The notes under the pieces: model-generated
What the model was told of the DNA's origin: nothing
The model's database searches: none
The model's input: only the letters and a program-made list of their open reading frames with translations
Shown here: positions 1 through 64,000 of the stretch, one piece after another
Numbering within the stretch: position 1 is the stretch's first letter
Layout of the letters: the number at the start of each line of letters is the position of its first letter
Translations under genes and position numbers: made by a program
NCBI GenBank assembly: GCA_965368465.1
Contig: CBDUMZ010000005.1
Span: 35,596-99,595 of the forward strand
Source: an uncultured Chromatiales bacterium
Lineage (GTDB): Bacteria > Pseudomonadota > Gammaproteobacteria > Steroidobacterales > Woeseiaceae
DNA: 64,000 nucleotides
Reading direction: 5' to 3'

Positions 1-1
1 C

Positions 2-2251
2 AAGAACCTCGACATGTACCGTGAAGGCCTGGCCGACGGCAATGAACGCGTCGTCTCCGGTACGGCCTGGGCCCTGTCCAGCAGTACCGACTACAACGCG
101 AACAGCCTGCTCGAATTCTTCGAGGACGAAGAAGTCTCCAAAGCGGCCCTGATCGAAATCCTGCGGGTTCACAAGCAGGACCTCTCCGTGCACGAACTCC
201 TGCAACGCGCGTACGACTGCGAGCCCAAGGAAACGGCCGCCATCTTCAGAATCATCCAGGACACGATCAAGCCGGAAATGGTCGGCGACCTGATTGCCCG
301 CATGGGCGGCAAGGACCCGGTGATCAAGATCCACCTCATGCAGTTGCTCGCCAAATTCGACAAGCCGGAGATCAACCAGGCGCTGGAAATGCAGCTCAAG
401 GACCCGAACAAGATGGTCCGCGGTGCCGCACTTGGCGCGCTGAGTTCGCGCGGCGGGAAGATCAATGTCGCAAGAGTGGCCGAGGTACTGACCGATCCCG
501 ACCTCGACGTGCAGAGCAAAGCCGTTGACGTGCTGATCAAGGCCAAGCACCCCGATACGGTCAAGCACCTCGTCAACGCGCTCAAGGACGAATCGGAATA
601 CGCACGCCGCGCCGCCGTCGAAGTCCTGAATGAAATCGGTGACGAGTCGTCGGTCAAGGATCTGCTCAATGCGATCAAGGACGACGACTGGTGGGTGCGT
701 TCACGGGCAGGCGACGCGCTGGCGGAGATTGGCGGCCCCCGGGTTGTCGATTCTGTCGTGAGCCTCATCGGCTCCGAGGACGAGGAAATTCGTCGTACCG
801 CGATCGAGATCCTGAATGCGACCAAGAGCGACCGAGCGGAAGATCACCTGATCAAGGCCACCGACGATTCGGACTGGTGGGTGCGTGAGCGCGCGATCGA
901 CGCGCTGTCGAAGATCGGCAGCACCAAGTCACTGCCGAAACTCGAGGGCATGCTCGGGCAAAACCCCAAGACCGATACCGTGCTGATCCGGGCGCTTGGC
1001 AAGCTCGGATCGTACAAGCACATCACCAAGATCCTGCCGATGCTGCAGCGCCCGGAGCGGGAAGTGCAGCTCGAGGCCATCAAGGCGATCTCACACCTGA
1101 CCAACGACTCCCAGGCCGAGACCGTTCGCGTCCTGCTCAAGAAGATCAAGCAGTCCGAAGATCTCACGATCATCAACGCCGCCGACAAGGCGCTCAAGGA
1201 TCTCGATGACCGCTTCTCGCCGACGGTCATGGAACAGAATGCCCGCGCCAAGAAGATCGCGGAAAACACCAAGACGATGCTCGTCGACAACGAGGATCTC
1301 GAGAAGCTGTTGCAGCAGGCCAAGGAAGAAAGCGCCGTTGCGCAGGCGGATGCCGACGGCGACATCGTCCCGGCGACACCGGCCGCAGCGGCCGCGGTCT
1401 CTCACCCGATCCTCGATATCTCCAAGCTCAACCCTGGCGACATCATCGAAGGCCGCTACAAGTACATCGAGAAAATCGGCAAGGGTGCGTTCGGTACCGT
1501 GCTGCTCATGGAAGACGAGGTCGTCGACGAACAACTCATTCTCAAGTTCCTGAACCCGAACGTGTCTTCTGACGAAGAGATGATGAAGCGTTTCGTTCAC
1601 GAGCTGCGCTATTCGCGCAAAATCACACACCGCAACGTCATCCGTATTTACGACTTCCTGCATTTGCAGGGCTGTTACGCGATCTCGATGGAATACTTCC
1701 CCTCGCACACCCTGTCCGGCGAAATGCCGGACAACAAGCCGATGCCACTGGAAAAAGCGCTGCGCTACTCCCGGGATATGGCAACGGGCATGGCCGTGGC
1801 CCACCAGGCCGGTGTCATCCACCGCGATCTCAAGCCGGCGAATATCCTCGTCAATGACGAGGGCCTGCTGAAGATCGTGGACTTCGGCGTGGCAGCGGCG
1901 GCCAGTAGCGGCGATACGCAATTGACCAAGACCGGTTACGTCATCGGCTCGCCGAAATACATGGCGCCCGAGCAGATTCTCGGCAAGAAAGTCGACGAGA
2001 CCGCCGACGTCTACAGCGTCGGCGTCATCATGTACGAAATGTGTACCGGTATACCGCCATACAGTCGTGGCGACCACATGTCGGTCATGTACCAGCATGT
2101 CCAGGGCAAGGCCAAGGACTGCCAGGAGATCAATCCCGAGCTGCCGGACGATTTCGCCGCCGTCATCGTCAAAGCCATGTCTGTCGACAAGACGAAGCGC
2201 TACCAGTCGATGGAAGAGCTTACAGACGCGTTAGATACCGTTAAACTCTGA
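2..2251 (+). CDS. HEAT-repeat protein fused to a C-terminal Hanks-type Ser/Thr protein kinase (5' end probably cut by the window edge)
   Basis: ORF 14..2251. The frame stays open back to nt 2. The N-terminal ~430 aa is a run of HEAT/PBS-lyase-like repeats (DPNKMVRGAALGALS, DESEYARRAAVEVLNEIG, DDDWWVRSRAGDALAEIG, SEDEEIRRTAIEILN, DDSDWWVRERAIDALSKIG). The C-terminal ~270 aa carries kinase motifs GKGAFGTV, HRDLKPANIL, DFGVA and SPKYMAPE. Confidence 0.85.
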   Translation, partial: KNLDMYREGLADGNERVVSGTAWALSSSTDYNANSLLEFFEDEEVSKAALIEILRVHKQDLSVHELLQRAYDCEPKETAAIFRIIQDTIKPEMVGDLIARMGGKDPVIKIHLMQLLAKFDKPEINQALEMQLKDPNKMVRGAALGALSSRGGKINVARVAEVLTDPDLDVQSKAVDVLIKAKHPDTVKHLVNALKDESEYARRAAVEVLNEIGDESSVKDLLNAIKDDDWWVRSRAGDALAEIGGPRVVDSVVSLIGSEDEEIRRTAIEILNATKSDRAEDHLIKATDDSDWWVRERAIDALSKIGSTKSLPKLEGMLGQNPKTDTVLIRALGKLGSYKHITKILPMLQRPEREVQLEAIKAISHLTNDSQAETVRVLLKKIKQSEDLTIINAADKALKDLDDRFSPTVMEQNARAKKIAENTKTMLVDNEDLEKLLQQAKEESAVAQADADGDIVPATPAAAAAVSHPILDISKLNPGDIIEGRYKYIEKIGKGAFGTVLLMEDEVVDEQLILKFLNPNVSSDEEMMKRFVHELRYSRKITHRNVIRIYDFLHLQGCYAISMEYFPSHTLSGEMPDNKPMPLEKALRYSRDMATGMAVAHQAGVIHRDLKPANILVNDEGLLKIVDFGVAAAASSGDTQLTKTGYVIGSPKYMAPEQILGKKVDETADVYSVGVIMYEMCTGIPPYSRGDHMSVMYQHVQGKAKDCQEINPELPDDFAAVIVKAMSVDKTKRYQSMEELTDALDTVKL

Positions 2252-2258
2252 GCCGCAT

Positions 2259-3368
2259 ATGGCACGCATAGACGCATTCCTCAAGTTAGGCCTCGCCCAG
2301 GGCTGTTCCGACGTCCACCTGGCCGTCGGCGTTCCCCCGATGCTGCGCATGAACGGCGACCTGATGCCCATCAAGTTCCGCGAGCTCACCGATACCGAAC
2401 TCGAGTCCTACCTGCACGAGATCCTGACCAACAAGCAGAAGGAGCGACTCTTCGAAGGGCACGACCTCGACTTCTCCTACGTTGGCGAAGAAAGCGGACG
2501 CTTCCGTGTGAACGTGTTCCGCAAGGCAACCGGGATGGGCGCCGTGTTCAGGTATATCCCCCCCGATGTGCCCACGCTCGATCAGCTCAATGTCCCGCCG
2601 GTACTCAAGGACTTTTGCGACTACCACCAGGGCATGGTGCTGGTCACCGGCAGCACGGGTACCGGTAAGTCGACGACCCTGGCCGCGATGATCGACCACC
2701 TGAACAAGACCCGGAACCTCAATATCATCAGCCTCGAAGACCCGATCGAGTTTGTTCACCCGAGCAAACAGAGCCAGGTCATCCAGCGCGAAGTCGGTAC
2801 GCATGTCGTGAGCTTTGCCGATGGTGTGCGCTCGGCCATGCGCGAAGACCCCGATGTGATTCTCGTCGGCGAGCTGCGCGATGCCGAGACCATATCGATG
2901 GCCATGACGGCCGCCGAAACCGGCCACCTCGTACTCGGCACGCTGCATACAACCGGTGCCGTCAAGACCATCGACCGAATTATCGACGCCCTGCCCGGCG
3001 AACTGCGCGAGCAGACCAAGGGCTTCCTCGCGATGAGCCTCAAGGCCGTCGTGACCCAGGTGCTCGTGAAAACACCCGATGGGCGCGGTCGTCGGGCCGT
3101 CCTCGAGATCCTTGTCAACAATCGCGCCATTGCCAAGCTGATCACGAGCGACCAGACGCACCAGATTTCGTCACAGCTGCAGACCGGCAAGGACCTCGGC
3201 ATGCAGGTCATGGACCAGGCCCTGCTCGATGCGATCAGCGCCAAGGAAGTCGATCCCGACGATGCAATCCGCTTCGCGAACGACAAGAAGAAATTCCAGC
3301 GCTTCGTGACCGATACCGACATGTTCCCGACGATCGACATCGGCGACGGGTCGAAGGTATCGCCATGA
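2259..3368 (+). CDS. PilT/PilU-family type IV pilus retraction ATPase paralogue (divergent, with a C-terminal extension)
   Basis: Walker A GSTGTGKST, then LEDPIEF, REDPDVILVGELRD and TGHLVLGTLHT, the PilT-family signatures. Starts 8 nt after the kinase stop. Has a ~30-aa C-terminal tail not seen in canonical PilT. Confidence 0.88.
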   Translation: MARIDAFLKLGLAQGCSDVHLAVGVPPMLRMNGDLMPIKFRELTDTELESYLHEILTNKQKERLFEGHDLDFSYVGEESGRFRVNVFRKATGMGAVFRYIPPDVPTLDQLNVPPVLKDFCDYHQGMVLVTGSTGTGKSTTLAAMIDHLNKTRNLNIISLEDPIEFVHPSKQSQVIQREVGTHVVSFADGVRSAMREDPDVILVGELRDAETISMAMTAAETGHLVLGTLHTTGAVKTIDRIIDALPGELREQTKGFLAMSLKAVVTQVLVKTPDGRGRRAVLEILVNNRAIAKLITSDQTHQISSQLQTGKDLGMQVMDQALLDAISAKEVDPDDAIRFANDKKKFQRFVTDTDMFPTIDIGDGSKVSP

Positions 3369-4429
3369 AGAAGATGGACAAGTTCCTGCAGGCCGCGCTG
3401 CAGCAGAGCGCCTCGGACCTGCACTTCCTGTCCGGCGATCCACCACGCATACGCGTGCATGGCGGATTGAAGAACCTCATGAACGAGTCCCTGACCCTGG
3501 AATTCGTCAACGACGCCGTCTTCGAAATCATGGACGGCGCAGCACAGAAGACCTTTGAGCGGCAGGACGCGGCGGACTTCGCTTACGAAATTCCGGGCGT
3601 TTCGCGCTTTCGCGTAAACGCATTCCGGCATCTCAATGGCATCGGTGCGATTTTCCGGGCGATTCCTTCGTCGGCCATGTCACTGGAAGAACTGGACATG
3701 CCCAAGGTCGTGCACCAGCTCTGCAAGTACACGTCGGGCATGATTCTCGTGACCGGCAAGACCGGCTCGGGCAAGTCCACGACGCTTGCGGCGATGATCG
3801 ACGAAATGAACCGTCGCATGAAGGGTCATATCCTCACGATCGAGGACCCGATCGAGTTCGTCCACAAGGCCAAAGGCTGCCTGATCAGCCAGCGCGAGGT
3901 CGGCGTCCACAGCCCGAACTTCGCCGAAGCGCTGCACTCGGCCCTGCGCGAGGATCCGGACGTCATCCTCGTCGGCGAAATGCGCGATCTCGAGACGATC
4001 AGCATTGCCGTCACGGCGGCCGAGATGGGTATCCTCGTGATGGGCACGCTGCACACCAACGGCGCGGCCCAGACTGTCGATCGCATCATCAACTCGTTCC
4101 CGGCCGACAAGCAGTCGCACATTCGCACGATGATCTCGACCTCGTTGCGGGGCGTCATTTCCCAGCAACTGCTGCCCACGATCCACCGTCCGGGTCGCGC
4201 GGCGGCACTCGAAATCATGATCAATACGTCGGCGGTCGCCAACCTCATCCGCCAGGGCAAGCTGGACCAGCTCGAAACGGCCATCCAGAGTGGCGGTGCG
4301 TCCGGCATGCAGGCGATGGACAAAGCGCTGATGCAGCTTGTCGAGAAAGGCTGGGTCTCGGGCTACGAAGCCTACCTGCAGGCCAACAACAAACACATGT
4401 TCGAGAAAGTCAAAGACATGGACTCCTAG
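3365..4429 (+). CDS. pilT: Twitching-motility ATPase PilT
   Basis: Collinear with canonical PilT from memory: ASDLHF, FRVNAFRH, GKTGSGKSTTLAAMID, IEDPIEFVH, REDPDVILVGEMRDLETI, GTLHTNGAAQTVDRII. Its ATG overlaps the upstream stop (ATGA). Confidence 0.92.
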   Translation: MKKMDKFLQAALQQSASDLHFLSGDPPRIRVHGGLKNLMNESLTLEFVNDAVFEIMDGAAQKTFERQDAADFAYEIPGVSRFRVNAFRHLNGIGAIFRAIPSSAMSLEELDMPKVVHQLCKYTSGMILVTGKTGSGKSTTLAAMIDEMNRRMKGHILTIEDPIEFVHKAKGCLISQREVGVHSPNFAEALHSALREDPDVILVGEMRDLETISIAVTAAEMGILVMGTLHTNGAAQTVDRIINSFPADKQSHIRTMISTSLRGVISQQLLPTIHRPGRAAALEIMINTSAVANLIRQGKLDQLETAIQSGGASGMQAMDKALMQLVEKGWVSGYEAYLQANNKHMFEKVKDMDS

Positions 4430-4466
4430 GAGCCAACCGGCGCAAATACTGGCATAATCGCGCCCC

Positions 4467-6476
4467 ATGTCAGACAGTCCACGAAAAATTCTCGTAACGA
4501 GCGCACTGCCGTATGTCAACGGCTCGCCCCACATGGGCCATCTCGTCGAATACATCCAGACGGATATCTGGGTGCGCTTCCAGAAGCTCCGCGGTCACGA
4601 CTGTATCTACGTGTGCGCGTCCGACGCCCATGGCACACCCATCATGCTCAAGGCGCGAGAACTCGGCATTACGCCCGAAGAGCTTACGGCCGGGTATTCA
4701 GCCGAGTTCATCCGGGACTTCGCGGATTTCGGCGTCGACTTCGACAACTTCCACACGACGCATTCTCCCGAGAACGAGGAGATCGTCGGCCGCATGTATG
4801 CCGCGCTGCGCGAGAGCGGCGACATCTATACACGGACGATCGAACAGTCCTACGACGAGAAAGAAGGCATGTTCCTGCCGGACCGTTTCGTCAAGGGTAC
4901 GTGCCCGCGTTGCAAGAGCGAGGACCAGTATGGCGATGCCTGCGAGGTGTGCGGGGCAACCTACGCCCCCGAAGACCTGATCGACCCGGTATCGGTGCTG
5001 TCCGGCACGGCACCCGTCAAGCGTGAGTCCGAGCACTATTTCTTCAGACTCAGCGAGTACGAAGACCGGCTGCGTGAATGGATGGCCGTTGCGAAACTGG
5101 ACAAGAACGTTGTCGCCAAGCTCGATGAGTGGTTTGAGGCCGGCCTGCAGGACTGGGATATCTCGCGCGACGCACCCTATTTCGGCTTCCGCATCCCGGG
5201 CACGCAGGACAAGTACTTCTATGTCTGGCTCGACGCACCCGTCGGTTACATGGCGAGCTTCAAGCACCTCTGCGACCGCACCAAGGGCCTCGAGTTCGAC
5301 GACTACTGGGGAGCAGACAGCGACGCCGAGGTGTATCACTTCATCGGCAAGGACATCATGTATTTCCACACGCTGTTCTGGCCCGCGGTACTCAAGGGCG
5401 CGGGCTTTCGGACGCCGACCAGCGTGTATGCACACGGCTTCCTGACCGTGAACGGGCAAAAGATGTCGAAGTCACGCGGCACCTTTATCAAGGCCCGTAC
5501 GTACCTCGACAATCTCAATCCGGAGTTCCTGCGTTACTACTACGCGGCGAAGCTCGGACCGACCATTGAAGATATCGACCTGAACTTCGACGACTTCATC
5601 GCGCGCGTCAACTCCGATCTGGTTGGCAAGCTGGTCAACATCGCCAGCCGCTGTGCGGGTTTTATCAGCAAGCGCTTTGACGGCAAGCTGGCCGACACGC
5701 TGCCGGACCCCGAGCTTTTCGACACGTCGTTTGCCGCGGCGGCCGCGCAGATCGCGGAGTTCTACGAGTCCAGGCAGTATTCGAAAGCCATGCGACTGAT
5801 CATGAGCCTGGCCGACACGGCGAACCAGTACATCGATGAACACAAACCCTGGGTCATGGCGAAGGACGAGAGCCAGCTCGCCAACGTTCAACTCGTGTGC
5901 ACCCAGGGCATCAACATGTTCCGCAGCCTCATGGTGTATCTCTCACCCGTGATTCCCCGCGTTGCCGCCGACGCCCGCGTCTTCCTCGACGAAGGCAATT
6001 GGAGCTGGCAGGACGCAGGCACGCCGTTGCTTGGCGTAACGCTGCCCAAATTCAATCCCCTGCTAACCCGCGTCGAAGCCGACCAGGTCGCACGCATGGT
6101 CGAACAGTCGAAAGAGAGCACACCAGTGGCTGCAACGGAAAAAGAAAACGAGTACATCAGCATCGACGATTTCGCAAAGGTCGATCTGCGCATCGCGAAG
6201 ATCGAGAAGGCCGAACCCGTTGAGGGTGCCGACAAGCTCCTGGCACTGACACTCGATGTCGGTGACGGCAAGCGACAGGTCTTCGCCGGTATCAAGGCCG
6301 CCTACGATCCTGAGTCGTTGCCTGGCCGTCACGTGATCGTCGTTGCCAACCTTGCCCCGCGCAAGATGCGCTTCGGCGTCTCGGAGGGCATGGTGTTGGC
6401 AGCCGGTCCGGGCGGTGAGGATATCTTCCTGTTGTCACCCGATGACGGTGCAAAACCGGGCATGCGCGTCAAGTAG
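4467..6476 (+). CDS. metG: Methionine--tRNA ligase with C-terminal tRNA-binding domain
   Basis: HIGH-type motif PHMGHLVEY, zinc knuckle [23 protein letters not shown] motif, and a C-terminal Trbp111/EMAP-like domain ([12 protein letters not shown]...MVLAA). Confidence 0.97.
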
Positions 6477-6509
6477 TCGTCCCGGCGCCCTAACCCGTAC
6501 AATAGAGGC

Positions 6510-7091
6510 ATGACCGAACTCTTCGTCATCCTCATCAGCACGGTACTCGTCAACAACTTCGTACTGGTGCGCTTCCTGGGGCTCTGCCCGTTCCTCGGCG
6601 TATCCCGAAATCTCGAGGCGGCGATGGGTATGTCGCTGGCCACGGCTTTCGTCCTGACCTTGTCGTCAGCCACGGCGTACCTGCTGCACGCGTATGTGCT
6701 GGTCCCGCTCGACCTCGAGTACCTGCGCACCATAGGCTTCATTCTCGTCATCGCTGCGAGTGTGCAGTTCACCGAGATCATGGTGCGCCGCATGAGCCCG
6801 ATGCTCGACCAGGTGCTGGGTATCTACATTCCGCTGATCGCGACGAATTGTGCCGTACTCGGCGTTGCGTTGCTCAACGTGCAGCAGGCCAAGGGCTTTG
6901 TGCAATCCGTCTTCTACGGATTCGGCGCGTCGGTGGGTTTCGCGCTCGTCCTTGTCATGTTTGCGGCCATTCGTGAGCGGCTCGATGCCGCGGACATCCC
7001 GGCGCCCTTTCGCGGCACCGCCATTGCGCTGATGACCGCCGGTATCATGTCGCTGGCATTCATGGGCTTCTCGGGTATGGCAAGGCCCTGA
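6510..7091 (+). CDS. rnfA: Rnf/Rsx electron transport complex subunit A
   Basis: 193-aa polytopic membrane protein with [11 protein letters not shown] and [12 protein letters not shown] motifs. First gene of an rnfABCDGE array. Confidence 0.95.
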
Positions 7092-7100
7092 TGCCCCCGT

Positions 7101-7583
7101 ATGTGGATCGCCATACTCACAATCGCCGGAATCGCACTTGTCGCAGGCATCGCGCTGAGCATCGCCCATGGCCGACTGCCGGCCGGCGAGAGCAACCTCG
7201 TGGAGCAGGTCAATGACCTGCTGCCGCAAACGCAATGTGCGCAATGCGGCTACCCCGGCTGCAGACCCTACGCGGCCGCCGTTGTCGATGGCTCGGCGGC
7301 GATCAACCTCTGCCCCCCGGGCGGTGACGACACGGTACGCCGACTGGCACGGTTGCTTGGCAAGGACCCCCTGCCCCTGGCCGCAAGCCTTGCGCCGGCC
7401 GTTGCGGTTATCGATGAACCTGCCTGTATCGGCTGTTATCTCTGCCGCAACGCCTGCCCGGTGGATGCGATCGTCGGCGCTCACCAGTTCATGCACACGG
7501 TTATCGAAAGCGAGTGCACGGGTTGCGAACTCTGTATCGCGCCCTGTCCCGTGGATTGCATCACGATGAGGCCGTTGCCGTGA
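7101..7583 (+). CDS. rnfB: Rnf complex subunit B (Fe-S)
   Basis: N-terminal TM helix, LPQTQCAQCGYPGCRPYA, CPPGG, and two ferredoxin motifs CIGCYLCRNACP and CTGCELCIAPCP. Confidence 0.93.
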   Translation: MWIAILTIAGIALVAGIALSIAHGRLPAGESNLVEQVNDLLPQTQCAQCGYPGCRPYAAAVVDGSAAINLCPPGGDDTVRRLARLLGKDPLPLAASLAPAVAVIDEPACIGCYLCRNACPVDAIVGAHQFMHTVIESECTGCELCIAPCPVDCITMRPLP

Positions 7584-9097
7584 GTGCGCCTACCTATGAT
7601 CTCGGCAAGCTGCACGGCGGGCTGCGGCTGGAGGGTCACAAGCAAGCCTCCACCGCGCAGCCGATCCTCGACGTACCGCTGCCGGCACAGCTCGTACTGC
7701 CGCTCGAGCAGCATGTTGGCGCGCCGGCACAGCCGGTGGTTAGCGTTGGTGATCGCGTGCTCAAGGGCCAGCTCCTCGCGGAGCCCGACGGTGAACTCGG
7801 TGCGCCCGTGCACGCATCGTCCTCCGGCACGGTCGTCGCCATCGAAAGCTGGCCCGTGTCACGACGCAACGGCGACAAGGCGCCGTGCATCGTGATTGAG
7901 TGCGATGGCAAGGACGAGGCACTGGCCGCCACCGCCGGCACCGACTACCTTTCCCGGGCCCCGGCCGATCTCCTGTTAAGAATTCTCGACGGCGGTATCG
8001 TCGGCCTTGGTGGCGCCGTATTTCCGACGGCGCAGAAGCTCATGCAGGCACGTACCGGCGAGCTGGAGTTCCTCATTCTCAATGGCGTCGAATGCGAGCC
8101 ATATATCAGTTGCGACGACGTACTCATGCGTGAATGTGCACCGGCAATACTGAGTGGTGCGAAAATCCTCATGCACGCGCTCCAGGTCAACGCATGCTAC
8201 GTCGTGGTTGAGAGCGACAAACCCGAAGCCATCGCACGCCTCGGCGAAGCACTCGCCGAACTCGGCGACGAGCGCATCGTACTGAAACAGGTGCCGACCA
8301 TTTACCCGTCGGGCGGCGAAGACCAGCTCGTGCAGCTCGTGACGAATCGCGAGGTCCCCAGTGGCGGCTTGCCGACGGACGTGGGCTGCGTCGTCCAGAA
8401 CGTTGGCACGGCAGCAGCGGTGCATGACTGGATCGTCAACAACCAGCCGCTGATCTCTCGCGTGACTACCGTAACGGGCGACGGTGTCGTATCGCCGATC
8501 AATGTCCGCGCGCGGATCGGTACGCCGGTCGAAGAAGTCATCAGGCACGCGGGCGGTTACACAGAGAACGTAAAGCACCTGGTCATCGGCGGCCCGATGA
8601 CCGGCCGGTCTGTCACGACCGACGCAGTGCCGCTTGTCAAAGCGAGTAACTGCGTGCTGGCCCTCGCGGAGCCTGCAACGGCAGGTGACGAACTGCCCTG
8701 CATTCGTTGCGGTGACTGTGCCGCCGTCTGCCCGGTACAGTTGCTGCCGCAGCAGCTGTTCTGGTACGCGTGCGCGGACGATGAACAAAAGTTGCGTGAG
8801 TTCGGTCTGCTCGACTGCATCGAGTGCGGGTGTTGCGATCTCGTCTGCCCGAGTCACATCCCCCTGACCGCGGATTTTCGTATTGCGAAGGGCCGCATCC
8901 GTGAACTTGCCGACGAAAAGGCGCGGGCAGAGCGCGCGCGCCAGCGATTCGAAGCGCGCAACCGGCGTCTCGAGCGGGAACAGCTTGCGCGCGATGCCGA
9001 GCTTTCTCGCCAGAAAGACTCGGCAAAACGTGCGGGCCCTGCCGCGATCGCCGAGATACTGAAACGGAAGCAGGGATCCAGGGATGATTCGGCGTGA
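7580..9097 (+). CDS. rnfC: Rnf complex subunit C
   Basis: GIVGLGGAVFPT, ILNGVECEPY, two 4Fe-4S motifs (CIRCGDCAAVCP, CIECGCCDLVCP). I place the start at GTG 7580, overlapping the rnfB stop (GTGA). The ORF-track ATG at 7514 lies inside rnfB. Confidence 0.9.
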   Translation: MSAPTYDLGKLHGGLRLEGHKQASTAQPILDVPLPAQLVLPLEQHVGAPAQPVVSVGDRVLKGQLLAEPDGELGAPVHASSSGTVVAIESWPVSRRNGDKAPCIVIECDGKDEALAATAGTDYLSRAPADLLLRILDGGIVGLGGAVFPTAQKLMQARTGELEFLILNGVECEPYISCDDVLMRECAPAILSGAKILMHALQVNACYVVVESDKPEAIARLGEALAELGDERIVLKQVPTIYPSGGEDQLVQLVTNREVPSGGLPTDVGCVVQNVGTAAAVHDWIVNNQPLISRVTTVTGDGVVSPINVRARIGTPVEEVIRHAGGYTENVKHLVIGGPMTGRSVTTDAVPLVKASNCVLALAEPATAGDELPCIRCGDCAAVCPVQLLPQQLFWYACADDEQKLREFGLLDCIECGCCDLVCPSHIPLTADFRIAKGRIRELADEKARAERARQRFEARNRRLEREQLARDAELSRQKDSAKRAGPAAIAEILKRKQGSRDDSA

Positions 9098-10149
9098 AGT
9101 TTGAGATTCGTGAAGCGCCGTACTGGTCGCCGCAGGCGAGCGTTGCGTCGATGATGCTGCAGGTTCTTGCAGCACTGGTGCCCGCGGCGATCGCGCATGT
9201 CTGGTTTTTCGGCCCCGGCTTCATCTTCAATCTCCTGGTTGCGGGGATCTTCGCCGTTGCCGGCGAGGCTGTCGTGCTCCGGGCACGGGGAAGACCTGTC
9301 GAGGTCGCGTTAACCGACTACAGCGCGCTGGTCACCGCCGCCCTCCTCGCCTTCGCCCTGCCGTCGCTGACGCCATGGTGGGTTACGGCCACGGGCGCGC
9401 TGTTCGGTGTCGTCGTGGCCAAGCACCTTTACGGCGGGCTGGGCTTCAATATCTTCAATCCGGCGATGGCAGGCTATGTCGTTATTCTCGTGACATTCCC
9501 GATGTACCTGAACCTCTGGACCGCGCCACGGATGGGCGATATCGATTACCAGCAATTGAGTGTTCTGCAAACGCTCGTCTTCACACTGACGGGCAACCTG
9601 CCCGAGATGCTGGGTTTCGACGCCGTCAGTCGCGCGACCCCGCTCGACGTGATGAAGTCCGGCCTCAACAACATGGCAACGGCCACCGAGATTCGCGCCA
9701 ACCCGGTGATGGGTGACTTCGGCGGCCGCGGCTGGGAGTGGATCGGCAATTTCCTCGCCATCGGCGGATTCTGGCTGCTCATTCGCAAGATCATTCGCTG
9801 GCAAATTCCCGCGGGTGTCGGCCTCGGCCTGCTCGGGCCCGCGACGATCATGTACCTGCTCGATCCCGGCAGCAGTCCCGGTCCCGGCTTTCACCTCTTC
9901 GCCGGCGCCACGATCCTCTGCGCGTTTTTCATCGCCACCGACCCGGTATCTGCCGCGACCAGCCCGAAAGGGCGATTCATTTACGGCGTGGGCATCGGTT
10001 TCCTGATCTGGTGCATTCGCCGCTGGGGCAGCTACGCCGACGGCGTCGCGTTCGCCGTGCTGATAATGAACATGGCGGTACCTGCAATCGACTACCTGAC
10101 GCGCCCGCGCATCGTCGGTCATCGAAAAGGAGCGGACGCCGATGGCTGA
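9094..10149 (+). CDS. rnfD: Rnf complex subunit D
   Basis: 351-aa polytopic membrane protein with NqrB/RnfD-like features (GLGFNIFNPAMAGYV, ATDPVSA). The start overlaps the rnfC stop. Confidence 0.93.
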   Translation: MKFEIREAPYWSPQASVASMMLQVLAALVPAAIAHVWFFGPGFIFNLLVAGIFAVAGEAVVLRARGRPVEVALTDYSALVTAALLAFALPSLTPWWVTATGALFGVVVAKHLYGGLGFNIFNPAMAGYVVILVTFPMYLNLWTAPRMGDIDYQQLSVLQTLVFTLTGNLPEMLGFDAVSRATPLDVMKSGLNNMATATEIRANPVMGDFGGRGWEWIGNFLAIGGFWLLIRKIIRWQIPAGVGLGLLGPATIMYLLDPGSSPGPGFHLFAGATILCAFFIATDPVSAATSPKGRFIYGVGIGFLIWCIRRWGSYADGVAFAVLIMNMAVPAIDYLTRPRIVGHRKGADADG

Positions 10150-10786
10150 GAGCTCCGTTATGAGAAGCGGTGTGACGCTGGCCGGTATCGCGGCAATCTG
10201 TACTGCGCTCGTCGCCATCACCTACCAGGTCACGAACGAACGCATCGTCGCAAACGAGCAGGCATGGCTGGAGCAGAGCCTGGCACCGGCGCTGTCCGGC
10301 CTGTTCTTCGACAGCGGCGTCAGCGAGTCGGTGCTGACCATACCCGCGCCGCACGAACTACCCGGTGCGGAGGACGCCATCGTATACCGCGTGTATTCAG
10401 GTGAGTCGCCGGTCGCCGCCCTCTTCGTCGTCAGTGCCCGGGACGGTTACGCGGGCGCCATCCGGTTGCTGATCGGTATCGACGTCGATGGCAAGGTAAC
10501 CGGCGTTCACGTGCTCGCACATCGGGAAACGCCGGGCCTCGGCGATCGGGTCGAGTCGGACAAGTCCGATTGGGTGCAGCAGTTCGACGGCCGCTCGCTC
10601 GGCGACCCGGCACCGGGCGGCTGGCAGATCAAGCGTGACGGTGGCGAGTTTGACCAGCTGACCGGCGCATCCGTCACACCGCGGGCCATCGTCAAGGCGA
10701 TCCGGGAAACCCTGCAATACTTCGATGCAAACGCGGCGGCCATTTTTGCGGCAGAGGCCGATGCCCCGGAAGAGGTTGGCGAATGA
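10142..10786 (+). CDS. rnfG: Rnf complex subunit G (FMN-binding)
   Basis: N-terminal anchor, HRETPGLGD and the FMN attachment region QLTGASVTPRA. Overlaps rnfD by 8 nt. Confidence 0.9.
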   Translation: MAESSVMRSGVTLAGIAAICTALVAITYQVTNERIVANEQAWLEQSLAPALSGLFFDSGVSESVLTIPAPHELPGAEDAIVYRVYSGESPVAALFVVSARDGYAGAIRLLIGIDVDGKVTGVHVLAHRETPGLGDRVESDKSDWVQQFDGRSLGDPAPGGWQIKRDGGEFDQLTGASVTPRAIVKAIRETLQYFDANAAAIFAAEADAPEEVGE

Positions 10787-11370
10787 ACACCCCCGACAAT
10801 ACGCGCTTCGTGGATCGCCTGAAGACCGGCCTCTGGTATGAGAATCCGGGCCTGGTCCAGTTGCTCGGCCTCTGCCCGCTGCTCGCCGTGACATCGACCT
10901 TCATCAACGGCCTGGGCCTCGGTATCGCCACGCTGTGCGTGCTCGTCGCCTCGAACGCGCTCGTATCCGCGACCCGGCGGTGGATTCGCCGGGAAATACG
11001 CATCCCTATTTACGTGCTCATCATTGCGAGCCTCGTGACCTGCACCGAGTTGATCTTCAAGGCCTGGTTCCCGGCGCTCGATCGTTCCCTCGGCATCTTC
11101 ATTCCACTCATCGTGACCAACTGCGCGATTGTCGCGCGCGCTGAGATCTTCGCCTCCAGGAACCCCGTCGGCACGAGCATCGTCGACGGACTTGTCATGG
11201 GCATTGGCTTCGCGCTGTTGCTCATTGCGATTGGCATCTTTCGCGAACTCATCGCGATGGGCTGGCTGCTCGCCCTCCTGCCACCTGGTGCCTTTTTCAG
11301 CCTCGCGCTGGCGATCGCAGCCAAGAACGCGATCGACGGCAAGCAGAAATCCCGTAAGCTGCATCGGTAG
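10783..11370 (+). CDS. rnfE: Rnf complex subunit E
   Basis: NPGLVQLLGLCPLLAVT, IPLIVTNCAIVARAE, LPPGAFF. Overlaps the rnfG stop (ATGA). Shorter (195 aa) than E. coli RsxE as I remember it. Confidence 0.9.
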   Translation: MNTPDNTRFVDRLKTGLWYENPGLVQLLGLCPLLAVTSTFINGLGLGIATLCVLVASNALVSATRRWIRREIRIPIYVLIIASLVTCTELIFKAWFPALDRSLGIFIPLIVTNCAIVARAEIFASRNPVGTSIVDGLVMGIGFALLLIAIGIFRELIAMGWLLALLPPGAFFSLALAIAAKNAIDGKQKSRKLHR

Positions 11371-11375
11371 GACGT

Positions 11376-12011
11376 ATGAACAAGGAAAAGCGCACAGCCA
11401 TTTACCGTACGCTGCGTGAGCGCATGCCCGCACCCACGACGGAACTCGAGTACGTCAACGCATTCGAGTTGCTGATCGCCGTCATTCTCTCCGCGCAGGC
11501 GACGGATGTCAGCGTCAACAAGGCGACCGCGAAGCTCTACCCGGTCGCCAACACACCCGAGTCCATACTCGCGCTGGGTGTCGATGGCCTCAAACCCTAT
11601 ATTCGCACGATCGGCCTCTACAACAGCAAAGCCGAGAACATCATCAAGACCTGTCGCATCCTGATTGAACGACACGGCGGTGAGGTTCCGCGCACCCGGC
11701 CGGAACTCGAGGCATTGCCCGGGGTCGGAAGGAAAACGGCCAATGTCATACTGAATACCGCGTTCGGCGAACCGACGATTGCCGTCGACACGCACATTTT
11801 TCGCGTTGCGAACCGCACCGGTCTCGCGAAAGGAAAAACGCCGTTCGAGGTGGAGAAACGGCTCGTCCGGCTGACGCCCGATGAGTTCAAGAAAGACGCG
11901 CATCACTGGTTGATCCTGCACGGCCGCTACGTCTGCAAGGCCCGCAAACCGCTTTGCGGGGAATGCCCGATCCGCGAGTGCTGCGAGTTTACGAAAAAGG
12001 ATTTGCCATGA
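11376..12011 (+). CDS. nth: Endonuclease III
   Basis: HhH-GPD motif LPGVGRKTANV, catalytic-region VDTHIFRV, and C-terminal Fe-S cluster CKARKPLCGECPIRECC. Sits downstream of rnfE as in enterobacteria. Confidence 0.96.
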   Translation: MNKEKRTAIYRTLRERMPAPTTELEYVNAFELLIAVILSAQATDVSVNKATAKLYPVANTPESILALGVDGLKPYIRTIGLYNSKAENIIKTCRILIERHGGEVPRTRPELEALPGVGRKTANVILNTAFGEPTIAVDTHIFRVANRTGLAKGKTPFEVEKRLVRLTPDEFKKDAHHWLILHGRYVCKARKPLCGECPIRECCEFTKKDLP

Positions 12012-12427
12012 TTTTCGGCCAGGACCGCAATGAGTTACGCCAGATGTATGCCGATGCATGGCGGAAATACTGCGACAAGACGCCGTTGACACCGCTGGAG
12101 GCGCAGATTGCCGACGTCGTGGCGCTGCATCCCGAATACCACGGCGAAGTTTCGGGCGAGAACCTCACTCGCGACTACACGCCGGATGGCGGCCGGACCA
12201 ACCCGTTTCTGCACATGGGACTGCATCTCGGTATTCGGGAGCAGGTGGGAACGAATCGTCCCGCGGGCATCGCGGCCATCCACCGTGCCCTGTGTGCAAA
12301 GCATGGCGACGTGCACGCCGCCGAGCACGAGATGATCGAATGCCTGGCCGAAGCCCTGTGGGAGGCCCAGAGCAACAACCAGCCACCCGATGAGGCCCGC
12401 TACCTGGAACGCCTGAAGCAACTGTAA
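12008..12427 (+). CDS. DUF1841-family protein
   Basis: MIFGQDRNELRQMYADAWRKY...HPEYH...NPFLHMGLHL resembles the DUF1841 family as I remember it. The ATG at 12008 overlaps the nth stop, and the track's upstream extension lies inside nth. Confidence 0.7.
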   Translation: MIFGQDRNELRQMYADAWRKYCDKTPLTPLEAQIADVVALHPEYHGEVSGENLTRDYTPDGGRTNPFLHMGLHLGIREQVGTNRPAGIAAIHRALCAKHGDVHAAEHEMIECLAEALWEAQSNNQPPDEARYLERLKQL

Positions 12428-12489
12428 TAAAAGCGGGCCGCCCGTGGTCTGGTCAGATAACGAATATTGTGGACGTCGTAGGGGACGTT

Positions 12490-13344
12490 ATGAGCGACCG
12501 CCAGTCAAAATACCCGGTACAAGGTGCAGGCCTGGGCTTGCGCCGCCCGATTGCCGACCAGCTGATGGCGAATCCGCCGGCGGACGTGGACTTCATGGAG
12601 GTTGCCCCGGAGAACTGGATTCACGTCGGCGGCAAGCTCGGCAAGAAGCTGCGCTTCTTTACCGAGCGTTACCCCTTCGTCATCCACGGCCTCTCGCTGT
12701 CCATTGGCGCGCCGTCGCCGCTCAACGAGCAACTGGTCAGGGACATCAAGGACTTCATGTCCGACCACAACATTCGCATGTATTCGGAACACCTGAGTTA
12801 TTGCGGTGACGACGGTCAGCTCTACGACCTCATGCCCATTCCGTTTACCGAGGAGGCAGTCAGGTACGTCGCCGGTCGCGTGCGCCGCGTGCAGGACATT
12901 CTCGAACAGCGCATGGCACTCGAGAATGTCAGCTTCTACGCCCCGATCGATACGTCGATGACTGAACGCGAATTCCTGCTGGCCGTCATCGAGGAAGCGG
13001 ACTGCGACCTGATGCTCGACATCAACAACATCGTGGTCAACAGCATCAACCATCGCTACGATGCCCGCGAATTCCTGCGCGCAATGCCGGCGGACCGCAT
13101 TCGGTATTTCCACCTCGCCGGTCATTTTGTCGAAGACGAAGACCTGCGCATCGATACCCATGGCACGCCCGTCGACGAGCAGGCCTGGGCACTGCTCGAA
13201 GAGGCCTACCGCCTCTACGGTCCCGTTCCGACGCTGCTCGAGCGCGACTTCAACTTCCCACCGATGGAAGAGCTGCTGGACGAGGTGCGCCGCATCAAGC
13301 ACCTGCAGATCGCGGCCCAGGGCAAGGACGCGGTCAATGGCTGA
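12490..13344 (+). CDS. DUF692/UPF0276 multinuclear non-haem iron oxidative enzyme (MNIO; BufB/HvfB-like RiPP maturase)
   Basis: TIM-barrel UPF0276 signature blocks GLGLRR, VIHGLSLSIG, YSEHLS, ALENVS, LDINN, FHLAGH, TLLERD. The ATG at 12490 is preceded by AGGGGA. Confidence 0.85.
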   Translation: MSDRQSKYPVQGAGLGLRRPIADQLMANPPADVDFMEVAPENWIHVGGKLGKKLRFFTERYPFVIHGLSLSIGAPSPLNEQLVRDIKDFMSDHNIRMYSEHLSYCGDDGQLYDLMPIPFTEEAVRYVAGRVRRVQDILEQRMALENVSFYAPIDTSMTEREFLLAVIEEADCDLMLDINNIVVNSINHRYDAREFLRAMPADRIRYFHLAGHFVEDEDLRIDTHGTPVDEQAWALLEEAYRLYGPVPTLLERDFNFPPMEELLDEVRRIKHLQIAAQGKDAVNG

Positions 13345-14110
13345 CTCGCGTTCCTTCAAGGACAAGCAGTACGCTTTCGCCGCGCACATCCGCGATCCCG
13401 AGCATGTTGCCGCGCCCGAGGGAATCGAACCACGGCGCATGGCAATCTACCGCAAGTTGTTCTTCAACAACCTCTACAACCTGCTCGCCACGTTCTTCCC
13501 GGTCATGCGCAAGATCCACTCCGATGCCCAGTGGCGCCGCTTCGTGCGCGGCTTCATGCAACACCACCAGTCCGAGACGCCCTACTTCCTCGAGTTGCCC
13601 CGGGAGTTCCTGGCCTACCTGCAGGACGAGTTCGAAGCGAGCAGCGAGGACTACCCGTTTCTCCTGGAACTCGCCCACTACGAATACGCCGAGCTCGAAC
13701 TCTCGGTATCGGACGAGGCAACCGACCTCGACGGTGTGGACCCGAACGGCGACTTGCTGACCGGCGTTCCCGTGAAATCCTCACTCGCACGCGCCTATGC
13801 CTACCGCTTTGCCGTGCATCGGATTTCGCCGGGTTTCCTGCCCGACGAACCGGAGCAGCAGCCGGTCTACCTCGCGCTGTACCGCGGCAGCGACGACTCG
13901 GTCGGCTTTCTCGAACTCAATGCCGTAACGGCGGCGCTGCTGGATGCCATTGAATTCAATACCGACAACAGGACCGGCGCGGAGCTGCTCAGAGCGCTCG
14001 CCGCCAGGATCGAATACCCCGACCCCGACGCGCTGGTCACGCACGGGTCCAATGCATTGCGGGAGATGCGGCAGCTGGAGATTCTGACCGGCACCCGCAG
14101 CCCCGCCTGA
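13337..14110 (+). CDS. DUF2063-family MNIO partner protein (BufC/HvfC-like)
   Basis: IYRKLFFNNLYNLLATFFP...PYFLELPREFLAYL...LELAHYEYAE matches the DUF2063 N-terminal pattern. The start overlaps the DUF692 stop (ATGGCTGA). Confidence 0.8.
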   Translation: MADSRSFKDKQYAFAAHIRDPEHVAAPEGIEPRRMAIYRKLFFNNLYNLLATFFPVMRKIHSDAQWRRFVRGFMQHHQSETPYFLELPREFLAYLQDEFEASSEDYPFLLELAHYEYAELELSVSDEATDLDGVDPNGDLLTGVPVKSSLARAYAYRFAVHRISPGFLPDEPEQQPVYLALYRGSDDSVGFLELNAVTAALLDAIEFNTDNRTGAELLRALAARIEYPDPDALVTHGSNALREMRQLEILTGTRSPA

Positions 14111-14121
14111 AGGAGGAACCC

Positions 14122-14625
14122 GTGAGCGCTCTCATCAACCTTGGAAACCGCATTATCGACAAGCTCGATCCGGCCGGCGCCTGGATCGCACTACTTCCCA
14201 TTCGCCTGCTCATGGCCTGGGAGTACGGTCGCGCCGGGCTGATGAAGTACAACGGCACCAACTGGTTTGCCAACGTCCAGGATAACTTCCCGTTCCCGTT
14301 CAACGTCATTCCGGTCGAGATCAGCTGGTTTCTCGCAACCTGGGCGGAGATCCTGGGCGGCCTGTGCCTCTTGCTGGGCCTGTTTACACGCTTCTGGGCA
14401 TTCAGCCTCATCGTCCTGACCATCGTCGCCATCGCCGGTGTGCACTGGCCCGAGCAGTGGAACTCGCTGGCGGAATTGTGGCGAGGGTACTCGATCACGG
14501 ACAACGGTTTCGGCAATTACCGCATCCCGTTGTTGTTCATGGCCATGCTGTTGCCGCTGGTCTTTGTCGGCGGTGGCAAGTTGAGCCTCGACCACATCCT
14601 GTTCCAGAAACCGGGCAGGCGCTAA
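14122..14625 (+). CDS. DoxX-family membrane protein (BufD/HvfX-like)
   Basis: Four-TM protein with DoxX-like LLMAWEYGRAGLMK and EILGGLCLLLGLFTR. GTG start 11 nt after DUF2063. Confidence 0.8.
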   Translation: MSALINLGNRIIDKLDPAGAWIALLPIRLLMAWEYGRAGLMKYNGTNWFANVQDNFPFPFNVIPVEISWFLATWAEILGGLCLLLGLFTRFWAFSLIVLTIVAIAGVHWPEQWNSLAELWRGYSITDNGFGNYRIPLLFMAMLLPLVFVGGGKLSLDHILFQKPGRR

Positions 14626-14681
14626 GGCTCCCGCTACGCGTCGCGGCCGCGGGCCACACGCGGCGAAGTGACTGATTTGTC

Positions 14682-14690
14682 TGCTAGAAT
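14682..14690 (+). promoter_or_regulatory. Possible extended -10 element (TGCTAGAAT) for the permease gene
   Basis: TGnTAGAAT lies 35 nt upstream of the ATG at 14725, in the only non-coding gap here. No convincing -35. Confidence 0.25.
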
Positions 14691-14724
14691 CGGCTGAGGC
14701 AGTCAGGCATCAGAGAGTCATACT

Positions 14725-16035
14725 ATGCGCTCAGGGCGGCGTCTCAGGCGCGACATTGGTTTCTTTGGCGCCGCATTCATCGTCCTGAACGCCGTGGTAG
14801 GCGCGGGCATCTTCGCGTTGCCCGGCAAGGTCGCGGTTAGTGCCGGCCTGTTCAGTCCCTGGTTGTTCCTGGTTGTCGGCGTGCTGTTCCTGTCCATCGT
14901 GCTGACGTTTGCGGAACTGGCCAGCTACTACGATCGCACCGGCGGACCCGCGCTGTACGCGGAAGACGCGTTCGGTCCGCTGGCCGGGTTCAGCACGGGC
15001 TGGCTGATCTTCCTCGCGCGCATGACGGCGTTCGCCGCCAACGCCAACGTCATGGCGGCCTATCTCGGCTCGGTTTCCGAGGTCTTCGCCACCGAACCGG
15101 CGCGCATCGCCATCATCACCGTCGTGACGGTCGGCCTGACCTGGGCCAACGTCATGGGCGTGAAGGACGGTGTCCGCACGATGGGAATATTCACGTTCCT
15201 GAAGGTCGTACCGTTGCTTCTGCTCGTCCTGCTCGGCTTGCAGCACGTAAGCGGTGCGACGCTGCTGCCTTCGAGCTTCGACATCGCGGATCCGGGCAGC
15301 ACCACGCTACTGCTGATCTACGCCTACGTCGGCTTTGAGACGGTGGGCATTACGGCGGGAGAAACCCGGAAACCGCGGCGCAACATCCCGGTTGCGCTGG
15401 TACGCACGATTCTCGGTACCGGCGTCCTGTATTTCCTGATCGTGTTGGTCTTCGTCTCCGTCATCGCGCCCGGCGACTACGCTGACGCAACGCTGGTCGA
15501 TGTCGGCCGGCAGCTCGCCGGTCCCGCAGGTGCCCTGGTCATTGCTCTCGCAGCCGTCTTCTCAATCGGCGGCAACCTGGCCGGGTCGATACTCGGTGCG
15601 CCCCGACTGCTGTTCTCGCTCGGCGAGAGCCGCCTGCTGCCGCAGTGGTTCGCACACGTCAATGAGAAATACGCGACGCCGGATCACGCCATCGTCGCGA
15701 TGGGCGCGATGGCCCTGGTCCTGGGCCTGTCGAGCAATTTCGTGGATCTCGCGATCGGCAGTTCCGTGGTGCGGCTGCTCGGCTATGTCATCTGTATCGC
15801 GTCTCTCCCGATCATCAGGAACAAGGCGACGGCGAAACAGAGCGAACGAGTCTGGCGGCTGCGCGGAGGCTACGCCATCCCGGCCGTTGCCCTGCTCCTG
15901 TGCCTGTGGCTGATACTGCAATCGAAAGGCGAGGACTGGATCAAGGTGTCCGTTCTGCTCGGCATCGGTCTCGCTCTCTACCTCGTGGAAAAGTGGTACT
16001 ACGGGCGTAGAGCCGCGCAGGAAAAGGGCGAGTGA
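14725..16035 (+). CDS. APC-superfamily amino acid permease
   Basis: 436 aa, ~12 TM, N-terminal GAAFIVLNAVVGAGIFALPG motif typical of APC transporters. Confidence 0.85.
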   Translation: MRSGRRLRRDIGFFGAAFIVLNAVVGAGIFALPGKVAVSAGLFSPWLFLVVGVLFLSIVLTFAELASYYDRTGGPALYAEDAFGPLAGFSTGWLIFLARMTAFAANANVMAAYLGSVSEVFATEPARIAIITVVTVGLTWANVMGVKDGVRTMGIFTFLKVVPLLLLVLLGLQHVSGATLLPSSFDIADPGSTTLLLIYAYVGFETVGITAGETRKPRRNIPVALVRTILGTGVLYFLIVLVFVSVIAPGDYADATLVDVGRQLAGPAGALVIALAAVFSIGGNLAGSILGAPRLLFSLGESRLLPQWFAHVNEKYATPDHAIVAMGAMALVLGLSSNFVDLAIGSSVVRLLGYVICIASLPIIRNKATAKQSERVWRLRGGYAIPAVALLLCLWLILQSKGEDWIKVSVLLGIGLALYLVEKWYYGRRAAQEKGE

Positions 16036-16036
16036 A

Positions 16037-17764
16037 CTAGCCTTTGCGCTTCTTGGGGATGTAGAGGTCGGTCAGGGTCCCTTCGAAAGCCTCCGCCGAA
16101 AAGGCCACCGTTTCCGACAGTGTCGGGTGCGGATGAATCGTCATGCTGATATCCGCCGCGTCGGCGCCCATTTCGATGGCAAGGCCGATTTCCGCGATCA
16201 GGTCGCCCGCACCCGGCCCGACAATCGCCCCGCCGATTACGCGCTCCGTCTTCGGGTCGAACAGCAGCTTCGTGAAGCCCTCCGGTCGGCCCAGTGACAA
16301 GGCACGACCACTCGCCGCCCAGGGGAACTGCGCCTTTTCGTAGTCGATGCCCTGCGCCTTCGCGTCCAGTTCGGTCAGTCCCACCCACGCAACCTCGGGG
16401 TCGGTGTAGGCGACCGACGGTATCGTCCGCGCATCGAAGTAGCTCTTCTCGCCATGCGCAACCTCGGCCGCAACCTTGGCTTCATGGGTCGCCTTGTGCG
16501 CGAGCATGGGCCCGCCGGCAAGGTCACCGATGGCGAAGATATGCGGCACGTTGGTACGCATCTGCTTGTCGACTTCGATGATGCCGCGCCCGTCCACGCG
16601 CACGCCGGCTTTTTCCGCGTCCAGCTTGTCACCATTGGCACGACGACCGATGGCAACGAGCACCCGGTCATAAACCCCAACCGACGGTGCATTGTCACCT
16701 TCGAACGTCACCTCGATACCGGGCACCGTCGCCCGCATACCCGTGACTTTCGTCTTGAGCATGATGTTTTCGTAGCGGTCCTTGACCACTTTCGTGAACG
16801 GCCTCAACAGGTCCTTGTCGGTCCCGGGCATGAGCTGGTCCATCAGCTCGACGACGCTGACGTCGGTGCCCAGCGCGCTGTACACGCAGGCCATCTCGAG
16901 GCCGATAATGCCGCCGCCCACGACCAGCAGGCGCTTGGGAATCGGTGCCAGCTCGAGCGCGCCCGTGGAGTCCACGATGCGGCGGTCGTCCGGCAGGTTG
17001 GGCAGCATGACGGGCTCCGAGCCCGCCGCGATGATGCATTTCTCGAAGTCGATGGTCTCGTCATTGTCGAGACTCAGGCGATTCGGCGCTACGAACCTGG
17101 CCGACCCCTGGATGACACGCACCTTGCGCTGTTTCGCCATCGTCGACAGGCCGCCGGTCAACTTGCCGATGACCTCGTTCTTCCAGTCGCGAAGTTTCAC
17201 TGCATCGATGGACGGCTTGCCAAACACAACGCCGTGTTCGGCCATCGCCTCGGCCTCGTCGATGACCTTGGCGGCATGCAACAGGGCCTTCGATGGAATG
17301 CAGCCGACGTTCAGGCAGACGCCGCCGAGTACCGGCCAGCGCTCAACGAGGATGACATCCATGCCGAGGTCGGCTGCGCGAAATGCCGCCGTGTAACCAC
17401 CCGGTCCGGCGCCGATCACGACAAGCTGTGCCGCGTGCGTGGCCGCATCCGACGGCTGCACCGCCGCAACGATCTCCGGCGCCGACATCTTGCGAGTCTC
17501 TTCAATGTTCTCGACCGGCACGTCGTCGGCCGAAGCCTCGAGCGTCACCAGCGGATCGCCCTTGGATACGCGGTCCCCCACGCTGACGTCGACGGATACG
17601 ATCGTGCCTGCCTGTTCGGCCGGGACGTCCATCGTCGCCTTGTCGGTCTCGAGGGTGATGAGCGGGTCTTCGAGCGCAACGACGTCGCCAGGCGCAACCA
17701 CGACCTCGATGACTTCGACGTTCTCGAAATCACCCAGGTCCGGGATCGTCAGCTTGACGGCCAT
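16037..17764 (-). CDS. lpdA: Dihydrolipoyl dehydrogenase (E3) with an N-terminal lipoyl domain
   Basis: Lipoyl domain (LETDKATMDVP), then GAGPGGY, redox-active GGVCLNVGCIPSK, and C-terminal HPHPTLSE. Confidence 0.95.
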   Translation of the reverse strand: MAVKLTIPDLGDFENVEVIEVVVAPGDVVALEDPLITLETDKATMDVPAEQAGTIVSVDVSVGDRVSKGDPLVTLEASADDVPVENIEETRKMSAPEIVAAVQPSDAATHAAQLVVIGAGPGGYTAAFRAADLGMDVILVERWPVLGGVCLNVGCIPSKALLHAAKVIDEAEAMAEHGVVFGKPSIDAVKLRDWKNEVIGKLTGGLSTMAKQRKVRVIQGSARFVAPNRLSLDNDETIDFEKCIIAAGSEPVMLPNLPDDRRIVDSTGALELAPIPKRLLVVGGGIIGLEMACVYSALGTDVSVVELMDQLMPGTDKDLLRPFTKVVKDRYENIMLKTKVTGMRATVPGIEVTFEGDNAPSVGVYDRVLVAIGRRANGDKLDAEKAGVRVDGRGIIEVDKQMRTNVPHIFAIGDLAGGPMLAHKATHEAKVAAEVAHGEKSYFDARTIPSVAYTDPEVAWVGLTELDAKAQGIDYEKAQFPWAASGRALSLGRPEGFTKLLFDPKTERVIGGAIVGPGAGDLIAEIGLAIEMGADAADISMTIHPHPTLSETVAFSAEAFEGTLTDLYIPKKRKG

Positions 17765-19383
17765 CAGGGAATCGCCTGTAGCAGCGACTCGACATCGGCC
17801 ATCTTCTGGCCGAGGAAGGTCGTGAAGCGCACCGCCTGTGCACCGTCAATGACGCGGTGGTCGTAGGAGAACGATAACGGCAGCATCAGGCGCGGTTCGA
17901 ATTCGGAGCCGTTCCAGACGGGCTGCATGCTGGAGCGCGACACACCGAGGATCGCGACTTCAGGCGCATTGACGATTGGCGTGAACGCGGTACCCCCGAT
18001 GCCACCCAGGCTCGAGATCGTGAAGCATGCCCCCTGGAGCTGATCGGCCTTCAGCTTGCCTTCCCGCGCCAGCGCCGAAAGCTCGCCGAGTTCGGCCGCG
18101 AGTTCGTAGACGTCTTTCTTGTCCGCATCGCGAATGACCGGGACCATGAGGCCGTTCTCGGTATCTGCCGCGAACCCGAGATGTATGTATTTCTTGAACA
18201 CGAGGCTCTCGCCGTCTTCCGACAACGATGCATTCACTCGCGGGAACTCCTGCAACGCTGCGACGCAGGCCTTCATGATGAACGCGAGTGGTGTCAGCCC
18301 GATGCCCCGCTCTTTCGCAGGGCCTTTGAGTTGCTGGCGCCGGGCCTCGAGGTCCGTGATATCGGCCAGATCATGCTGGGTAACGTGCGGGAGGTTGATC
18401 CAGCTTGCCTGCAGGCGCGGGCCCGAGATCTTCTGAATGCGCGTTAGCGGCTGGACATCGATCTCGCCGAACTTGGCAAAGTCGACGACCGGCGTCCTGG
18501 GCAGTGCGCCACCCGCTGCACCGGCCGGCGCCGCCGCCTGGCCCGTGAGAATCGCCTTGACGAACGCCTTGACGTCGTCATGCAGGATACGGTTCTTGAT
18601 GCCACTGCCCGTGACCTGCACGAGGTTGACGCCAAGCTCACGCGCCAGCTTGCGCACCGACGGACTTGCATGGGCTTTGCTGAAGCCTGCCTCGTCGATG
18701 GCAGGCAGGGATTTCGGCGGGGCCGGCGTCGCGGGTGCAGCTTTTGCCGGGGCGGCCGCTTTCGCGGGAGCTGCGGCGGGAGCCGCGGCCACTTCGGGCA
18801 CGGCTGCCGCTGCCGAGGCCAGCGCATCGATAACGGCAAGCGACGACCCTTCCGACACCTTGTCACCAACGTTGACGAGCACCGAATCGATCGTTCCTGC
18901 GACAACAGCCGGCACGTCCATCGCCGCCTTGTCCGTCTCGAGCGTGACCAGCGGGTCCTCGACCTCGATCTTGTCGCCGGCGCTGACGTGCACCTCGATG
19001 ATCTCAACGTCCGAGAAATCACCGAGATCCGGTACAACCAATGTCTGTTTACCCGCGGGCTTCGCGACCTCGCCGGCCGGTGCAGCAGTCTCGACGGCAG
19101 GTTCGGGCGCGCTCGACGGGGTCGATTCGACCGTGTCGGCGGCCTCCGTGGTCAGCTGCCCGATCACATCGCCGGTGGACACGGTGTCGCCGACACCGAT
19201 CGTCAGTTTTTCGACGACACCTTTCTCCGGCGCTGGTATGTCCATGGACGCCTTGTCGGTCTCGATCGTCACCAGTCCGTCTTCGCGTTCCACGGTGTCG
19301 CCGCTGCTTACGAGTACCTCAATGACCTCGACGTTCTCGAAATCGCCGAGATCAGGGACCACTATGTCGATTGTCTTCGCCAC
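17764..19383 (-). CDS. aceF: Pyruvate dehydrogenase E2 dihydrolipoyllysine acetyltransferase (two lipoyl domains)
   Basis: Two lipoyl domains (IETDKASMDIP, LETDKAAMDVP), Ala/Pro linkers, a subunit-binding domain (ASPSVRKLARELGV) and catalytic DHRVIDG. Its stop shares one nt with the lpd start (TGATG). Confidence 0.95.
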   Translation of the reverse strand: MAKTIDIVVPDLGDFENVEVIEVLVSSGDTVEREDGLVTIETDKASMDIPAPEKGVVEKLTIGVGDTVSTGDVIGQLTTEAADTVESTPSSAPEPAVETAAPAGEVAKPAGKQTLVVPDLGDFSDVEIIEVHVSAGDKIEVEDPLVTLETDKAAMDVPAVVAGTIDSVLVNVGDKVSEGSSLAVIDALASAAAAVPEVAAAPAAAPAKAAAPAKAAPATPAPPKSLPAIDEAGFSKAHASPSVRKLARELGVNLVQVTGSGIKNRILHDDVKAFVKAILTGQAAAPAGAAGGALPRTPVVDFAKFGEIDVQPLTRIQKISGPRLQASWINLPHVTQHDLADITDLEARRQQLKGPAKERGIGLTPLAFIMKACVAALQEFPRVNASLSEDGESLVFKKYIHLGFAADTENGLMVPVIRDADKKDVYELAAELGELSALAREGKLKADQLQGACFTISSLGGIGGTAFTPIVNAPEVAILGVSRSSMQPVWNGSEFEPRLMLPLSFSYDHRVIDGAQAVRFTTFLGQKMADVESLLQAIP

Positions 19384-19397
19384 GTTACTGCCCCCGA

Positions 19398-22067
19398 CTA
19401 CAACGTCACCGGATCCGGACGATCCGGATCGATGCCGTATTTCCTGATTGCCTCGGCGACCGTCTTCGTATCCAGTACGCCGTCGTCGGCAAGGGCGTTG
19501 AGCGCCGTAATCGTGATAAAGCGCCGGTCGACTTCGAAATGTTCACGCAAGGGCTTGCGGGCATCGCTGCGGCCGTAACCGTCGGTGCCGAGTGACGAGA
19601 AATGACCCGGTACCCAGCCCTGGATCTGGTCTGCGACGATCTTCATGTAGTCGGTCGCCGCAACATAGGGTCCGGGACGGTCGCCGAAGCACTGCGCAAT
19701 CCATGACTTGCGGGGTTTTTCTTCAGGGTGCAGGTGGTTCCAGCGTTCGACTTCGAGCGCGTCGCGCCGCAGTTCATTGAAACTCGTTACCGACCAGACA
19801 TCGGCGACGATGCCAAAGTCGTCCATGAGCAACTCGGCAGCGCCGATAACTTCGCGCAGGATCGTTCCCGAGCCCAGCAGCTGCACGCGAATCTTGCCCT
19901 GGCTGATGCTGATGTCCAGCGGGTACATGCCGCGCAGGATGCCTTCCTCGACACCGGCCGGCATCGGCGGATGCGGGTAGTTCTCGTTCATGCAGGTGAT
20001 GTAGTAAAAGACGTCCTCCTGCTCGCCGATCATGCGGCGCAGCCCGTCCTGCACAATGACGGCCAGCTCGTAGGCGTACGTCGGGTCGTATGACCGGCAA
20101 TTCGGCACCGTCGACGCCGCAACGAGACTGTGACCGTCCTGGTGCTGCAGGCCCTCGCCCGCCAGCGTCGTGCGCCCTGCCGTACCACCGATCAGGAAGC
20201 CGCGCGTCTGCATGTCGCCGGCAGCCCAGATGAAATCGCCGACGCGCTGGAAACCGAACATCGAGTAGTAAATATAGAACGGCACCATCGGTACGTCGTG
20301 ATTCGAGTACGCGGTGCCCGCCGCGATCCACGAACACAGGGCGCCACCTTCGTTGATGCCTTCTTCGAGAATCTGGCCCGTCTTGTCTTCGCGGTAGTAC
20401 ATCAGCTCGCCCGCGTCCTGCGGCTCGTACAACTGGCCTTTGGACGCGTAGATACCAACCTGCCGGAACATGCCCTCCATACCGAAGGTCCGCGCTTCGT
20501 CAGGCACGATCGGCACGATATGTTTGCCGATCTGCTTGTCGCGCGTCAGTGCCGTGAGCATGCGTACGAAAGCCATGGTCGTCGATGCTTCGCGCTCACC
20601 CGTGCCTTCGAGTTGTGTGCGGAACGTCTCGAGTGGCGGCACGGGCAGCGAGGTCGATTTGGCACGCCGCCGTGGCAGGAAGCCGCCCAGTGACTGGCGA
20701 CGCTCCATCATGTACTCGTACTCGGCGCTGTCCGGCGCCGGCTTGAAGTAAGGCACGCGGTCGCCGATTTGTTCGTCGCGGACAGGAATGTTGAAGCGAT
20801 CGCGGAAGGCCTTGATCTCCTCGAGATCCATCTTCTTCTGTTGGTGAGCCGTATTCTGGCCCTCGCCCGCGGTTCCCATGCCGAAGCCCTTGACGGTCTT
20901 GGCGAGGATGATGGTCGGGCCACCCTTGTGCTTCATGGCCGCGTCGTAGGCTGAATAGACCTTGAGCGGATCGTGGCCACCGCGATTCAGGCGCCAGATC
21001 TCGTCGTCGGACATGTTCGCAACCATTTCCGCCGTCTCCGGGAACTTCGCGAAGAAGGTGTCGCGCACGTACTTGCCGTCCTTGGACTTGATCTTCTGGT
21101 ACTCGCCGTCGACGGTCTCTTCCATGACCTGGCGCAGTTTGCCGGAATGATCGTTGGCGAGCAGCGGGTCCCATTTGGAACCCCAGATCACCTTGACGAC
21201 GTTCCATCCGGCGCCGCCGAATGCCGCCTCGAGTTCCTGGATGATCTTGCCGTTGCCGCGTACCGGGCCGTCGAGACGCTGCAGGTTGCAGTTGACGACG
21301 AAGACGAGGTTGTCGAGGCCCTCGCGCACGGGCATCGTGATCGCGCCCATCGACTCCGGCTCATCCATCTCGCCGTCACCCAGGAAACACCAGACCTTGC
21401 GATCCGACGGCTCGGTCATGCCCCGGTTTTCCATGTAGCGCATGAACCGCGCCTGGTAGATCGCCATCATGGGGCCAAGGCCCATCGATACGGTCGGGAA
21501 TTGCCAGAAATCCGGCATCAGCCATGGATGGGGATAGGAAGACAGCCCCCCGCCGCCGACTTCCTGGCGGAATCGGTTCAGGTCTTTCTCGGCAAGGCGA
21601 CCTTCGAGAAAGGCTCGCGAGTAGATGCCGGGCGCGGAGTGTCCCTGCACGAACACCATGTCGCCTTCCTGCTTGTCGGTCGCCCCGCGCCAGAAATGAT
21701 TGAAGCCAACCTCGTAGAGCGTCGCCGAGGAGGCATAGCTAGAGATGTGGCCGCCGTACTCGGTCGTGATCCTGTTGGCATTGACGACCATGGCCATCGC
21801 GTTCCAGCGGATGTAGGCCTCGATGCGGCGCTCCAGCGAGCGATCGCCCGGGTATTCCGGCTGGCGGGCTGTGCCAATGGTGTTCAGGTAGGCCGTATTC
21901 GGGGTGTACGGCAGGTAGGCACCCGAGCGGCGGGCATAGTCGATCATGTGGTTGAGCAGGAAGTGGGCCCGCTCCGGACCGTGTTGTGACAGTACGGAGT
22001 CGATCGACTCCAGCCACTCGCCCGTTTCCGTTGGATCAATATCGTCGAAGGGATTGAAACTGCTCAT
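19398..22067 (-). CDS. aceE: Pyruvate dehydrogenase E1 component (homodimeric type)
   Basis: 889 aa. DPTETGEWLESIDSV at the N-terminus, ThDP motif GDGEMDEPES, and length and order typical of aceE-aceF-lpd. Confidence 0.96.
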   Translation of the reverse strand: MSSFNPFDDIDPTETGEWLESIDSVLSQHGPERAHFLLNHMIDYARRSGAYLPYTPNTAYLNTIGTARQPEYPGDRSLERRIEAYIRWNAMAMVVNANRITTEYGGHISSYASSATLYEVGFNHFWRGATDKQEGDMVFVQGHSAPGIYSRAFLEGRLAEKDLNRFRQEVGGGGLSSYPHPWLMPDFWQFPTVSMGLGPMMAIYQARFMRYMENRGMTEPSDRKVWCFLGDGEMDEPESMGAITMPVREGLDNLVFVVNCNLQRLDGPVRGNGKIIQELEAAFGGAGWNVVKVIWGSKWDPLLANDHSGKLRQVMEETVDGEYQKIKSKDGKYVRDTFFAKFPETAEMVANMSDDEIWRLNRGGHDPLKVYSAYDAAMKHKGGPTIILAKTVKGFGMGTAGEGQNTAHQQKKMDLEEIKAFRDRFNIPVRDEQIGDRVPYFKPAPDSAEYEYMMERRQSLGGFLPRRRAKSTSLPVPPLETFRTQLEGTGEREASTTMAFVRMLTALTRDKQIGKHIVPIVPDEARTFGMEGMFRQVGIYASKGQLYEPQDAGELMYYREDKTGQILEEGINEGGALCSWIAAGTAYSNHDVPMVPFYIYYSMFGFQRVGDFIWAAGDMQTRGFLIGGTAGRTTLAGEGLQHQDGHSLVAASTVPNCRSYDPTYAYELAVIVQDGLRRMIGEQEDVFYYITCMNENYPHPPMPAGVEEGILRGMYPLDISISQGKIRVQLLGSGTILREVIGAAELLMDDFGIVADVWSVTSFNELRRDALEVERWNHLHPEEKPRKSWIAQCFGDRPGPYVAATDYMKIVADQIQGWVPGHFSSLGTDGYGRSDARKPLREHFEVDRRFITITALNALADDGVLDTKTVAEAIRKYGIDPDRPDPVTL

Positions 22068-22237
22068 ATTTTCTCGGCCCGGCCTTTGCCCAGGTTGGTC
22101 TGCGCTGTGCGTGAATTACGTGGTGCGTCCTGCTAGGATGCCCGCAACCTTGCACGGGCCAGATGGATCGCATATGGGGGCGACATATTCGGTGTTTGTG
22201 AGACAAGGGTCAAGCCTGACAGGGAGTTAATATTTCG

Positions 22238-23746
22238 ATGCAAAAGATCCGGCCAGACATGCATGATCTTCGTATATATCAAAAGCTTGGGCGTGTTGAT
22301 GCAAAATCCCTGGAAAGCGTCGATCAGTTACTTTTGATACTACCTGCCAGGCCTTCGAAATCGACCTTCGCCAAGCTGCCGCAGGGTGCGAAAATGCTGG
22401 CTGTCTACCGCAAACACGCGGCAGGATCGACGCCCGCCTTCACCACGCGACTCACGAACGCCAAACAGACGCTGGTCGTCGCCGGCACCATCGCGGCCGA
22501 TGCCGACGCGTTCGAGCAACTGACCCTCGGGCGCAAACTCGTTGCGGCTGCAACCGACCAGAAAGCCGGAACCCTCGGCATTTGCGCAATCGGCTTCGAC
22601 ACTGACGCGCAGGCTGAACTCGTCAAGAACGTCCTGGCCGCCGCGCTGGCGGCAGCGTTTCGACTCCCGGCCTTCAAGCGCGAGCCGGTACCGGACAAAA
22701 TCAAAAACATCCGCCTGCTCGGCCTCGACGAGAAGCTCGACACCGCGCGCGTGGAAGCCGAAGCCAGGGGTAACAACCTGGCCCGCTGGTTGACGACGCT
22801 GCCCCCCAATGTCCTCGACGCCCGTCATTACGCGGACCTCACCAAGACCATGGCGAAAGAGCATGGCTGGCAATACAAGCGTTTTGGCGTAAAGGAGCTC
22901 GAGAAACTGGGCTGCGGCGCGTTTCTCGCCGTGGCGCAAGGCAACGACAACGACAGTGCCAGCATCGTGCGCCTGCGCTATCGTCCCGGAAGCCGCGATG
23001 CGGCCGTTGACCTGAGCCTCGTGGGCAAGGGCATCATTTTCGATACCGGCGGCACCAACCTCAAGCCTTTCGAGTTCATGCTCGACATGCACAGCGACAT
23101 GCAGGGCAGCGCGGTCGCACTCGGCACGCTCCTCGCCATTAGCGCAATGCGCTTGCCGCTCGCCGTCGACTGCTGGCTCGCGATCACGGAGAACCGGACC
23201 GGACCCAATGCCTACAAGTCGCAAGACGTGGTGACGGCCGCAAACGGCAAGACCATCCAGACCGTGCACACCGACGCCGAAGGCAGGATGGCCCTGGCCG
23301 ATACACTGGTGCTCGCGAGCCGCGATAAACCCGGCATGATTATCGACTACGCAACCCTGACAGGCAGTTGTATTCGTGCCCTGACGTCACGCTACTCGGG
23401 CGTGTTTACCAACCGCAGTGAACTGCACCCGGTCCTCAAGCGTATCGGTCGCAACAGTGGCGAACGCGTCTGGCCCTTCCCGATCGGCAAGGAGTTCATG
23501 GAAGACCTCAAGAGCAATACGGCCGATTTCCTGCAGTGTTCGCCGAAGGGCGTCGGCGACCACATACTGGCGGCCAGCTTCCTCGCGGAGTTCATCGAGA
23601 ACGATGTGCCCTGGGTGCACATCGACCTGGGCGCGGGCGACAACGCCGGGGGCCTCGGCCATATCCCGTCGAAGTTCACAGGTTTCGGCGTACGGTATAC
23701 GATGAACGCCATTCTCGATGAGAACCTGCTCAAGGCTAAACCCTAA
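22238..23746 (+). CDS. M17 (leucyl aminopeptidase) family metallopeptidase
   Basis: GKGIIFDTGG, DMQGSA, HTDAEGRMALAD, ATLTGS: the M17 catalytic-domain blocks. Confidence 0.88.
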   Translation: MQKIRPDMHDLRIYQKLGRVDAKSLESVDQLLLILPARPSKSTFAKLPQGAKMLAVYRKHAAGSTPAFTTRLTNAKQTLVVAGTIAADADAFEQLTLGRKLVAAATDQKAGTLGICAIGFDTDAQAELVKNVLAAALAAAFRLPAFKREPVPDKIKNIRLLGLDEKLDTARVEAEARGNNLARWLTTLPPNVLDARHYADLTKTMAKEHGWQYKRFGVKELEKLGCGAFLAVAQGNDNDSASIVRLRYRPGSRDAAVDLSLVGKGIIFDTGGTNLKPFEFMLDMHSDMQGSAVALGTLLAISAMRLPLAVDCWLAITENRTGPNAYKSQDVVTAANGKTIQTVHTDAEGRMALADTLVLASRDKPGMIIDYATLTGSCIRALTSRYSGVFTNRSELHPVLKRIGRNSGERVWPFPIGKEFMEDLKSNTADFLQCSPKGVGDHILAASFLAEFIENDVPWVHIDLGAGDNAGGLGHIPSKFTGFGVRYTMNAILDENLLKAKP

Positions 23747-24388
23747 GTGTCGAATGAAATCAGAATGGCGGACCGCTTCCGCGGTTTCCTGCCGGTCGTT
23801 GTCGATGTCGAAACCGGCGGATTCAATGCGAAGACCGATGCGTTGCTGGAGATCGCCGCCGTTCTGCTCGAGGTGGACCCGGGTGGATTCCTGAGACGCA
23901 GCGAAACGATCCGCTATCACGTCAAGCCGTTCGAGGGTGCCAACCTCGAGGCCGCATCACTCGCGGTCAACGGCATCGATCCCGACCATCCGTTGCGCCC
24001 GGCAATAGACGAACGCGACGCACTGCAGCGCACGTTTCGTGAGGTCAGGCGTTCGATTCGTGAAAACCGCTGCTCGCGTGCGGTGCTGGTCGGCCACAAC
24101 GCCCATTTCGACCTCGGCTTCCTGAACGAGGCCATCGCACGCTCCTCGATCAAGCGCAACCCGTTTCATCCGTTCAGTTGTTTTGACACAGCCACGCTGT
24201 GTGGCGTTGCGTTCGGGCAGACGGTACTCGCGCGTGCGGCGATTGCGGCCGGGCTCGGCTGGGATGAAACGCAGGCCCACTCGGCATCCTACGACGCCGA
24301 ACAGACCGCCGATCTCTTTTGCGAGATCGTTAATCGATTTCGGGATATCTTCGAGACGTCGCTACGCAACGCCCCGCCGCAGCCCTAG
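23747..24388 (+). CDS. rnt: Ribonuclease T
   Basis: DEDDh exonuclease motifs [28 protein letters not shown] and the RNase T-like N-terminus [12 protein letters not shown] start; an in-frame ATG at 23765 is an alternative. Confidence 0.9.
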
Positions 24389-24402
24389 AAACAGGCACCC
24401 GT

Positions 24403-24708
24403 CTATTCGTCGAGAAGCTTCTTGAGCTCACCCGAATGGTACATCTCGACGACGATGTCGCAGCCGCCGATCAGCTCACCTTTGACGTACAGTTGCGGGA
24501 ATGTCGGCCAGTTCGAATATTCCTTCAGACCCTCACGAATCTCCGGATCCTCGAAAATATTCACGAAAGCGTACGGTTTGCCGATCGCATTGAGTGCCGC
24601 GACCGTCTGGCCCGAAAATCCGCATTGCGGAAAATCGGGTGTGCCTTTCATGTACAGAAGAACATCGTGCGAGCCGAGCTGCTCTTCAATGCGTTCTTTA
24701 ACGCTCAT
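24403..24708 (-). CDS. grxD: Grx4-type monothiol glutaredoxin
   Basis: CGFS active site (PQCGFSGQ), WPTFPQLYV, GGCDI. Confidence 0.95.
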   Translation of the reverse strand: MSVKERIEEQLGSHDVLLYMKGTPDFPQCGFSGQTVAALNAIGKPYAFVNIFEDPEIREGLKEYSNWPTFPQLYVKGELIGGCDIVVEMYHSGELKKLLDE

Positions 24709-24710
24709 TC

Positions 24711-25049
24711 TTATCTTTCCTCAACATCAATCTGGTTAGTGACCGTCTTCACGCCGGCTGTGCTTCTCGCAAGGTCAAAGGCCTGATTGCGCGCAGCATA
24801 GCTGTCGACGGTGCCTGCAAGCGTGACCCTACCGTCATAGGTACGGACACTGATATTAAACGGGCTGACGATCGCGTCTGCGTCGTACTTCGCCCTTATC
24901 TTACTCGTTATGGCGGTATCCGACGCCATAACGCCGGGTTGTCGCTCACTGCCACCGGATTCGTAACTGCCGCCCGTCGATCCACCAAGGACCAGGCCCG
25001 TGCAGCCGCCAAGCGCGGTCAGAAGCAGCAGAATCATCGCGTGGCGCAT
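24711..25049 (-). CDS. BON-domain lipoprotein
   Basis: Lipobox LLTALGGC, Gly/Ser linker, and a single BON domain (DTAITSKIRAKY...VRTYDGRVTLAGTV...AGVKTVTNQIDV). Confidence 0.85.
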   Translation of the reverse strand: MRHAMILLLLTALGGCTGLVLGGSTGGSYESGGSERQPGVMASDTAITSKIRAKYDADAIVSPFNISVRTYDGRVTLAGTVDSYAARNQAFDLARSTAGVKTVTNQIDVEER

Positions 25050-25125
25050 TGAACCCCTCCAAACATTGGCGCGATTGTACAGCCATCCCTATAATACCGA
25101 CAGCCTAAAATCGGAGAAACGAACA

Positions 25126-25740
25126 ATGAACCCCCTCAAGACTATTGGCGGTACGATCATCGCTGGCGTCGTCCTGGCTGTCATTATCATGCTTGTCACC
25201 CGGGGCGACCACATGGTTGCCGGTATGCCTGTTCAGTCGATTACGATCTGGCTGCACGTGTTGTCCGGCATCACCTGGATCGGTCTGCTGTACTACTTCA
25301 ACTTCGTACAGGTCCCCGCCCTCGGCGAGGCAGCCGGCGACGAAGGCGGCCCGGGTGGCGCCGGTATCGCCAAGTACGTTGCTCCTCGTGCACTGGCGTG
25401 GTTTCGCTGGGGTGCACTGGCAACGTGGCTGACCGGTGCCGCATTCCTGCTTCACAAGGGGCAGCTGCACAATGCCTTCATGCTCGGCCTCAACACCGAC
25501 CCGGTCAATCAATACGCCATGACCATTGGCGTCGGCGCCTGGCTCGGCACGATCATGCTGTTCAACGTCTGGGTATTGATCTGGCCGAACCAGAAGAAAG
25601 TACTCGGCATGGTCGAAGCCACGGCGGACCAGGTTGCCAAAGCCAAGAACATCGCGTTCCTGGCATCGCGCTCGAACACGCTGATGTCCATCCCGATGAT
25701 CATGAGCATGGTCGGCGCAGGACATGGCTGGGCCATGTAA
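25126..25740 (+). CDS. Integral membrane protein, HemJ/CopD/PuuD-N-like superfamily (assignment weak)
   Basis: The start at ATG 25126 (MNPLKTIGG) follows GGAGAAA. The track's extension overlaps the BON gene. About five TM segments. WLHVLSGITWIGLLYYFNF resembles the His-containing first helix of the HemJ/CopD/urate-oxidase-N families. Confidence 0.5.
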   Translation: MNPLKTIGGTIIAGVVLAVIIMLVTRGDHMVAGMPVQSITIWLHVLSGITWIGLLYYFNFVQVPALGEAAGDEGGPGGAGIAKYVAPRALAWFRWGALATWLTGAAFLLHKGQLHNAFMLGLNTDPVNQYAMTIGVGAWLGTIMLFNVWVLIWPNQKKVLGMVEATADQVAKAKNIAFLASRSNTLMSIPMIMSMVGAGHGWAM

Positions 25741-25746
25741 AGCAAC

Positions 25747-26601
25747 TTGCTTTCCGAACCAACGAAAGCCTCCATCGGCCCTGGCGTCGCGGCAGCTCTT
25801 GCCGAGGATGTCGGGGCCGGTGACCTTACGGCATCGCTGATCGATGCCGATACCGTCGTGGGCGCGTCCGTCATCGCGCGCGAGTCACTCGTACTCTGCG
25901 GCGAGGAGTGGGTTAACGAGGTGTTCCGCCAGGTCGACGAGAACGTCATCATCGACTGGTACATCGGCGACGGTGGCAGCGCCGAAGCAGGCGACGTCAT
26001 CTGCAAACTCGTCGGTCCCGCGCGAGCGTTGCTTACCGGCGAGCGCACGGCGCTGAACTTCCTGCAGACCCTGTCATCGACCGCGACAACCACCGCCGCC
26101 TACGTCAAGGCGGTTGCAGGAACGGGCGCGAAGGTCCTCGACACACGCAAGACCATTCCCGGTCTGCGGCTGGCGCAGAAATACGCCGTGACCTGCGGTG
26201 GGGGCGTCAATCACCGGGTAGGTCTGTTCGACGCAATCCTCATCAAGGAAAACCACATCAAGTCTGCCGGCAGCATAAGCGCGGCACTGCAACGCGCGCA
26301 CGATACAGCGGCCGACGTGCTTATCGAGGTGGAGGTCGAAAACCATGACGAGCTTCTCGAAGCGCTCGATGCAGGCGCGAGCCGCGTGTTGCTCGATAAT
26401 TTCTCGATCGAGGCATTGCGGGAAGCCGTCGCGACGAACCAAAGCTACGGCATCGTCGGTGCCGAGCTCGAGGCATCCGGTAACGTGACGCTGGATACGA
26501 TTCGTGAAATCGCCGAAACCGGCGTGGACTATATCTCGACAGGCGCGCTGACCAAGAACATCAGGGCGGCGGACCTGTCAATGCTGTTCAGGATCGACTA
26601 G
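25747..26601 (+). CDS. nadC: Nicotinate-nucleotide diphosphorylase (quinolinate phosphoribosyltransferase)
   Basis: AEDVGAGDLT, GERTALNFLQTLS, LDTRKTIPGLR, AVTCGGGVNHR, LIKENH. TTG start. Confidence 0.93.
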   Translation: MLSEPTKASIGPGVAAALAEDVGAGDLTASLIDADTVVGASVIARESLVLCGEEWVNEVFRQVDENVIIDWYIGDGGSAEAGDVICKLVGPARALLTGERTALNFLQTLSSTATTTAAYVKAVAGTGAKVLDTRKTIPGLRLAQKYAVTCGGGVNHRVGLFDAILIKENHIKSAGSISAALQRAHDTAADVLIEVEVENHDELLEALDAGASRVLLDNFSIEALREAVATNQSYGIVGAELEASGNVTLDTIREIAETGVDYISTGALTKNIRAADLSMLFRID

Positions 26602-29255
26602 GCAACCGCACGGGTAACGCGCTTGGGCTCGGAGACGCCATAGCCTTGCGCGTAATCGATGCCCATGCCTTTCAGCATCGTGATGATCTCTTCATTCTCG
26701 GCAAACTCCGCAATCGTGCGCTTGCCCGTCAGATGACCAATTTCGTTAATTGACCGCACCATCTCGCGATCGATCGGGTCATGCAGAATCTCTTTCACGA
26801 AGCTGCCGTCGATCTTCAGGAAATCCACGGGGAAGTGCTTGAGATAGCCGAACGACGACAAGCCGGTACCGAAATCGTCGAGCGCGAACATGCACCCCAG
26901 CTCCTTGAGCGCATTGATAAAGCGATTCGCCTGCGAGTAACTCGCGATGGCAGCCGTTTCGGTAATTTCAAAACAGATCTTGGTGGCATCGATACCACTC
27001 ATCTGGAACTGGTCGACGACAAACGGGAGGAACTTCTCGTCGCCCAGGCTCTGGCCGGACAGGTTTATCGAGCAAAGGGCCAGCCGCTCGCGCTCATCGG
27101 CCTCCGACACGAGCCAGCGAAATGCACTGCGTATCACCCAGCGGTCGATACTCGGTGTAATGCCGTAACGCTCGGCCGCCTCGATAAACAGTCCCGGGGA
27201 GATGATCCCGCCATTTTCGTCGCGCATGCGCAGCAGGATTTCGTAGTGGGCGCCCTCTTCCTCCGCCTGTAATGGCAGGATCGTCTGGCGAAACAGTTCG
27301 AAACGGTTTTCCTCGAGCGCGTTGTTGATGCGCGCCGCCCACTGCATTTCGCGGCGACGCCGCATGAGATCGATGTCGTTTTCCTGGAAGCTGTGAATAC
27401 GATTGCGCCCGGCCTCTTTTGCCGCCGAGCACGCACTGTCCGCGGCCGTCAGCAGCGCTGCCACGTCCTCGTTGTCGGCAGTGATCGGGACGACACCGAT
27501 GCTGACACCCAGTCTGAACGTCCGTTCCTCCCAGACGAACTTGTACTCGCCAATCGCCATGCGCAGCGTCTCGGCCGTGTTCATCGCCTCATCGAGGCTG
27601 CAGCTCTCAAGCAGCACACCGAATTCGTCGCCACCCAGGCGTGCCAGCGTATCGCGCCAGCGGATCTTGGATTTCAGCAGCGTACCGAGCTGGCCCAGCA
27701 ATGCATCGCCGGCACTGTGACCACAGGAGTCGTTCACGATCTTGAACTGGTCGAGATCGAGGTACAGCAATGCGTAGGACGTCTCACGGGCCTTCGCGCT
27801 CTTGAGCGCGCGCTCGACGCGATTCTCGAATTCGGCGCGATTGACGAGACCGGTGAGGATGTCGTGGCTCGCGTGATAGCTGAGGCGTCGATTCAGGTCG
27901 CGCGACTCGCTGACGTCGTGGAACACGAGGACACCGCCTGTAACGCTCGCCTTGCCATCGCGAATCGGTGAGGCCGTGCTCTCGATGTACAACTCGTTGC
28001 CGTCGCGACGGATCAGCAGTGTCGGCCGCACCGACTTGATGGCTCGGTCCCTGCGAATCGAGACCGCGAGCGGGTTCTCGAGCGGCTCACAGGTTTCTTC
28101 GTGGAAACCGCGGAAGATTTCATCGATCGGTCGACCGCTGGCGTCATCCACCTTCCAGCCAGTCAGCTCTTCGGCAACCGGGTTGATGTACTCGACATTG
28201 CATTTCGCGTCGGTCGTGATAACGCCATCGCCGATCGACTGCAAGGTAATCTGTGCGCTCTCTTTCTCGCGAAACAACGCGTCTTCGTAGAGCTTGCGCT
28301 CGGTAATATCGACTTCGACGCCCAGGAGTCGAATCAGGCGTCCGTTCTCGTCGACCACGCACTTGGCACGGCTTTTCATCCAGCGCCAGTCACCGCTCTG
28401 GTGGCGCATGCGATGCACGGACTCGAAAAACGGGGACTTGCCCTCCAGGTGTTCGCGCATGCGTGTCTGCACGCGCGCGATGTCGTCCGGGTGCACGAGG
28501 TTGTACCAGTCGAGCATGACGTCTTCGGCATCCGGATCGTACCCGAGCATGGTCTTCCAGCGGCGCGACAGGTTGATGCGCTTGGTTTCGCCATCGAAAT
28601 CCCAGATGCCGTCGTTCGCCGTCATGGCGATCAGCGAGTTGCGTTCCTGCAATTCGTCGAGGATTTCCCGGTCGCGAACGCGTTCGAGTCCTACGGCCAG
28701 GGAAGAGCCGAACAGTTTCATCAGGAGATGCAGGTTGGCATCCCAACCGTCGACCGTGTGTTCGTCGGCGATGCCCAGGAAGCCGGCGATTTCGCCGTGC
28801 ACCGAGAAGCCGATAATCAGCGCGGCACCGATATGCAGTTCGTGCAGGCGCTCGAGGTCGTCCTTGGCGGCTTTCGGTCCGCTCAGCGTGTCCGCAACCT
28901 CAACCACGCGCAGGTGGCCAAGTCGCCCACGCAACCACGTCCAGTCTTCGAGCTTTTCGCCGGCCAGCAGGCCCGGCTGGCATTGTGAGAAACCCGAGCT
29001 GGATGACATGACGGTCTCGATCGACCGCCCGCTTTCGTCAATGAGCGCAATGAATGCCGCATCGACGCCGGTGGCTTCGGGCAGCTCGTCAACAATGGCC
29101 TGGAGTTGTTCTTCGTAACGCCCCGCCTCGAGATTCTGGACGGCCACGGCAATCTTGGTCTGCAATGCGTCAACGGCGCCGCGCGTGCGCTCGCCGGCGC
29201 GCGGTTTGCGGTGTCGGATTCCCGTGGCGGTCGTGGTGTCGGACGGATTCGTCAT
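26598..29255 (-). CDS. GAF-PAS-PAS-GGDEF-EAL cyclic-di-GMP signalling protein
   Basis: GGDEF motif RLGGDEFGVLL, EAL-domain blocks HYEILLRM, QSLGD, ALDDFGTG, KIDGSFV, QGYGVS. Upstream are a GAF-like domain and two PAS domains. Start chosen at Met14 of the track ORF (uncertain). Confidence 0.9.
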   Translation of the reverse strand: MTNPSDTTTATGIRHRKPRAGERTRGAVDALQTKIAVAVQNLEAGRYEEQLQAIVDELPEATGVDAAFIALIDESGRSIETVMSSSSGFSQCQPGLLAGEKLEDWTWLRGRLGHLRVVEVADTLSGPKAAKDDLERLHELHIGAALIIGFSVHGEIAGFLGIADEHTVDGWDANLHLLMKLFGSSLAVGLERVRDREILDELQERNSLIAMTANDGIWDFDGETKRINLSRRWKTMLGYDPDAEDVMLDWYNLVHPDDIARVQTRMREHLEGKSPFFESVHRMRHQSGDWRWMKSRAKCVVDENGRLIRLLGVEVDITERKLYEDALFREKESAQITLQSIGDGVITTDAKCNVEYINPVAEELTGWKVDDASGRPIDEIFRGFHEETCEPLENPLAVSIRRDRAIKSVRPTLLIRRDGNELYIESTASPIRDGKASVTGGVLVFHDVSESRDLNRRLSYHASHDILTGLVNRAEFENRVERALKSAKARETSYALLYLDLDQFKIVNDSCGHSAGDALLGQLGTLLKSKIRWRDTLARLGGDEFGVLLESCSLDEAMNTAETLRMAIGEYKFVWEERTFRLGVSIGVVPITADNEDVAALLTAADSACSAAKEAGRNRIHSFQENDIDLMRRRREMQWAARINNALEENRFELFRQTILPLQAEEEGAHYEILLRMRDENGGIISPGLFIEAAERYGITPSIDRWVIRSAFRWLVSEADERERLALCSINLSGQSLGDEKFLPFVVDQFQMSGIDATKICFEITETAAIASYSQANRFINALKELGCMFALDDFGTGLSSFGYLKHFPVDFLKIDGSFVKEILHDPIDREMVRSINEIGHLTGKRTIAEFAENEEIITMLKGMGIDYAQGYGVSEPKRVTRAVA

Positions 29256-29432
29256 TACGGGGCAACATTTTGACACGATGCCAAAGGAATACAAGCTAAG
29301 TTCCTGTATTTTTTTGAGTTCTCCAGAGATACGCGACTTAACATAAGCCGCATCGACGTTATTGCGTCAACCATTCCGCCCGTATCTCGTTATAGCCCTG
29401 AACCGAGACTTGAAGAGCACAAGGAGATTGCC

Positions 29433-31319
29433 ATGAAACTCGCGTACCAGGGACTGCTGCTGACAGCCGCCCTCATCCTGACAGCCTGCGGCGGCGGTGC
29501 CGGATCCACCGCCGTTACCGATCCCATGCCAACCGCCCAATGCGACCCGAATGACCCGGCGACGCACTCCGAGTGCGGCACCGTACTCGTTGCCCTCACC
29601 GATGCAGACGGCGATTTCCTCAACTACACGGTCGATGTCCTGTCGCTCGAACTGGAAACAGCCAACGGCCGCATCGTTGAGACACTGCCGCGCACGACGC
29701 GCATCAACTTCACCGACTACGTTGACCTGACCGAACTGGTAACGGCCGCCACCGTGCCGCCCGCAATCTACGTTGCCGGCACGATTCGCCTCGACTACAG
29801 CAATGCGGAAGTTTTCGTGGAAGCCGGAGACGCTTCCAAGGCAGCTATCGTCAGGGACGTCGATGGCAACGTCCTGACCCAGACGGAACTCAGGATCGAG
29901 CTTTCGAACCGCGAGCGCCTCGTCGTCACCCGCGGCCGACCCGCGCTGCTGCAACTCGACTTCGACCTCGCGGCATCGCATACCGTCGATATCGTGCCGA
30001 CCCCGGCCGAAGCCGTATCCGAGCAGTTTATTCTCGCGGAAGTCATGCCCGTCGACGAAAAGGACATACGCGTTCGCGGCCCCCTGGTTAGCGTCAGCCA
30101 GGACGAGATGACCTACACCGTGGCGATACGCCCGTTCCACGACCGCCAGGGTGATTTCGGACGCCACACGATCCACGTAAGCGGCGAAACGGAATTCGAA
30201 GTCAACGAAGAGATGTATGTCGGGCTGGACGGCCTGCGTGCACTCGAAGCCGCCGGCCCGGGTACCCCCACCGTTGCCGCAGGCACACTGAGCGTTGCCG
30301 CTCGCGAGTTCACCGCCGATATCGTACTTGCCGGCTCCAGCGTCCCGGGCATCCATCGCGACGCCGTGGTTGGCAACGTCATCAAGCGTGAAGGCAATTT
30401 CCTCACGATCCGCGGTGCCACGATCATTCCCGCGGATCGCCGCGCACACTTCCACGACGACGTCGTCGTCGAAGTCGGCCCGGACACGCGGGTATTTCGC
30501 GACGGCCACCGCCTGAGCGATCTCGGTATCGACGCGATTTCGATTGGCCAGCGTGTGACCGTTCGTGGTTCGCAGCCGACACCGACGACCGACGCCGCGG
30601 CACCGCAGATCCTGTTCGACGCGACCCAGGGCGTGGTTCGTATGCACCTGACCCGCCTCAGCGGTATCGTCAACACGGTCATGCCGGGCCAGACCGACAT
30701 CACGTTGCATGGCATCGACCGCCGCCGCGTAGAGATCTTCGACTTCGCGGGCACGGGTGCATCGGCCGAACTCGATGCCGATCCCGACAACTACGAGGTT
30801 GCAACCGGCAACTTGACACTGGCGAACTTCGCCGCCGGCAAGGCGATCGTCGCGAAGGGCTTCCCGAACGCGTTCGGCACGGCGCCGCCCGACTTCGCTG
30901 GCCGCACCGTCATCGACTACACGGACGTTCGTAGTGCACTGGGTATTGGCTGGGGTGCTGAAGGCACGGCTGCGCCGTTTGCGAGCATTGGTCCCGACGG
31001 CCTGACGCTCGACAACGACAACGAAGACATCGACGTGCGCCACTACATCAAGCAAGGCCCGGTCCTTATCGACCTCACCGCGCTGAATTCCGACACCGTT
31101 ATCGTGCCGCGCGAGTCCAACCGGAAGGCGTTCTACATCAAGTCGGCCGACAGCATGCGCATGTACTCCGATTTCGCCGACTTTTTCGTCGATCTCAACG
31201 CAAGCCTCGACGGCGCTACCGTGGCCCGCTCGATGCATGCGCGCGGCCAGTACGACGCCGACAGCAATGTCTTTACGGCCTACAAGATTGGCGTTTACCT
31301 GATTGAGCCAGTGAACTGA
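29433..31319 (+). CDS. Large lipoprotein of unknown function (N-terminal region DUF4382-like)
   Basis: Lipobox LILTACGGG, AAGGAGA RBS, and an N-terminal VLVALTDADGDFLNYTVDVLSLELE pattern reminiscent of DUF4382. Acidic, Thr/Val-rich, beta-rich composition. Confidence 0.75.
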   Translation: MKLAYQGLLLTAALILTACGGGAGSTAVTDPMPTAQCDPNDPATHSECGTVLVALTDADGDFLNYTVDVLSLELETANGRIVETLPRTTRINFTDYVDLTELVTAATVPPAIYVAGTIRLDYSNAEVFVEAGDASKAAIVRDVDGNVLTQTELRIELSNRERLVVTRGRPALLQLDFDLAASHTVDIVPTPAEAVSEQFILAEVMPVDEKDIRVRGPLVSVSQDEMTYTVAIRPFHDRQGDFGRHTIHVSGETEFEVNEEMYVGLDGLRALEAAGPGTPTVAAGTLSVAAREFTADIVLAGSSVPGIHRDAVVGNVIKREGNFLTIRGATIIPADRRAHFHDDVVVEVGPDTRVFRDGHRLSDLGIDAISIGQRVTVRGSQPTPTTDAAAPQILFDATQGVVRMHLTRLSGIVNTVMPGQTDITLHGIDRRRVEIFDFAGTGASAELDADPDNYEVATGNLTLANFAAGKAIVAKGFPNAFGTAPPDFAGRTVIDYTDVRSALGIGWGAEGTAAPFASIGPDGLTLDNDNEDIDVRHYIKQGPVLIDLTALNSDTVIVPRESNRKAFYIKSADSMRMYSDFADFFVDLNASLDGATVARSMHARGQYDADSNVFTAYKIGVYLIEPVN

Positions 31320-31361
31320 GATAAGCCCTCAACTCCCCCGCGAGACTTATCATTTGGCTCC

Positions 31362-31394
31362 GCCCCGCCGCCGCAAGGTGGCGGGGCTTTTTTT
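31362..31394 (+). terminator. Rho-independent terminator
   Basis: GCCCCGCCGCC-GCAA-GGTGGCGGGGC hairpin (GNRA loop) followed by TTTTTTT, 43 nt after the lipoprotein stop. Confidence 0.85.
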
Positions 31395-31433
31395 CAAAAG
31401 GCCCAGTACCCGGCGAGGAATTCTCGCCCGGCT

Positions 31434-32243
31434 CTACCAGCGCAGCGGAGCGACCACTCCCTCGAGCGGCCAGTTCCTGAGCCTCGCCATCGCTGCGAGG
31501 TTATCGACACGATCGCCCGGGTCGGGATGGGTCGAGGTATACGTCGCCACAGCGAGCCCTGGACGATCCACGCTGTCCCAACGCTCGAACAGCCGCCACG
31601 CCTCGTTCACATGCCCGTACTGGGTGTAGACGAGCTCCAGGCCGAACTCGTCGGCCCGGGACTCCTGCTTGCGACTGAAGCCGCGCAGGGTGATGTCAGC
31701 GACCCGGATACCGAGGCCTGACTCGTCGCTCCCGATGGTCGCCGCGAAAAACATCGACAACACGATGCCTCTGCCAAGCGCCCGCAAGTGATCGCGATTC
31801 CTGAAATGCCCCAACTCATGCCCGAGAACGAAGGCCAGTTCATTCTCGGATTCGACCTCGTCCAGCAATCCTTCGGTGACGACAATCAAGCCGCCGGGCA
31901 GCGCCATCGCGTTGGCGATCGGGGAGTCATTGATCTCAACCCGGAAATCGTAAGGTGCATCACCCCAGTGGAAAGACAGGCGGTCGACCAGCAGCTGGGT
32001 CTGGTTGAGACGCTCGTCGTCCGGCGAGACCGTGACGAGATCTTCCGGCAACCAGTTTTCGAACAGGGCGACTTCTTTCTCGACGGGAATAAAGAACAGC
32101 GCAATCTCGATAAGGAAAATCAGCACAAGCGCGATGGCCACGAAGAGAATCGTCAAGCCGACGATAAGCGTGCCCGCCTCGACCAGTGGATGCGTATCGG
32201 AAACGTTAATTCCCTCACGCGGTTGGCGCGGAACGAATCTCAC
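31434..32243 (-). CDS. Membrane-anchored M48-family zinc metallopeptidase
   Basis: N-terminal TM segments, HELGHF zinc motif, and a downstream ESRADEFG third-ligand region typical of M48. Confidence 0.85.
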   Translation of the reverse strand: MRFVPRQPREGINVSDTHPLVEAGTLIVGLTILFVAIALVLIFLIEIALFFIPVEKEVALFENWLPEDLVTVSPDDERLNQTQLLVDRLSFHWGDAPYDFRVEINDSPIANAMALPGGLIVVTEGLLDEVESENELAFVLGHELGHFRNRDHLRALGRGIVLSMFFAATIGSDESGLGIRVADITLRGFSRKQESRADEFGLELVYTQYGHVNEAWRLFERWDSVDRPGLAVATYTSTHPDPGDRVDNLAAMARLRNWPLEGVVAPLRW

Positions 32244-32746
32244 GATGGGCGTGCAAACCTCGAGGCAAACCTGACTGCCGTACCGTAGGCGAGCATTTCT
32301 ACGCCCGCCGTCCTCTTGCCCTCACCCGACGAATTCGCAAGTCGCGAGGTTTCGAGACGTACATTGAAGATCGCATCGTAGCCGTCTCTTCTTGCACTTT
32401 CGATCATGCGCAGCATGGCTTCCCGGCGCGCACGGTCAAGCAGCGGTTCGTACGTCTTGATGCGTCCGCCGACAATCGCGCGCAAGCCTGCGATGACGCG
32501 TTTGAAGTAATCGAGAGACACCACGACGCTGCCGCTCACGAGCCTGCCTGAACCTGCATTCCAGTCCTTAGGCATGGTATCGAACGACACTACGGGGAAT
32601 TCAACGTTCTCGGTCTCGCGCGTGCGAATGCTGCGAAAGTGCCTGCGCTCTATCCACGTACCGGTAAAGTAGGCCAGCAACAGCAGGATCAACGGCAAGC
32701 CGAAGTTCACGAGCATATCCAGTATGTCGAAGAACCCGGTATCCAC
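32240..32746 (-). CDS. Membrane-anchored YbjQ/UPF0145-domain protein
   Basis: TM helix LVNFGLPLILLLLAYFTGTWI, then a UPF0145-like domain (AGLRAIVGGRIKTYEPLLDRARREAMLRMIESARRDGYDAIFNVRLETS...AYGTAVR). A GTG start at 32746 or ATG at 32716; the longer track ORF overlaps the upstream gene. Confidence 0.7.
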   Translation of the reverse strand: MDTGFFDILDMLVNFGLPLILLLLAYFTGTWIERRHFRSIRTRETENVEFPVVSFDTMPKDWNAGSGRLVSGSVVVSLDYFKRVIAGLRAIVGGRIKTYEPLLDRARREAMLRMIESARRDGYDAIFNVRLETSRLANSSGEGKRTAGVEMLAYGTAVRFASRFARPS

Positions 32747-32747
32747 G

Positions 32748-33062
32748 TCACTCGACCCGTACGGCCGTACCGTAGGCGAACAGCTCCGCGGCACCCTGGG
32801 CAATTGAGCTCGTGGCAAAACGTACATTGACCACGGCATTGGCGCCCATCGACTGGGCCTGCTGGATCATGCGCTCGGTTGCCTCATTGCGTGAGTCCTG
32901 CAGCAACTCCGTATAACCGACCAGCTCGCCGCCAACGATATTCTTCAGCCCGGCCATGATGTCGCGCCCGATATGCTTGGCACGCACCGTGTTGCCCGTC
33001 ACCACACCGTAGAACTGGACGATCGTGCGCCCCGGGATGCTCTCCGTGTTACTGATTTCCAT
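32748..33062 (-). CDS. YbjQ/UPF0145-family protein
   Basis: 104 aa. AGLKNIVGGELVGYTELLQDSRNEATERMIQQAQSMGANAVVNVRFATS...AYGTAVR is the classic UPF0145 pattern. Confidence 0.88.
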   Translation of the reverse strand: MEISNTESIPGRTIVQFYGVVTGNTVRAKHIGRDIMAGLKNIVGGELVGYTELLQDSRNEATERMIQQAQSMGANAVVNVRFATSSIAQGAAELFAYGTAVRVE

Positions 33063-33064
33063 GA

Positions 33065-33340
33065 ATGTCCCTCGTTAGTAATCCTGGCCGCTATGGTAGC
33101 ACCGCGCGATTCCGGGGAATCCTCAGGATGAGGTCCGGATCCGTGCTTGTAGCGGCCGTCTGCCACGCCCTCTGGAACGGTCTCGACTACCCGTTGTTCG
33201 GTTTCGGCGAGAACATCGGCGCGCTCGGCATACGGCAGACCCACCTGTTTGGTCCCGAGGTCGGGGTTGTCGCAATCCTGCTGAACGGCGCATTCCTGCT
33301 ATGGATCTGGCGGAAATACGGCGGATCGGGAACGAAATAA
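33065..33340 (+). pseudogene. Probable 3' remnant of a CPBP (CAAX/Abi) intramembrane protease gene
   Basis: Only the last ~65 aa resemble a CPBP C-terminus (VLVAAVCHALWNGL, the HxxxN motif, plus a final TM). No upstream EExxxR motifs are possible because ybjQ starts 3 nt away on the other strand. Confidence 0.4.
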
Positions 33341-33429
33341 AGCACGCTTTTCATTGACTTGTGCCCAATTCGGTCTACACTCCGATCAGCCGAGCTTTTC
33401 GGCTTTTTATTATTTATTAGGAAATTATT

Positions 33430-33636
33430 GTGTCCAGAACTACCGGAACCGTTAAATGGTTCAACGAAGCCAAAGGCTTTGGCTTTATTGAGCAAGAATC
33501 AGGCCCAGACGTATTTGCGCATTTCAGCAATATCTCGGGCGATGGCTTTAAGACCCTGGCCGAAGGCCAGAAGGTCGAATTCACTGTCACGGACGGCCAG
33601 AAAGGCCCCCAGGCTGAGAACATCGTAGCCATCTAA
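33430..33636 (+). CDS. CspA-family cold-shock protein
   Basis: [15 protein letters not shown] (RNP1), DVFAHFS (RNP2), 68 aa. GTG start with a ~90-nt AT-rich leader. Confidence 0.95.
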
Positions 33637-33658
33637 GCCTTACCAGGTTAGAGAGAAA

Positions 33659-33690
33659 GGGCGGACCCTCCAAAAGGTCCGCCCTTTTTT
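33659..33690. terminator. Bidirectional intrinsic terminator between csp and the PFOR gene
   Basis: GGGCGGACC-N8-GGTCCGCCC followed by TTTTTT on the + strand, and preceded by an A-rich run that gives a T-rich tail on the - strand. Confidence 0.85.
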
Positions 33691-33712
33691 ATTGCCCGGT
33701 CGATACAGAGGA

Positions 33713-36700
33713 CTAGCCGGCGCGCTCGAACTGCCCCGGTTCCTGCTTCGCGAGATGCACATACGTCTCCCAGCGACGATCCACTGTCTCCTGGGCCATC
33801 TGCATGAGCCGCTCGGCTTCCGCCGGATTGCTCTTGGTGAGCACCTTGTACCGATTCTCGTTGTAGGCGTAGTCGCGCAGGGGAATCGTCGGCCGGGTGG
33901 AATCCAGCACGAACGGCTTCTGCCCCGCGGCGCGCAGCGCCGGGTTGTAGCGAATCAGCGGCCAGTAGCCACTCGCCGTGGCCAGTTGTTGCTGCCTGAG
34001 GCCGTCCTTGAGGTCGTAGCCATGCGCAATACAGTGGCTGTACGCGAGAATCAGCGAAGGACCGTTGTATTCCTCGGCCTCACGCATCGCGAGCAACGTC
34101 TGCTGCGGGTTCGCACCCATCGCCACCTGCGCGACGTACACGTTGCCGCTGGAGATAGCCTGCAGAGCCAGGTCCTTCTTGCCGATGCGCTTGCCCGCGG
34201 ACGCGAACTTGGCCGACGCGCCCAATGGCGTTGCCTTGGACATCTGTCCACCCGTATTCGAGTAAACCTCGGTATCCATCACGAGGATATTGACGTTGCG
34301 GCCGCTCGCCAGCACGTGGTCAAGACCACCCGAGCCGATGTCATAGGCCCAGCCGTCACCACCGACCAGCCAGATACTGCGGCGAATCAGGTGATTGACG
34401 ATCGACAACAGGGCCGTCGCTTTCTTGTTCTCACGACGAGCGGTAATTTCCTCGAGGCGGCGGCGCAGCTTCTCCACCCGGCGACGCTGGCGTCGGATTT
34501 CACTACCGACGCGCTGCCCCGCATGGACGAGGTGATCGGCGAGTTCGTGACCAATATCTTCCCTGAGTTCGGTGACGAGTTCCTTGGCGAGTGTCATGTG
34601 ATGATCGGCTGCAATTCGCATGCCCAGCCCGAACTCTGCGTTGTCCTCGAACAGCGAGTTCGACCAGGCCGGCCCGCTACCCTCGGCGTTCTTGGCCCAG
34701 GGTGTGGTCGGCAGGTTGCCGCCATAGATCGAGGAGCAGCCGGTCGCGTTGGCGACCATCAGGCGCGGCCCGAACAACTGGGACAGGAGCTTGACGTAGG
34801 GCGTCTCGCCGCAGCCCGCACACGCGCCCGCAAACTCGAACAACGGCTGCAGGAACTGGGCACCGCGAACCGATGAGAAATCGACAGTCGCACGATTGTT
34901 GTAACTGAGCGATTCGAAAAATTCGATATTCGTCCTGCCCTGCTCGAGAATCGGACGCTTGTCCGTCATGTTGATCGCACGGACTTCGGGGTCGTCCTCA
35001 CTGCGCACCGGACAGGCAGTGACGCAGAGATTGCAGCCCGTGCAATCCTCGAGGTACACCTGCAGCGAGTAGCGCGTCTCCGGGAAACCACGCGCCGATA
35101 TCGGCGCTGACGGGAATCCCTCGGGTGCCTCTTTGAGCGAACTCTCGTTGAAGAACTTCGCGCGAATGACGCTGTGCGGGCAAACGAATGCGCAATTGCC
35201 GCACTGGATGCAGAGATCCGGTTCCCACTGTGGCACACGATCCGAGACATTGCCCTTCTCGAACATCGTCGTTGCGCTGGGATAGGTACCATCGACCGGC
35301 AATGCACTGACCGGCAGCTCGTCGCCATGGCCACGCATCATCTGGGCCGTGACTTCGCGCACGAAACGCGGCGCACTGGCCGGTACGACATCGTCGAGTA
35401 AGCGTTCGCTCGTGGCCTTTGCGGGCACGTTTACCTGGTGGAGGTGATCGAGTGCCGCATCGACGGCCGCGAAGTTCTTGTCGACGACGGCCTGTCCCTT
35501 GGAGTGATACGTCTTCTCGATCGCTTTCTTGATCTGCTCGATCGCCTCATCCCTGGGCAGGACGCCCGACAAGGCAAAGAAGCATGCCTGCATGACCGTG
35601 TTGATGCGCTTACCCATCCCTGCTTCGCGCGCGACGCTCGTCGCATCGATCACGTAGAACTGGATCTTGCGGTCAATGATCGTCTGCTGCACCGACTGTG
35701 GCAGCTCATCCCAGACTTCGTCCGGTCCGAAGGGGCTATCGAGCAGGAAGACCGCGCCTTCCGCAGCGTCCTTGAGAATCTCGATCTTGTTGACCTGGTC
35801 GAACTTGTGGCACGCGATAAAGTTCGCGGACTGGATCAGGTAAGGCGAGTGAATCGGCTCAGGCCCGAAGCGCAGATGCGATACCGTGCGCGACCCGGAC
35901 TTCTTCGAGTCGTAGACGAAGTAGCCCTGGCAATAGAGGTCGGTATTTTCGCCGATAATCTTGATGCTGTTCTTGTTGGCACCGACCGTACCGTCCGCGC
36001 CAAGCCCGAAGAACAATGCGCGAGTGGCATCTTTTCCTTCAATCTGGAATGACGGGTCGAACTCGAGGCTCGTGTGCGTGACATCGTCGTTGATGCCGAT
36101 CGTGAAGTGATTCTTCGGCTCGTCCTTGAGGAGTTCCTCAAACACGGACTTGACCATCGCGGGCGTGAATTCTTTTGAAGACAGACCGTAGCGACCGCCG
36201 ATAACGCGCGGCATCGACGCCCGCTTACCCGCAATCGTGGCTTCGGCCAGTGCCGTCATCACGTCCTGGTACAACGGCTCGCCGCTTGCGCCGATTTCTT
36301 TCGTGCGATCCAGCACCGCGATCGATTTCACGGTGTCCGGTAACGCTGCGAACAGGTGTTCGTTCGAGAACGGCCGGAACAGGCGCACGTTGACCATGCC
36401 AACGCCTTGGTCCGGCAAGGCATCGATCGTCTGCATGACGGTCTCGGTACCCGAGCCCATCAACACGATGACTCGCTCGGCTTGCGGGTCGCCATAGTAG
36501 TCAAACAGCTTGTACTGCCGACCGGTGAGCGCTGCAAACCGGTCCATCATGTCCTGGACGATGCCCGGCGTCGCGGCATAGTAGCTGTTCACGGTCTCGC
36601 GACCCTGGAAGTAGACGTCCGGGTTCTGCGCCGTGCCGCGAATGAAAGGATTGTCAGGATTCAGTGCGCGCCGGCGATGTTCGTAGACCAGGTGATCGTC

Positions 36701-37282
36701 GATCATCACGCGCATCTCGTCTTCGGAGACGAGATCGATCTTGCTGACTTCATGCGAGGTACGGAAACCGTCGAAGAAGTGGATAAACGGCACGCGGGCT
36801 TTCAGCGTTGCCGCGTGGCTGACCAGGGCGAGGTCCTGAGCTGCCTGTACCGACGAGGCGGACAGCAGCCCGAAGCCCGTCGTACGAGCCGCCATGACGT
36901 CCTGGTGGTCGCCGAAAATCGACAAGGCTTGCGCCGCGAGCGAGCGCGACGCGACGTGAAACACCGTTGCTGTGAGTTCGCCCGCGATCTTGTACATGTT
37001 GGGCAACATGAGCATCAGGCCCTGCGAGGCCGTGAAGGTGGTCGTCAATGCACCCGACTGCAGCGCGCCATGCGCAGTGCCGGCGGCACCCGCCTCACTC
37101 TGCATTTCAATAATATCGGGCGTCTGCCCCCAGATATTATGCTTGCCGAGCGCCGACCAGACGTCGGCTGATTCTGCCATCGGTGATGACGGGGTAATCG
37201 GATAGATCGAGCAGATCTCACTGACCGCATAGGCAACTCTCGCTACGGCCTCATTACCCTCCAGTGCACGTTTCTCAGTCAT
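33713..37282 (-). CDS. nifJ: Pyruvate:ferredoxin (flavodoxin) oxidoreductase, single-polypeptide type
   Basis: 1189 aa. N-terminal GNEAVARVAYAVSEICSIYPITPSSPM, internal ferredoxin domain CIQCGNCAFVCP/CTGCNLCVTACP, and ThDP domain GGDGWAYDIG. Confidence 0.95.
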   Translation of the reverse strand: MTEKRALEGNEAVARVAYAVSEICSIYPITPSSPMAESADVWSALGKHNIWGQTPDIIEMQSEAGAAGTAHGALQSGALTTTFTASQGLMLMLPNMYKIAGELTATVFHVASRSLAAQALSIFGDHQDVMAARTTGFGLLSASSVQAAQDLALVSHAATLKARVPFIHFFDGFRTSHEVSKIDLVSEDEMRVMIDDHLVYEHRRRALNPDNPFIRGTAQNPDVYFQGRETVNSYYAATPGIVQDMMDRFAALTGRQYKLFDYYGDPQAERVIVLMGSGTETVMQTIDALPDQGVGMVNVRLFRPFSNEHLFAALPDTVKSIAVLDRTKEIGASGEPLYQDVMTALAEATIAGKRASMPRVIGGRYGLSSKEFTPAMVKSVFEELLKDEPKNHFTIGINDDVTHTSLEFDPSFQIEGKDATRALFFGLGADGTVGANKNSIKIIGENTDLYCQGYFVYDSKKSGSRTVSHLRFGPEPIHSPYLIQSANFIACHKFDQVNKIEILKDAAEGAVFLLDSPFGPDEVWDELPQSVQQTIIDRKIQFYVIDATSVAREAGMGKRINTVMQACFFALSGVLPRDEAIEQIKKAIEKTYHSKGQAVVDKNFAAVDAALDHLHQVNVPAKATSERLLDDVVPASAPRFVREVTAQMMRGHGDELPVSALPVDGTYPSATTMFEKGNVSDRVPQWEPDLCIQCGNCAFVCPHSVIRAKFFNESSLKEAPEGFPSAPISARGFPETRYSLQVYLEDCTGCNLCVTACPVRSEDDPEVRAINMTDKRPILEQGRTNIEFFESLSYNNRATVDFSSVRGAQFLQPLFEFAGACAGCGETPYVKLLSQLFGPRLMVANATGCSSIYGGNLPTTPWAKNAEGSGPAWSNSLFEDNAEFGLGMRIAADHHMTLAKELVTELREDIGHELADHLVHAGQRVGSEIRRQRRRVEKLRRRLEEITARRENKKATALLSIVNHLIRRSIWLVGGDGWAYDIGSGGLDHVLASGRNVNILVMDTEVYSNTGGQMSKATPLGASAKFASAGKRIGKKDLALQAISSGNVYVAQVAMGANPQQTLLAMREAEEYNGPSLILAYSHCIAHGYDLKDGLRQQQLATASGYWPLIRYNPALRAAGQKPFVLDSTRPTIPLRDYAYNENRYKVLTKSNPAEAERLMQMAQETVDRRWETYVHLAKQEPGQFERAG

Positions 37283-38934
37283 GCTTGCGCCTCTTCAGTG
37301 GCCGGTTCATCGATCATCTCGATCGCGTGACACGGACACTGTTCGTAACACACGGCACATCCCGTGCACTTGTCGAAATCAAATTTGTAGCGCTTACCTT
37401 TACCCAGCTTGATGATCGCATCCTGCGGGCAGGCGCCGTAGCAACCGTCGCACTCGAAGCAGTTGCCGCACGACAGGCAGCGCCTCGCCTCGAACAATGC
37501 TTCCTCTTCGCTCAGGTTTTGCAGAACCTCGTCAAAGCCCTTGCCCCGTCGCTCGATCGGCAGGCGTTGCTGCTCTTTCCGCGGCGCATCGGTGCGATAC
37601 CACAGGTGCAGGCGCTCATGCCCGATAATGTCGTTGCGCGGTCCGCGCGTGTACTTGGCGTCGTTCAGGAACGCATCGATATGTCGCGCTGCGTGCTTGC
37701 CGTGACCTACGGCAATCGTCACCGAGCGATCGCTGGGCACCATGTCACCGCCGGCAAAGATCCCGGGATGGCCCGTCATCATGTTGTCATCGACGACAAC
37801 CGTGTGGTCCCATTCGAACTTGATACCGGGTACAGACTCGAGGAAGGCTGTATCCGTATCCTGCCCGAGAGCCAGGATCAGCGAATCGGCTTCGAGCTCT
37901 TCGAACTTGCCCGTCGGTTGTGGGCGACGATTCTCGTCGAGCTCCATGATCTCGACCTTGAACGTCGACTTGTCGATCTCGTTGATCGTTCGCAGCCAGT
38001 TGATCTTGACGCCCTCTTCGAGCGCCTCGTCGGCCTCGAAGTCGTGCGCCGGCATGCTGCTGCGGTCACGCCGATAGATGATCATTGTCTCGGCACCGAG
38101 ACGCTTCGCCGTCCTGGCAGCATCCATTGCCGTGTTGCCACCGCCGTAGACAGCGACTCGACGACCCAGGAGTGGCGCCTCACCTTTGTTCGCCTCGCTC
38201 AGGAACGACACGGCATCGAGGATCTTGCCGGCATCGCGGTTCGGGATCTCGATCTTCTTGCTGATGTGTGCCCCGACGGCAACGAAGATTGCGTCGAATT
38301 TGCCCTCTTCCTTTTCCTTGAGCACGTCCTCGACACGATGATTGAGCGTAATTTTCACGCCCATGTTCTCGATGCGATCGATCTCGGCCGCCAGTTCGGC
38401 GCGCGGCATCCGGTACGCCGGGATACCGAAGTGAATCATGCCACCGGCTACCGGCCCGGCCTCACGGATCTCGACGTCGTGACCAAACCTGGTCAGGTGA
38501 TACGCGGCAGAAAGCCCGCTCGGGCCCGCGCCGACGATCAGGATCTTCTTGCCGGACTGCGTTGCCGGTTTTTCAAACTGCCAGCCTTTCTCCAGCGCGA
38601 GGTCGCCGAGGAATCGCTCGACGGCGTGAATGCTGACCGTGCTGTCGGTATGGATGCGATTGCAGGCATCTTCACACGGGTGGTAGCAAACGCGGCCATG
38701 AATCGATGGCATCGGGTTGTTGCGCACCAGCTCACGCCAGGCCGCTTCGTACTCGCCGTCCTGGGCAAGCGCAAGCCAGGCCTGGATATTCTCACCGGCC
38801 GGGCAGGCATTGTTACAAGGTGGAAGAAAATCGACGTACTGGGGACGGCGCGTGCGCAGCGCTCCCGTACCTCGGCCGTGGCGCGTCAGGTCCGCGCGCT
38901 GTGTCAGGTCTTTGGTATTCATAGTCGGGGCCAA
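37279..38934 (-). CDS. GltD-like NAD(P)H-dependent FAD oxidoreductase with a C-terminal 2x[4Fe-4S] ferredoxin domain
   Basis: N-terminal Fe-S region (CNNACPAGENI...CYHPCEDAC), GAGPSGLSAAY and YGGGNTAMD dinucleotide folds, and C-terminal CLSCGNCFECDGCYGACP/CTGCAVCYEQCP. Its stop overlaps the nifJ start (ATGA). Confidence 0.88.
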   Translation of the reverse strand: MAPTMNTKDLTQRADLTRHGRGTGALRTRRPQYVDFLPPCNNACPAGENIQAWLALAQDGEYEAAWRELVRNNPMPSIHGRVCYHPCEDACNRIHTDSTVSIHAVERFLGDLALEKGWQFEKPATQSGKKILIVGAGPSGLSAAYHLTRFGHDVEIREAGPVAGGMIHFGIPAYRMPRAELAAEIDRIENMGVKITLNHRVEDVLKEKEEGKFDAIFVAVGAHISKKIEIPNRDAGKILDAVSFLSEANKGEAPLLGRRVAVYGGGNTAMDAARTAKRLGAETMIIYRRDRSSMPAHDFEADEALEEGVKINWLRTINEIDKSTFKVEIMELDENRRPQPTGKFEELEADSLILALGQDTDTAFLESVPGIKFEWDHTVVVDDNMMTGHPGIFAGGDMVPSDRSVTIAVGHGKHAARHIDAFLNDAKYTRGPRNDIIGHERLHLWYRTDAPRKEQQRLPIERRGKGFDEVLQNLSEEEALFEARRCLSCGNCFECDGCYGACPQDAIIKLGKGKRYKFDFDKCTGCAVCYEQCPCHAIEMIDEPATEEAQA

Positions 38935-38983
38935 TACTAGCTGCCGGGTATCGCAGCAGCATCAGTACTATTACTATCTGAAT

Positions 38984-40384
38984 GTGACTTGCCGAATCTT
39001 GATTTTTCTGTGCTTTTTGCCGTTAACTTGCGCACTCTCGCCGACGGCAATCGGTAACAATTGCAACAATTGCCACGTGCAGGAACGGGCGGGGTTTTCG
39101 GCGGCACACGAATTTGCCGCGGACAACTGCACGATCTGTCACGGCGGCGATGGCGCCGCCGTTTCTGAAAACGCCGCGCACGAGGGCATGACCGGTTTCC
39201 CGGGCCTCCTCGGCAATGCAGCCGGGGCATGCGGTAGCTGCCACGCCGACAAGGTCGCGTCGGTTGGCGACAGCCTGATGCACACGGGCCTCGGCATGGT
39301 CGACGTTACGCGTCGGCTCGTGGACGGCGACGCCGGTGAGCACGCAAGCCTGCAATCGCTCGGCCACGGCCCGGCCGATTCGATGCTGCGCAAACTCTGT
39401 GCAAGCTGTCACCTCGGGCAGGACAAGACCGCTCATGCCCTGGACCCGGTATTCGATCGCGGCGGCGGCTGCCTTGCCTGTCACATCAACGCCTACCCCG
39501 CGGACGCGCACCCTGCCCTGACGGCCGATGTCTCCGACGCACGCTGTTTCGGTTGTCACTCGCGCTCCGCGAGAATTTCACTCAGCTACACAGGGCTCGG
39601 CGAGATTGACGCTGTGACAGCAGCCGGCAAGGAGTCGCGACTGCGTCTGCCAGATGGTCGCCACCTGGAACGCAAACCGGCGGACGTGCACTTCACTGCT
39701 GGCATGACCTGCACCGCGTGTCACAAGGGCGCCGACATCATGAGCGCCGCAGGCGATGCCCGGCACCAGCGCGACGCCGTTGCCGCGCGCTGCGACGACT
39801 GCCACGCAATCGAGCACGCAGCAGGTTCAGTGCACGACCCCGAGCATGTACGCCTTGAATGCGCCGCCTGTCACAGCCAATGGGTACCGCAGTGTTTCGG
39901 CTGTCACATGGAATACGATCCTGACGGAGTCCAGTGGGATCATGTCGAACAACGGGAAACGGCAGGACGATGGCATGAACGGCGGTCCGAGTTTCGCAAC
40001 GAACTCGGCGCGCTCGGCGTCAATGCCCACGACCGTATCGAGCTGTTCACACCCGGCATGATCATGACGCTCGCGCACCCGGACTGGGACAGCGAGAAAT
40101 TCGTGCGGGCGTTTGCGCCCATCTCTCCGCACACCATCGGCCCGGCCCGTTCCTGCGAGTCCTGTCACCGCTCGAGTGTCGCACTGGGGCTCGGCGAAGG
40201 AACGATTGAGTTGCGCGACGGTACGCTGCGCTTCACGCCGACGCGGCCAACGCTGCGCGATGGCTTGCCGGTCGACGCATGGACGAACATCGACGGCAGC
40301 CTTGGCGGTGTCGCCGCGCGACCCGGGCAACGGCCGCTTGACGAAGAAGAAATGGAAGCGGTGCTCGCGGCACCGCTGGACTAG
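38984..40384 (+). CDS. Multihaem c-type cytochrome (11 CXXCH motifs)
   Basis: CNNCH, CTICH, CGSCH, CASCH, CLACH, CFGCH, CTACH, CDDCH, CAACH, CFGCH, CESCH. Hydrophobic N-terminus VTCRILIFLCFLPLTCALS. The start is uncertain (GTG 38984). The track's ATG at 38717 lies inside the divergent gene. Confidence 0.85.
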   Translation: MTCRILIFLCFLPLTCALSPTAIGNNCNNCHVQERAGFSAAHEFAADNCTICHGGDGAAVSENAAHEGMTGFPGLLGNAAGACGSCHADKVASVGDSLMHTGLGMVDVTRRLVDGDAGEHASLQSLGHGPADSMLRKLCASCHLGQDKTAHALDPVFDRGGGCLACHINAYPADAHPALTADVSDARCFGCHSRSARISLSYTGLGEIDAVTAAGKESRLRLPDGRHLERKPADVHFTAGMTCTACHKGADIMSAAGDARHQRDAVAARCDDCHAIEHAAGSVHDPEHVRLECAACHSQWVPQCFGCHMEYDPDGVQWDHVEQRETAGRWHERRSEFRNELGALGVNAHDRIELFTPGMIMTLAHPDWDSEKFVRAFAPISPHTIGPARSCESCHRSSVALGLGEGTIELRDGTLRFTPTRPTLRDGLPVDAWTNIDGSLGGVAARPGQRPLDEEEMEAVLAAPLD

Positions 40385-40393
40385 CCGCCGCGG

Positions 40394-41014
40394 TCAGCAG
40401 CCCTCTTCGGGCGGGGGCGCCAGTTCCTCGAATGCCTCTTCGGACGCTTCGATGACCGGCGGCACGAACGGCTTCCTGGCCGGCAGTTCTGCGGCACCCG
40501 CTCGTTCTCCGACAAAGTAGCAGCTGTAGGCGCGCTGCTCCGACACCTGCAGGCTCTCACCGTCGAGCGCTTCGGCCGAGATATCGGGATTGAGAATCTT
40601 CTCGTGCCAGGCCCGGTACCCGCCAACCAGCAAGTGGGCATCGAATCCTGCCAGTCGCAGCAAGACCGCCGCCTTGGCCGCGTTTTCGGAGCCGTTCGAA
40701 TACACGAGCAGCATACGATTCGTGGGCAAGCGCGCCAGGGTCTCCGCGGCGACGATTTGCGCGATCGGGATGTTCTCCGCGTCCCCTATGCTGCCGTTCT
40801 CAAAATCCTCGGCACCGCGAACGTCAATGAGCTTGAAGTCACTGCGCCCTTCGATCAGCCAGGTCGCCAGTTCTTCGACACTCGCGCGGTCGTCCTGCCT
40901 TGCCGCTGCCTGGGCGACGGCATCCATCGAAATACCCGGTTCTCCGGATGGACCGCACGCCGTAACGGACGCGACTGAAAGGGACAGCAACGTGGCCTTA
41001 AGGGTTTTCTTCAT
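40394..41014 (-). CDS. Rhodanese-domain lipoprotein with a degenerate active-site loop and a Cys-containing C-terminal tail
   Basis: Lipobox SVASVTACG. Rhodanese fold (LIDVRGAEDFENGSIGDAENIP...LLVYSNGSENAAKAAVLL...GGYRAWHE), with Ser in place of the catalytic Cys. The ~70-aa tail ends in EEGC. Confidence 0.8.
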   Translation of the reverse strand: MKKTLKATLLSLSVASVTACGPSGEPGISMDAVAQAAARQDDRASVEELATWLIEGRSDFKLIDVRGAEDFENGSIGDAENIPIAQIVAAETLARLPTNRMLLVYSNGSENAAKAAVLLRLAGFDAHLLVGGYRAWHEKILNPDISAEALDGESLQVSEQRAYSCYFVGERAGAAELPARKPFVPPVIEASEEAFEELAPPPEEGC

Positions 41015-42005
41015 GCAAACGCTCCAGCAATTCTGAACTGTATTGGGTTTCGTAGTGTGTCCAGGTGCTCTCCTGCCCGGCATCCAGCACAACCTGCCGC
41101 AACGCATACCCGCCGACGATGACAAGAACCGGCGCGAGCATGGCCAGCGATTTGCTGACGCCCGATATTTCCAGCACCTCGAGTAGCAAAGGTATCAGGA
41201 GGCCGATGGATACGAAGAACAGCCAGAACTCAAGAGTGTACGGACCGCCCATGATACTTTGCAACGCCACGATATGCTGGCCGGATCCCGAGGCAAGACT
41301 GATGAGCATGAGCGCCACCAGGCCGATCTCGGCCAGGATCAGGACCAGGTCGATCCGCGTGAACAGCTCTTTCTCGGCATGCTTTTTCGCAACGAGAATG
41401 ACCATGGCCGCCGCCGTGGACATGCCCGACACGAGGAACAGGATACCGAGCACGCCGGAATTCCAGAACGGTCGCGCGCCGAATGCGCTCAGCAGGATGC
41501 CCGTGTAGATGCCGAGCGCCACGGCGAACGGAATCACCGCCAGCGCGATCTGCATGCGCTTGCGCTCGCACCAGTCCACCAGCGTCCTGCCAATCGCAAA
41601 CCTGTCTACAAGGGAGGCGAGCGCCGGGTAGCCTGCGCGAATCGTCGACAGTATCTGCAGTACCGATATCGGGTAGACCACGATAAGAATCCAGGCGCCC
41701 CAGGACATCGGCGACGTGATCTTGAACGCGGTGTAAAACCGGTAGACATACAGCTTGTGCTCGAGATCGAGAAACAGGGTCGTCATACCGATCGACAGCA
41801 GGATGGGCGCAAACAACGCGAGGCGAGTCGCCGTGAACGGCGCCACCTGCTCCTTGCCGCGGGCAATCGCCAGCGCCGCGAAGATCATGACACCGGCCGT
41901 GAGGCCGCCCATGAACAGGTACATGGCCACTTCCCAGGTCCAGATATGCAGGCCCGGGTCGATCAGCTCATTCGACCTGGCTGTGACAAACAGTTCTTCT
42001 GTCAT
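40998..42005 (-). CDS. NrfD/PsrC-family membrane anchor subunit
   Basis: 335 aa, ~9 TM. The N-terminal W-rich segment HIWTWEVAMYLFMGGLTAG is typical of NrfD/PsrC. Confidence 0.88.
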   Translation of the reverse strand: MTEELFVTARSNELIDPGLHIWTWEVAMYLFMGGLTAGVMIFAALAIARGKEQVAPFTATRLALFAPILLSIGMTTLFLDLEHKLYVYRFYTAFKITSPMSWGAWILIVVYPISVLQILSTIRAGYPALASLVDRFAIGRTLVDWCERKRMQIALAVIPFAVALGIYTGILLSAFGARPFWNSGVLGILFLVSGMSTAAAMVILVAKKHAEKELFTRIDLVLILAEIGLVALMLISLASGSGQHIVALQSIMGGPYTLEFWLFFVSIGLLIPLLLEVLEISGVSKSLAMLAPVLVIVGGYALRQVVLDAGQESTWTHYETQYSSELLERLHEENP

Positions 42006-42017
42006 TGTTCCAGGCCC

Positions 42018-42560
42018 CTATACCAGGTAATAGACATTGGGTTCATTGCCCGTCTCGGGTTTGAGTACCTTGTGGTCGCGCGTCTTCAGCAACTGGCTGA
42101 CCTTGCTGTGCGGGTCATCCAGCGTGCCGAAATACATGCACCCGGTCGGGCACGTCGACACGCAGGCCGGGTCCAGGCCTTTCTCGACCCGGTGGTGGCA
42201 GAACGTGCACTTGTCGATGTAGCCATCGGGATGCATGACGAGACGCGCGTCGTACGGGCAAGCCGCTATACAGGCTTTGCAGCCCGTGCACTTCTCGGGC
42301 TCGACGAGCACGATGTTCGTACCCTTCCAGAGGTGACTCGCGCCGGTCGGACACAGCGTGACGCAAGTCGGGTTCGAGCAATGATTGCAGCGCTCCGAAC
42401 GAAACTCGGTTTTGAGGTCGGGATAGGTGCCACTCGTCGCCTCGACAACCCAGTCCCTGTTCAGCCCTTCCGGAACGTTGTTCTCGGTCTTGCAGGCCAC
42501 CACACAGTCGCCGCAGCCGATGCAGGTGCGCGTATCGATGACCATGACAAAGCGCGTCAT
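42018..42560 (-). CDS. 4x[4Fe-4S] electron-transfer subunit (PsrB/DmsB-like)
   Basis: CIGCGDCVVAC, CNHCSNPTCVTLCP, CTGCKACIAACP, CTFCHHR...CVSTCP. Confidence 0.92.
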   Translation of the reverse strand: MTRFVMVIDTRTCIGCGDCVVACKTENNVPEGLNRDWVVEATSGTYPDLKTEFRSERCNHCSNPTCVTLCPTGASHLWKGTNIVLVEPEKCTGCKACIAACPYDARLVMHPDGYIDKCTFCHHRVEKGLDPACVSTCPTGCMYFGTLDDPHSKVSQLLKTRDHKVLKPETGNEPNVYYLV

Positions 42561-44761
42561 GCCGCACCTCCCGCTGCCGACTGCTTGATGAACGTGACGA
42601 AGTTACCGCGCATGCCGGTCCCACCCATGATCGGATCGACCTTCACGTTGGTCATCAACTCCGAGTCGTCGGCACCGGCACCTGCCGTCAGGCGCAGGCG
42701 TTTCGACTTGTGGCCGAAACCGTGCGCCATGAAGACTGAATCGGGCCCGATACGCTCCGTGACACGCACCCGGATCTTGCTGCTGACCGCGCCCTCGTAG
42801 GACGCGAGCTGCACATACTCGCCATTCTCAAGTCCGAAATCACTGGCCACGAGCGGGTTGACCCAGAGCTGGTTTTCCGGGGCGAGCTGGAAGAGCAACG
42901 GGTTGTTGGTCGTCTTGCCGAACGTATGCGCCGGCATGCGCCCGTAGTTGAGCCTGAAGAAACCTTGCGGGACAGGTTCCGGCGGCGTGTAGACCGGCAT
43001 CGGGTCGAAACCCTTGTCGGCAAGCTGCTGCGAGTACAGTTCGATCTTGCGACTCGGCGTGAAGAAACGCGCTTGTTCACCCTTGCGAAAATACAGCGGC
43101 CGCTTGCGTGGAAAATTCTTGACCCCGATCTTTTGCATTTCCGCGAGCGAACTGCCGACTTGTTTAAGCTCCCAGTCGAGCTTGTCGGCGTAGTCCTGCC
43201 ACGGGAAATACGCACCCAGGCCGAGCCGTTCGCCAAGCTGCTTGGCAATCCACCAACCGGGCTTGCTCTCGTACCTGGGTTCGAACGCCGGCATGCGCAG
43301 CGCCAGCGACGGCTGCCGCTCACCCGAATTACGAATGTCGTCGTAGCGTTCGAGGTAGGTGCACTCCGGCAGGATGACGTCGGCATAGCCCGTCATTTCG
43401 GACGGCATGGTTTCGACGACCACGACGAGGTCGAGCGAGTCGGCCGCGGCACGCAGTTTCGCCGCCACGCCTGGAATCGTCTGCGGCAGGTTGGTGCCGT
43501 ACACCATCCAACCCTTGAAGAACGCATCCTCACCGATGGACGCTTCGATGACGCCGTTCGTAACGCCCTGGCTTGCGAACGGCCACTTGCCCGGGTAAGC
43601 ATCACCGGTCCGCAGGCGCGGTGTCGGGTACTTTGGTAACGGGTAATGCGGCATAGCCACTTTTTCGGGGATGTAGAAACCGCCCTTGCGGTTCCAGCTG
43701 CCGAGCAGCGCATTGAGTATGGCGATCGCGCGGCTGCGTTGCGTGTCGTCGCCGTACCAGGTCGCGTGCCGGCCAGGGTGCACGACGGTTGCCGGAGCAG
43801 CCTTGCCCATCTCGCGTGCCGTTTCGCGAATCACGTCGGGTCGAATTCCGGTCTCGAGGAATACCCACTCGGGCGTGTACTGCCGCACGTGGTCCGCGAG
43901 TTGTTCAAAGCCGACCGTGTATTGCTCGACGTAGTCCTTGTCGTAGAGCTCCTCTTCGACAATCACGTTCATCCAGCCGAGCAGCAGCGCGATATCGGTG
44001 CCGGGCTTGATGGGAAGCCAGTGTTTCGACTTGCCCGCCGGCACCGAGAACCTCGGGTCGACGGTGATCAGCGTCGCATCCTTGTTGATCGCATCCGTTA
44101 ACGTCTGGACCTGGGCGTTATGCAGGTTCTCACCGATGTGCGATCCCAGCAGTACGATGCAGCGTGCATTCGCCATGTCGGTGCGTTCCGGTGAGCTGAC
44201 GGCTTCGCCGAAGGTCAGGCGGAAGCCGACGTCGCGTGGACCGCGGCATTGCGCGAAGGCCGGTTCGGCATGACTGTCGGAACCGTATGCACGCAAGAGA
44301 TGCAGGAAGTGATGACCGCCCGCGCCGTGATGCAGCAATGCCATGCGCTCCGGCCCCACCGTTTCTGCAATGCCCTGCATTTTCGTCGCGATGAACTGCA
44401 AAGCCTCATCCCAGGAGACCTCCTTGAAGGTCTGGCGCCCGTCGACCGTGACGCGCATCAGGGGTCTCTTCAGTCGATCGGGATCGAGGTAGGCGCCTGG
44501 CCCGCCCGTACCGCGCGTGCAAAGCCGGCCACCGCTGTGCAGATCGTCCGGATTGCCCGTGATCTTCCAGAGCTCACCATCCTCTTTGTAGACATCGCCC
44601 GCACATTTCCAGAAACACATGTCGCACACGGTCGGCGTCTTGCTGACGGTACCCGTTCCCGGCAGCGGCCTGCTCGCGCAGCCGCCCAGCATGAGCGCGG
44701 GCCCTGCCACGGCGCTGGTACCCAGCAACGATGAAAGCTTGATGAACTCGCGACGCTTCAT
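42557..44761 (-). CDS. Tat-exported molybdopterin oxidoreductase catalytic subunit (PsrA/PhsA/SrrA family)
   Basis: Twin-arginine signal MKRREFIKLSSLLG, N-terminal Fe-S motif CDMCFWKCAG...CTRG, 734 aa. Overlaps both flanking genes by 4 nt. Confidence 0.9.
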   Translation of the reverse strand: MKRREFIKLSSLLGTSAVAGPALMLGGCASRPLPGTGTVSKTPTVCDMCFWKCAGDVYKEDGELWKITGNPDDLHSGGRLCTRGTGGPGAYLDPDRLKRPLMRVTVDGRQTFKEVSWDEALQFIATKMQGIAETVGPERMALLHHGAGGHHFLHLLRAYGSDSHAEPAFAQCRGPRDVGFRLTFGEAVSSPERTDMANARCIVLLGSHIGENLHNAQVQTLTDAINKDATLITVDPRFSVPAGKSKHWLPIKPGTDIALLLGWMNVIVEEELYDKDYVEQYTVGFEQLADHVRQYTPEWVFLETGIRPDVIRETAREMGKAAPATVVHPGRHATWYGDDTQRSRAIAILNALLGSWNRKGGFYIPEKVAMPHYPLPKYPTPRLRTGDAYPGKWPFASQGVTNGVIEASIGEDAFFKGWMVYGTNLPQTIPGVAAKLRAAADSLDLVVVVETMPSEMTGYADVILPECTYLERYDDIRNSGERQPSLALRMPAFEPRYESKPGWWIAKQLGERLGLGAYFPWQDYADKLDWELKQVGSSLAEMQKIGVKNFPRKRPLYFRKGEQARFFTPSRKIELYSQQLADKGFDPMPVYTPPEPVPQGFFRLNYGRMPAHTFGKTTNNPLLFQLAPENQLWVNPLVASDFGLENGEYVQLASYEGAVSSKIRVRVTERIGPDSVFMAHGFGHKSKRLRLTAGAGADDSELMTNVKVDPIMGGTGMRGNFVTFIKQSAAGGAA

Positions 44762-45525
44762 GGGGCAACCTCGTTTATGCCGGCGCGCGGCACGATGTAG
44801 TACGGCGTCTCGACGGAGTCATCGATAAACGACTCGGTAGGAAAGAACGCGAAGACGATGCCGATCAGGACGGCCGTTACCACCAGTGCGCCCTGCAATT
44901 TCATGAAGGGCCGCGCTTTCGTCAGCGTGTCTTTCTGGCCCCAGACGAGGTCCTGCACGAAGATCATGGAGACCGTACCGACCACCGCGATGATCACCAT
45001 GATCAGGACCATTGGACCGAGGCCGATGCCCAGCCACTGGTCGAGCCGGAACGCACCCAGGTAGTTGCTGTTGTAAAAGTCGCCCCAGACCGGGAAGAAG
45101 TCGCCGAACACGAGGCTGCCGATCAGGAAACCGCCGACGAACACGATGCCGTCGATCTTGCCCGTGGCAACGGCGGCGATCGCCGTACCCGGGCAGTAGC
45201 CACCGATGACCATGCCGACGCCGAACAATACGCCGCCGACCGCCATCGGCAGGAGATAGGTCGGCAACATGTAGACGAGCGAGATATCCAGTACGCCAAT
45301 GAGGCTCAACCCCCAGAGACCGACCATGCCGGTCACGATGGCGGAGAACATGACGACCGGAACGCCCACATCCTTGAAATAGAACGCCCAGGCGATGCGG
45401 CGCGAATCGGTGAAGCCCGCATGGAACAGCGCGAAGCCAAATACGAAACCGATCGGGATCGCGAGCCACAGGTTCGCCGCGGCCGAGATGACGCCCGTCT
45501 TGGCAAGAGGAAATCCTAGATCCAT
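44758..45525 (-). CDS. YeeE/YedE-family sulfur/selenium transport protein, second half-transporter with C-terminal TM extension
   Basis: GGYCPGTA signature Cys motif. Start at Met22 of the track ORF (MDLGFPLAK), overlapping the upstream gene by 10 nt. Confidence 0.82.
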   Translation of the reverse strand: MDLGFPLAKTGVISAAANLWLAIPIGFVFGFALFHAGFTDSRRIAWAFYFKDVGVPVVMFSAIVTGMVGLWGLSLIGVLDISLVYMLPTYLLPMAVGGVLFGVGMVIGGYCPGTAIAAVATGKIDGIVFVGGFLIGSLVFGDFFPVWGDFYNSNYLGAFRLDQWLGIGLGPMVLIMVIIAVVGTVSMIFVQDLVWGQKDTLTKARPFMKLQGALVVTAVLIGIVFAFFPTESFIDDSVETPYYIVPRAGINEVAP

Positions 45526-46028
45526 TGTTTTCTCACAAACCAGGCGACCAGCCAGCCACCGACAAAAACACACATGAGGAAAGTCCATGCACCAACCGAG
45601 AGTTCGGCGCCGCCGACGAGGCCCTGCCCGCTGGTGCAGCCGCGTGCGAGACGCGCCGCAAAACCGGAGATGACGCCGCCGACCAGTGCCAGCATCAGGC
45701 GGTTCCGGGGCGAGATGTTCGGTCCGCGCAGGACCTCGAAACGCAGCTCGCCGGTGCGCCAGGCTGCCACGAATGCACCGATGAGCAAGCCGACCAGCAG
45801 GAACACGACGTAGTCATTGAGCGGGTGGGCACCATCGGCAAAATAGCGGCCGAAGTACGCGCTTTGCTCGGTTGCCGTCGGGAACAGGCCGTGCTGAACC
45901 CAGGCGACCAGGCGCGTCATCGCCCCGCTCGCACCGATTCCGCGGCCCGCGACGACGAACGCGAGTAACATGCTAATACCAATCAGAATGCCCGCTGGGA
46001 TTGGCGGCCAACGTGTCCCGAACTTCAT
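45516..46028 (-). CDS. YeeE/YedE-family sulfur/selenium transport protein, first half-transporter
   Basis: 170 aa, 4 TM, signature ARGCTSGQG motif. Confidence 0.85.
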   Translation of the reverse strand: MKFGTRWPPIPAGILIGISMLLAFVVAGRGIGASGAMTRLVAWVQHGLFPTATEQSAYFGRYFADGAHPLNDYVVFLLVGLLIGAFVAAWRTGELRFEVLRGPNISPRNRLMLALVGGVISGFAARLARGCTSGQGLVGGAELSVGAWTFLMCVFVGGWLVAWFVRKQWI

Positions 46029-46151
46029 CCTGTACTCCTAAACATGGCCGAATTCGGCGAGTTGAGGCGACTATACATTAGTAAAAACTAATTTAAAGGC
46101 AGTAGTTTCCCGTATCTTTAAAAGTTTCTTCTGCAACTAATATTCCCTGTT

Positions 46152-47546
46152 ATGAAGACGATCATCGAACCCTTCCGTATCAAGATGGTCGAGCCCATCA
46201 AGCTCACCACGCGCGAAGAGCGCGAACAGCTGATTCGCAAGGCACACAACAACACCTTCCTGCTGCGCGCCGAGGACGTCATCATCGATCTCCTCACGGA
46301 CTCCGGCACCAGCGCCATGTCATCGGATGCCTGGGGCGCGCTGATGCGTGGCGACGAGTCGTACGCGGGCGCGCGCAGCTGGTACCGGTTTCGCGATACC
46401 GTGAAGGACATTTTCGGTTTCAAGCAGGTCATTCCGACGCACCAGGGGCGTGCCGCCGAGCACATCCTGTTCGGCGTCATGGTGAAACCCGGGTCGCTGG
46501 TCCCGAACAACACGCACTTCGATACGACGCGCGGCAACATCGACTTTGTCGGCGGCAAACCCATCGACCTGCCCTGCAAGGAAGCCAGTGACCTCGACTC
46601 CGACTTCCCGTTCAAGGGCAACATGGATACCGAGGCCCTGGAGGCGCTGGTTGCCGAGCATGGCCCCGAGAAGATCCCGGTCATCATGATCACTGTCACC
46701 AACAACTCTGGCGGTGGGCAGCCGGTCTCGATGGCCAACATCCGCGAGGTGAGCCGTATCGCGCGGGAAGCCGGCATTCCTTTCTATATCGATGCCTGCC
46801 GATTCGCTGAGAACTCGCACTTCATCAAGCGCCGCGAAGAAGGTTACAAGGATGTCGCCACGATAGAGATCGCGCGCGAGATGTTCGGCTATGCCGACGG
46901 CTGCACGATGTCGGCCAAGAAGGATTCGTTTGCCAATATCGGCGGCTTCCTCTGTACCAACGATGCCGAACTTGCGAGCCGGGAACGGAACATCCTGATC
47001 ATGACAGAAGGGTTTCCAACCTACGGCGGGCTGGCCGGCCGTGATCTCGAAGCGATCGCCGTCGGTTTGCGCGAGACGCTCGATGAAAACTACCTGGACT
47101 ACCGCCTGCTTTCGACGCGCTATGTCGTAAGACACCTTGTCGAGGCCGGTATCCCCGTCATGTCGCCTGCCGGCGGCCATGCCGTGTATCTCGATGCGCG
47201 TCGCTTCCTCCCGCACATCGAGCCTCTCCAGTACCCGGGCCAGGCGCTCAGCGTGGAGCTGTACATCGAAGCCGGCATCCGAACCGCTGAAATCGGCACC
47301 GTGATGTTTGGCCTCGACCCGCAAACGGGCGAAGAAAAACCCGCACGCCTCGACCTGTTGCGCCTCGCGATTCCACGCCGTGTCTACACGCAAAGCCATA
47401 TGGACTATGTGCTCGAGGCGATTCAGCGGGTCTGGGAACGACGCGCCGCGATACGCGGCATGAAGATCGTGAAAGCCCCGCAGTTCCTGCGGCACTTCAC
47501 GGCGCATTTTGAATGGGTACAGGTCGGCGGTTCTAAAAGCCCGTAA
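46152..47546 (+). CDS. PLP-dependent beta-eliminating lyase (tryptophanase / tyrosine phenol-lyase family)
   Basis: EPFRIKMVEP, IDLLTDSGTSAMS, VIPTHQGRAAE, GGGQPVSMANI, YADGCTMSAKKD (PLP Lys), GGHAVYLDA, LAIPRRVYT. Signature segments are mixed between TnaA and Tpl as I remember them. Confidence 0.88.
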   Translation: MKTIIEPFRIKMVEPIKLTTREEREQLIRKAHNNTFLLRAEDVIIDLLTDSGTSAMSSDAWGALMRGDESYAGARSWYRFRDTVKDIFGFKQVIPTHQGRAAEHILFGVMVKPGSLVPNNTHFDTTRGNIDFVGGKPIDLPCKEASDLDSDFPFKGNMDTEALEALVAEHGPEKIPVIMITVTNNSGGGQPVSMANIREVSRIAREAGIPFYIDACRFAENSHFIKRREEGYKDVATIEIAREMFGYADGCTMSAKKDSFANIGGFLCTNDAELASRERNILIMTEGFPTYGGLAGRDLEAIAVGLRETLDENYLDYRLLSTRYVVRHLVEAGIPVMSPAGGHAVYLDARRFLPHIEPLQYPGQALSVELYIEAGIRTAEIGTVMFGLDPQTGEEKPARLDLLRLAIPRRVYTQSHMDYVLEAIQRVWERRAAIRGMKIVKAPQFLRHFTAHFEWVQVGGSKSP

Positions 47547-48348
47547 TCGAACCGGGCCGCGCTCGCAGCAGCTTGAAGCGGTGGAAGCCGAGCTTTACGT
47601 AGGGCTCGAGCGGGAAGTCGACCATGCCGTGCATTTCGCGGGCCTTCAGTTCCTGGGAACACAACGGACCTGGGTCCTGGCCCTTGTTTGCTTTCGAGGT
47701 CGCGACATAGCAGATCTTCGACGGACACGTCAGCGCACAACCGGCGTTCGCGAACAGCGTGATCTTGTCCTTGTCTTCGAGCGCTTCGAGGAACGCGAGA
47801 TCCTCGTTGGCGCTCATCGGCAGGACGACCGAGTCGTACAGTTGCCAGGCTTCCCTGATCTTTTCGCGGGACTTCAGGTTCTTGATCACGCTCGCGTCGA
47901 GCCGGTAATCCGGAAAGTCGTCACGTATCCACCGGGCGAGATCGTCGTTCGTGCAGATTATCGAGTTACCGGGCCGGTGATATTTTTTCAGCAGGCGCTT
48001 GTTCTGCAGGTACTCATCGCGCTCCGCGTAGTGATTTGTCATCGGCAGACGCACACCGATACCGGCGTTGTTGAGCTGGAAGACATCGCGCTCGGACAAC
48101 TCGCGGTTCACGAACACGCGACCGCCGTACAGGGAACTGCGCTCCACGAAACCGAACAGGCTGTCGATTTCCCGCAACGGGATGTTGCCGTAGTTCTTGC
48201 GCAGGTACGCGAAGACGGGGATGCCCGGCGGCTTGCCGCGTGCCGAAACCGTGTAGGTGGCCGCAGGCGGCGGCAGGGGTTGCGCCTGGGTAAAAATACG
48301 GTCGTCGCCGACCGCCGCTATTTCAACGTGCTTGTTGCCCGCGGACAT
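47533..48348 (-). CDS. Hypothetical protein (no family recognised)
   Basis: 271-aa ORF with normal amino-acid composition (Lys/Asn/Tyr/Phe-rich, unlike the shadow ORF 47509..48777). Contains NAGCALTCPSKICY. Its 3' end overlaps the lyase gene by 14 nt. Confidence 0.6.
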   Translation of the reverse strand: MSAGNKHVEIAAVGDDRIFTQAQPLPPPAATYTVSARGKPPGIPVFAYLRKNYGNIPLREIDSLFGFVERSSLYGGRVFVNRELSERDVFQLNNAGIGVRLPMTNHYAERDEYLQNKRLLKKYHRPGNSIICTNDDLARWIRDDFPDYRLDASVIKNLKSREKIREAWQLYDSVVLPMSANEDLAFLEALEDKDKITLFANAGCALTCPSKICYVATSKANKGQDPGPLCSQELKAREMHGMVDFPLEPYVKLGFHRFKLLRARPGSITGF

Positions 48349-48354
48349 ACGCTC

Positions 48355-48813
48355 TCATTGCGGAGGGATCTTCGTCGCCTGCCAGGCAACGACTTGCCAG
48401 GTGCCGTCCCGCCTCAGAAATGTTCCGGTATTGTAGTAGTACATCACATCGTTTTCGGCGTCCTCATTCGTAGGTGTACCTACCAGCTTGAATGCGACGA
48501 CGGCCGCGTCCCCGTAGACCCTGACGTCCACCTCTTCACCCGTGTACACCATCGGCAACTCCGCGTCGCTCGCTTGCGCAGACTCCGCTTCTTCCGCCTC
48601 GTCGTAACCCGCGAGGATGTCGGCCTTGCCAAAGCGCAGGCCGGCGGACGAGGTGTAGACAAGGTCGTCGGCCCAGAAACCCTCATGCGCTGCCTTTGTG
48701 TGCGAATGCGCCAGGAAATGATGCAGCATGCTGCTGAGTTCCTCGACGTCCGATGCGGCGGCCGTCTGTGCCAGTAATACCAGCGTAAGAGCCAGGACAA
48801 GTTTCTTCATCAT
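48355..48813 (-). CDS. Secreted NTF2-like (SnoaL/DUF4440-like) protein
   Basis: Signal peptide MMKKLVLALTLVLLAQTAAAS, and a C-terminal pattern FLRRDGTWQVVAWQAT typical of DUF4440/NTF2-like folds. Confidence 0.65.
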   Translation of the reverse strand: MMKKLVLALTLVLLAQTAAASDVEELSSMLHHFLAHSHTKAAHEGFWADDLVYTSSAGLRFGKADILAGYDEAEEAESAQASDAELPMVYTGEEVDVRVYGDAAVVAFKLVGTPTNEDAENDVMYYYNTGTFLRRDGTWQVVAWQATKIPPQ

Positions 48814-48951
48814 GTTGATTTCCCTTCCATAATTGCGGGCAGCCTACGCGTGCCTGCGGCATCCGCGTATTTGGTGAACCGCTCAATTCCGGTTCAATTG
48901 CCGTGGGTACGTGCATCCATAATACGTGAAACCATCGGGAGGAAACTGCGC

Positions 48952-51900
48952 ATGTCCGACCTGTTTCGCCCGATTGGCGTGGACCAGCTCGCAAAGTGGC
49001 TGTTCACCGAACTCGAGACCCGGAATTCGGCCTTTGGGATCCCGAAGCAACACATCTTCGTACCGGACCCGTCGGCAACGTATCGTGCGCAGGTCTTCGG
49101 GCAGACGCTCGACACGCCCTTTGGCCCGGCGGCCGGGCCGCATTCCCAGATGGCACAGAATATCGTCACGGCGTGGCTCTGCGGCGCTCGCTACGTCGAG
49201 CTCAAGACCGTCCAGACCCTCGACGAACTCGACGTCAGCAAGCCCTGTATCGATATGGAGGACGAGGGATACAACGTCGAGTGGTCACAGGAACTCAAGG
49301 TTCACGAATCCTTTGACGAGTACTTGCGCGCCTGGGTGCTGATTCACGCGTTGCATCACAAGTTCGAATTCCCGGGCGAGACGCCCGTGATGTTCAATCT
49401 CAGTGTCGGGTACGACCTCGCCGGGATACGGCAACCCAACATGCAGTGGTTCCTGGACAACGTCGCCGACAGCTCGGCACGAAAAGCCGAGATCGTCGAC
49501 GCGGTGGCACGGTACTACCCTGCTGTTCGCGACATCGACATTCCGGACCGGTTCTCCGACAACGTCACTTTATCGACCATGCACGGCTGCCCGCCTGGCG
49601 AGATCGAGAGCATCTGCGAATACCTGCTGCGGGAGCGGCGCCTGCACACGCTCGTGAAATGCAATCCGACCTTGCTTGGGCCGGCGCGTGTCCGCAGGAT
49701 CATCAACGCGGACCTCGGGTTTGCCGACGTCGTCGTGCCCGATGTCGCGTTTGAGCACGACCTCAAGTACGACGACGCAGTACCGATGCTGCGCAGGCTG
49801 CGTGCAGTCGCAGGTGACAGCGGCCTGGCGTTCGGCGTCAAGCTGTCGAACACGCTCGAGGTCGAGAACCGCCGCAAGGTCTTCAGTCCGGACGAGAAGA
49901 TGATGTACCTGTCCGGCCGCCCGTTGCACGCCATCACGGTAAACCTCGCGGCCGATCTTGCCGAGGAGTTCTCCGGCGACCTGCCGATGTCGTTCTCGGC
50001 CGGCGCGAGTTGCTACAACGCCGCGAACCTGCTGCGCAGCGGCATGCAGACGATCACGGTCTGCTCCGACCTGTTGAAGACCGGTGGCTATCTGCGGCTA
50101 CTCGACTACGTCAGGGCCGTTGAGGGTGTCTCACCCGATCCGGAAAACGCCCTGGCACATCTGCGGCGCTATGCCTCGAGCGTGTGTGGCGATCCCGACA
50201 ACATGAAAGCCGCGTTCGTCACGTCGGGCAGCAAGACGTCCCGCGAGCTCGGCGCTTTCGATTGCATAGCGGCGCCTTGCGTGGATGCCTGTCCGCTCGA
50301 CCAGAAGGTTCCCGACTACATGGCAGCCGTGCGGCGCGATGACATCGCCGCGGCCCAGCGGGTCGTGCACGCTGACAATCCGCTGCCCTGCACGCTCGGG
50401 CGCATTTGCGATCACCTGTGCGAACAGGCTTGCGTGCGCACACATCTCGATGAACCGGTTGCGATCCGCGACATCAAACGATTTATCGTCGACCGCGAAC
50501 GGGAAGTCGCGCTCCCGCCTGCCGGGGACGGACATGGTCCGAAGGTGGCGATCATCGGCGCAGGGCCAGGCGGCCTGTCGGCGGCGATCGAGCTGGCGCG
50601 TGGCGGCTGCAAGGTCGAGATCTTCGAGGAACAGGCCTACGCCGGCGGCATGGTCGGTGGCGTTGTGCCGGAATACCGGCTGCCAAGAGCGGTGTTCGCA
50701 GAGGACTATGCGACGCTGGAAGCGCTGGGGGTACCTGTCCATTTCAACGTGCGCATAGGCCGCGACCTCACGCTTGCAGCACTCCGCGAGGAGGGATTCG
50801 AGAACATTCTTGTCATGGCCGGCGCCCAGCTCGGCCGAACCCTGGCGCTGGATGGCGCCGACGCCGACGGCGTCCTCGATGCCCTGCAGTTCCTGCGCCT
50901 GTCGAAAGAACAGCAGGCTCTCGATGTCGGTAAACGGGTCGGCATCATCGGGGCTGGCGATACGGCCATGGACTGCGCGCGGGTCGCGTGGCGCCTGGGC
51001 GATCGCAAAGTCACACTGATCTACCGGCGCACGATCGAGCAGATGCCGGCCGACCGCGAAGAGATTACCCAATTGCTCGAGGAAGGCATCGACGTCCTCG
51101 AACTCGCGCTTCCCGAGCGCCTCGTTGCCGGGAACGGCAGGCTGCAGGCGCTGCACTGCCAGCGCATGCGGCTGACGGACGAGCGCGACGCATCCGGCCG
51201 CCGCACGACCGAGGTCATACCGGATTCGGGCTTTGACGTACCGATCGATACACTGATTCTTGCGATCAGCCAGCACGCCGTGCTGGATTTCCTCGACGGC
51301 GAACCGATCGCGATCAATGAGCGCGGCTATATCGAGGTCGACCCGGTCACGTTCGAGACCTCCCTGCCCGGCGTCTACGCGGGTGGCGATGTCGCCAATG
51401 ACGGCCCCGCCACCATCGTGAAAGCCGCCGCCGCGGGCAAGGCCATCGCCGCCAGCATCCTCAAACAGTCGGCATCCGAAGAGGTGACTGGCACCGTTTC
51501 GGGTGTCGAGATGGCGGCGATGCTGCGCCGGCGAAGTCACCGGGTGCGGCGCGTGCGGGCGCCGGAGTTGCCCGTTGCAGAGCGGCGCAATTTCCGCGAG
51601 GTCATGCTCACTTATTCCCGGGAGCAGGCGCGGGAGGAAGCGGCGCGCTGCCTCGATTGCCATACTTTCTGCAGTATCTGCGTCGGCGTCTGCCCGAATC
51701 TCGCCCTGTTCACCTACCAGACGGAGCAGCGCCACCAGCGCTTCCAGGTCGCCGTACTCGCCGACCTCTGCAACGAGTGCGGCAACTGCACGACCTTCTG
51801 CCCGACGTCAGGCACTCCTTACCGCGACAAGCCCCGCCTGTACGTCGACAAGGACGACTTCGAGGCCCAGCAGGACAACGCCTATATGATTTTCCACGAT

Positions 51901-52059
51901 GGCGACGACTGGGCTATCGATGCACGCTGTGACGGCGTGACACGACATATGGAACTCAACGACCCGCTGGATGCGGCAAACCCGCAGCAAGCCGCTATGC
52001 AGACGCTGTTGGAAGGCGTGCGGCGGTCGATGCCGTTCCTGCCGGTACGCGAGGCATGA
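48952..52059 (+). CDS. ygfK: YgfK-like multidomain Fe-S/FAD oxidoreductase ('putative selenate reductase subunit YgfK')
   Basis: 1035 aa. N-terminal DHOD/DPD-like TIM barrel, central GltD-like region (CVDACP...CEQAC, GAGPGGLSAAIE, IGAGDTAMDCA) and C-terminal Fe-S motifs (CHTFCSICVGVCP, CNECGNCTTFCP). ATG 48952 is preceded by GGGAGGA. Confidence 0.85.
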   Translation: MSDLFRPIGVDQLAKWLFTELETRNSAFGIPKQHIFVPDPSATYRAQVFGQTLDTPFGPAAGPHSQMAQNIVTAWLCGARYVELKTVQTLDELDVSKPCIDMEDEGYNVEWSQELKVHESFDEYLRAWVLIHALHHKFEFPGETPVMFNLSVGYDLAGIRQPNMQWFLDNVADSSARKAEIVDAVARYYPAVRDIDIPDRFSDNVTLSTMHGCPPGEIESICEYLLRERRLHTLVKCNPTLLGPARVRRIINADLGFADVVVPDVAFEHDLKYDDAVPMLRRLRAVAGDSGLAFGVKLSNTLEVENRRKVFSPDEKMMYLSGRPLHAITVNLAADLAEEFSGDLPMSFSAGASCYNAANLLRSGMQTITVCSDLLKTGGYLRLLDYVRAVEGVSPDPENALAHLRRYASSVCGDPDNMKAAFVTSGSKTSRELGAFDCIAAPCVDACPLDQKVPDYMAAVRRDDIAAAQRVVHADNPLPCTLGRICDHLCEQACVRTHLDEPVAIRDIKRFIVDREREVALPPAGDGHGPKVAIIGAGPGGLSAAIELARGGCKVEIFEEQAYAGGMVGGVVPEYRLPRAVFAEDYATLEALGVPVHFNVRIGRDLTLAALREEGFENILVMAGAQLGRTLALDGADADGVLDALQFLRLSKEQQALDVGKRVGIIGAGDTAMDCARVAWRLGDRKVTLIYRRTIEQMPADREEITQLLEEGIDVLELALPERLVAGNGRLQALHCQRMRLTDERDASGRRTTEVIPDSGFDVPIDTLILAISQHAVLDFLDGEPIAINERGYIEVDPVTFETSLPGVYAGGDVANDGPATIVKAAAAGKAIAASILKQSASEEVTGTVSGVEMAAMLRRRSHRVRRVRAPELPVAERRNFREVMLTYSREQAREEAARCLDCHTFCSICVGVCPNLALFTYQTEQRHQRFQVAVLADLCNECGNCTTFCPTSGTPYRDKPRLYVDKDDFEAQQDNAYMIFHDGDDWAIDARCDGVTRHMELNDPLDAANPQQAAMQTLLEGVRRSMPFLPVREA

Positions 52060-52060
52060 C

Positions 52061-53383
52061 ATGAAATCCCTGCTAATCACCAACGGTCATCTCGTCACTC
52101 TCGATGCGAACAATCGCTTCATCGAGAACGGCAGCATTCTCATCGAGGGCAATCACATCATCGATGTCGGCCAGTTTTCCGCGAGCAAGTACAAAGCGGA
52201 CCGGACGATCGACGCTCGTGGCAGCCTGGTCATGCCGGGCCTTATCAACGCCCACCACCACCTCTACTCCACCTTTGCGCGCGGCTTCACCCCGCCCGGC
52301 CCGCCGGCAACGAATTTCGAGGAAACGCTCAGGAATCTCTGGTGGAAGCTCGACAAGGCGCTCGACGCGGAAGACGTTTACTACTCGGCCCTGCTCGCGA
52401 TCATGCAGGCGGCCCGGGCCGGCTGCACGACGATCATCGATCATCATGCGTCGCCGTCCTGTGTCGACGGCAGTCTCGACCAGGTAGAACGCGCGTTCCG
52501 CGAGGTCGGACTGAGTGGCTGCCTGTGCTACGAGGTATCCGATCGCAATCGTCCCGGTGAAGGCATCGAGGAAAACGAACGCTACATCCGCAAGTGCCAG
52601 GATGCCGAGGACGACCAGATGGCGGCCCTGTTCGGCCTGCATGCGCTGCTCACCCTTGGAACCCGGACGCTCGATCGCTGCGCCGAAGCGGGTCATGCGC
52701 TCGGCGCCGGCTTCCACGTGCACGCCGCCGAAGATGAGATCGACGTGCAGACGACGATGGAGCGTTACGGCCGCGGCATCATGGATCGCTTTCTCGACTT
52801 CGGTATCGCGGGCTCGAAGACGATATTCGTGCACGGCGTGCATTTCGCGTCGCGCGAACTGGACCTGCTGCGCTCGACGAACTCGATGCTCGTCAACAAT
52901 CCCGAGTCGAACATGAACAACGGCCTCGGCGTCGCACCGATCCTCGACATGCTCAAGCATGGCGTCCTGGTCGGGGTCGGCACCGACGGCATGTCGTCGC
53001 ACATGATCTCGCAGGCGCGGGCAATGTACCTGCACCAGCGCACCTACCATCGCGACCCGACGGTTGCCTTCGGCGAAGCCTGCGAGATCCTGCTCAGGAA
53101 CAACCGGGAGATCTGCAACCGCCTCTTCCGCGAGCCGCGCGGCATGCTGGCGACCGGCCAGCTCGCGGACATCATCGTTCCGGACTATGTGCCGTTTACG
53201 CCGCTCTCGGCCGAGACGTTTTACGGCCACCTGTTATTCGGGCTCAGCTTTACGCGGGTGCGCACCACGATCTCGCGCGGCGAGGTCGTCGTCGACGAAG
53301 GCCGCCTGCCCCACCTCGACGAAGACCGGATCCGCGCCAGGTGCGCCGAGAGATCCTCTAGAATCTGGTCGAGGATTAATTAG
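52061..53383 (+). CDS. ssnA: SsnA-like amidohydrolase
   Basis: Amidohydrolase metal motif PGLINAHHHLYS, HASP, VHAAE, VHGVH, GVGTDG. Sits immediately after ygfK as in E. coli. ATG 52061 is 1 nt after the ygfK stop. Confidence 0.82.
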   Translation: MKSLLITNGHLVTLDANNRFIENGSILIEGNHIIDVGQFSASKYKADRTIDARGSLVMPGLINAHHHLYSTFARGFTPPGPPATNFEETLRNLWWKLDKALDAEDVYYSALLAIMQAARAGCTTIIDHHASPSCVDGSLDQVERAFREVGLSGCLCYEVSDRNRPGEGIEENERYIRKCQDAEDDQMAALFGLHALLTLGTRTLDRCAEAGHALGAGFHVHAAEDEIDVQTTMERYGRGIMDRFLDFGIAGSKTIFVHGVHFASRELDLLRSTNSMLVNNPESNMNNGLGVAPILDMLKHGVLVGVGTDGMSSHMISQARAMYLHQRTYHRDPTVAFGEACEILLRNNREICNRLFREPRGMLATGQLADIIVPDYVPFTPLSAETFYGHLLFGLSFTRVRTTISRGEVVVDEGRLPHLDEDRIRARCAERSSRIWSRIN

Positions 53384-53407
53384 TAACAAATTGAAAAGGT
53401 TATACTT

Positions 53408-54292
53408 TTGACCACGGCATGGAACAACTACTACACGCCCCGTACGGTCGCTGACGCGCTGGCCATCCTGCAGCGCTACGCCGGCCGCGCACGCGTGATC
53501 GGTGGTGGTACCGACCTGCTGGTCGAAACCCGGCGTGGCCTGCGGCGACCTATCGATGCCATCGTGGACGCCACGCGGATCGACGGACTGGACAGCGTCT
53601 CGGAAGACGGCGACTTCATTGTCATCGGCTGCGGCGTTACCCACACCCGTATCGTGCACGATCCGCGCATTGTGCGTTTCGGCCGCTGCCTCTCCGAGAG
53701 TTGCGGCGTGATCGGCGGCCCGCAGGTGCGCAACACGGGAACGCTCGCCGGCAATGTGGCGCACGCCCTGCCCGCCGGCGACGGCACCATCGGCCTGATG
53801 GCGCTCGGCGGCGAGGTCGAAGTGGCCAGCGCTGACGGCACGCGGTGGATGCCCGCCAAGGACACGTTCGCCGGCCCGGGCCGCAGCCGTATCGACCGCC
53901 ACCGTGAAATCCTCACCCGGCTCAGGTTCCGCAAGACGGCTGGCGACGAAGGCTCGGCCTTTCACCGCGTCATGCGGCCACAAGGCCTGTGCCTGCCGAT
54001 CATCTCCATGGCCACGCGCCTGTCTGTCGTCGACGGCACGATTGCGGCCGCCAGTATCAGCATGGGCCCCGTGGGTCCCGTGCCCTGGTTTGCGGAGCCG
54101 GTCGCCGACGTCCTCGTGGGCGCACCCGCAACAGAGGATGCCTTCACGCAGGCCGCCGACGTCGCGCTCAGGAACATCAGCCTGCGCACGAGCAAGTACC
54201 GAGCGACCGAGGAATACCGGGAGACGATGATCCGCACTTACCTGCCGGTCATCCTGGCCACGGCGGCACGCCGCGCAGGAAGTGCGTCATGA
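53408..54292 (+). CDS. ygfM: FAD-binding subunit of a molybdenum hydroxylase (YgfM/CoxM-like)
   Basis: RVIGGGTDLLV, GTLAGNVAHALPAGDG, and a C-terminal CO-dehydrogenase flavoprotein-like region. TTG start. Confidence 0.82.
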   Translation: MTTAWNNYYTPRTVADALAILQRYAGRARVIGGGTDLLVETRRGLRRPIDAIVDATRIDGLDSVSEDGDFIVIGCGVTHTRIVHDPRIVRFGRCLSESCGVIGGPQVRNTGTLAGNVAHALPAGDGTIGLMALGGEVEVASADGTRWMPAKDTFAGPGRSRIDRHREILTRLRFRKTAGDEGSAFHRVMRPQGLCLPIISMATRLSVVDGTIAAASISMGPVGPVPWFAEPVADVLVGAPATEDAFTQAADVALRNISLRTSKYRATEEYRETMIRTYLPVILATAARRAGSAS

Positions 54293-57072
54293 GCCGCCTG
54301 CAAATGACGGTCAACGGCCGCCCCGTCGACATCGAGGTTGACGAGTCACGCTACCTGTCCGACGTGCTGCGCGACGACCTGGCGCTTACCGGCACGAAGA
54401 TCGGTTGCGCCGAAGCCGAATGCGGCATCTGCACAGTGCTCGTCGACGGTACCGCGGTCGTCAGCTGCGTCTACCCGGCGTTCAAGGCCCAGGGTCGGCG
54501 CGTAGAGACGATCGAGGGCCTTGCAGAGGATGGCGAGTTGCATGCCCTGCAGCAGGCCTTCCTCGATCACGGTGCGGTCCAGTGCGGCATTTGCACGCCG
54601 GGCCTGATCATGACCGCCAAGGGATTGCTCGATCGCAAGGCGGCAGCCGGCGACATCGTGACCGAAGCCGACATACGCACTGCCCTCAAGGACTCCTACT
54701 GCCGCTGCACGGGCTACCAGAGCGTCATCAATGCGATTCTGCAGGCGTCAGGCCAGGACGTACCGCCCTACCTTCCCGAGACCCGGGCCCCGGAAGCATC
54801 CGTCGGCAAGCCACGGCCAAACCCGAACGCCCTTGCGAAGATTCGCGGTACCGCGCGTTTTACCGACGACTACCGTTTCCCGGGCATGCTGTTCGCACGC
54901 ACGTTGCGCGCCCGGGTGGCGCACGCCCGCATTGTTGGTATCGACGTTGCCGCGGCACGCGAACTCGATGGCGTGCACGCGGTACTGACGCACGAAGATG
55001 TGCCCGGCCGCAATGCGCACGGCGTGGTCAGTGTCGACTGGCCGGTCCTGTGCAGCCGCAAGGTCCGCTATGCGGGCGACGCCGTGGCCATCGTCGCGGC
55101 GGACAGTGAGGACATTGCCGCGGCAGCGCTTGACCTGATCAAGGTCGAGTACGAGGAATTGCCCGCCGTAACCGACCCGATCGCCGCCCTGAAAGCCAAC
55201 GCACCGCAGGTTCACGAAGAGCGCCCCGACGGCAACCTCCTGAAGCACATCAAGGTCCGCAAAGGCGACATCGAGGCCGGTTTCAAGGCGGCCGACGTTG
55301 TCGTTGACCTGACCTACCGTACGCCGACGACCGAACACCTGTTCCTCGAACCCGAGTGCTCCATCGGCGTGCCGGCCGGTTACGACCCCGGTCGATTTGG
55401 CGGCATGTGCGACGCACTCGCGACACGCGGCGAGACGGCGAAACACGACAAGACGACGATTTACGTCGGCAGCCAGATCCCCTACGCCGATCGCGACCAG
55501 GCCGCGGCGGCTCTCGGCAAGCCGGCCGACAACGTGCGCGTCGTCGCCACACTGATGGGCGGTGGCTTCGGCGGCAAGGAAGACATTACGGGGCAGATTC
55601 ACGCTGCGCTGCTCGCCGAGGCAACCGGGCGCCCGGTCAAGATGCTGTACTCCAGGCAGGAAAGCCTGCTCGTGCATCCCAAGCGCCACGCGACGATCAT
55701 TCGCATGCGCACGGGCGCAACGCGCGACGGCAAGCTGACGGCGGTCGAGGCCACCCTGTATGGCGACGGCGGCGCGTACGCGAGCCTGAGCGAAAAAGTG
55801 CTCACGCGCGCAACGACCCATGCGTCCGGCCCCTACGACATCCCGAACGTGCGTGTGGACTGCTTTGCCACCTACACGAACAACGTTCCCGCCGGCGCGT
55901 TCCGTGGTTTCGGCGTCACGCAAAGCTGCTTCGCCGCGGAAAGCAACATGGACATCCTGGCCCGGAAACTCGGGCTCGACCCGGTCGACTTCCGGCGCCG
56001 GAATGCGCTCGAGGTGGGTTCCACGACGGTCACGGGACAGGTCATGCGCGAGAGCGTCGGCCTGCTCGAGTGTATCGAGCGGGTCGACGCCGATATGCGC
56101 GCCGGCGACTTCCGCTGGACCTGGGACGAGGGTCACAAGCGCCTCGCCTGGGGCCTGGCCGTCGCCTACAAGAACACCGGGCTCGGTGGCGGCGCACCGG
56201 ACAAGGCGACCGCCGAGGTCGAAGCCTGGCATGACGCCGAGCGGGGCCTGCTCGCGGAGGTTCGCATCTCGTCTGCCGAAATGGGCCAGGGCTTACCGGG
56301 CGTGCTCGCCGCGTGCGCCGCCGAAGAGCTGGGTATCCCGGCCGGGAACGTGAGCGTGCTCCTCGGCGATACCGATGTCTGCCCGGATGGCGGGCCGACG
56401 ACGGCCAGCCGCCAGACCTTCGTGAGCGGCAATGCGGCCAGGCTCGCGGCGCGCGATGTGGCCGCAAAACTCGCAGACGCGCCGGGAACCCGCGCGGTCG
56501 CGCGGCATGAGTACTGGGCACCGGCGACCCAGCCGCTGGGGACCGGGGGCGATATGCATGTCGCGTTCAGCTTCGTCGCGCAGGCCGCACTCTGCGAAAT
56601 CGACATGCGTACGGGCGATGTCCAGGTCCGCAGGATCATCGCTGCGCACGACGTCGGCCGGGCCATCAACCCGCTGACGCTCGAGGGCCAGATTGAAGGC
56701 GGCATCGTCATGTGTATCGGTTATGCGCTCACCGAGCATTACATCCAGGAAGACGGCATCCCCTGGACCAATGTCATGGCCCGCTACAAGACACCAAGCA
56801 TCACGCATGCGCCGCCGATCACATCGCACATCGTCGAGCACGAACTCTCGACGGGCCCGTTCGGCGCCAAGGGAATGGGCGAGCTTCCCAGCATCCCGAC
56901 GAGCCCGGCGATCACCAACGCGATCTACAACGCAACGGGCGTTCGCGTTCGCAGCCTGCCTGTGGACCAGGACAGCCTGTTGCATGCCATTCGCGCGGGA
57001 GCGACCGAGGTTGAACTCGGCTGGGGCGACCGCGAACCCATCCCCACAATCGAATTCGGAGGGGAACGTTGA
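54289..57072 (+). CDS. xdhD: Molybdenum hydroxylase with fused N-terminal 2x[2Fe-2S] domain (XdhD-like)
   Basis: GCAEAECGICTV, CGICTPG, CRCTGYQ, then aldehyde oxidase/xanthine dehydrogenase Mo-binding blocks (GGGFGGKE, AGAFRGFG, GELP). ATG 54289 overlaps the ygfM stop (ATGA). Confidence 0.88.
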   Translation: MSRLQMTVNGRPVDIEVDESRYLSDVLRDDLALTGTKIGCAEAECGICTVLVDGTAVVSCVYPAFKAQGRRVETIEGLAEDGELHALQQAFLDHGAVQCGICTPGLIMTAKGLLDRKAAAGDIVTEADIRTALKDSYCRCTGYQSVINAILQASGQDVPPYLPETRAPEASVGKPRPNPNALAKIRGTARFTDDYRFPGMLFARTLRARVAHARIVGIDVAAARELDGVHAVLTHEDVPGRNAHGVVSVDWPVLCSRKVRYAGDAVAIVAADSEDIAAAALDLIKVEYEELPAVTDPIAALKANAPQVHEERPDGNLLKHIKVRKGDIEAGFKAADVVVDLTYRTPTTEHLFLEPECSIGVPAGYDPGRFGGMCDALATRGETAKHDKTTIYVGSQIPYADRDQAAAALGKPADNVRVVATLMGGGFGGKEDITGQIHAALLAEATGRPVKMLYSRQESLLVHPKRHATIIRMRTGATRDGKLTAVEATLYGDGGAYASLSEKVLTRATTHASGPYDIPNVRVDCFATYTNNVPAGAFRGFGVTQSCFAAESNMDILARKLGLDPVDFRRRNALEVGSTTVTGQVMRESVGLLECIERVDADMRAGDFRWTWDEGHKRLAWGLAVAYKNTGLGGGAPDKATAEVEAWHDAERGLLAEVRISSAEMGQGLPGVLAACAAEELGIPAGNVSVLLGDTDVCPDGGPTTASRQTFVSGNAARLAARDVAAKLADAPGTRAVARHEYWAPATQPLGTGGDMHVAFSFVAQAALCEIDMRTGDVQVRRIIAAHDVGRAINPLTLEGQIEGGIVMCIGYALTEHYIQEDGIPWTNVMARYKTPSITHAPPITSHIVEHELSTGPFGAKGMGELPSIPTSPAITNAIYNATGVRVRSLPVDQDSLLHAIRAGATEVELGWGDREPIPTIEFGGER

Positions 57073-58541
57073 AACTCGTACCTGACATCCGCGACGACGT
57101 GCGGCAGAAGAGCAAGGCACGCGCGCGCCGGCACAACATCGTCCTGCCGACGTTCGCGCAGCAGAAAGACCCGACCCTCATCCCCGACTCGATCAAATCG
57201 CGGCTGCGGGACGTCGGGCTCTGGGATCTCGACCCGGCCAACCTGTTTCGCATTACCTGGAAGAACGAACCTGTCGCACACGGCGGCGGCTATGGCGAAG
57301 GCAACTGGATCGAGTTCCCCCCGGCACTGACCGGCATCGACGCCACGATCGTCGGCATCGTCGGCAAGTGGTTCCCGACCGGCGCTCACAAGGTCGGCGC
57401 GGCCTATGGGTGCCTGGTGCCGCGCCTCGTGACGGGCGCATTCGACCCGGATACGCAGAAAGCCGTGTGGCCCTCGACGGGCAATTACTGCCGCGGTGGC
57501 GCCTACGACTGCGCCCTGCTGTCCTGCCCGGCGGTTGCGATCCTGCCCGAGGGCATGAGCCGCGAGCGTTTCGAGTGGCTCGAGCAAATCGGAACCGACG
57601 AAGTCATCGCAACACCCGGGACCGAGTCGAACGTCAAGGAGATCTACGACAAGTGCTGGGAGCTCCGCGAAGAACGCGGCGACGGCATCGTGGTGTTCAA
57701 CCAGTTCGAGGAATTCGGTAACGCGATCTGGCACTACCAGATGACCGGGTCGATCGTCGACGAGATCTTCCGCAAGCACTACGCCGACGGGCGCCGCCTC
57801 TCCGGCTACGTCAGCGCCACGGGCTCGGCCGGCACGATCGCCGCAGGCGACTACCTGCGCACACAGCACCCGGACCTGCGCGTCGTCGCGACCGAGGCAC
57901 TGCAGTGCCCCACCCTGTTGCAATTCGGCTTCGGCGATCACCGCATCGAAGGTATCGGCGACAAGCACGTGCCGTGGATTCACAACGTGCGCAACACGGA
58001 CTTCGTTGCTGCCGTCGACGACGAACAAACCATGCAACTCATGCGATTGTTTAACGAAGACGCCGGACGAGCGTGCCTGCGCCGCGAAGGCGTGGACGAG
58101 GACACGCTCATCGCGCTCGGCCAGATCGGCATCTCCGGCATCTGCAACCTGGTCGCCGCGATCAAGACCGCGCGCTACTACGACATGGACGGCCGCGATG
58201 TGATCTTCACGCCGCTCACCGATTCCATGGAACTGTACTCGTCACGCATGCAGGAGATGAACGACGCCTGTGGCGCCTACAACGGCCGTCTCGCTGACCA
58301 GCACTTCGGCCGCTACCTGCAGGGGACGACCACCGATCACGTCCGCGAACTGACTTACGCGGACCGCAAGGCACTGCACAACTTCAAGTACTTCACGTGG
58401 GTCGAGCAACAGGGGCGCAGCTCTGACGAACTGCGCGAACTCTGGGATCCCGACTTCTGGCGTGAAGTGTTCTCACAGGATGTCGTTGACGAATGGGATC
58501 GACTCATCGATGCGTTCAACAGCGACGGAGGCAGCACATGA
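57069..58541 (+). CDS. Fold-type II (Trp-synthase-beta superfamily) PLP-dependent enzyme, unusual 490-aa form
   Basis: FPTGAHKVGAAYG (putative PLP-Lys, TrpB-like TGAHK), STGNYCRGGAY, SATGSAGTIAAG. ~100-aa N-terminal and ~130-aa C-terminal extensions. TTG start overlaps the xdhD stop. Confidence 0.7.
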   Translation: MKLVPDIRDDVRQKSKARARRHNIVLPTFAQQKDPTLIPDSIKSRLRDVGLWDLDPANLFRITWKNEPVAHGGGYGEGNWIEFPPALTGIDATIVGIVGKWFPTGAHKVGAAYGCLVPRLVTGAFDPDTQKAVWPSTGNYCRGGAYDCALLSCPAVAILPEGMSRERFEWLEQIGTDEVIATPGTESNVKEIYDKCWELREERGDGIVVFNQFEEFGNAIWHYQMTGSIVDEIFRKHYADGRRLSGYVSATGSAGTIAAGDYLRTQHPDLRVVATEALQCPTLLQFGFGDHRIEGIGDKHVPWIHNVRNTDFVAAVDDEQTMQLMRLFNEDAGRACLRREGVDEDTLIALGQIGISGICNLVAAIKTARYYDMDGRDVIFTPLTDSMELYSSRMQEMNDACGAYNGRLADQHFGRYLQGTTTDHVRELTYADRKALHNFKYFTWVEQQGRSSDELRELWDPDFWREVFSQDVVDEWDRLIDAFNSDGGST

Positions 58542-59731
58542 GCAGTACGTACTACCAGGACGCGATGGCGGTGAAACCCGACCTCGTCAAATTCATGCAG
58601 GACATCATCCGCATCCCCTCGTTGAGTTCCGAGGAAGGGGCTGTCGTCCAGCGTATCAGGGAAGAAATGCTGCGCATCGGCTACGACGAGGTGACGATCG
58701 ACCCGATGGGCAACGTCATCGGCCGCATCGGCTCGGGACCGAAAGTGATCGCGTTCGACGGTCACGTGGACACGGTCGACGTTGGCGATCCGGCGCTCTG
58801 GGACCGCGACCCGCATTCCGGCGACATCGAGGGCGACATCCTCTACGGCCGCGGCACGAGCGACATGAAAGGCGGCGTCGCATCGAGCGTCTATGCCGGC
58901 GCACTGCTCAGGAAGCGCGGTGTCCCGGACAACGTGACGGTCTACGTGACGGGCACGGTGCAGGAAGAGGACTGCGACGGCCTCTGCTGGCAGTACATCG
59001 TCAATGAAGACAAGCTCCGGCCGGACCTCGTGGTCATCACCGAGCCCACCAGCCTGCGCATCTACTACGGCCATCGCGGCCGCATGGAAATGGAGGTCCA
59101 CACCTCCGGTATCTCCTGCCATGGTTCGGCGCCCGAACGCGGCGACAACGCCGTGTACAAGATGGCCGGCATCATTGCCGATATCGAAAAGCTCAACGAA
59201 AAACTCGAGCCACGTGAGCCTCTCGGCAAGGGGACGGTAACCATTAGCGAAATCCGCTCGACCTCGCCGAGCCTCTGCGCCGTGGCCGATGGCTGTACGA
59301 TCCATCTCGACCGCCGCCTGACCGTCGGTGAAACCGAGCAGTCTTCGGTCGCGGAGATTCTTGCCCTGCCGTCCGTCAAGGCCGCCAACGCGACCGTGAC
59401 CGTGCTCGAGTACGCCGTCCCGAGTTACACCGGGCTCACCTACCCGACCCGCAAGTACTACCCGACCTGGGAGATGCCGGCAGACGGCCCCGAGATGCAG
59501 GCCGCGACCAGCGCTTTCCGCGACGCCTTCGGCAAGGAGCCCGAGATCGGGCACTGGACCTTCAGCACCAACGGCGTCGCCACGGCCGGCATGCACGGCA
59601 TCCCGTCCATCGGCTTCGGCCCGGGACACGAACACTTTGCGCACGCCCCGAACGAGCAGACCGAGATCGAGCACCTCGTATGCTGCGCAGCCTTTTATGC
59701 AGCCCTCGTCGATGAGTTCGCGAAGGACTAG
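58538..59731 (+). CDS. ygeY: YgeY-like M20 peptidase/deacylase
   Basis: IPSLSSEEG, IDPMGNVIGRIG, DGHVDTV, GRGTSDMKGG, QEEDCDG; collinear with E. coli YgeY as remembered. The ATG overlaps the upstream stop (ATGA). Confidence 0.85.
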   Translation: MSSTYYQDAMAVKPDLVKFMQDIIRIPSLSSEEGAVVQRIREEMLRIGYDEVTIDPMGNVIGRIGSGPKVIAFDGHVDTVDVGDPALWDRDPHSGDIEGDILYGRGTSDMKGGVASSVYAGALLRKRGVPDNVTVYVTGTVQEEDCDGLCWQYIVNEDKLRPDLVVITEPTSLRIYYGHRGRMEMEVHTSGISCHGSAPERGDNAVYKMAGIIADIEKLNEKLEPREPLGKGTVTISEIRSTSPSLCAVADGCTIHLDRRLTVGETEQSSVAEILALPSVKAANATVTVLEYAVPSYTGLTYPTRKYYPTWEMPADGPEMQAATSAFRDAFGKEPEIGHWTFSTNGVATAGMHGIPSIGFGPGHEHFAHAPNEQTEIEHLVCCAAFYAALVDEFAKD

Positions 59732-59747
59732 AAACAGGAGATACACG

Positions 59748-60749
59748 ATGACCCGCGAAGCCAAGCCCATACCCGGCCACATGAAAGGCCGCGACTGGCT
59801 CATGACCCAGGACTGGTCGGACGACGAGATCGAACTCGCGCTCGATACGGCCGACACCCTGAAAGACGAGTTCAAAAGCGGCGTGCCGACGCTGCACCTG
59901 CCGCACAAGAGCGGCTTCCTGATCTTCTTCGACAAGTCCACGCGCACACGCAACTCGTTCGAGGCCGGCATGACGCAGCTTGGCGGCCACGCGCACTTCA
60001 TCGATTCGGAAACCTCGCAGATCGCGCACGGCGAAAGCCCGAAGGACATGGGTACGATTCTTTCTACCTACGGGCACGGCATCATGATTCGGCACGACCT
60101 GGTGCCCGGCGAAGGCCAGACTTACATGCGCGAGGTTGCGCGGCACGCCTCGATCCCCGTCATCAACATGCAATGCGACGTGGACCACCCCTGCCAGACG
60201 CTCGCCGACCTTATGACGATTCGAGAAGAGTTCGGTAAAGACCTGAAAGATTTAAAGATTGCCGTCTCCTGGGCCTATGCCCCCAGCTATGTGAAACCGA
60301 TGTCCGTGCCGCAGGGCCTGATCATGCTCATGACGCGATTCGGCATGAACGTCACGCTCGCTCACCCGCCCGAGTACACCCTCATGGACGCACCCATGCA
60401 GATAGCCCGCGACAACGCGGCCCGCTCCGGCGGCCGTTTCGAAGTCGTGGACAACATGGCGGACGCGTTCGCCGACGCGGACATCGTGTACCCCAAGAGC
60501 TGGGGCGTGGAGTCCCTGTTCAGCCAGCCCGAGGAAGCCATGAACGTGGCGCTGCAGTACCGCGACTGGATCTGCGACGAGGCCATGATGGCCCGGGCAA
60601 AAGAGCGTGCCATCTACATGCATTGCCTGCCGGCGGACCGCAATTACGAGGTCACTGACGCGGTTATCGACGGCCCGCAGTCGCGCGTATACCCGGAAGC
60701 CGAGAATCGCCTGCACACGGCCAAGGCGCTCATGGCGCTGACCATGTGA
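59748..60749 (+). CDS. ygeW: YgeW-type knotted carbamoyltransferase
   Basis: STRTR, SQIAHGES, INMQCDVDHPCQ, WAYAPSYVKPMSVPQG, LMTRFGMNVTLAHP, DADIVYPKSW, YMHCLPAD: the YgeW-specific blocks. AGGAG RBS. Confidence 0.88.
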   Translation: MTREAKPIPGHMKGRDWLMTQDWSDDEIELALDTADTLKDEFKSGVPTLHLPHKSGFLIFFDKSTRTRNSFEAGMTQLGGHAHFIDSETSQIAHGESPKDMGTILSTYGHGIMIRHDLVPGEGQTYMREVARHASIPVINMQCDVDHPCQTLADLMTIREEFGKDLKDLKIAVSWAYAPSYVKPMSVPQGLIMLMTRFGMNVTLAHPPEYTLMDAPMQIARDNAARSGGRFEVVDNMADAFADADIVYPKSWGVESLFSQPEEAMNVALQYRDWICDEAMMARAKERAIYMHCLPADRNYEVTDAVIDGPQSRVYPEAENRLHTAKALMALTM

Positions 60750-61708
60750 TCGCCATGACGGGTAACAAACGACCACTCATCGTAATTGCCATCGGCGGCA
60801 ACTCGCTGATTCGCGACGCCGAGCATATGGATGTCCTCGACCAGTACCGCACGGCCGGGCAGACGGCCCGCCACATCGTCCCGCTGGTCAAAGCGGGCTA
60901 CCGCGTCCTGGTCACGCATGGCAACGGCCCGCAGGTCGGCTTCATCCTGCTCCGCTCCGAACTGGCTCGCGACAAGATCCACCAGGTCCCGCTGGCCAAC
61001 TGCGTCGCCGACACGCAAGGGTCGATCGGCCTGCAGATTGCACAGAGCCTGCAGAACGAGTTCCTGCACCAGGGCCTCGAACAGGCGGTAACGGCCATCG
61101 TCACGCAATGCGTCGTGGACGAGCAGGATCCGAGCTTCGCCGCGCCGAGCAAGCCGATCGGGCCATTCATGAGCGAAGAGGAAGCACGGCAGCGCGAACG
61201 GGACGAAGGCTGGGTCATCGGTGAGGATGCCGGACGCGGCTGGCGGCGCCTCGTACCCTCGCCGCAACCGCTCAGTGTCATCGAGCTGCCGGCAATCCGC
61301 ACGTTGCTGGACAGCGGCCAGGTGGTCATTGCCGCTGGTGGTGGCGGCATTCCGGTGGTGTTCCGTGAGGATGGCGAGCTGCGGCCCCGCCCCGCCGTCA
61401 TCGACAAGGATGCCGCGTCCTGCCTGCTGGCGCGGGAACTCGGTGCGTCGGTCTTCATCATCTCCACGGATGTCGACAAGGTTGCACTCAACTTCGGCAC
61501 CGACAAGGAGCGTGACATCGACCGCCTGACGGTTGCCGAGTGTCGCGAGCATCTCGCGGCCGGGCATTTTGCGGCCGGCAGCATGCGGCCGAAAATCGAA
61601 AGCGCCGTCCGCTTTCTCGAGGGCGGCGGCGAGAAAGTCATCATTACGCAGCCGCACAACCTGCGCGCCAACCTCGACAACATCTACGGCACGCACATCG
61701 TGCCGTAG
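60746..61708 (+). CDS. arcC: Carbamate kinase
   Basis: IAIGGNSL, THGNGPQVG, AGGGGIPV, IDKDAAS. A GTG start overlaps the ygeW stop; ATG 60755 is the alternative. Confidence 0.92.
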   Translation: MIAMTGNKRPLIVIAIGGNSLIRDAEHMDVLDQYRTAGQTARHIVPLVKAGYRVLVTHGNGPQVGFILLRSELARDKIHQVPLANCVADTQGSIGLQIAQSLQNEFLHQGLEQAVTAIVTQCVVDEQDPSFAAPSKPIGPFMSEEEARQRERDEGWVIGEDAGRGWRRLVPSPQPLSVIELPAIRTLLDSGQVVIAAGGGGIPVVFREDGELRPRPAVIDKDAASCLLARELGASVFIISTDVDKVALNFGTDKERDIDRLTVAECREHLAAGHFAAGSMRPKIESAVRFLEGGGEKVIITQPHNLRANLDNIYGTHIVP

Positions 61709-61720
61709 AGGACTGAGCCC

Positions 61721-62920
61721 ATGAACAGTTTCCGCTGTTTCGCCTGCGACAGGACCCAGCCCGCCGACTTCTCGGGCTGGGTCTGCCCGTCCTGTGGCGG
61801 CAATCTCGATGTCGTCAACGACCGCGAGACGATCCTGGAGCAGATACGCCAATCACCCTTCGACACGACGCGAATCCCCCTGGAGATCGGCAACACGCCA
61901 CTCTATGCCGCCCCGCGACTGGGGCATTCGATCGGCCTGCGCAACCTGTACCTCAAGGACGACACGGTCAGCCCGAGTGCATCGAGCAAGGATCGGGCCA
62001 GTGCCGCCGTCGTGCTGCGGGCGCTGCACGCAGGTGCCGATATCGTCTCGGTCGCGAGCACCGGCAACGCCGGCTCGTCGCTTGCCTGTGTCGCAGCGGC
62101 AGCGGGAATCAAGGCCGTGGTCATCGTTCCGGAAAGCGCACCGGTTGCCAAACTCACGCAGGCACTGGCCTTCGGTGCGACGGTGCTCGCTGTGCGCGGC
62201 ACCTACGACGACGCGTTCGACCTCTGCCTGAAAGCCTCTGCGCAATTCGGCTGGTACAACCGCAGCACGGGCATCAACCCGTACACACGCGAGGGAAAGA
62301 AGATCTGCGCGTGGGAGATCTGGGCCTCGCTGGAAGGCCGTGTGCCCGACAGGATCGTCGTGCCGACCGGTGACGGCAACCTCCTGAGCGGCATGTGGAA
62401 AGGCTGGCGGGAGCTCAAGGCGGTCGGCCTTATCGACCGCCTGCCGAAAATCGATTGCGCGCAGTCGGAAGGCAGCGATGCGATCTCCCGGACCGTGCGC
62501 GGGATCCGTGGCAGTCGTCAGCCCGACTGGGCCTCGCTCGAGGTAGCTGCCGTCGACGCGCACACGGTTGCCGATTCCATCTCCGTCGACCGGCCGCGCG
62601 ACGGGCTGGCCGCTGTCAGGGCCGTTTACGAGTCCGGCGGCGTAACGACGACCGTTCCCGACGTCGAGATTCTAGAGGCGATCCCCGAGATGGCTGCGGC
62701 CAGCGGCGTATTCGCGGAGCCGGCGGCCGCGGCAGCGTGGGCAGCGGTCAAGCGGATGGTGGCCGAACGGCAGATTGCAGCGGACGAACTCGTGGTCTGC
62801 CTCGTGTCGGGCAATGGCCTCAAGGACATTGCCCATGCGACAGAGGCTGTCGGCAGACCGAGCGTCATCGACCCGACGCTCGCGGCGGTTGAGTCGGCGC
62901 TGGCCTCAGCGCGAGGATAA
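61721..62920 (+). CDS. Threonine-synthase-like PLP enzyme with N-terminal zinc ribbon
   Basis: CFACDR...CPSCGG ribbon, NTPL, PSASSKDR (PLP-Lys region; ThrC normally has TGSFKDR), STGNAG, PTGDGNLLSG. Confidence 0.78.
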   Translation: MNSFRCFACDRTQPADFSGWVCPSCGGNLDVVNDRETILEQIRQSPFDTTRIPLEIGNTPLYAAPRLGHSIGLRNLYLKDDTVSPSASSKDRASAAVVLRALHAGADIVSVASTGNAGSSLACVAAAAGIKAVVIVPESAPVAKLTQALAFGATVLAVRGTYDDAFDLCLKASAQFGWYNRSTGINPYTREGKKICAWEIWASLEGRVPDRIVVPTGDGNLLSGMWKGWRELKAVGLIDRLPKIDCAQSEGSDAISRTVRGIRGSRQPDWASLEVAAVDAHTVADSISVDRPRDGLAAVRAVYESGGVTTTVPDVEILEAIPEMAAASGVFAEPAAAAAWAAVKRMVAERQIAADELVVCLVSGNGLKDIAHATEAVGRPSVIDPTLAAVESALASARG

Positions 62921-64000
62921 GGACAGCAACGCGTCCCGGCGCTGCATCAGCGCCTGCAGTCGCGTCTTGTCGAGCACGTTGCCGAGCTCGGCGCGCAGCG
63001 TCTTGTCGTCGAGCGCCTGCAATGCCGCCCGCCACTCATCGCCTACGGCCAGGCCAACGTCCACGATATCAGGCGGCAAGTCGCCGTCGGTAGCGAACGC
63101 CGCATTGTGATCGACCAGCATCAACGACCAGTCTTCGCGGTCGTACACCATGGCCGACGGCGAGCGAACGACGTTATGAATCAGCGCGTCGAATACGAGC
63201 ATCGCGTCTATCTGCTCCTCGACCGGACAGATAGCGGCAGCGCCCTCGCCAGCGGCTACGCGCTCCCGTTCGGTCAGCGTTACGCCAGGCAGGAATTGCA
63301 GCGTGCCGCGCCGGCCATCGATCGTCCGGCGCACGGTGACAGGCACCATGCCGAGCTGTAACTGGCGGTCAAGCCGATAAGCCGCAAACTCAGGCGCAAA
63401 GCGCGACTTCCCGGGCAGTGTCCGAAAGGTCGCAAGAACCGCCAGTTTCCCGTCCGTCACCTGCACGAGCTTCCATTCGGCACCTTCGGCGAGCACATCG
63501 AGGATATGCCCCGTTTCGAGCATTTTCGCGAGGTCGTCCTCGGTCAATGGCGCATCGCCGAGACCGACTTTGAACGGGTGCTCCACGGGCGCGACGCGCC
63601 GCCTGCCCGACTCTGTCACGACGCTCGCCTTGCCGCCCTCGAAAACCAGGGCATTGCCGCTGCCGCCGTAGACGTGGCTCAACATGCCGGTGTCTATTTC
63701 GAACACCCGGCCACCGAATCTCTGTTGCACCTGCCGCGTTGACGTCGTTGTGTGACCGATCACGAGCCGGGATGCATCGACTTTCTGCAATACGGCATCC
63801 AGCTGTCGGGACTCGACAAAGCGATTGCACATGGCACTTCCGCGATACCAGGTTGGCCCGGCCGGCTTGTGCAGCGGCGACTCGCTGAAGTCGATGAGCT
63901 GCTGAGCGGTTGCCGCAACTGCTGGCTGCAGCGTCCCGGCATCCAGTAATCTCGCCAGCGCTTTCGGTGTCTTCCGGAAGCTATCCCAGGGGGTCAGTAC
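62906..64000 (-). CDS. Metallophosphoesterase (C-terminal part seen) fused to a Fam20/secretory-kinase-like C-terminal domain; 5' end beyond the window
   Basis: The frame is open from 63832 to the window edge (..GPTWYRGSAMCN..). LVIGHT is the last phosphoesterase motif. The C-terminal ~200 aa carries EFAAYRLDRQLQLGMVPVTVRR and FDALIHNVVRS...LVDHNAAF. Confidence 0.65.
   Translation of the reverse strand, partial: VLTPWDSFRKTPKALARLLDAGTLQPAVAATAQQLIDFSESPLHKPAGPTWYRGSAMCNRFVESRQLDAVLQKVDASRLVIGHTTTSTRQVQQRFGGRVFEIDTGMLSHVYGGSGNALVFEGGKASVVTESGRRRVAPVEHPFKVGLGDAPLTEDDLAKMLETGHILDVLAEGAEWKLVQVTDGKLAVLATFRTLPGKSRFAPEFAAYRLDRQLQLGMVPVTVRRTIDGRRGTLQFLPGVTLTERERVAAGEGAAAICPVEEQIDAMLVFDALIHNVVRSPSAMVYDREDWSLMLVDHNAAFATDGDLPPDIVDVGLAVGDEWRAALQALDDKTLRAELGNVLDKTRLQALMQRRDALLSLSSR

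What the first reader, a model, noticed from the sequence alone, without database searches (positions are those of the whole stretch)
12490..14625. MNIO (DUF692)-DUF2063-DoxX RiPP-maturation cassette with no adjacent precursor gene
DUF692 + DUF2063 + DoxX is the modification and export core of the bufferin/Hvf class of copper-binding RiPPs. In that class a signal-peptide precursor (DUF2282 or an EGKCG-repeat peptide) normally sits immediately upstream of the MNIO.

Here the MNIO start is 62 nt after the stop of a cytoplasmic DUF1841 gene that is itself coupled to nth. The gap contains no ORF, and the 99 nt after DoxX contain none either.

Either the precursor is encoded elsewhere, or it is a new and very small or atypical peptide, or this cassette acts on a non-canonical substrate.
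Basis: partly seen in the sequence, partly recalled or inferred. Interest (0 to 1): 0.65.

Follow-up and report, generated by a model that had tools for sequence, protein, structure and literature searches.

The report
Peptide-maturing operon missing its peptide gene
A marine-sediment bacterium (family Woeseiaceae) keeps intact, well-conserved genes for the enzymes that turn a cysteine-rich peptide into a copper-binding molecule, but the gene for that peptide was deleted from its usual place in the ancestor of the whole group, so the substrate is either encoded elsewhere or is something not yet described.

Summary
Window 12490-14625 encodes HvfB (MNIO), HvfC (DUF2063 partner) and HvfX (DoxX). 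All three score above NCBI's curated cut-offs, and no precursor gene lies beside them or anywhere in the 64 kb.

This is not an artefact or a one-off. The same nth-DUF1841-hvfB-hvfC-hvfX layout recurs in at least 23 independent assemblies, about 55 species-level Woeseiales genomes and 37 metagenome contigs. Relatives with the same wider gene order carry a canonical hvfA in exactly this slot, behind the same conserved promoter-like motif (TGTAATAA-N15-GGTCT).

On an HvfB tree, all Woeseiales and Steroidobacteraceae orphans form one clade, which implies a single ancient deletion of hvfA that kept the promoter.

The cassette is still under purifying selection (dN/dS 0.13-0.23). HvfB keeps the Arg-Arg and Asp-Phe residues reported to select EGKCG-type substrates.

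Most likely (about 0.58), HvfBC acts in trans on an HvfA-like peptide encoded elsewhere. I could not find that gene, because no tool let me scan a whole Woeseiaceae genome. A new substrate remains possible (about 0.2). A tiny local ORF, DUF1841 as substrate and gene decay are all rejected.

Orphan MNIO loci are already known in bulk, so interest is moderate.

The parts
11376..12011 (+). nth (endonuclease III). It is the last conserved gene of the metG-rnfABCDGE-nth block that precedes hvf operons in many Gammaproteobacteria.
   Evidence: Pfam HhH-GPD, HHH and EndIII_4Fe-2S. The same synteny is seen.
12008..12427 (+). DUF1841 gene, translationally coupled to nth. It is a neighbour, not a substrate.
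   Evidence: PF08897 at 2.1e-52. Its start overlaps the nth stop. It has no signal peptide, and its three Cys are not conserved among 52 orthologues. It coexists with hvfA in L077 and L207.
12423..12450 (+). Conserved two-block promoter-like motif, TGTAATAA-N15-GGTCT, with ECF-sigma-like geometry. It overlaps the DUF1841 stop codon and ends 39 nt before the hvfB ATG.
   Evidence: It is the only match in the window. It occurs exactly once per locus, just upstream of hvfB, in 36 relatives' loci (alignment) and in 37 metagenome loci. The same motif lies upstream of hvfA in the syntenic canonical relatives L130, L213 and L215. It also lies upstream of a secreted redoxin gene.
12490..13344 (+). hvfB, the multinuclear non-haem iron oxidative enzyme (MNIO, formerly DUF692).
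   Evidence: NF003818 scores 416 bits, above the 360 cut-off. Closest structure is PDB 3BWW at E 5e-70. dN/dS is 0.13. R18, R19 and D253 are invariant in 55/55 orphan orthologues and F254 in 54/55.
13337..14110 (+). hvfC, the DUF2063 partner protein (PME type 1). It has an N-terminal MNIO-binding domain and a C-terminal NGO1945_C peptide-recognition domain.
   Evidence: NF050145 scores 282 bits against a 142 cut-off. PF09836 and PF22106 hit. PDB 3DEE hits at 1.5e-11. dN/dS is 0.15 for the N-domain and 0.19 for the C-domain.
14122..14625 (+). hvfX, a DoxX-family membrane protein of unknown role.
   Evidence: NF050144 scores 141 bits against an 80 cut-off. PF07681 hits. dN/dS is 0.20. GTG start with an AGGAGG ribosome-binding site.

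Best explanation
This is a functional hvfB-hvfC-hvfX maturation operon of the oxazolin/captophorin class, and its cognate precursor gene hvfA was deleted from the operon.

**Inferred history.** In the common ancestor of Woeseiales and Steroidobacteraceae the locus was nth-(DUF1841)-promoter-hvfA-hvfB-hvfC-hvfX. A deletion removed hvfA and its 5' leader and joined the promoter-like motif directly to hvfB.

**Inferred mechanism.** The operon is still switched on from that promoter. The motif has ECF-sigma-like geometry and is shared with a secreted thioredoxin-fold redoxin gene. In the cytoplasm, HvfC would bind the leader of a Sec-signal, Cys-rich peptide. HvfB would convert the Cys of (E)G(K/S)CG-type motifs to 5-thiooxazoles, and the product would be exported to bind Cu(I). 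The substrate would be one or more HvfA-like peptides encoded at a distant locus, so the enzymes act in trans.

**Shown:** gene identities, clade-wide loss of the adjacent precursor, the ancestral layout, the retained cis motif, purifying selection, and the retained specificity residues.

**Inferred, not shown:** promoter function, the chemistry, and the existence of a distal precursor.
For: **Identity.** HvfB, HvfC and HvfX all score above the curated equivalog cut-offs.

**Clade-wide and stable.**
- The nth-DUF1841-hvfB-hvfC-hvfX order holds in about 55 species-level genomes and in 37 metagenome contigs.
- None of them has an HvfA motif within about 6-9 kb either side.

**Ancestral slot.**
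- L077 and L207 have nth-DUF1841-hvfA-hvfB-hvfC.
- L213, L215 and L217 share the window's wider gene order (metG-rnf-nth ... RNase T ... nadC). They carry hvfA between the same TGTAATAA-N15-GGTCT motif and hvfB. L130 has the same arrangement.
- On a neighbour-joining (NJ) tree of HvfB, all 58 Woeseiales and Steroidobacteraceae orphans form one clade with no hvfA-bearing member.

**Still functional.**
- dN/dS is 0.13 for HvfB, 0.23 for HvfC and 0.20 for HvfX, against 0.12 for nth.
- The peptide-recognition domain of HvfC has dN/dS 0.19. It has diverged from canonical HvfC only slightly more than canonical proteins diverge from each other.

**Substrate type.**
- R18, R19, D253 and F254 correspond to FonB Arg15, Arg16, Asp249 and Phe250. 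Those FonB residues are conserved only in MNIOs that act on Lys-Cys (EGKCG) substrates (PMC13097082).
- The window residues are invariant in 55/55 orphan orthologues (54/55 for Phe).
- Only one alignment column separates orphan from canonical HvfB.

**Precedent.** Stand-alone Buf/EGKCG precursor genes, and about 4,000 MNIOs with no adjacent known precursor, are reported in PMC12452194.
Against: **No distal hvfA was found.**
- It is absent from the 64-kb window.
- The strict-motif metagenome scan returned 37 Woeseiaceae hvfB loci but no Woeseiaceae-like hvfA behind the same promoter.
- All 10 HvfA gene contexts returned by my seven look-ups were next to an hvfB.
- None of the 240 listed HvfA hits carried a Woeseia or Steroidobacter name. 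However, only the top 120 of more than 7,600 and of 2,059 hits were visible, so this is weak evidence.

**Caveats on the supporting evidence.**
- The match to FonB residues rests on motif position (GLGLRR, ERDF), not on an alignment with FonB itself.
- dS is near saturation (about 1.4), so dN/dS values are approximate.
Confidence: 0.58

Rival explanations
1. New substrate. The clade has no HvfA-type gene at all. HvfBC now modifies a different Cys-containing target, for example a larger secreted or periplasmic protein or a peptide family not yet described.
For: - No hvfA turned up in any Woeseiales DNA I could read: about 1 Mb in total, all of it around this one locus, plus two redoxin loci.
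- The loss is ancient and was never reversed locally in at least 58 lineages.
- The landscape paper admits that many MNIOs in this mega-cluster have no identifiable precursor.
Against: - The residues linked to EGKCG recognition are invariant.
- Only one column distinguishes orphan from canonical HvfB.
- The HvfC recognition domain shows no unusual divergence.
- DUF2063 partners correlate with Sec-signal precursors (PMC12452194).
Confidence: 0.2
2. Precursor-independent role. HvfB, HvfC and HvfX were retained for another function, such as a regulatory or redox role. DUF2063 was once annotated as a putative DNA-binding domain.
For: - Purifying selection continues without a cis substrate.
- The motif is shared with a redoxin gene.
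- DoxX proteins are linked to thiol and oxidative stress (PMC11252979).
Against: - Partner proteins of this type are almost always encoded beside MNIOs as dedicated partners (PMC13097082).
- The catalytic and substrate-contact residues are conserved.
Confidence: 0.1
3. A tiny or atypical precursor is encoded locally: in the 62-nt or 99-nt gaps, overlapping hvfB in another frame, or fused to one of the three proteins. Alternatively, DUF1841 is the substrate.
For: An ORF at 12444-12809 (121 aa, several Cys) starts in the gap.
Against: - The gaps are 24-144 nt and hold a promoter-like motif, not an ORF.
- The alternative frame is open for at least 100 codons in only 12 of 53 relatives, with a median of 46.
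- HvfC has no Cys and HvfX has one, in a transmembrane segment.
- DUF1841 cysteines are not conserved, and DUF1841 is absent from the Steroidobacteraceae orphans.
- There is no Rfam match.
Confidence: 0.03
4. The cassette is a decaying remnant or an assembly artefact.
For: None beyond the missing precursor.
Against: - All three ORFs are intact in about 90 loci.
- dN/dS is 0.13-0.23, similar to housekeeping nth.
- The gene order is identical in at least 23 independent assemblies.
Confidence: 0.02

Closest known systems
Oxazolin system hvfX-hvfA-hvfB-hvfC of nontypeable Haemophilus influenzae (Manley et al. 2024, PMC11252979)
   Same: HvfB, HvfC and HvfX all score as equivalogs. The closest solved structure is the Histophilus somni orthologue 3BWW.
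   Different: There is no hvfA. The gene order is B-C-X rather than X-A-B-C. The operon sits downstream of rnf-nth-DUF1841.
Fontiphorin FonABC and the captophorin class (Gadgil et al. 2026, PMC13097082)
   Same: It is an MNIO paired with a DUF2063 partner protein. The Arg-Arg and Asp-Phe motifs that this paper ties to Lys-Cys (EGKCG) substrates are present. The expected chemistry is Cys to 5-thiooxazole.
   Different: The locus has no Cys-rich precursor, which that paper lists as one of the three defining features of the gene cluster.
Syntenic canonical relatives L213, L215 and L217 (metagenome-assembled genomes that NCBI labels 'Lysobacterales bacterium'), and L207
   Same: They share the wider gene order metG-rnfABCDGE-nth-...-hvfB-hvfC-DoxX-...-RNase T-...-nadC. 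L213 and L215 have the same TGTAATAA-N15-GGTCT motif. HvfB is 60-62% identical and, in L213 and L215, HvfX 51-52%.
   Different: They keep hvfA between the motif and hvfB. In L213, L215 and L217 it has EEGSCG/EGKCG repeats. L207 uses a different promoter-like motif (GAAACTTT-N15-GGTCGTA), and its DoxX is only 32% identical to the window's HvfX.
Bufferins BufABC(D) (PMC12452194)
   Same: The core is MNIO plus DUF2063 plus DoxX, with a role in copper stress. That paper reports stand-alone precursor genes and MNIOs with no adjacent precursor.
   Different: The BufB equivalog scores below its cut-off (263 against 310). There is no DUF2282 or Buf_6/12Cys gene.
Trans-encoded RiPP precursors such as the prochlorosins, where one ProcM serves many scattered procA genes (from my own knowledge, not tested here)
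   Same: One maturase serves precursors encoded at distant loci.
   Different: The enzyme class is different. Here the distant precursors are hypothetical.

Membership tests
HvfB family MNIO (NCBIfam NF003818) | The equivalog HMM score reaches the curated cut-off of 360 bits. | tested here: met
   416.4 bits, covering profile positions 1-264 of 264. PF05114 hits at 7.9e-101.
HvfB family MNIO (NCBIfam NF003818) | Conserved catalytic and substrate-contact residues: the FonB Arg15/Arg16 and Asp249/Phe250 equivalents, plus the conserved His/Asp/Glu set. | tested here: met
   R18, R19, D253 and F254 are present and invariant in the orphan orthologues. 29 His/Asp/Glu/Asn columns are nearly invariant across 80 sequences. 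Correspondence to FonB is by motif position, not by direct alignment with FonB.
HvfC partner protein (NF050145; DUF2063 plus NGO1945_C) | The equivalog score reaches 142 bits, both domains are present, and the gene lies next to an MNIO. | tested here: met
   282 bits. PF09836 and PF22106 both hit. There is an 8-nt overlap with hvfB.
HvfX (NF050144; DoxX) | The equivalog score reaches 80 bits. | tested here: met
   141.4 bits.
Complete Hvf/captophorin gene cluster | A Cys-rich precursor with a Sec signal (HvfA; NF050137 or NF050188) is encoded in the locus. | tested here: not met
   No such ORF occurs in the six frames of the 64-kb window or within about 6-9 kb either side in about 90 related loci. 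The same scans find HvfA in every canonical outgroup.
Complete Hvf/captophorin gene cluster | The product carries 5-thiooxazoles and binds Cu(I). | not testable with these tools
   This needs expression, mass spectrometry and UV/NMR measurement.
Bufferin maturase BufB (NF050167) | The equivalog score reaches 310 bits, and a DUF2282 or Buf_6/12Cys precursor is present. | tested here: not met
   263 bits. No signal-peptide ORF with multiple Cys was found. DUF2282 was not searched with its own HMM on small ORFs.
Methanobactin MbnB (TIGR04159) | The equivalog score reaches 325 bits. | tested here: not met
   51.4 bits.
ECF-sigma-dependent promoter | Two conserved blocks at fixed spacing, placed just upstream of the gene; a cognate sigma factor; and a mapped transcription start. 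| tested here: inconclusive
   The block structure, the fixed 15-nt spacer and the position are strongly conserved. Canonical outgroups carry GAAACTTT-N~15-GTCGTA at the same place. The sigma factor and the transcription start are unknown. A sigma-70 scan found nothing here.

The most novel reading that the evidence does not exclude
Woeseiales and Steroidobacteraceae encode no HvfA-type peptide anywhere. After hvfA was lost, their HvfBC(X) was kept because it installs thiooxazole or related modifications on a different class of target. That target could be a secreted or periplasmic protein, or an undescribed peptide family, in the same regulon as the co-regulated redoxin. This would extend this MNIO clade beyond dedicated RiPP precursors, in one of the most abundant bacterial groups of marine sediments.
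Probability: 0.2. Interest if true: 0.75.

Novelty: new variant of a known kind. Interest (0 to 1): 0.4.

Why it matters
MNIO-partner pairs occur in about half of reference Pseudomonadota genomes (PMC13097082). A sizeable share of them have no recognisable neighbouring precursor (PMC12452194), and nobody has explained what those orphans do.

This locus offers a clean natural case:
- A single datable deletion of hvfA.
- Retention of the promoter-like motif and all three maturation genes under purifying selection across two orders.
- Canonical, syntenic sister lineages available for comparison.

Woeseiaceae are cosmopolitan and abundant in marine sediments. Whether and how they make copper-binding thiooxazole peptides therefore bears on copper handling in that habitat.

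If a distal precursor exists, this is an ordinary in-trans RiPP system. If it does not, the enzyme family has a substrate class not yet described.

Tried and rejected
**Local candidates, all rejected**
1. A small ORF in the 62-nt and 99-nt gaps. There is none, and the gaps in relatives are 24-144 nt.
2. The overlapping alternative-frame ORF at 12444-12809. It is not conserved.
3. DUF1841 as substrate. Its cysteines are not conserved, and it coexists with hvfA elsewhere.
4. A precursor fused to HvfB, HvfC or HvfX. HvfC has no Cys and HvfX one, in a transmembrane segment; the two Cys of HvfB are not in EGKCG-type motifs.
5. An RNA element in the region. There is no Rfam hit at E<=1.
6. Sigma-70 promoters or intrinsic terminators between DUF1841 and the permease. 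None were found.

**Searches for the distal precursor, all without result**
7. A regulon-guided search using the strict motif against metagenome contigs. It returned hvfB loci, a redoxin gene and one canonical hvfA-hvfB locus, but no Woeseiaceae hvfA.
8. Two HvfA protein searches. Seven context look-ups on their hits returned ten places, and in every one hvfA sat next to an hvfB.
9. Searches of the supplements of the two MNIO landscape papers for Woeseia, Lentisalinibacter and, in one of the two, Steroidobacter and DUF1841. Nothing is held. No paper contains both Woeseia and DUF692.

**Other checks**
10. The remainder of the window holds no copper gene, ECF sigma or precursor.
11. The long hvfA 5' leader of L213 does not fold significantly better than shuffled sequence (z = -1.18).
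Full report
**1.

On the + strand the window encodes, in order:
- rnfD, rnfG and rnfE
- nth (11376-12011)
- a DUF1841 gene (12008-12427), whose ATG overlaps the nth stop
- a 62-nt gap
- an MNIO gene (12490-13344)
- a DUF2063 gene (13337-14110), with an 8-nt overlap
- a DoxX gene (14122-14625), with a GTG start behind an AGGAGG site
- a 99-nt gap
- an amino-acid permease

Pfam confirms every domain. NCBIfam is more precise:
- HvfB scores 416 bits against a cut-off of 360.
- HvfC scores 282 against 142.
- HvfX scores 141 against 80.
- The bufferin maturase model BufB fails, at 263 against 310.

So this is the Hvf (oxazolin/captophorin) type. The closest solved structures are 3BWW for HvfB (E 5e-70) and 3DEE for HvfC.

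No precursor is present. No EGKCG or GKCG repeat ORF exists in any frame of the 64 kb. There is no looser x-C-[G/A/S] cluster. There is no small coding-like ORF with a signal peptide and Cys. The larger intergenic regions hold a glutaredoxin, a BON lipoprotein and a cold-shock gene.

The exact HvfB protein is on at least 23 contigs from independent ENA assemblies; the six shown all have the same gene order. The arrangement is therefore not an assembly artefact.

**2. Source organism and how widespread the arrangement is**

A genome scan returned 80 loci. The closest (70-88% HvfB identity) are Woeseiaceae genomes assembled from metagenomes.

Mapping the neighbours shows nth-DUF1841-hvfB-hvfC-hvfX in about 55 species-level genomes, including Lentisalinibacter. 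The DUF1841-hvfB gap is only 24-144 nt in all of them. None has an HvfA signature within 6 kb either side, meaning neither G[KQEN]CG repeats nor the NPFxMxxLxxGY leader motif.

Three Steroidobacteraceae loci have nth joined directly to hvfB.

**3. What used to be in the slot**

Outgroups at 61-66% HvfB identity carry a canonical HvfA immediately upstream of hvfB. It has a signal peptide, the NPFAMSELSSGYM leader and EGKCG repeats, and the two such proteins scanned score above the cut-off of NCBIfam's HvfA domain model. Many of these operons also follow nth.

L077 and L207 show rnf-nth-DUF1841-hvfA-hvfB-hvfC-DoxX. That is the window's layout plus hvfA.

The best comparators are L213, L215 and L217. 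They share the window's wider gene order: metG-rnfABCDGE-nth ... RNase T ... nadC (RNase T and nadC in the window). Their HvfB is 60-62% identical and their HvfX 51-52%. They carry an hvfA with EEGSCG/EGKCG repeats between nth and hvfB.

On a neighbour-joining tree of HvfB, the 55 Woeseiales and 3 Steroidobacteraceae orphans form one clade with no hvfA-bearing member. The most economical reading is a single ancient deletion. A second, independent orphan lineage (L070, L078, L085: nth-DoxX-hvfB) nests among canonical loci.

**4. A retained cis element**

The short gap upstream of hvfB is not random sequence. TGTAATAW-N15-GGTCT occurs exactly once per locus, just upstream of hvfB, in 36 relatives' loci and in the window at 12423-12450. 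Variants keep the same spacing: GTAATAT-N15-GGTCC in Steroidobacteraceae and GTGAAATAT-N15-GGTCC in the Lentisalinibacter group.

Canonical outgroups have GAAACTTT-N~15-GTCGTA at the equivalent place upstream of hvfA. The syntenic relatives L130, L213 and L215 have the Woeseiaceae-type motif itself upstream of hvfA. The deletion therefore removed hvfA and its 100-210-nt leader and joined the motif to hvfB.

The two-block, fixed-spacer form resembles ECF-sigma promoters. That is my inference: no sigma factor or transcription start is known, and a sigma-70 scan finds nothing here.

I scanned metagenome contigs with the strict 16-base form of the motif.
- 37 rows were Woeseiaceae-type hvfB loci.
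- One was the canonical L130.
- Four had the motif 27-28 nt upstream of a secreted AhpC/TSA-Redoxin protein with a WCPYC motif.
- Almost all of the rest were low-GC matches that look like chance.

Homologues of that redoxin include one that NCBI names as Woeseiaceae. The motif is also present upstream of more distant homologues (L211, L212). The motif thus appears to mark a small regulon that includes hvfBCX and a periplasmic thiol-redox protein.

**5. Is the cassette still working?**

Pairwise dN/dS among Woeseiaceae orthologues is 0.13 for HvfB, 0.23 for HvfC and 0.20 for HvfX. For comparison it is 0.12 for nth and 0.20 for DUF1841. dS is near saturation, so these values are approximate.

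The C-terminal peptide-recognition domain of HvfC is as constrained as the rest of the protein, at 0.19. Its divergence from canonical HvfC is only slightly greater than divergence among canonical proteins at matched HvfB distance.

Gadgil et al. (PMC13097082) showed that FonB Arg15/Arg16 and Asp249/Phe250 contact the EGKCG motif. They also showed that the second Arg and the Phe are conserved only in MNIOs that act on Lys-Cys substrates. The window has R18-R19 (GLGLRR) and D253-F254 (ERDF). These are invariant in 55/55 orphan orthologues (Phe in 54/55), and only one alignment column separates orphan from canonical HvfB.

The enzyme therefore looks like an ordinary HvfB that still expects an EGKCG-like substrate.

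**6. Where is the substrate?**

Local alternatives fail:
- The alternative-frame ORF at 12444-12809 is not conserved.
- DUF1841 cysteines are not conserved. DUF1841 also coexists with hvfA in L077 and L207 and is absent from the Steroidobacteraceae orphans.
- HvfC has no Cys.
- There is no Rfam match.

Efforts to find a distal hvfA also failed:
- Two HvfA protein searches gave more than 7,600 and 2,059 hits. Only the top 120 of each are listed, and none is named Woeseia or Steroidobacter.
- The seven HvfA look-ups returned ten places, and in all ten hvfA was next to an hvfB.
- The regulon scan found no Woeseiaceae hvfA.

**7. Comparison with the literature**

The landscape study (PMC12452194) reports three relevant points:
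- About 4,000 MNIOs of the main cluster have no known adjacent precursor.
- Sizeable fractions of precursors are not next to an MNIO.
- The authors suggest that such precursors are modified by enzymes encoded elsewhere.

Orphan cassettes are therefore known in bulk but not explained. That paper's main text does not mention DUF1841, the parts of its supplements that are held do not contain DUF1841 or the nth and Rnf domain names, and neither paper's held supplements mention Woeseia.

The chemistry was first assigned as oxazolone/thioamide (PMC11252979) and has since been revised to 5-thiooxazole (PMC13097082). The role of HvfX is unknown, so "export core" overstates what is known.

**8. Verdict**

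This is a genuine, clade-wide variant of the Hvf/captophorin system that lacks its precursor gene.

- Most likely (about 0.58) it acts in trans on an HvfA-like peptide encoded elsewhere.
- A new substrate is possible (about 0.2).
- A role that needs no precursor is less likely (about 0.1).
- A local micro-ORF, gene decay and assembly artefact are effectively excluded.

Novelty: a new variant of a known kind. Interest is moderate, at 0.4.

Noticed in passing
window 4467-14625; also L062, L063, L066, L074, L076, L077, L130, L207, L210, L213, L215, L217: hvf operons sit immediately downstream of the metG-rnfABCDGE-nth block in many unrelated Gammaproteobacteria, with or without DUF1841. I found no mention of this recurrent linkage of a copper-peptide operon to the Rnf/endonuclease III (Fe-S) block in the two MNIO landscape papers or their held supplements (DUF1841 and the nth/Rnf domain names searched only in PMC12452194).
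   Followed up: partly
L111:3680-4437; L134:2114-2846; L149; L193; L211:9944-10675; L212 (about 60 nt upstream of 10001): The same (T)GTAATAA-N15-GGTCT motif lies 27-30 nt upstream of a secreted AhpC/TSA-Redoxin protein with a WCPYC motif in four independent lineages. One homologue is named Woeseiaceae by NCBI. This suggests a shared regulon with hvfBCX.
   Followed up: partly
L213:8001-8366; L215:8001-8342; L130; proteins P0241-P0360: A large HvfA subfamily (2,059 clusters at E<=0.001) has repeats that are mostly GEKGxEGSCG, with Ser-Cys instead of Lys-Cys. Pfam's collagen model (PF01391) hits many of them. Their MNIOs may accept Ser at the position before Cys.
   Followed up: no
L213:7790-8000; L130:153-360: The hvfA genes of this subfamily have a 100-210-nt conserved 5' leader. 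It ends in a terminator-like hairpin (CCCGG-N11-CCGGG followed by a run of T) just before the ribosome-binding site, which could be an attenuator. The overall fold is not better than shuffled sequence (z = -1.18).
   Followed up: partly
L013:8134-9615; L018, L023, L025, L037; L209:6067-7581; L210:6687-8216: A membrane protein of about 500 aa from the glutamate-synthase (PF01645) family recurs next to hvfC or DoxX. It appears in both canonical and several Woeseiaceae loci but is absent from this window. It may be an unrecognised accessory gene.
   Followed up: partly
L210:5188-6645: A single 485-aa gene product carries HvfC_N, HvfC_C and DoxX domains. This natural HvfC-DoxX fusion argues for a physical link between HvfX and the maturation complex.
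   Followed up: no
L207:7634-10339: In the canonical DUF1841-hvfA-hvfB-hvfC-DoxX locus, a heavy-metal P-type ATPase with an HMA domain (CopA-like) follows DoxX directly. This fits a copper role.
   Followed up: no
L070, L078, L085 (two are closed chromosomes of about 1.9 Mb: OY759361.1 and OZ242174.1): A second, independent lineage without a precursor has the order nth-DoxX(216-242 aa)-hvfB-hvfC. No hvfA lies within 6 kb either side and the Woeseiaceae-type motif is absent. These small closed genomes would be ideal for an exhaustive precursor search.
   Followed up: no
window 40394-46028 (- strand): A sulfur-metabolism cluster: a rhodanese, an NrfD/4Fe-4S/molybdopterin oxidoreductase set resembling polysulfide or thiosulfate reductase, and two YeeE/YedE-type sulfur-transport proteins.
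   Followed up: partly
window 29433-31319 (+), 46118-46777 (-), 47533-48348 (-), 62906-63832 (-): Four sizeable ORFs (628, 219, 271 and 308 aa) with coding-like GC3 have no Pfam match (the first three at E<=0.001, the 308-aa ORF at E<=1e-5).
   Followed up: no
window 14-2251 (+): A 745-aa protein combines N-terminal HEAT repeats with a C-terminal eukaryotic-type Ser/Thr protein kinase domain.
   Followed up: no

Follow-up and report, generated by a model that had tools for sequence, protein, structure and literature searches.

The window analysed here is the whole stretch of 64,000 nucleotides, from a marine-sediment bacterium. On its minus strand, positions 40394–46028 hold an operon of six genes, in which neighbours overlap or lie no more than 12 nt apart. 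All six open reading frames and their junctions match the coordinates that the first-pass annotation had given for such an operon. In order, the genes encode YeeE1, the C-terminal-half piece of a channel (45516–46028, 170 aa); YeeE2, the N-terminal-half piece (44758–45525, 255 aa from the ATG at 45525); PsrA, a Mo-bisPGD catalytic subunit (42557–44761, 734 aa; PF04879, PF00384 and PF01568); PsrB, a four-cluster [4Fe-4S] electron-transfer subunit (42018–42560, 180 aa; Pfam Fer4_11 and others); PsrC, an NrfD-type quinol-interacting integral membrane anchor (40998–42005, 335 aa; PF03916, E 1.7e-44); and Rhd, a rhodanese-fold lipoprotein (40394–41014, 206 aa from the ATG at 41014; PF00581). YeeE1 and YeeE2 overlap by 10 nt (ATGGATCTAG), YeeE2 and PsrA by 4 nt, PsrA and PsrB by 4 nt, and PsrC and Rhd by 17 nt, while PsrB and PsrC are separated by 12 nt.

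The intergenic control region 5′ of YeeE1 (46029–46151, minus strand) is shared with a divergent tryptophanase-like gene and contains a sigma-70-like site at 46097–46070, the sole such site in 38800–46400. The tryptophanase-like gene was considered as a member of the module and rejected, being common to the nearest relatives only. At the other end, a terminator-like hairpin and T-run (40357–40377, minus strand) lie just past the Rhd stop, within the 3′ end of a convergent plus-strand gene (38984–40384) that encodes, by Pfam and NCBIfam, an 11-haem cytochrome c distantly related to ExtM.

YeeE1 (PF04143 positions 173–310) is a PmpA-like half that matches the C-terminal half of YeeE/TsuA, and YeeE2 (PF04143 positions 14–192, plus DUF6691) is a PmpB-like half that matches the N-terminal half of YeeE; published work likewise equates the N-half with PmpB and the C-half with PmpA (PMC11582611). 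Cys131 of YeeE1 (ARGCTSGQ) is invariant in 52 homologues and aligns with TsuA Cys293 in an alignment with PDB 6LEO. Cys111 of YeeE2 (GGYCPGT) is invariant in 62 homologues, and its equivalence to TsuA Cys91 comes from the GG-x-C-x-G motif and the Pfam register only. The features of PmpAB/YedE1E2, adjacent C- and N-halves of PF04143 with one conserved cysteine each, were thus present, and a two-piece YedE1E2 is known to import zero-valent sulfur (PMC10812762). YeeE2 additionally has about 100 extra C-terminal residues with two further hydrophobic segments in a hydropathy scan.

The reductase subunits and the rhodanese-fold lipoprotein

PsrA is a Tat-exported protein with the motif RREFIK, followed by a lipobox-like LGGC. 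Its best PDB match was Thermus PsrA (2VPW; E 1.7e-191, 641 bits), with the next PDB match at 172 bits, and its identity was 43–46% to crystallised Thermus PsrA and 31–32% to Salmonella PhsA. The cysteine aligned with Thermus Cys173 is the Mo ligand; this position, together with His145, Arg332 and Arg81 (Thermus numbering), was invariant in 187 PsrA sequences. Salmonella PhsA departs at two of the four, positions 145 and 332, and the His145 and Arg332 of Thermus PsrA are residues that we take to have catalytic roles. Phylogenetic analysis, with Thermus PsrA and Salmonella PhsA as the only named references, joined clades A (with the window PsrA) and C into one group whose sister is the Thermus clade, with SH-aLRT values of 93 and 94. 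The catalytic subunit did not fall within a characterised clade whose operons carry these accessory genes: the nearest one, Thermus PsrABC, is without YeeE genes and has a different rhodanese. The earlier caution that the substrate cannot be read from the sequence agrees with the literature, where PsrA, PhsA and SrrA are intermixed in phylogenetic trees (PMC12949373).

The NCBIfam matches of PsrB were of ArrB, NrfC, TtrB and DsrO type, every one of them below its cut-off, the ArrB equivalog model scoring 177 bits (cut-off 450). A hydropathy scan of PsrC gave 8–9 hydrophobic segments, and the protein has no haem motifs. Together, a catalytic subunit with Fe4S4 and MGD domains and the Mo-ligand cysteine, an adjacent ferredoxin and an NrfD anchor are what is expected of a Psr/Phs/Srr-type CISM enzyme. 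The best reading of these predicted proteins is a member of the Thermus PsrABC family, a molybdoenzyme that faces the periplasm and is linked to quinol, combined with two accessory modules.

A search for a TorD-type chaperone found none in this genome and was equally silent in the Thermus control genome; because Thermus Psr was crystallised with its cofactor, the absence is not evidence of a dead enzyme. The authors of the Caldithrix abyssi study argue that a TorD-type chaperone is required. Selenocysteine was considered for the PsrA of two congeners and rejected, the internal TGA being the ordinary stop codon of the gene, across which the aligner had continued.

Rhd is a 22-kDa protein with a lipobox (..VTAC) and a single-domain rhodanese fold. 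Its active-site loop reads YSNGSE, in which serine replaces the catalytic cysteine; Y105 and S106 were nearly invariant among 41 aligned homologues, and the catalytic cysteine was always absent in the window's clade. The protein ends in a flexible coil of about 36 residues (..PPPEEGC), rich in Pro, Ala, Gly, Lys and Glu, with Cys206 as its last residue, and D64, R66, W136, F167, P186 and C206 are invariant. Among the homologues, 120 of 121 end in cysteine, which in 53 of these is the sole cysteine of the mature protein; their tails have a median length of 41 aa. An AlphaFold2 model gave a core with pLDDT above 90 and a tail in coil conformation at pLDDT 52–76. At least 16 other loci encode a YeeE2::Rhd fusion, and one such fusion is also noted by Williams 2022 (PMC9324843).

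Foldseek matched Rhd to single-domain rhodaneses and its profile matched Sud (E 5.9e-7), the closest Cys-less analogue being Alr3790. The exported single-domain fold of Sud and the active rhodaneses is therefore present, without their catalytic loop cysteine. Because this cysteine is missing, Rhd is no rhodanese enzyme; it is predicted to be a Cys-tipped carrier. The description of Rhd as a rhodanese lipoprotein in the first-pass annotation holds for the fold and the lipobox, and gives way to that of a Cys-tipped carrier as regards the catalytic cysteine.

YeeE/TsuA is a thiosulfate importer, the best NCBIfam match of PsrA was PhsA (NF012032), and thiosulfate boosts the fermentative growth of C. 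abyssi with formation of sulfide. All three would suit a thiosulfate reductase, with Phs-like cleavage in the periplasm and import of thiosulfate or a reduction product by the YeeE pair, as Williams 2022 suggests. We nevertheless regard this as improbable: the PhsA score of 464 bits lies far below the 694-bit cut-off; the identity to Salmonella PhsA is low; the anchor is of NrfD type and not a cytochrome b PhsC; PhsA has other residues at Thermus positions 145 and 332; a rhodanese without its catalytic loop cysteine is poorly suited to thiosulfate chemistry; and the operon holds no TsuB/YeeD partner.

Distribution and gene neighbourhoods

Counting only loci with enough flank, all six genes were present in 102 of 111 loci of clades A and C, in more than 10 phyla, with the genes arranged in either of two orders. 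The complete set recurred in 45 of the 53 loci related to the window PsrA and in 57 of the 58 loci of the second clade, and the six-gene arrangement is far beyond chance. This survey bears out the earlier proposal of a reductase hard-wired both to a YeeE channel in two pieces and to a lipoprotein of rhodanese fold. YeeE genes were found in none of the 24 Thermus-type loci, which encode a secreted rhodanese that keeps the catalytic cysteine and is without a terminal one; gammaproteobacterial loci without the YeeE pair gain a multi-rhodanese with the catalytic cysteine. One clade alone gave at least 599 genome matches, and the carriers are sediment, soil and groundwater bacteria of more than 10 phyla. 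In the window operon the YeeE genes come first, which is the proteobacterial order. To our knowledge, no activity has been established for any member of clade A or C.

The convergent cytochrome c is a conserved neighbour outside the operon, with a match in 44 of the 53 related loci. Flank clustering of about 170 loci yielded no other broadly conserved neighbours and only lineage-specific ones (hydrogenase, MerR, ArsR, MobA, Rieske, cytochrome b–multihaem fusions and FadL-type channels). An uptake [NiFe] hydrogenase adjoins the module in Thiobacillaceae-type loci. Relatives have FadL-type outer-membrane channels, Rieske proteins and cytochrome b fusions as well as ExtM-like multihaem cytochromes, and recent work links the Geobacter Ext cluster to S0/polysulfide respiration (PMC13510729). 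All of this makes up a context consistent with sulfur respiration.

The convergent cytochrome weakly matches ExtM, a protein that NCBIfam assigns to a 'selenite/tellurite reduction operon', and YeeE1 is a weak match to the YedE/FdhT model (NF033796). Srr, for its part, belongs to the Psr clade and has accessory proteins of rhodanese type. On these grounds the operon might be a selenite/tellurite system, acting either as an Srr-like respiratory selenite reductase or in reductive selenium acquisition through a YedE-like channel. This seems to us very unlikely, given that no selD was found above cut-off in this genome (95.7% complete), that the YedE/FdhT score was 54 bits against a cut-off of 350, that SrrD-like chaperones and large SrrE/F-type rhodaneses are missing, and that newer work connects the Ext cluster with S0/polysulfide respiration. 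Selenium acquisition as the main reading was rejected on the selD result and the YedE/FdhT score.

The module also occurs in sulfur oxidisers such as Thiobacillaceae, Thiogranum and Thiohalobacter, and YeeE proteins of the SoxT type bring in sulfur that is to be oxidised (PMC11582611). The enzyme could run in the oxidative direction, converting sulfide to sulfane sulfur at quinone level, with the arm capturing the product and the channel importing it for cytoplasmic oxidation. We give this reading the lowest probability of those considered: no dsrA, aprA or soxB was found above cut-off in this genome, many carriers, for example Ignavibacteriota and Acidobacteriota, are organoheterotrophs, and the adjoining uptake hydrogenase better suits the reductive direction. 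A sulfur-disproportionation module, combining periplasmic reduction with import for cytoplasmic oxidation, was rejected for this genome on the same absence of dsrA, aprA and soxB above cut-off.

Regulators stand ahead of clade C operons, Cys-rich MerR in 38 loci or ArsR in 6, and the Melioribacter roseus locus, a clade C member, reads MerR-PsrABC-YeeE1-YeeE2-Rhd. In Gavrilov 2017, which expression-profiled the 'Psr/Phs' orthologue MROS_1773-1774, MROS_1774, following the MerR-like MROS_1773, was strongly induced by arsenate and proposed as the arsenate reductase of this organism, which is without ArrA (PMC5492636). A respiratory arsenate reductase would have PsrABC reduce periplasmic As(V), with the Cys-tipped protein and the Cys-lined channel handling As(III) or thioarsenic. 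For the window we consider this unlikely. The evidence is RT-qPCR only and comes from clade C, whose PsrA is about 54% identical to that of the window; the window PsrA scored 136 bits against the NCBIfam ArrA model (cut-off 1600); no conserved ars genes were found in the flanks of about 190 loci; and a channel of a sulfur family would be left with no obvious role. Moreover, arsenate might react with sulfide or cysteine, if either served as reductant in the medium, to give sulfane sulfur and so induce the operon indirectly.

A sulfane-sulfur reading and the known systems

The reading that we prefer, at a probability of roughly 45%, is that of a Psr/Sud-like sulfane-sulfur reductase whose carrier thiol has moved to a tethered arm serving both enzyme and channel. 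PsrB and the NrfD-type PsrC link PsrA to the quinone pool. The tail cysteine would take sulfane sulfur off polysulfide or elemental sulfur, as persulfide or polysulfide, in the role played by the active-site cysteine in the Sud-like rhodaneses of Wolinella and of Thermus-type Psr. The tail may swing between two stations, the active-site funnel of PsrA and the outer mouth of the YeeE1/YeeE2 channel: at the former, quinol electrons would turn the bound sulfur into sulfide; at the latter, sulfur would be handed across the inner membrane, and the likeliest direction is inward, as for characterised family members. Both this direction and any contact of the tail with PsrA are purely our inference. 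The unit would act as a sulfur-compound electron sink or as a respiratory reductase with built-in sulfur trafficking.

Counted for the sulfane-sulfur reading were the placement of PsrA, the rhodanese switch that correlates with the YeeE pair, the conserved Cys-tipped tail with its fusions to YeeE2, the likeness of the channel halves to TsuA, YedE1E2 and PmpAB, and the neighbourhoods that fit sulfur respiration. Counted against it were the arsenate induction of the M. roseus orthologue in Gavrilov 2017 (PMC5492636), the lack of an encoded cytoplasmic sulfur acceptor in the operon, and the absence of dsrA, aprA and soxB above cut-off from the genome. C. abyssi, with a reported homologous cluster, also weighs against it: this organism respires neither S0 nor thiosulfate with H2 or acetate, and both only stimulate its fermentation (PMC5317091).

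A further step is tentative and on balance doubtful. The true substrate may be sulfane sulfur on the terminal cysteine of the carrier arm and not a free ion, in which case enzyme, arm and channel would form one machine coupling quinol oxidation to transmembrane movement of sulfur, or of another thiol-bound chalcogen or metalloid. We know of no protein-carrier-dependent respiratory reductase in the Mo-bisPGD family.

In metagenomics, Psr/Phs-type genes routinely serve as markers of respiration with polysulfide or thiosulfate. The present sub-family is very common, and its accessory genes are systematically unlike the textbook Psr/Sud pair. Its cultured carriers do not follow the prediction: M. 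roseus shows arsenate induction, and C. abyssi, with its reported cluster, no sulfur respiration. If a protein-bound persulfide is the substrate and the enzyme is wired to a channel, sulfur-cycle and possibly arsenic-cycle annotations of many MAGs would need revision, and the passage of sulfane sulfur through the inner membrane would become open to concrete tests. Experiments are feasible because several cultured strains carry the module.

The first-pass annotation had not recognised the combination as a described system. The gene set had in fact been reported in two genome papers (PMC9324843, PMC5492636), and no biochemistry exists for it. A phsABC-pmpA/B-sulfurtransferase cluster is noted in Ca. 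Electryonea clarkiae, Ca. Lernaella stagnicola and C. abyssi (Williams 2022, PMC9324843); this cluster and the M. roseus locus equal the window operon in gene content. The passages concerned of Williams 2022 and Gavrilov 2017 give the accessory genes no known function and mention neither the lost catalytic cysteine nor the terminal one.

The parallel drawn earlier with Srr of Bacillus selenitireducens stands in that both combine a Psr-clade molybdoenzyme with rhodanese-domain accessory proteins. SrrABCDEF has a chaperone, SrrD, two large rhodanese proteins (38 and 45 kDa) and no YeeE (PMC12481199), whereas the window operon has no chaperone-like gene, one small 22-kDa Cys-less rhodanese and a YeeE pair, in a genome with no selD above cut-off; the parallel is thus a loose one.

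Thermus thermophilus PsrABC (PDB 2VPW–2VPZ) is alike in the full-length homology of PsrA, in PsrB (51–57% identical), in the Mo-ligand cysteine and three further invariant residues, and in having a periplasmic rhodanese-fold partner, and the two form sister clades. It differs in that Thermus-type loci have no YeeE halves and their rhodanese has the catalytic cysteine and no Cys-terminated tail, that Thermus PsrC shows no recognisable similarity by tblastn, and that the window PsrA has the extra lipobox-like LGGC after its Tat motif. Salmonella PhsABC differs in its anchor, PhsC being annotated as a cytochrome b subunit where that of the window is of NrfD type.

Wolinella succinogenes PsrABC with Sud (PDB 1QXN) is the paradigm of polysulfide respiration, in which Sud acts through a cysteine of the active-site loop. 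It shares with the window operon a periplasmic Mo enzyme and a single-domain rhodanese-fold sulfur carrier; in Rhd, by contrast, serine stands in place of the loop cysteine, and it is the final residue of a tethered protein that carries the thiol. PmpAB/YedE1E2 likewise comprises two adjacent C- and N-half genes with one conserved cysteine apiece, but the window halves are longer (170 and 255 aa versus about 130), they sit in a respiratory Mo-enzyme operon where PmpAB lies beside persulfide dioxygenase or BigR-type genes, and relatives have them fused to the Cys-tipped rhodanese domain.

Operon architecture and genome background

The first-pass annotation had described six minus-strand genes at 40394-46028 as one operon encoding a two-piece YeeE/YedE channel (YeeE1, YeeE2), a PsrABC-like molybdoenzyme and a rhodanese-fold protein (Rhd). 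The operon is real and its description largely right: ORF checking placed all six reading frames on the minus strand at the claimed coordinates. With the start codons chosen in that annotation, YeeE1 and YeeE2 overlap by 10 nt (ATGGATCTAG), the YeeE2/PsrA and PsrA/PsrB junctions are ATGA-type overlaps of 4 nt each, PsrB is followed by PsrC after a gap of 12 nt, and PsrC overlaps Rhd by 17 nt. The region's only sigma-70-like site lies within the 123-nt gap upstream of YeeE1, and a hairpin with a T-run is located 3' of the operon's final stop codon. On the divergent side, a plus-strand gene at 46152-47546 encodes a beta-eliminating lyase which the NCBIfam tryptophanase subfamily model matches at 705 bits but which falls under the equivalog cut-offs of TnaA and tyrosine phenol-lyase alike; it adjoins the operon in the nearest relatives only.

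Close homologues of PsrA are labelled Woeseiaceae or "uncultured Gammaproteobacteria"; one MAG contig reaches 99% identity. The window's genome (completeness 95.7%) was searched for related functions. PsrA is its sole Psr-like enzyme, YeeE1 and YeeE2 are its sole YeeE-family members, and a single TusA copy is present. The only other match to the PhsA model, on contig C7 at 79922-81517 of the same genome (locus L120 of G000), was rejected as a second sulfur reductase: the gene encodes a NuoG-fused formate dehydrogenase alpha subunit of 945 aa (TIGR01591, 921 bits) and adjoins a NuoF-like gene. A search of this 95.7% complete assembly for a TorD-family chaperone found none, and dsrA, soxB, aprA and selD gave no match above curated cut-offs. 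With this background, operation of the enzyme in the oxidative direction is the least probable of the alternatives weighed here. PsrA was found in just 5 of 120 other sampled genomes of the family, all five of the same genus, which marks it as an accessory trait with a patchy distribution.

Placement of the catalytic subunit

Pfam and NCBIfam models identified Fe4S4, molybdopterin and MGD-binding domains in PsrA, a four-cluster ferredoxin in PsrB and an NrfD-type anchor in PsrC. Among solved structures, the closest in sequence to PsrA is that of Thermus thermophilus PsrA (2VPW), matched at E 1.7e-191 and 641 bits; the second-best PDB match reaches 172 bits. Identity was 43-46% to Thermus-type loci by tblastn and 31-32% to Salmonella and E. 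coli PhsA. PsrA reached 464 bits on the NCBIfam PhsA model, whose cut-off is 694, and its ArrA and TtrA scores were far lower still.

In a tree of 67 rows with Salmonella PhsA as root, the window's PsrA fell in clade A, which comprises Proteobacteria and a Bacteroidota/Lentisphaeria branch. Clade A was united (SH-aLRT 93) with clade C, a second six-gene clade of Ignavibacteriota, Acidobacteriota, Verrucomicrobiota, Bacteroidota, Gemmatimonadota, Myxococcota, Planctomycetota and some Proteobacteria, and the two together were sister (SH-aLRT 94) to clade B, the Thermus type (Thermus/Deinococcota plus Bipolaricaulota/Thermotogae); an earlier 110-row tree gave the three clades as a trichotomy. The Mo-ligand Cys173 together with His145, Arg332 and Arg81 (Thermus numbering) was invariant in all 187 sequences of clades A, B and C, whereas PhsA differs at positions 145 and 332, to which Jormakka et al. 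2008 reportedly assigned catalytic roles. In the proteobacterial clade, the PsrA N-terminus (44678-44761 in the window) carries a conserved lipobox-like L-G-G-C or L-T-G-C after the Tat signal, which suggests that the catalytic subunit is a lipoprotein exported through the Tat pathway; the motif is absent from PsrA of clade C and of Thermus.

According to a 2026 paper, PsrA, PhsA and SrrA can be separated by operon content alone, not by phylogeny (PMC12949373). Reduction of selenite or tellurite is a distinctly improbable alternative for this enzyme.

Constancy and spread of the gene set

The gene-neighbourhood survey that the first-pass annotation had called for was carried out as three scans over contigs of one genome per species. 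Among loci with sufficient flank, all six genes were present in 45 of 53 related to the window's PsrA (the Rhd gene in 52) and in 57 of 58 from clade C, the latter in the order PsrABC-YeeE1-YeeE2-Rhd; YeeE genes were found in 0 of 24 Thermus-type loci. Searching with the clade C alignment as query gave at least 599 matches. Among the cultured carriers are Melioribacter roseus, Melioribacter sp. OK-6-Me, Stygiobacter electus 09-Me, Sinimarinibacterium sp. CAU 1509 and Chondrinema litorale WSW3-B12. The last, a cultured member of the Bacteroidota, has the module on the 310-kb plasmid NZ_CP111047 (L125, 246578-252515) as PsrABC-YeeE-YeeE with two rhodanese-like genes after it; an IS4 transposase adjoins the set, and the PGAP names are generic. 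Taxonomic mixing within clade C, together with the plasmid copy and the patchy distribution, suggests that the six-gene module has spread laterally as a whole.

Several neighbours recur. Convergent with the window's operon, an 11-haem cytochrome c gene at 38984-40384 (+) matches NCBIfam NF040943 (ExtM) at 166 bits against a cut-off of 800, making its product a distant relative of Geobacter ExtM. A multihaem cytochrome match was present in 44 of the 53 related loci, and its homologue is co-directional in Wenzhouxiangella and many clade C loci. The Ext cluster also encodes ExtH, a rhodanese lipoprotein (PMC5877670), and has recently been tied to S0/polysulfide respiration via the selenoprotein MccSep (PMC13510729). 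Among clade C neighbours, a Cys-rich MerR regulator was counted in 38 loci, a cytochrome b-multihaem fusion in 24, MobA in 16, a Rieske protein in 12 and ArsR in 6. FadL/TodX-family outer-membrane channels adjoin the module in 13 clade C loci (including L155, 11610-12875, and L168, 4351-5844) and could provide entry for hydrophobic S8. Seven Thiobacillaceae-type loci (L026, L027, L029, L036, L041, L052, L063) have an uptake [NiFe] hydrogenase set directly upstream of YeeE1, with large and small subunits, cytochrome b and a maturation protease. An extra YeeE1-YeeE2(-Rhd) set lies upstream of PsrA in Ignavibacteriales and Melioribacteraceae (L142, L154, L157, L170, L180), which suggests tandem modules; there, the rhodanese domain to which the upstream YeeE2 is fused ends in ..VVGGC.

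The rhodanese arm, the channel and known systems

YeeE1 and YeeE2 correspond to the C-terminal and N-terminal halves of PF04143, respectively (Pfam, NCBIfam). PmpA and PmpB represent the C- and N-halves of YeeE and probably form a heterodimer (PMC11582611). YeeE1 Cys131, invariant in 52 homologues, aligns with TsuA Cys293, TsuA being a crystallised importer of thiosulfate; YeeE2 Cys111 was invariant in 62. Thiosulfate reduction with uptake appears unlikely for an enzyme scoring below the PhsA cut-off. The two-piece YedE1E2 is a facilitator of zero-valent sulfur uptake (PMC10812762).

Rhd is the operon's most informative part. Although Pfam and NCBIfam recognise a rhodanese domain, the catalytic-Cys position is Ser (YSNGSE). 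Across 41 aligned homologues, Y105 and S106 are nearly invariant, and D64, R66, W136, F167, P186 and the last residue, C206, are invariant. Of the 121 homologues from all loci, 120 have Cys as their final residue, and in 53 of those 120 it is the sole Cys of the mature protein. The AlphaFold2 model has a confident rhodanese core (pLDDT >90, approximately residues 30-170) and a coil tail (pLDDT 52-76); among homologues, the Pro/Ala/Gly/Lys/Glu-rich tail extends a median of 41 residues beyond the core (range 4-98). Foldseek matched single-domain rhodaneses, and profile searches matched the Cys-less Alr3790 domain and, at E 5.9e-7, Sud. Proteobacterial copies begin with a lipobox and those of other phyla with a signal-anchor helix, so that either way the domain is tethered at the periplasmic face. 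In Thermus-type psr loci, by contrast, the encoded rhodanese is secreted, has a normal catalytic Cys (e.g. ..IIYCGIGHRG..) and lacks a terminal one. We found no description of the catalytic-Cys loss or of the terminal Cys of Rhd in the literature.

The Rhd domain is joined to the YeeE2 C-terminus in at least 16 loci, still ending in ..KKREGC or ..VVGGC, and this fusion argues for a direct functional link between the arm and the channel. Gammaproteobacterial loci without the YeeE pair (L040, L048, L050, L057-L061; e.g. Wenzhouxiangella) have an extra periplasmic multi-rhodanese of approximately 496 aa upstream of PsrA, with the canonical catalytic Cys motifs FYCGGPTC and TYCSNGIRS, and most retain the Cys-terminated Rhd gene.

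Taken together, the module combines a Thermus-family Psr enzyme on the periplasmic side with a PmpAB-type channel and a tethered rhodanese fold whose thiol, no longer in the catalytic loop, sits at the far end of a flexible tail, and these parts have been co-inherited tightly and anciently, including as rhodanese-YeeE2 fusions. We tentatively infer, with a probability of about 0.45, that sulfane sulfur is carried on the tail Cys, which would move between PsrA, where the carried sulfur would be reduced to sulfide, and the YeeE channel, through which sulfur would cross the membrane.

Published data on cultured carriers give the strongest grounds for caution. Caldithrix abyssi does not respire S0 or thiosulfate on H2 or acetate; both compounds boost its fermentation and become sulfide (Kublanov et al. 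2017, PMC5317091). In Gavrilov et al. 2017, arsenate strongly induces a Psr/Phs-type gene of M. roseus, for which an arsenate reductase role is proposed (PMC5492636); in a M. roseus MAG (L147), a matching MerR gene precedes the six-gene layout. Arsenate reduction, to which that induction speaks and the low ArrA score of PsrA does not, is about as improbable as the thiosulfate reading. The first-pass annotation had not recognised the transporter-reductase combination as a described system. The gene set has in fact been noted: in C. abyssi and two candidate phyla, Williams et al. 2022 report a pmpA/B pair and a sulfurtransferase gene after phsABC, with one PmpA/B-sulfurtransferase fusion, and leave the function open (PMC9324843). 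The six-gene module is widespread, noted in the literature and uncharacterised. Its function is probably misstated by current annotations and can be tested directly in cultured carriers. Compared with known systems, it is a Psr/Sud-type system in which the carrier thiol has been relocated and a channel added.

Follow-up and report, generated by a model that had tools for sequence, protein, structure and literature searches.

The window analysed here is a stretch of 64,000 nucleotides from a Woeseiaceae-like gammaproteobacterium of marine-sediment type. Between positions 48952 and 62920 it holds nine co-directional open reading frames on the forward strand (Table 1), lying where the original prediction had placed them, and an independent gene caller returned the identical nine genes on identical metagenome contigs. 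These genes form a single operon, as had been claimed. The YgfK and SsnA genes are separated by 1 nt, those for carbamate kinase and the ThrC-like enzyme by 12 nt, those for YgeY and the carbamoyltransferase by 16 nt, and those for SsnA and the FAD subunit by 24 nt, the widest gap. Start and stop codons overlap at the FAD/Mo subunit (ATGA), Mo subunit/PLP490 (TTGA, with GGAGGGG before the TTG start of PLP490) and PLP490/YgeY (ATGA) junctions. A fourth overlap (GTGA), predicted between the carbamoyltransferase and carbamate kinase genes, exists only if the latter starts at the GTG at 60746; with the ATG at 60755, the start given by the gene caller, there is a gap of 5 nt. The composition is not a product of chance, since independent genomes and metagenomes (L009, L010, L014, L146, L156 and L160) show the genes in the identical order, with proteins 56-89% identical.

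A convergent Metallophos gene on the minus strand (62906-) closes the 3' end of the operon. At the 5' end GGGAGG lies 7 nt before the first ATG, and no sigma-70 consensus promoter was found in the intergenic region. Sulfur-metabolism genes (Psr-like Mo oxidoreductase, rhodanese and Sulf_transp) lie immediately upstream on the opposite strand; they do not recur in the other surveyed loci.

Table 1. Features of the operon and of its upstream region
Feature	Position	Strand	Length (aa)	Model or remark
Upstream intergenic region, presumed promoter and ribosome-binding site	48814..48951	+		Divergent from DUF4440 gene
YgfK-type Fe-S flavoenzyme (2,8-dioxopurine reductase, DOPOR)	48952..52059	+	1035	TIGR03315
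SsnA amidohydrolase (predicted ring opening of dihydro-2,8-dioxopurine)	52061..53383	+	440	NF005540, TIGR03314
Molybdenum hydroxylase FAD-binding subunit, XdhB-like, in ygfM position	53408..54292	+	294	PF00941, PF03450
Fused [2Fe-2S] and molybdopterin subunit, in xdhD position	54289..57072	+	927	TIGR03311 (best model)
PLP490, fold-type II PLP enzyme, CysK-like core with N- and C-terminal extensions	57069..58541	+	490	PF00291
YgeY M20 hydrolase (predicted ureido-group hydrolysis)	58538..59731	+	397	NF009555
Compact YgeW-type carbamoyltransferase	59748..60749	+	333	YgeW best model; structure matches
Carbamate kinase	60755..61708 (alternative GTG start 60746)	+	317	NF009007
ThrC-like fold-type II PLP enzyme, N-terminal CxxC...CxxC zinc ribbon	61721..62920	+	399	PF00291, TIGR00260

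Families were assigned with the cut-offs of curated NCBIfam models, with Pfam and with BLAST against the E. coli proteins. Seven of the products had been matched to the E. coli ygeW-ygfM neighbourhood, and for four of them the match is firm. YgfK scores 936 bits against TIGR03315 (cut-off 835) and aligns with E. coli YgfK along its full length at 37% identity; SsnA scores 525 bits against NF005540 (cut-off 444) and 492 bits against TIGR03314 (cut-off 455.5), with 35% identity to E. coli SsnA. YgeY (567 bits against NF009555, cut-off 321) and carbamate kinase (362 bits against NF009007, cut-off 266) are 54% and 46% identical to E. coli YgeY and YqeA, respectively. The carbamoyltransferase has YgeW as its best model, at 265 bits against a cut-off of 453, and scores under every NCBIfam cut-off. 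Alignment with E. coli YgeW gives 39% identity and shows three deletions, and both proteins have the motif SWAYxPSYxKPxSVPQG; the best matches of the carbamoyltransferase among solved structures are YgeW 3Q98 (top) and 2YFK.

The subunits of the molybdenum enzyme are not the YgfM and XdhD of the original prediction. The FAD subunit matches YgfM neither by model nor by BLAST and is XdhB-like (145 bits, below the cut-off of 310; 26% identity to E. coli XdhB), so it was rejected as a YgfM orthologue. The fused Mo/Fe-S subunit was likewise rejected as an XdhD orthologue: it reaches 296 bits on the XdhD model TIGR03313 (cut-off 1102), is nearer to E. coli XdhA and XdhC and does not have the XdhD-specific insertion carrying Glu606. 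Its best-scoring model is TIGR03311 (767 bits, cut-off 830). As it reaches the cut-off of neither relevant model, its substrate is assigned from its position only. Nevertheless the order YgfK-SsnA-FAD-Mo is that of ygfK-ssnA-ygfM-xdhD in E. coli and, along with the four marker enzymes that pass their cut-offs, it upholds the description of the operon as a rewired anaerobic purine (reductive urate) cluster.

The Pfam-annotated gene lists of the window (1-64000) and of 10 kb downstream contain no hyuA or ygeX, no xanthine/uracil permease or sigma-54 activator, and no selD, yqeB or yqeC. HyuA, YgeX, a purine permease and a YgeV-type regulator are thus absent from the operon and its flanks, in agreement with the earlier reading. 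The lack of a nearby urate/xanthine permease, along with the 35-37% identity of YgfK and SsnA to the E. coli enzymes and the divergence of the Mo/Fe-S subunit, could indicate that the operon does not degrade urate via 2,8-dioxopurine but some other N-heterocycle, either another oxopurine or a pyrimidine-like compound. This is very unlikely, given that YgfK and SsnA exceed curated equivalog cut-offs and that the full lower module (YgeY, YgeW-type carbamoyltransferase and carbamate kinase) suits a diureido-C3 intermediate. Moreover a syntenic locus from Verrucomicrobia (L018) combines an XdhD-like Mo enzyme (42%) with a gene 71% identical to YgeW in the carbamoyltransferase position.

The two additional enzymes, PLP490 and the ThrC-like protein, both belong to PF00291 and are of fold-type II, as had been proposed. 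YgeX/DpaL is likewise of fold-type II and has the terminal position in the gene cluster. E. coli YgeX itself scores 637-697 bits against the diaminopropionate ammonia-lyase models (TIGR03528, TIGR01747), which are absent from the seven matches of PLP490 and from the ThrC-like matches listed (25 of 40). PLP490 has no BLAST match to YgeX at E<=1e-5, two of its homologues match YgeX over 54-58 aa only (E ~4e-4), and 140 aa of the ThrC-like protein align with YgeX at 23% identity. The possibility that either is a plain YgeX orthologue was rejected on the model matches listed.

PLP490, whose sole Pfam match is PF00291, has at least 598 relatives at species level. Its AF2 model (pLDDT 94) finds OASS, beta-cyanoalanine synthase and CBS as top Foldseek matches, with TM 0.8-0.86 on the target and ~0.55 on the query, and S-methylcysteine synthase and O-ureido-L-serine synthase are also among its nearest structural relatives. 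Conserved K108, the S136-T-G-N loop, G252-S-A-G-T and S356 correspond to the catalytic Lys, the carboxylate-binding Asn loop, the Gly-rich phosphate loop and the Ser at the pyridine N1 of beta-eliminating or beta-replacing CysK-fold enzymes, so that the active-site motifs are intact. However, identity to the OASS family (CysK, CysM, beta-cyanoalanine synthase, CBS core) is just 22-27%, and the genomic context is purine catabolism instead of sulfur assimilation. The extensions of ~80 N-terminal and ~90 C-terminal residues are novel and are not covered by any solved structure.

As all of these nearest relatives are beta-replacement enzymes, the two PLP enzymes might serve salvage, swapping the 3-amino or 3-ureido group of the purine-derived C3 skeleton to give an amino acid, such as cysteine from sulfide, or serine, without release of pyruvate. 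The final step of threonine synthase, an addition of water, would be in keeping with this, as would the sulfur-metabolism genes next to the operon. Nevertheless this explanation is unlikely, since those genes lie on the other strand and are missing from the other loci, the pair occupies the place of YgeX in otherwise complete clusters (e.g. L086 and L126), and the canonical pathway ends in pyruvate (PMC12507026).

The ThrC-like protein passes the cut-off of TIGR00260 (189 bits, cut-off 167) and aligns with Aquifex ThrC (2ZSJ; 189 bits) over residues 49-390. It shares the fold and the PLP Lys with the short bacterial and archaeal threonine synthases (Aquifex 2ZSJ, T. thermophilus 1UIM), and an N-terminal zinc ribbon is present in some archaeal-type ThrC models as well. 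However, in all members of its subfamily GNTS is changed to GNA[AG], NS..NPxR[IL]EGQK to [TC][GA].NPx[TL][RV]EGKK and GNxGN to GDG[NCV], residues which are kept in the canonical ThrC of L051 and in solved ThrC sequences. In the T. thermophilus structure these conserved motifs bind the phosphate of O-phosphohomoserine. The genomic partners also differ from those of threonine synthase, being carbamate kinase, carbamoyltransferase and PLP490.

Two neighbourhood surveys, whose 160 loci represent more than ten phyla, showed that the gene set recurs widely, with the PLP genes adjoining each other as well as SsnA, the Mo hydroxylase, YgeY, YgeW and carbamate kinase. The first, seeded with PLP490, took in 80 loci at species level, spread over Gammaproteobacteria, Verrucomicrobiota, Planctomycetota, Chloroflexota, Elusimicrobiota, Bacteroidota and others. 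The ThrC-like gene was present in 34 of these, the carbamoyltransferase in 26, SsnA in 24, YgeY in 23, the Mo hydroxylase in 21, carbamate kinase in 19, YgfK in 10 (and a short form in 8), HyuA in 6 and YgeX in none. Direct adjacency was observed for ThrC-like and PLP490 (16 loci), PLP490 and YgeY (14) and carbamate kinase and ThrC-like (8); about half of the PLP490 loci had no pathway gene within 10 kb. The second and independent survey, seeded with the ThrC-like subfamily in metagenomes (80 loci), gave carbamate kinase in 36 (directly upstream in 27), a PLP490-type gene in 29 (directly adjacent in 22; these include a deep clade of 27-42% identity), SsnA in 17, YgeY in 15 and again no YgeX. 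Many ThrC-like loci consisted only of carbamoyltransferase, carbamate kinase and ThrC-like genes in housekeeping surroundings.

Across the surveyed loci the pair and YgeX exclude each other (YgeX in 0 of 160), and the proposal that it stands in the place of YgeX is sustained. The same cannot be said of HyuA, as nine of the ten loci with HyuA also carry ThrC-like and PLP490-type genes, the tenth (L087) being a 2.8-kb fragment. Both PLP genes recur next to genes of the urate pathway in over ten phyla, which also makes it extremely improbable that they are an ordinary cysteine synthase and threonine synthase co-transcribed by happenstance. Public annotations bear these names and the ThrC-like protein exceeds the TIGR00260 cut-off, but PLP490 reaches only 94 bits on the cysK model (cut-off 351) and has ~170 extra residues, and the ThrC-like subfamily has lost canonical ThrC motif residues.

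Biochemical work on E. coli and Clostridium solved the reductive (2,8-dioxopurine) urate pathway in 2025, establishing the roles of YgfK, SsnA, YgeY and carbamate kinase (Li et al. 2025, PMC12507026; Liu et al. 2025, bioRxiv 10.1101/2025.04.24.650524), and this solution pinpoints the step which the PLP pair replaces. We consider it probable (roughly 65%) that the operon encodes a variant of this pathway in which PLP490 and the ThrC-like enzyme displace YgeX in the terminal step. Judging from gene content and order, the FAD and Mo/Fe-S subunits would reduce urate to 2,8-dioxopurine, YgfK would reduce the ring and SsnA would open it hydrolytically. YgeY (by hydrolysis) and the carbamoyltransferase (by phosphorolysis) would take the two ureido groups off the C3 skeleton, and carbamate kinase would make ATP from the carbamoyl phosphate. 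The PLP pair would then act together on the freed 2,3-diamino- or ureido-amino-propionate, whose beta-elimination would give pyruvate and ammonia. How the two share this work is a guess from gene pairing: PLP490 may use the product of YgeY, and the ThrC-like enzyme the amine freed by the carbamoyltransferase, pulling an unfavourable phosphorolysis forward. A dedicated downstream consumer would fit the weak thermodynamics of the YgeW reaction (Li et al. 2025, PMC12507026).

Several observations count against this reading, among them the sub-threshold scores of the Mo enzyme and the PLP490 and ThrC-like loci that lie apart from urate-pathway genes. Neither the operon nor the roughly 59 kb inspected around it encodes HyuA, which leaves one step of the scheme without an enzyme in the operon. 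An unlinked cyclic amidohydrolase would probably carry out this hydantoin opening, or SsnA itself might; an SsnA paralogue present in other clusters may act in place of HyuA there. Furthermore an R (D) configuration is proposed for the published intermediates, and L-amino acids are the normal substrates of CysK- and ThrC-type enzymes. One PLP enzyme could accordingly be a racemase or epimerase, or be D-specific, with the other an L-specific lyase, jointly mimicking YgeX, which acts equally on D- and L-diaminopropionate. Fold-type II does include racemases, serine and aspartate racemases are among the weak structure-database matches of the ThrC-like protein, and the two genes remain adjacent even in the deeply diverged clade. 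This arrangement is nevertheless distinctly unlikely: we know of no racemase in the ThrC or CysK families, and many ThrC-like loci with carbamate kinase and carbamoyltransferase have no PLP490.

Compared with the E. coli cluster (ygeW-ygeX-ygeY-hyuA-yqeA ... ygfK-ssnA-ygfM-xdhD), the preferred reading keeps the logic of reduction, ring opening, removal of two ureido groups (one yielding ATP) and a PLP-dependent finish, with YgfK, SsnA, YgeY and carbamate kinase orthologous and the carbamoyltransferase of YgeW type. It differs in having two other PLP enzymes and no YgeX or HyuA, in its XdhA/XdhC- and XdhB-like subunits, in the lack of YgeV, permeases or yqeB/yqeC/mocA nearby and in its single tight operon. 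Steps filled by non-orthologous enzymes are common in the published variants, namely C. sporogenes XdhAC (the DOPDH), C. difficile UacX/UacY and a Chloroflexota F420 variant (Li et al., PMC12507026). The fused architecture of XdhAC resembles that of the Mo/Fe-S subunit. However, in those variants it is the reductases and the YgeW/UacY step that differ, and in none of them the terminal PLP step. A literature search found no paper describing the PLP-pair variant. In the neighbourhoods examined by Li et al. (PMC12507026) PF00291 alone served to score a gene as YgeX, so that PLP490 and the ThrC-like enzyme would have counted as YgeX. Finally, the isolated PLP490 loci and those with only carbamoyltransferase, carbamate kinase and ThrC-like genes suggest that each PLP enzyme could have a role beyond urate.

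The nine genes of the operon all lie on the plus strand, in the order YgfK, SsnA, FAD subunit, Mo subunit, PLP490 (a 490-aa fold-type II PLP enzyme), YgeY, a compact YgeW-type carbamoyltransferase (CTase), carbamate kinase (CK) and a 399-aa ThrC-like fold-type II PLP enzyme. The same nine were found by an independent gene caller on more than 12 identical metagenome contigs. The junctions read from the sequence agree with the original prediction, with gaps of 1, 24, 16 and 12 nt and overlaps of ATGA (FAD/Mo), TTGA (Mo/PLP490) and ATGA (PLP490/YgeY). CTase and CK overlap by GTGA if the GTG at 60746 is the start codon and are separated by 5 nt if the ATG at 60755, the start chosen by the gene caller, is used. 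Two minus-strand genes flank the operon upstream and a convergent Metallophos gene downstream, and its GC content is ~0.61-0.66 (~0.62 for the window). A promoter and terminator scan of positions 47400-64000 gave matches not above shuffled expectation, none of them usefully placed at the start or end of the operon.

Coordinates of the operon, its two PLP genes and other features, in the window or in loci of the neighbourhood surveys (handles beginning with L)
Feature	Sequence	Positions	Strand
Nine-gene operon	window	48952-62920	+
PLP490	window	57069-58541	+
ThrC-like	window	61721-62920	+
DUF1841 - MbnB/TglH/ChrH (DUF692) - HvfC - DoxX set	window	~12490-14625	+
Urate_ox_N protein	window	25126-25740	+
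Multihaem cytochrome	window	~39077-40384	+
Psr/Phs-type cluster	window	40394-46028	-
Molybdopterin oxidoreductase of Psr/Phs-type cluster	window	42557-44761	-
Tryptophanase-family beta-eliminating lyase	window	46152-47546	+
2-oxoacid:ferredoxin oxidoreductase and NfnAB-like genes	L091, just past the window's 3' end	13256-18820	
Short YgfK	L037	6518-8623	
CTase-CK-ThrC-like module	L098	6240-11227	
CTase-CK-ThrC-like module	L100	7411-11218	
CTase-CK-ThrC-like module	L112	8723-11260	

The reductive urate cluster of E. coli and Clostridium was solved in 2025, in gut bacteria (PMC12507026; bioRxiv 10.1101/2025.04.24.650524). In the published pathway XdhD-YgfM or XdhAC reduces urate to 2,8-dioxopurine, YgfK reduces the ring, SsnA opens it to ureidomethyl-hydantoin and HyuA opens the hydantoin to 2,3-diureidopropionate. 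One ureido group is then removed by YgeW phosphorolysis, the carbamoyl phosphate yielding ATP through CK, while YgeY hydrolyses the other to give 2,3-diaminopropionate (DAP), which YgeX converts to pyruvate and ammonia (PMC12507026; bioRxiv 10.1101/2025.04.24.650524). Which ureido group YgeW removes is answered differently by the two groups (PMC12507026 versus bioRxiv 10.1101/2025.04.24.650524), and the phosphorolysis is thermodynamically weak according to Li et al. (PMC12507026). A 2025 commentary raised two questions, in what order the ureido groups are cleaved and which stereochemistry the C3 intermediates have. The published variants of the pathway affect the reductases and the choice between YgeW and UacY, none of them the PLP step. 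We infer all catalytic roles in this operon.

The first four genes have the same order as ygfK-ssnA-ygfM-xdhD of E. coli. YgfK passes its NCBIfam model (TIGR03315, 936 bits against a cut-off of 835), so that a dearomatising reductase (YgfK or UacX) is present, and SsnA, the marker gene of reductive urate clusters in Li et al. (PMC12507026), also passes (NF005540, 525 against 444). The names YgfM and XdhD given in the original prediction did not hold for the next two products. The FAD subunit is XdhB-like and gave no match to the YgfM model. The Mo subunit scored 296 against 1102 on the XdhD model TIGR03313 and 767 against 830 on its best model, TIGR03311, both below cut-off; it is nearer to E. 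coli XdhA plus XdhC than to XdhD, and lacks the XdhD-specific insertion with Glu606, a residue singled out by Li et al. (PMC12507026). Its fused [2Fe-2S] and Mo architecture is that of XdhAC (DOPDH) of C. sporogenes. The two subunits hold the positions of ygfM and xdhD without matching them in sequence, and are therefore positional equivalents. A short YgfK of ~690 aa was observed in eight Planctomycetota and Verrucomicrobiota loci (L037, L044, L045, L049, L055, L056, L068 and L083). Its FMN/dihydroorotate-dehydrogenase-like domain and C-terminal 4Fe-4S motifs are retained, and the GltD-type FAD/NAD(P)H module is missing; it represents a further reductase variant, different from both UacX and the F420 enzyme.

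YgeY and CK both pass their NCBIfam models (567 bits against 321 and 362 against 266). The family assignments first made for YgfK, SsnA, YgeY and CK were thus confirmed, whereas the Mo subunit fell below the XdhD cut-off and CTase below those for YgeW (248 against 500 on TIGR03316 and 265 against 453 on NF005538); CTase passes no NCBIfam model. Its closest E. coli homologue is nevertheless YgeW (39% identity), from which it is separated by three deletions and with which it has the motif SWAYxPSYxKPxSVPQG in common, and its best solved-structure matches are the YgeW structures 3Q98 and 2YFK. Two ureido-cleaving enzymes (YgeY and the YgeW-type CTase) are in this way found together with CK. In three Phycisphaerae loci (L043, L055 and L067) that have PLP490, ThrC-like, Mo hydroxylase and SsnA, the place of YgeY, YgeW and CK is taken by an AmaB-like M20 N-carbamoyl-amino-acid hydrolase and a beta-ureidopropionase-like CN-hydrolase, both assigned by eye from the sequences; these clusters would represent an all-hydrolytic version in which the ATP is given up.

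As originally predicted, hyuA and ygeX are missing from the operon and its flanks. In the Pfam-annotated gene lists for positions 1-64000 and the 10 kb on the 3' side, neither was found, nor were a purine permease, a sigma-54 activator, selD, yqeB or yqeC, the search for the last three covering ~74 kb. In addition, neither HyuA nor any second amidohydrolase besides SsnA occurs in the operon, in window positions 1-64000 or in the 10 kb downstream. The ring-opening amidohydrolase differs among clusters, being HyuA, an SsnA paralogue or unlinked, and in this organism it is absent from the operon. The paralogue, with 25-28% identity to SsnA, recurs where HyuA is absent and is a candidate alternative hydantoin or dihydropyrimidine-ring amidohydrolase. 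It was seen beside the true SsnA or at the cluster end in L018, L078, L126, L142, L157, L166 and L169, mostly loci without HyuA. YqeB adjoins variant clusters in L093, L126 and L141.

The prediction that the two PLP enzymes are other than YgeX was borne out. E. coli YgeX, used as control, scored 637-697 bits on three DAP ammonia-lyase models (TIGR03528, TIGR01747 and NF006058), and none of these was among the matches listed for PLP490 or ThrC-like. By BLAST, ThrC-like has 23% identity to YgeX over 140 aa, and PLP490 gave no match to it at E<=1e-5. Judged on sequence, neither is a YgeX orthologue.

PLP490 belongs to a large family. More than 8000 relatives were found in the database, the best 120 at 82-90% identity, and those with names are mostly annotated as "cysteine synthase" or "pyridoxal-phosphate dependent enzyme". 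An exhaustive search gave 333 clusters at 50% identity (E<=1e-30), and the protein is encoded in at least 598 GTDB species with 58-85% identity across phyla. It is also the best-conserved protein of the cluster in distant loci, with 61% identity in the Bacteroidota locus L086 against 34-56% for the other pathway proteins. The AlphaFold2 model (pLDDT 94, pTM 0.93) has a CysK-fold catalytic core. With Foldseek, ~320 residues align with O-acetylserine sulfhydrylases, beta-cyanoalanine synthase, CBS and O-ureido-L-serine synthase (TM 0.8-0.86 on the target and ~0.55 on the query; identity 22-27%), and ~80 N-terminal and ~90 C-terminal residues are matched by no solved structure. The PLP lysine K108 (GAHKVGAAY), the carboxylate-binding loop S136-T-G-N, the phosphate loop G252-S-A-G-T and S356 (the Ser at N1) are conserved, as are P27, W64 and W464 in the extensions. 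Because the fold and the PLP, carboxylate and phosphate-loop residues are conserved, PLP490 is probably catalytically active, performing beta-elimination or beta-replacement on an alpha-amino acid. The two PLP enzymes may perform beta-replacement rather than elimination. Longer database proteins that resembled gene fusions were chimeras or frameshift merges with ABC_tran, HerA or a second PALP fragment, and provide no Rosetta-stone evidence. PLP490 loci without pathway genes have no shared partner, their immediate neighbours being unrelated (PDH E1, aconitase, secreted repeat proteins and others).

A housekeeping CysK or ThrC function for the pair was considered but rejected. PLP490 scores 94 bits on TIGR01139, far below the cut-off of 351, and has 490 aa against the ~300 aa of CysK/CysM. 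ThrC-like passes the threonine synthase model TIGR00260 (189 bits against 167) and matches Aquifex ThrC (2ZSJ) with 189 bits over query residues 49-390; on the better-fitting NF006050 it scores 220 against 303. An alignment was made of 34 homologues encoded near PLP490, with L051, a canonical ThrC, as internal control. The ThrC motif residues are lost in 33 of the 34: GN-T-S has become GN-A-[AG], G-N-x-G-N has become G-D-G-[NCV], and N-S-x-NP-x-R-[IL]-EGQK has become [TC]-[GA]-x-NP-x-[TL]-[RV]-EGKK. At T88, N154, S155, R160 and N188 (T. thermophilus numbering) these 33 have A, T/C, G/A, T/L and D, respectively, whereas the canonical T, N-S, R and N are retained in L051 and in solved ThrC sequences. 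In T. thermophilus ThrC these five residues reportedly bind the O-phosphohomoserine phosphate (Omi et al. 2003). If these roles are right, the subfamily would not be a threonine synthase, and a substituent that is cationic or a ureido group would be well accommodated by the Asp gained in the GDG loop. The N-terminal CxxC...CxxC zinc ribbon is conserved in the subfamily. An AF2 model of ThrC-like was set aside, being based on a shallow alignment (73-84% identity) with pLDDT 69.7 and active-site loops below 50.

Gene neighbourhoods were compared in two surveys, one of 80 species-level loci seeded on PLP490 (Survey 1) and one of 80 metagenome loci for which the ThrC-like subfamily served as seed, with a member from outside the Gammaproteobacteria as starting point (Survey 2). 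Each consists of the best 80 matches and is not a random sample, and genes were labelled by BLAST of six-frame ORFs with thresholds of our choosing. Survey 1 gave ThrC-like in 34 loci, CTase in 26, SsnA in 24, YgeY in 23, Mo hydroxylase in 21, CK in 19, YgfK in 10 (plus the 8 with the 690-aa form without the GltD module) and HyuA in 6. In Survey 2 CK was found in 36 loci (directly upstream of ThrC-like in 27), PLP490-type genes in 29 (22 direct adjacencies), CTase in 23 plus 9 distant ones, SsnA in 17, Mo hydroxylase and YgeY in 15 each, HyuA in 4 and YqeB in 3. The nine-gene order, whose recurrence had been proposed for checking, was found again in the Woeseia/Gammaproteobacteria MAGs L009 and L010, and without CK in the Lysobacterales MAG L014. 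It also recurs in the verrucomicrobial MAG L018, there with an SsnA paralogue in addition, an XdhD-like Mo enzyme and a CTase that shares 71% identity with YgeW. Among the PLP490-type genes of Survey 2 is a deep clade with 27-42% identity, found in another cluster type that also recurs (XdhD-like, PLP490-like, ThrC-like, SsnA, YgeY, CK, CTase). Many loci have only YgeW or CTase, CK and ThrC-like amid housekeeping genes. The stand-alone modules of L098, L100 and L112, with a YgeW or an OTC-like CTase, are embedded amid cell-division and other housekeeping genes; this module may form an independent catabolic unit that gains ATP from a ureido-amino acid.

YgeX is present in none of the 160 loci (the best 80 matches of each survey), and at cluster level it and the PLP pair are mutually exclusive. 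HyuA, in contrast, coexists with both PLP genes in nine of its ten loci, the tenth (L087) being a 2.8-kb fragment, and the pair is therefore concluded to displace YgeX and not HyuA. Li et al. counted "YgeX" neighbours by PF00291 alone (PMC12507026); the displacement goes unnoticed when every neighbour with PF00291 is scored as YgeX.

The gene pairing (14 PLP490-YgeY adjacencies, and 8 + 27 between CK and ThrC-like) suggests two sub-modules, each of which would combine one ureido-cleaving enzyme with one PLP enzyme. The association of CTase, CK and ThrC-like implies that the CTase product would have a free alpha-amino group, as albizziin or diaminopropionate. ThrC-like could then be dedicated to this product, and its consumption would pull the weak, ATP-yielding phosphorolysis forward. 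The intermediates of the pathway have been proposed to be R-configured, and one of the PLP enzymes may instead be a racemase or a D-specific enzyme. Rather than a simple substitute for YgeX, the pair could constitute a terminal branch new to anaerobic purine catabolism, with ThrC-like serving CTase and CK and PLP490 serving YgeY, by a chemistry without characterised precedent. We regard this as rather unlikely, with about one chance in four. Candidate reactions for such a branch would be beta-elimination of urea from ureido-alanine, PLP-assisted opening of a cyclic ureide that bypasses the hydantoinase, or conversion of the C3 skeleton to cysteine or serine. If it were true, two unannotated enzyme families known from at least 600 species would receive their first functions, and reductive purine degradation would reach beyond guts into marine sediments and into Planctomycetota, Verrucomicrobiota and Chloroflexota.

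No paper on this variant or on either PLP family was found in a search that covered Liu et al. as the bioRxiv preprint (10.1101/2025.04.24.650524). The locus is a pathway variant not previously described, with two functionally unassigned enzyme families tied to a defined metabolic step. It indicates that a large and phylogenetically wide range of environmental bacteria (marine-sediment Woeseiaceae, Planctomycetota, Verrucomicrobiota, Chloroflexota, Elusimicrobiota and Bacteroidota) run the pathway with a different terminal module. Two widespread PLP families, mislabelled in databases as "cysteine synthase" and "threonine synthase", gain a testable functional context, and the locus bears on the commentary's questions of cleavage order and C3 stereochemistry. 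The reductive urate pathway is now being engineered into anti-gout probiotics.

Several neighbouring genes deserve mention. The 204-aa Urate_ox_N protein, encoded 23 kb upstream of the operon, has no NCBIfam match; its Pfam domain (PF06181) is the membrane domain found in PuuD-type urate hydroxylases. It may provide this genome with a second link to urate, one that depends on oxygen. Just upstream of the operon, the Psr/Phs-type cluster also holds a 4Fe-4S subunit, an NrfD membrane subunit, a rhodanese and two Sulf_transp (YeeE/YedE-like) genes, and together with the multihaem cytochrome beside it suggests polysulfide or thiosulfate respiration. The tryptophanase-family lyase passes the subfamily model NF009709 (706 against 285) and does not reach the equivalog cut-off of either TnaA or tyrosine phenol-lyase. 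It was rejected as a tenth operon member, as two minus-strand genes intervene and it never recurs beside PLP490. Beyond the operon's convergent neighbour, and next to it, lie two genes for a 2-oxoacid:ferredoxin oxidoreductase and then an NfnAB-like pair (DHODB_Fe-S_bind and GltD-like). Speculatively, this set could oxidise pyruvate formed at the end of the pathway and pass low-potential electrons back to YgfK and the Mo enzyme. Far upstream, the DUF1841 to DoxX set follows the Rnf operon and nth.
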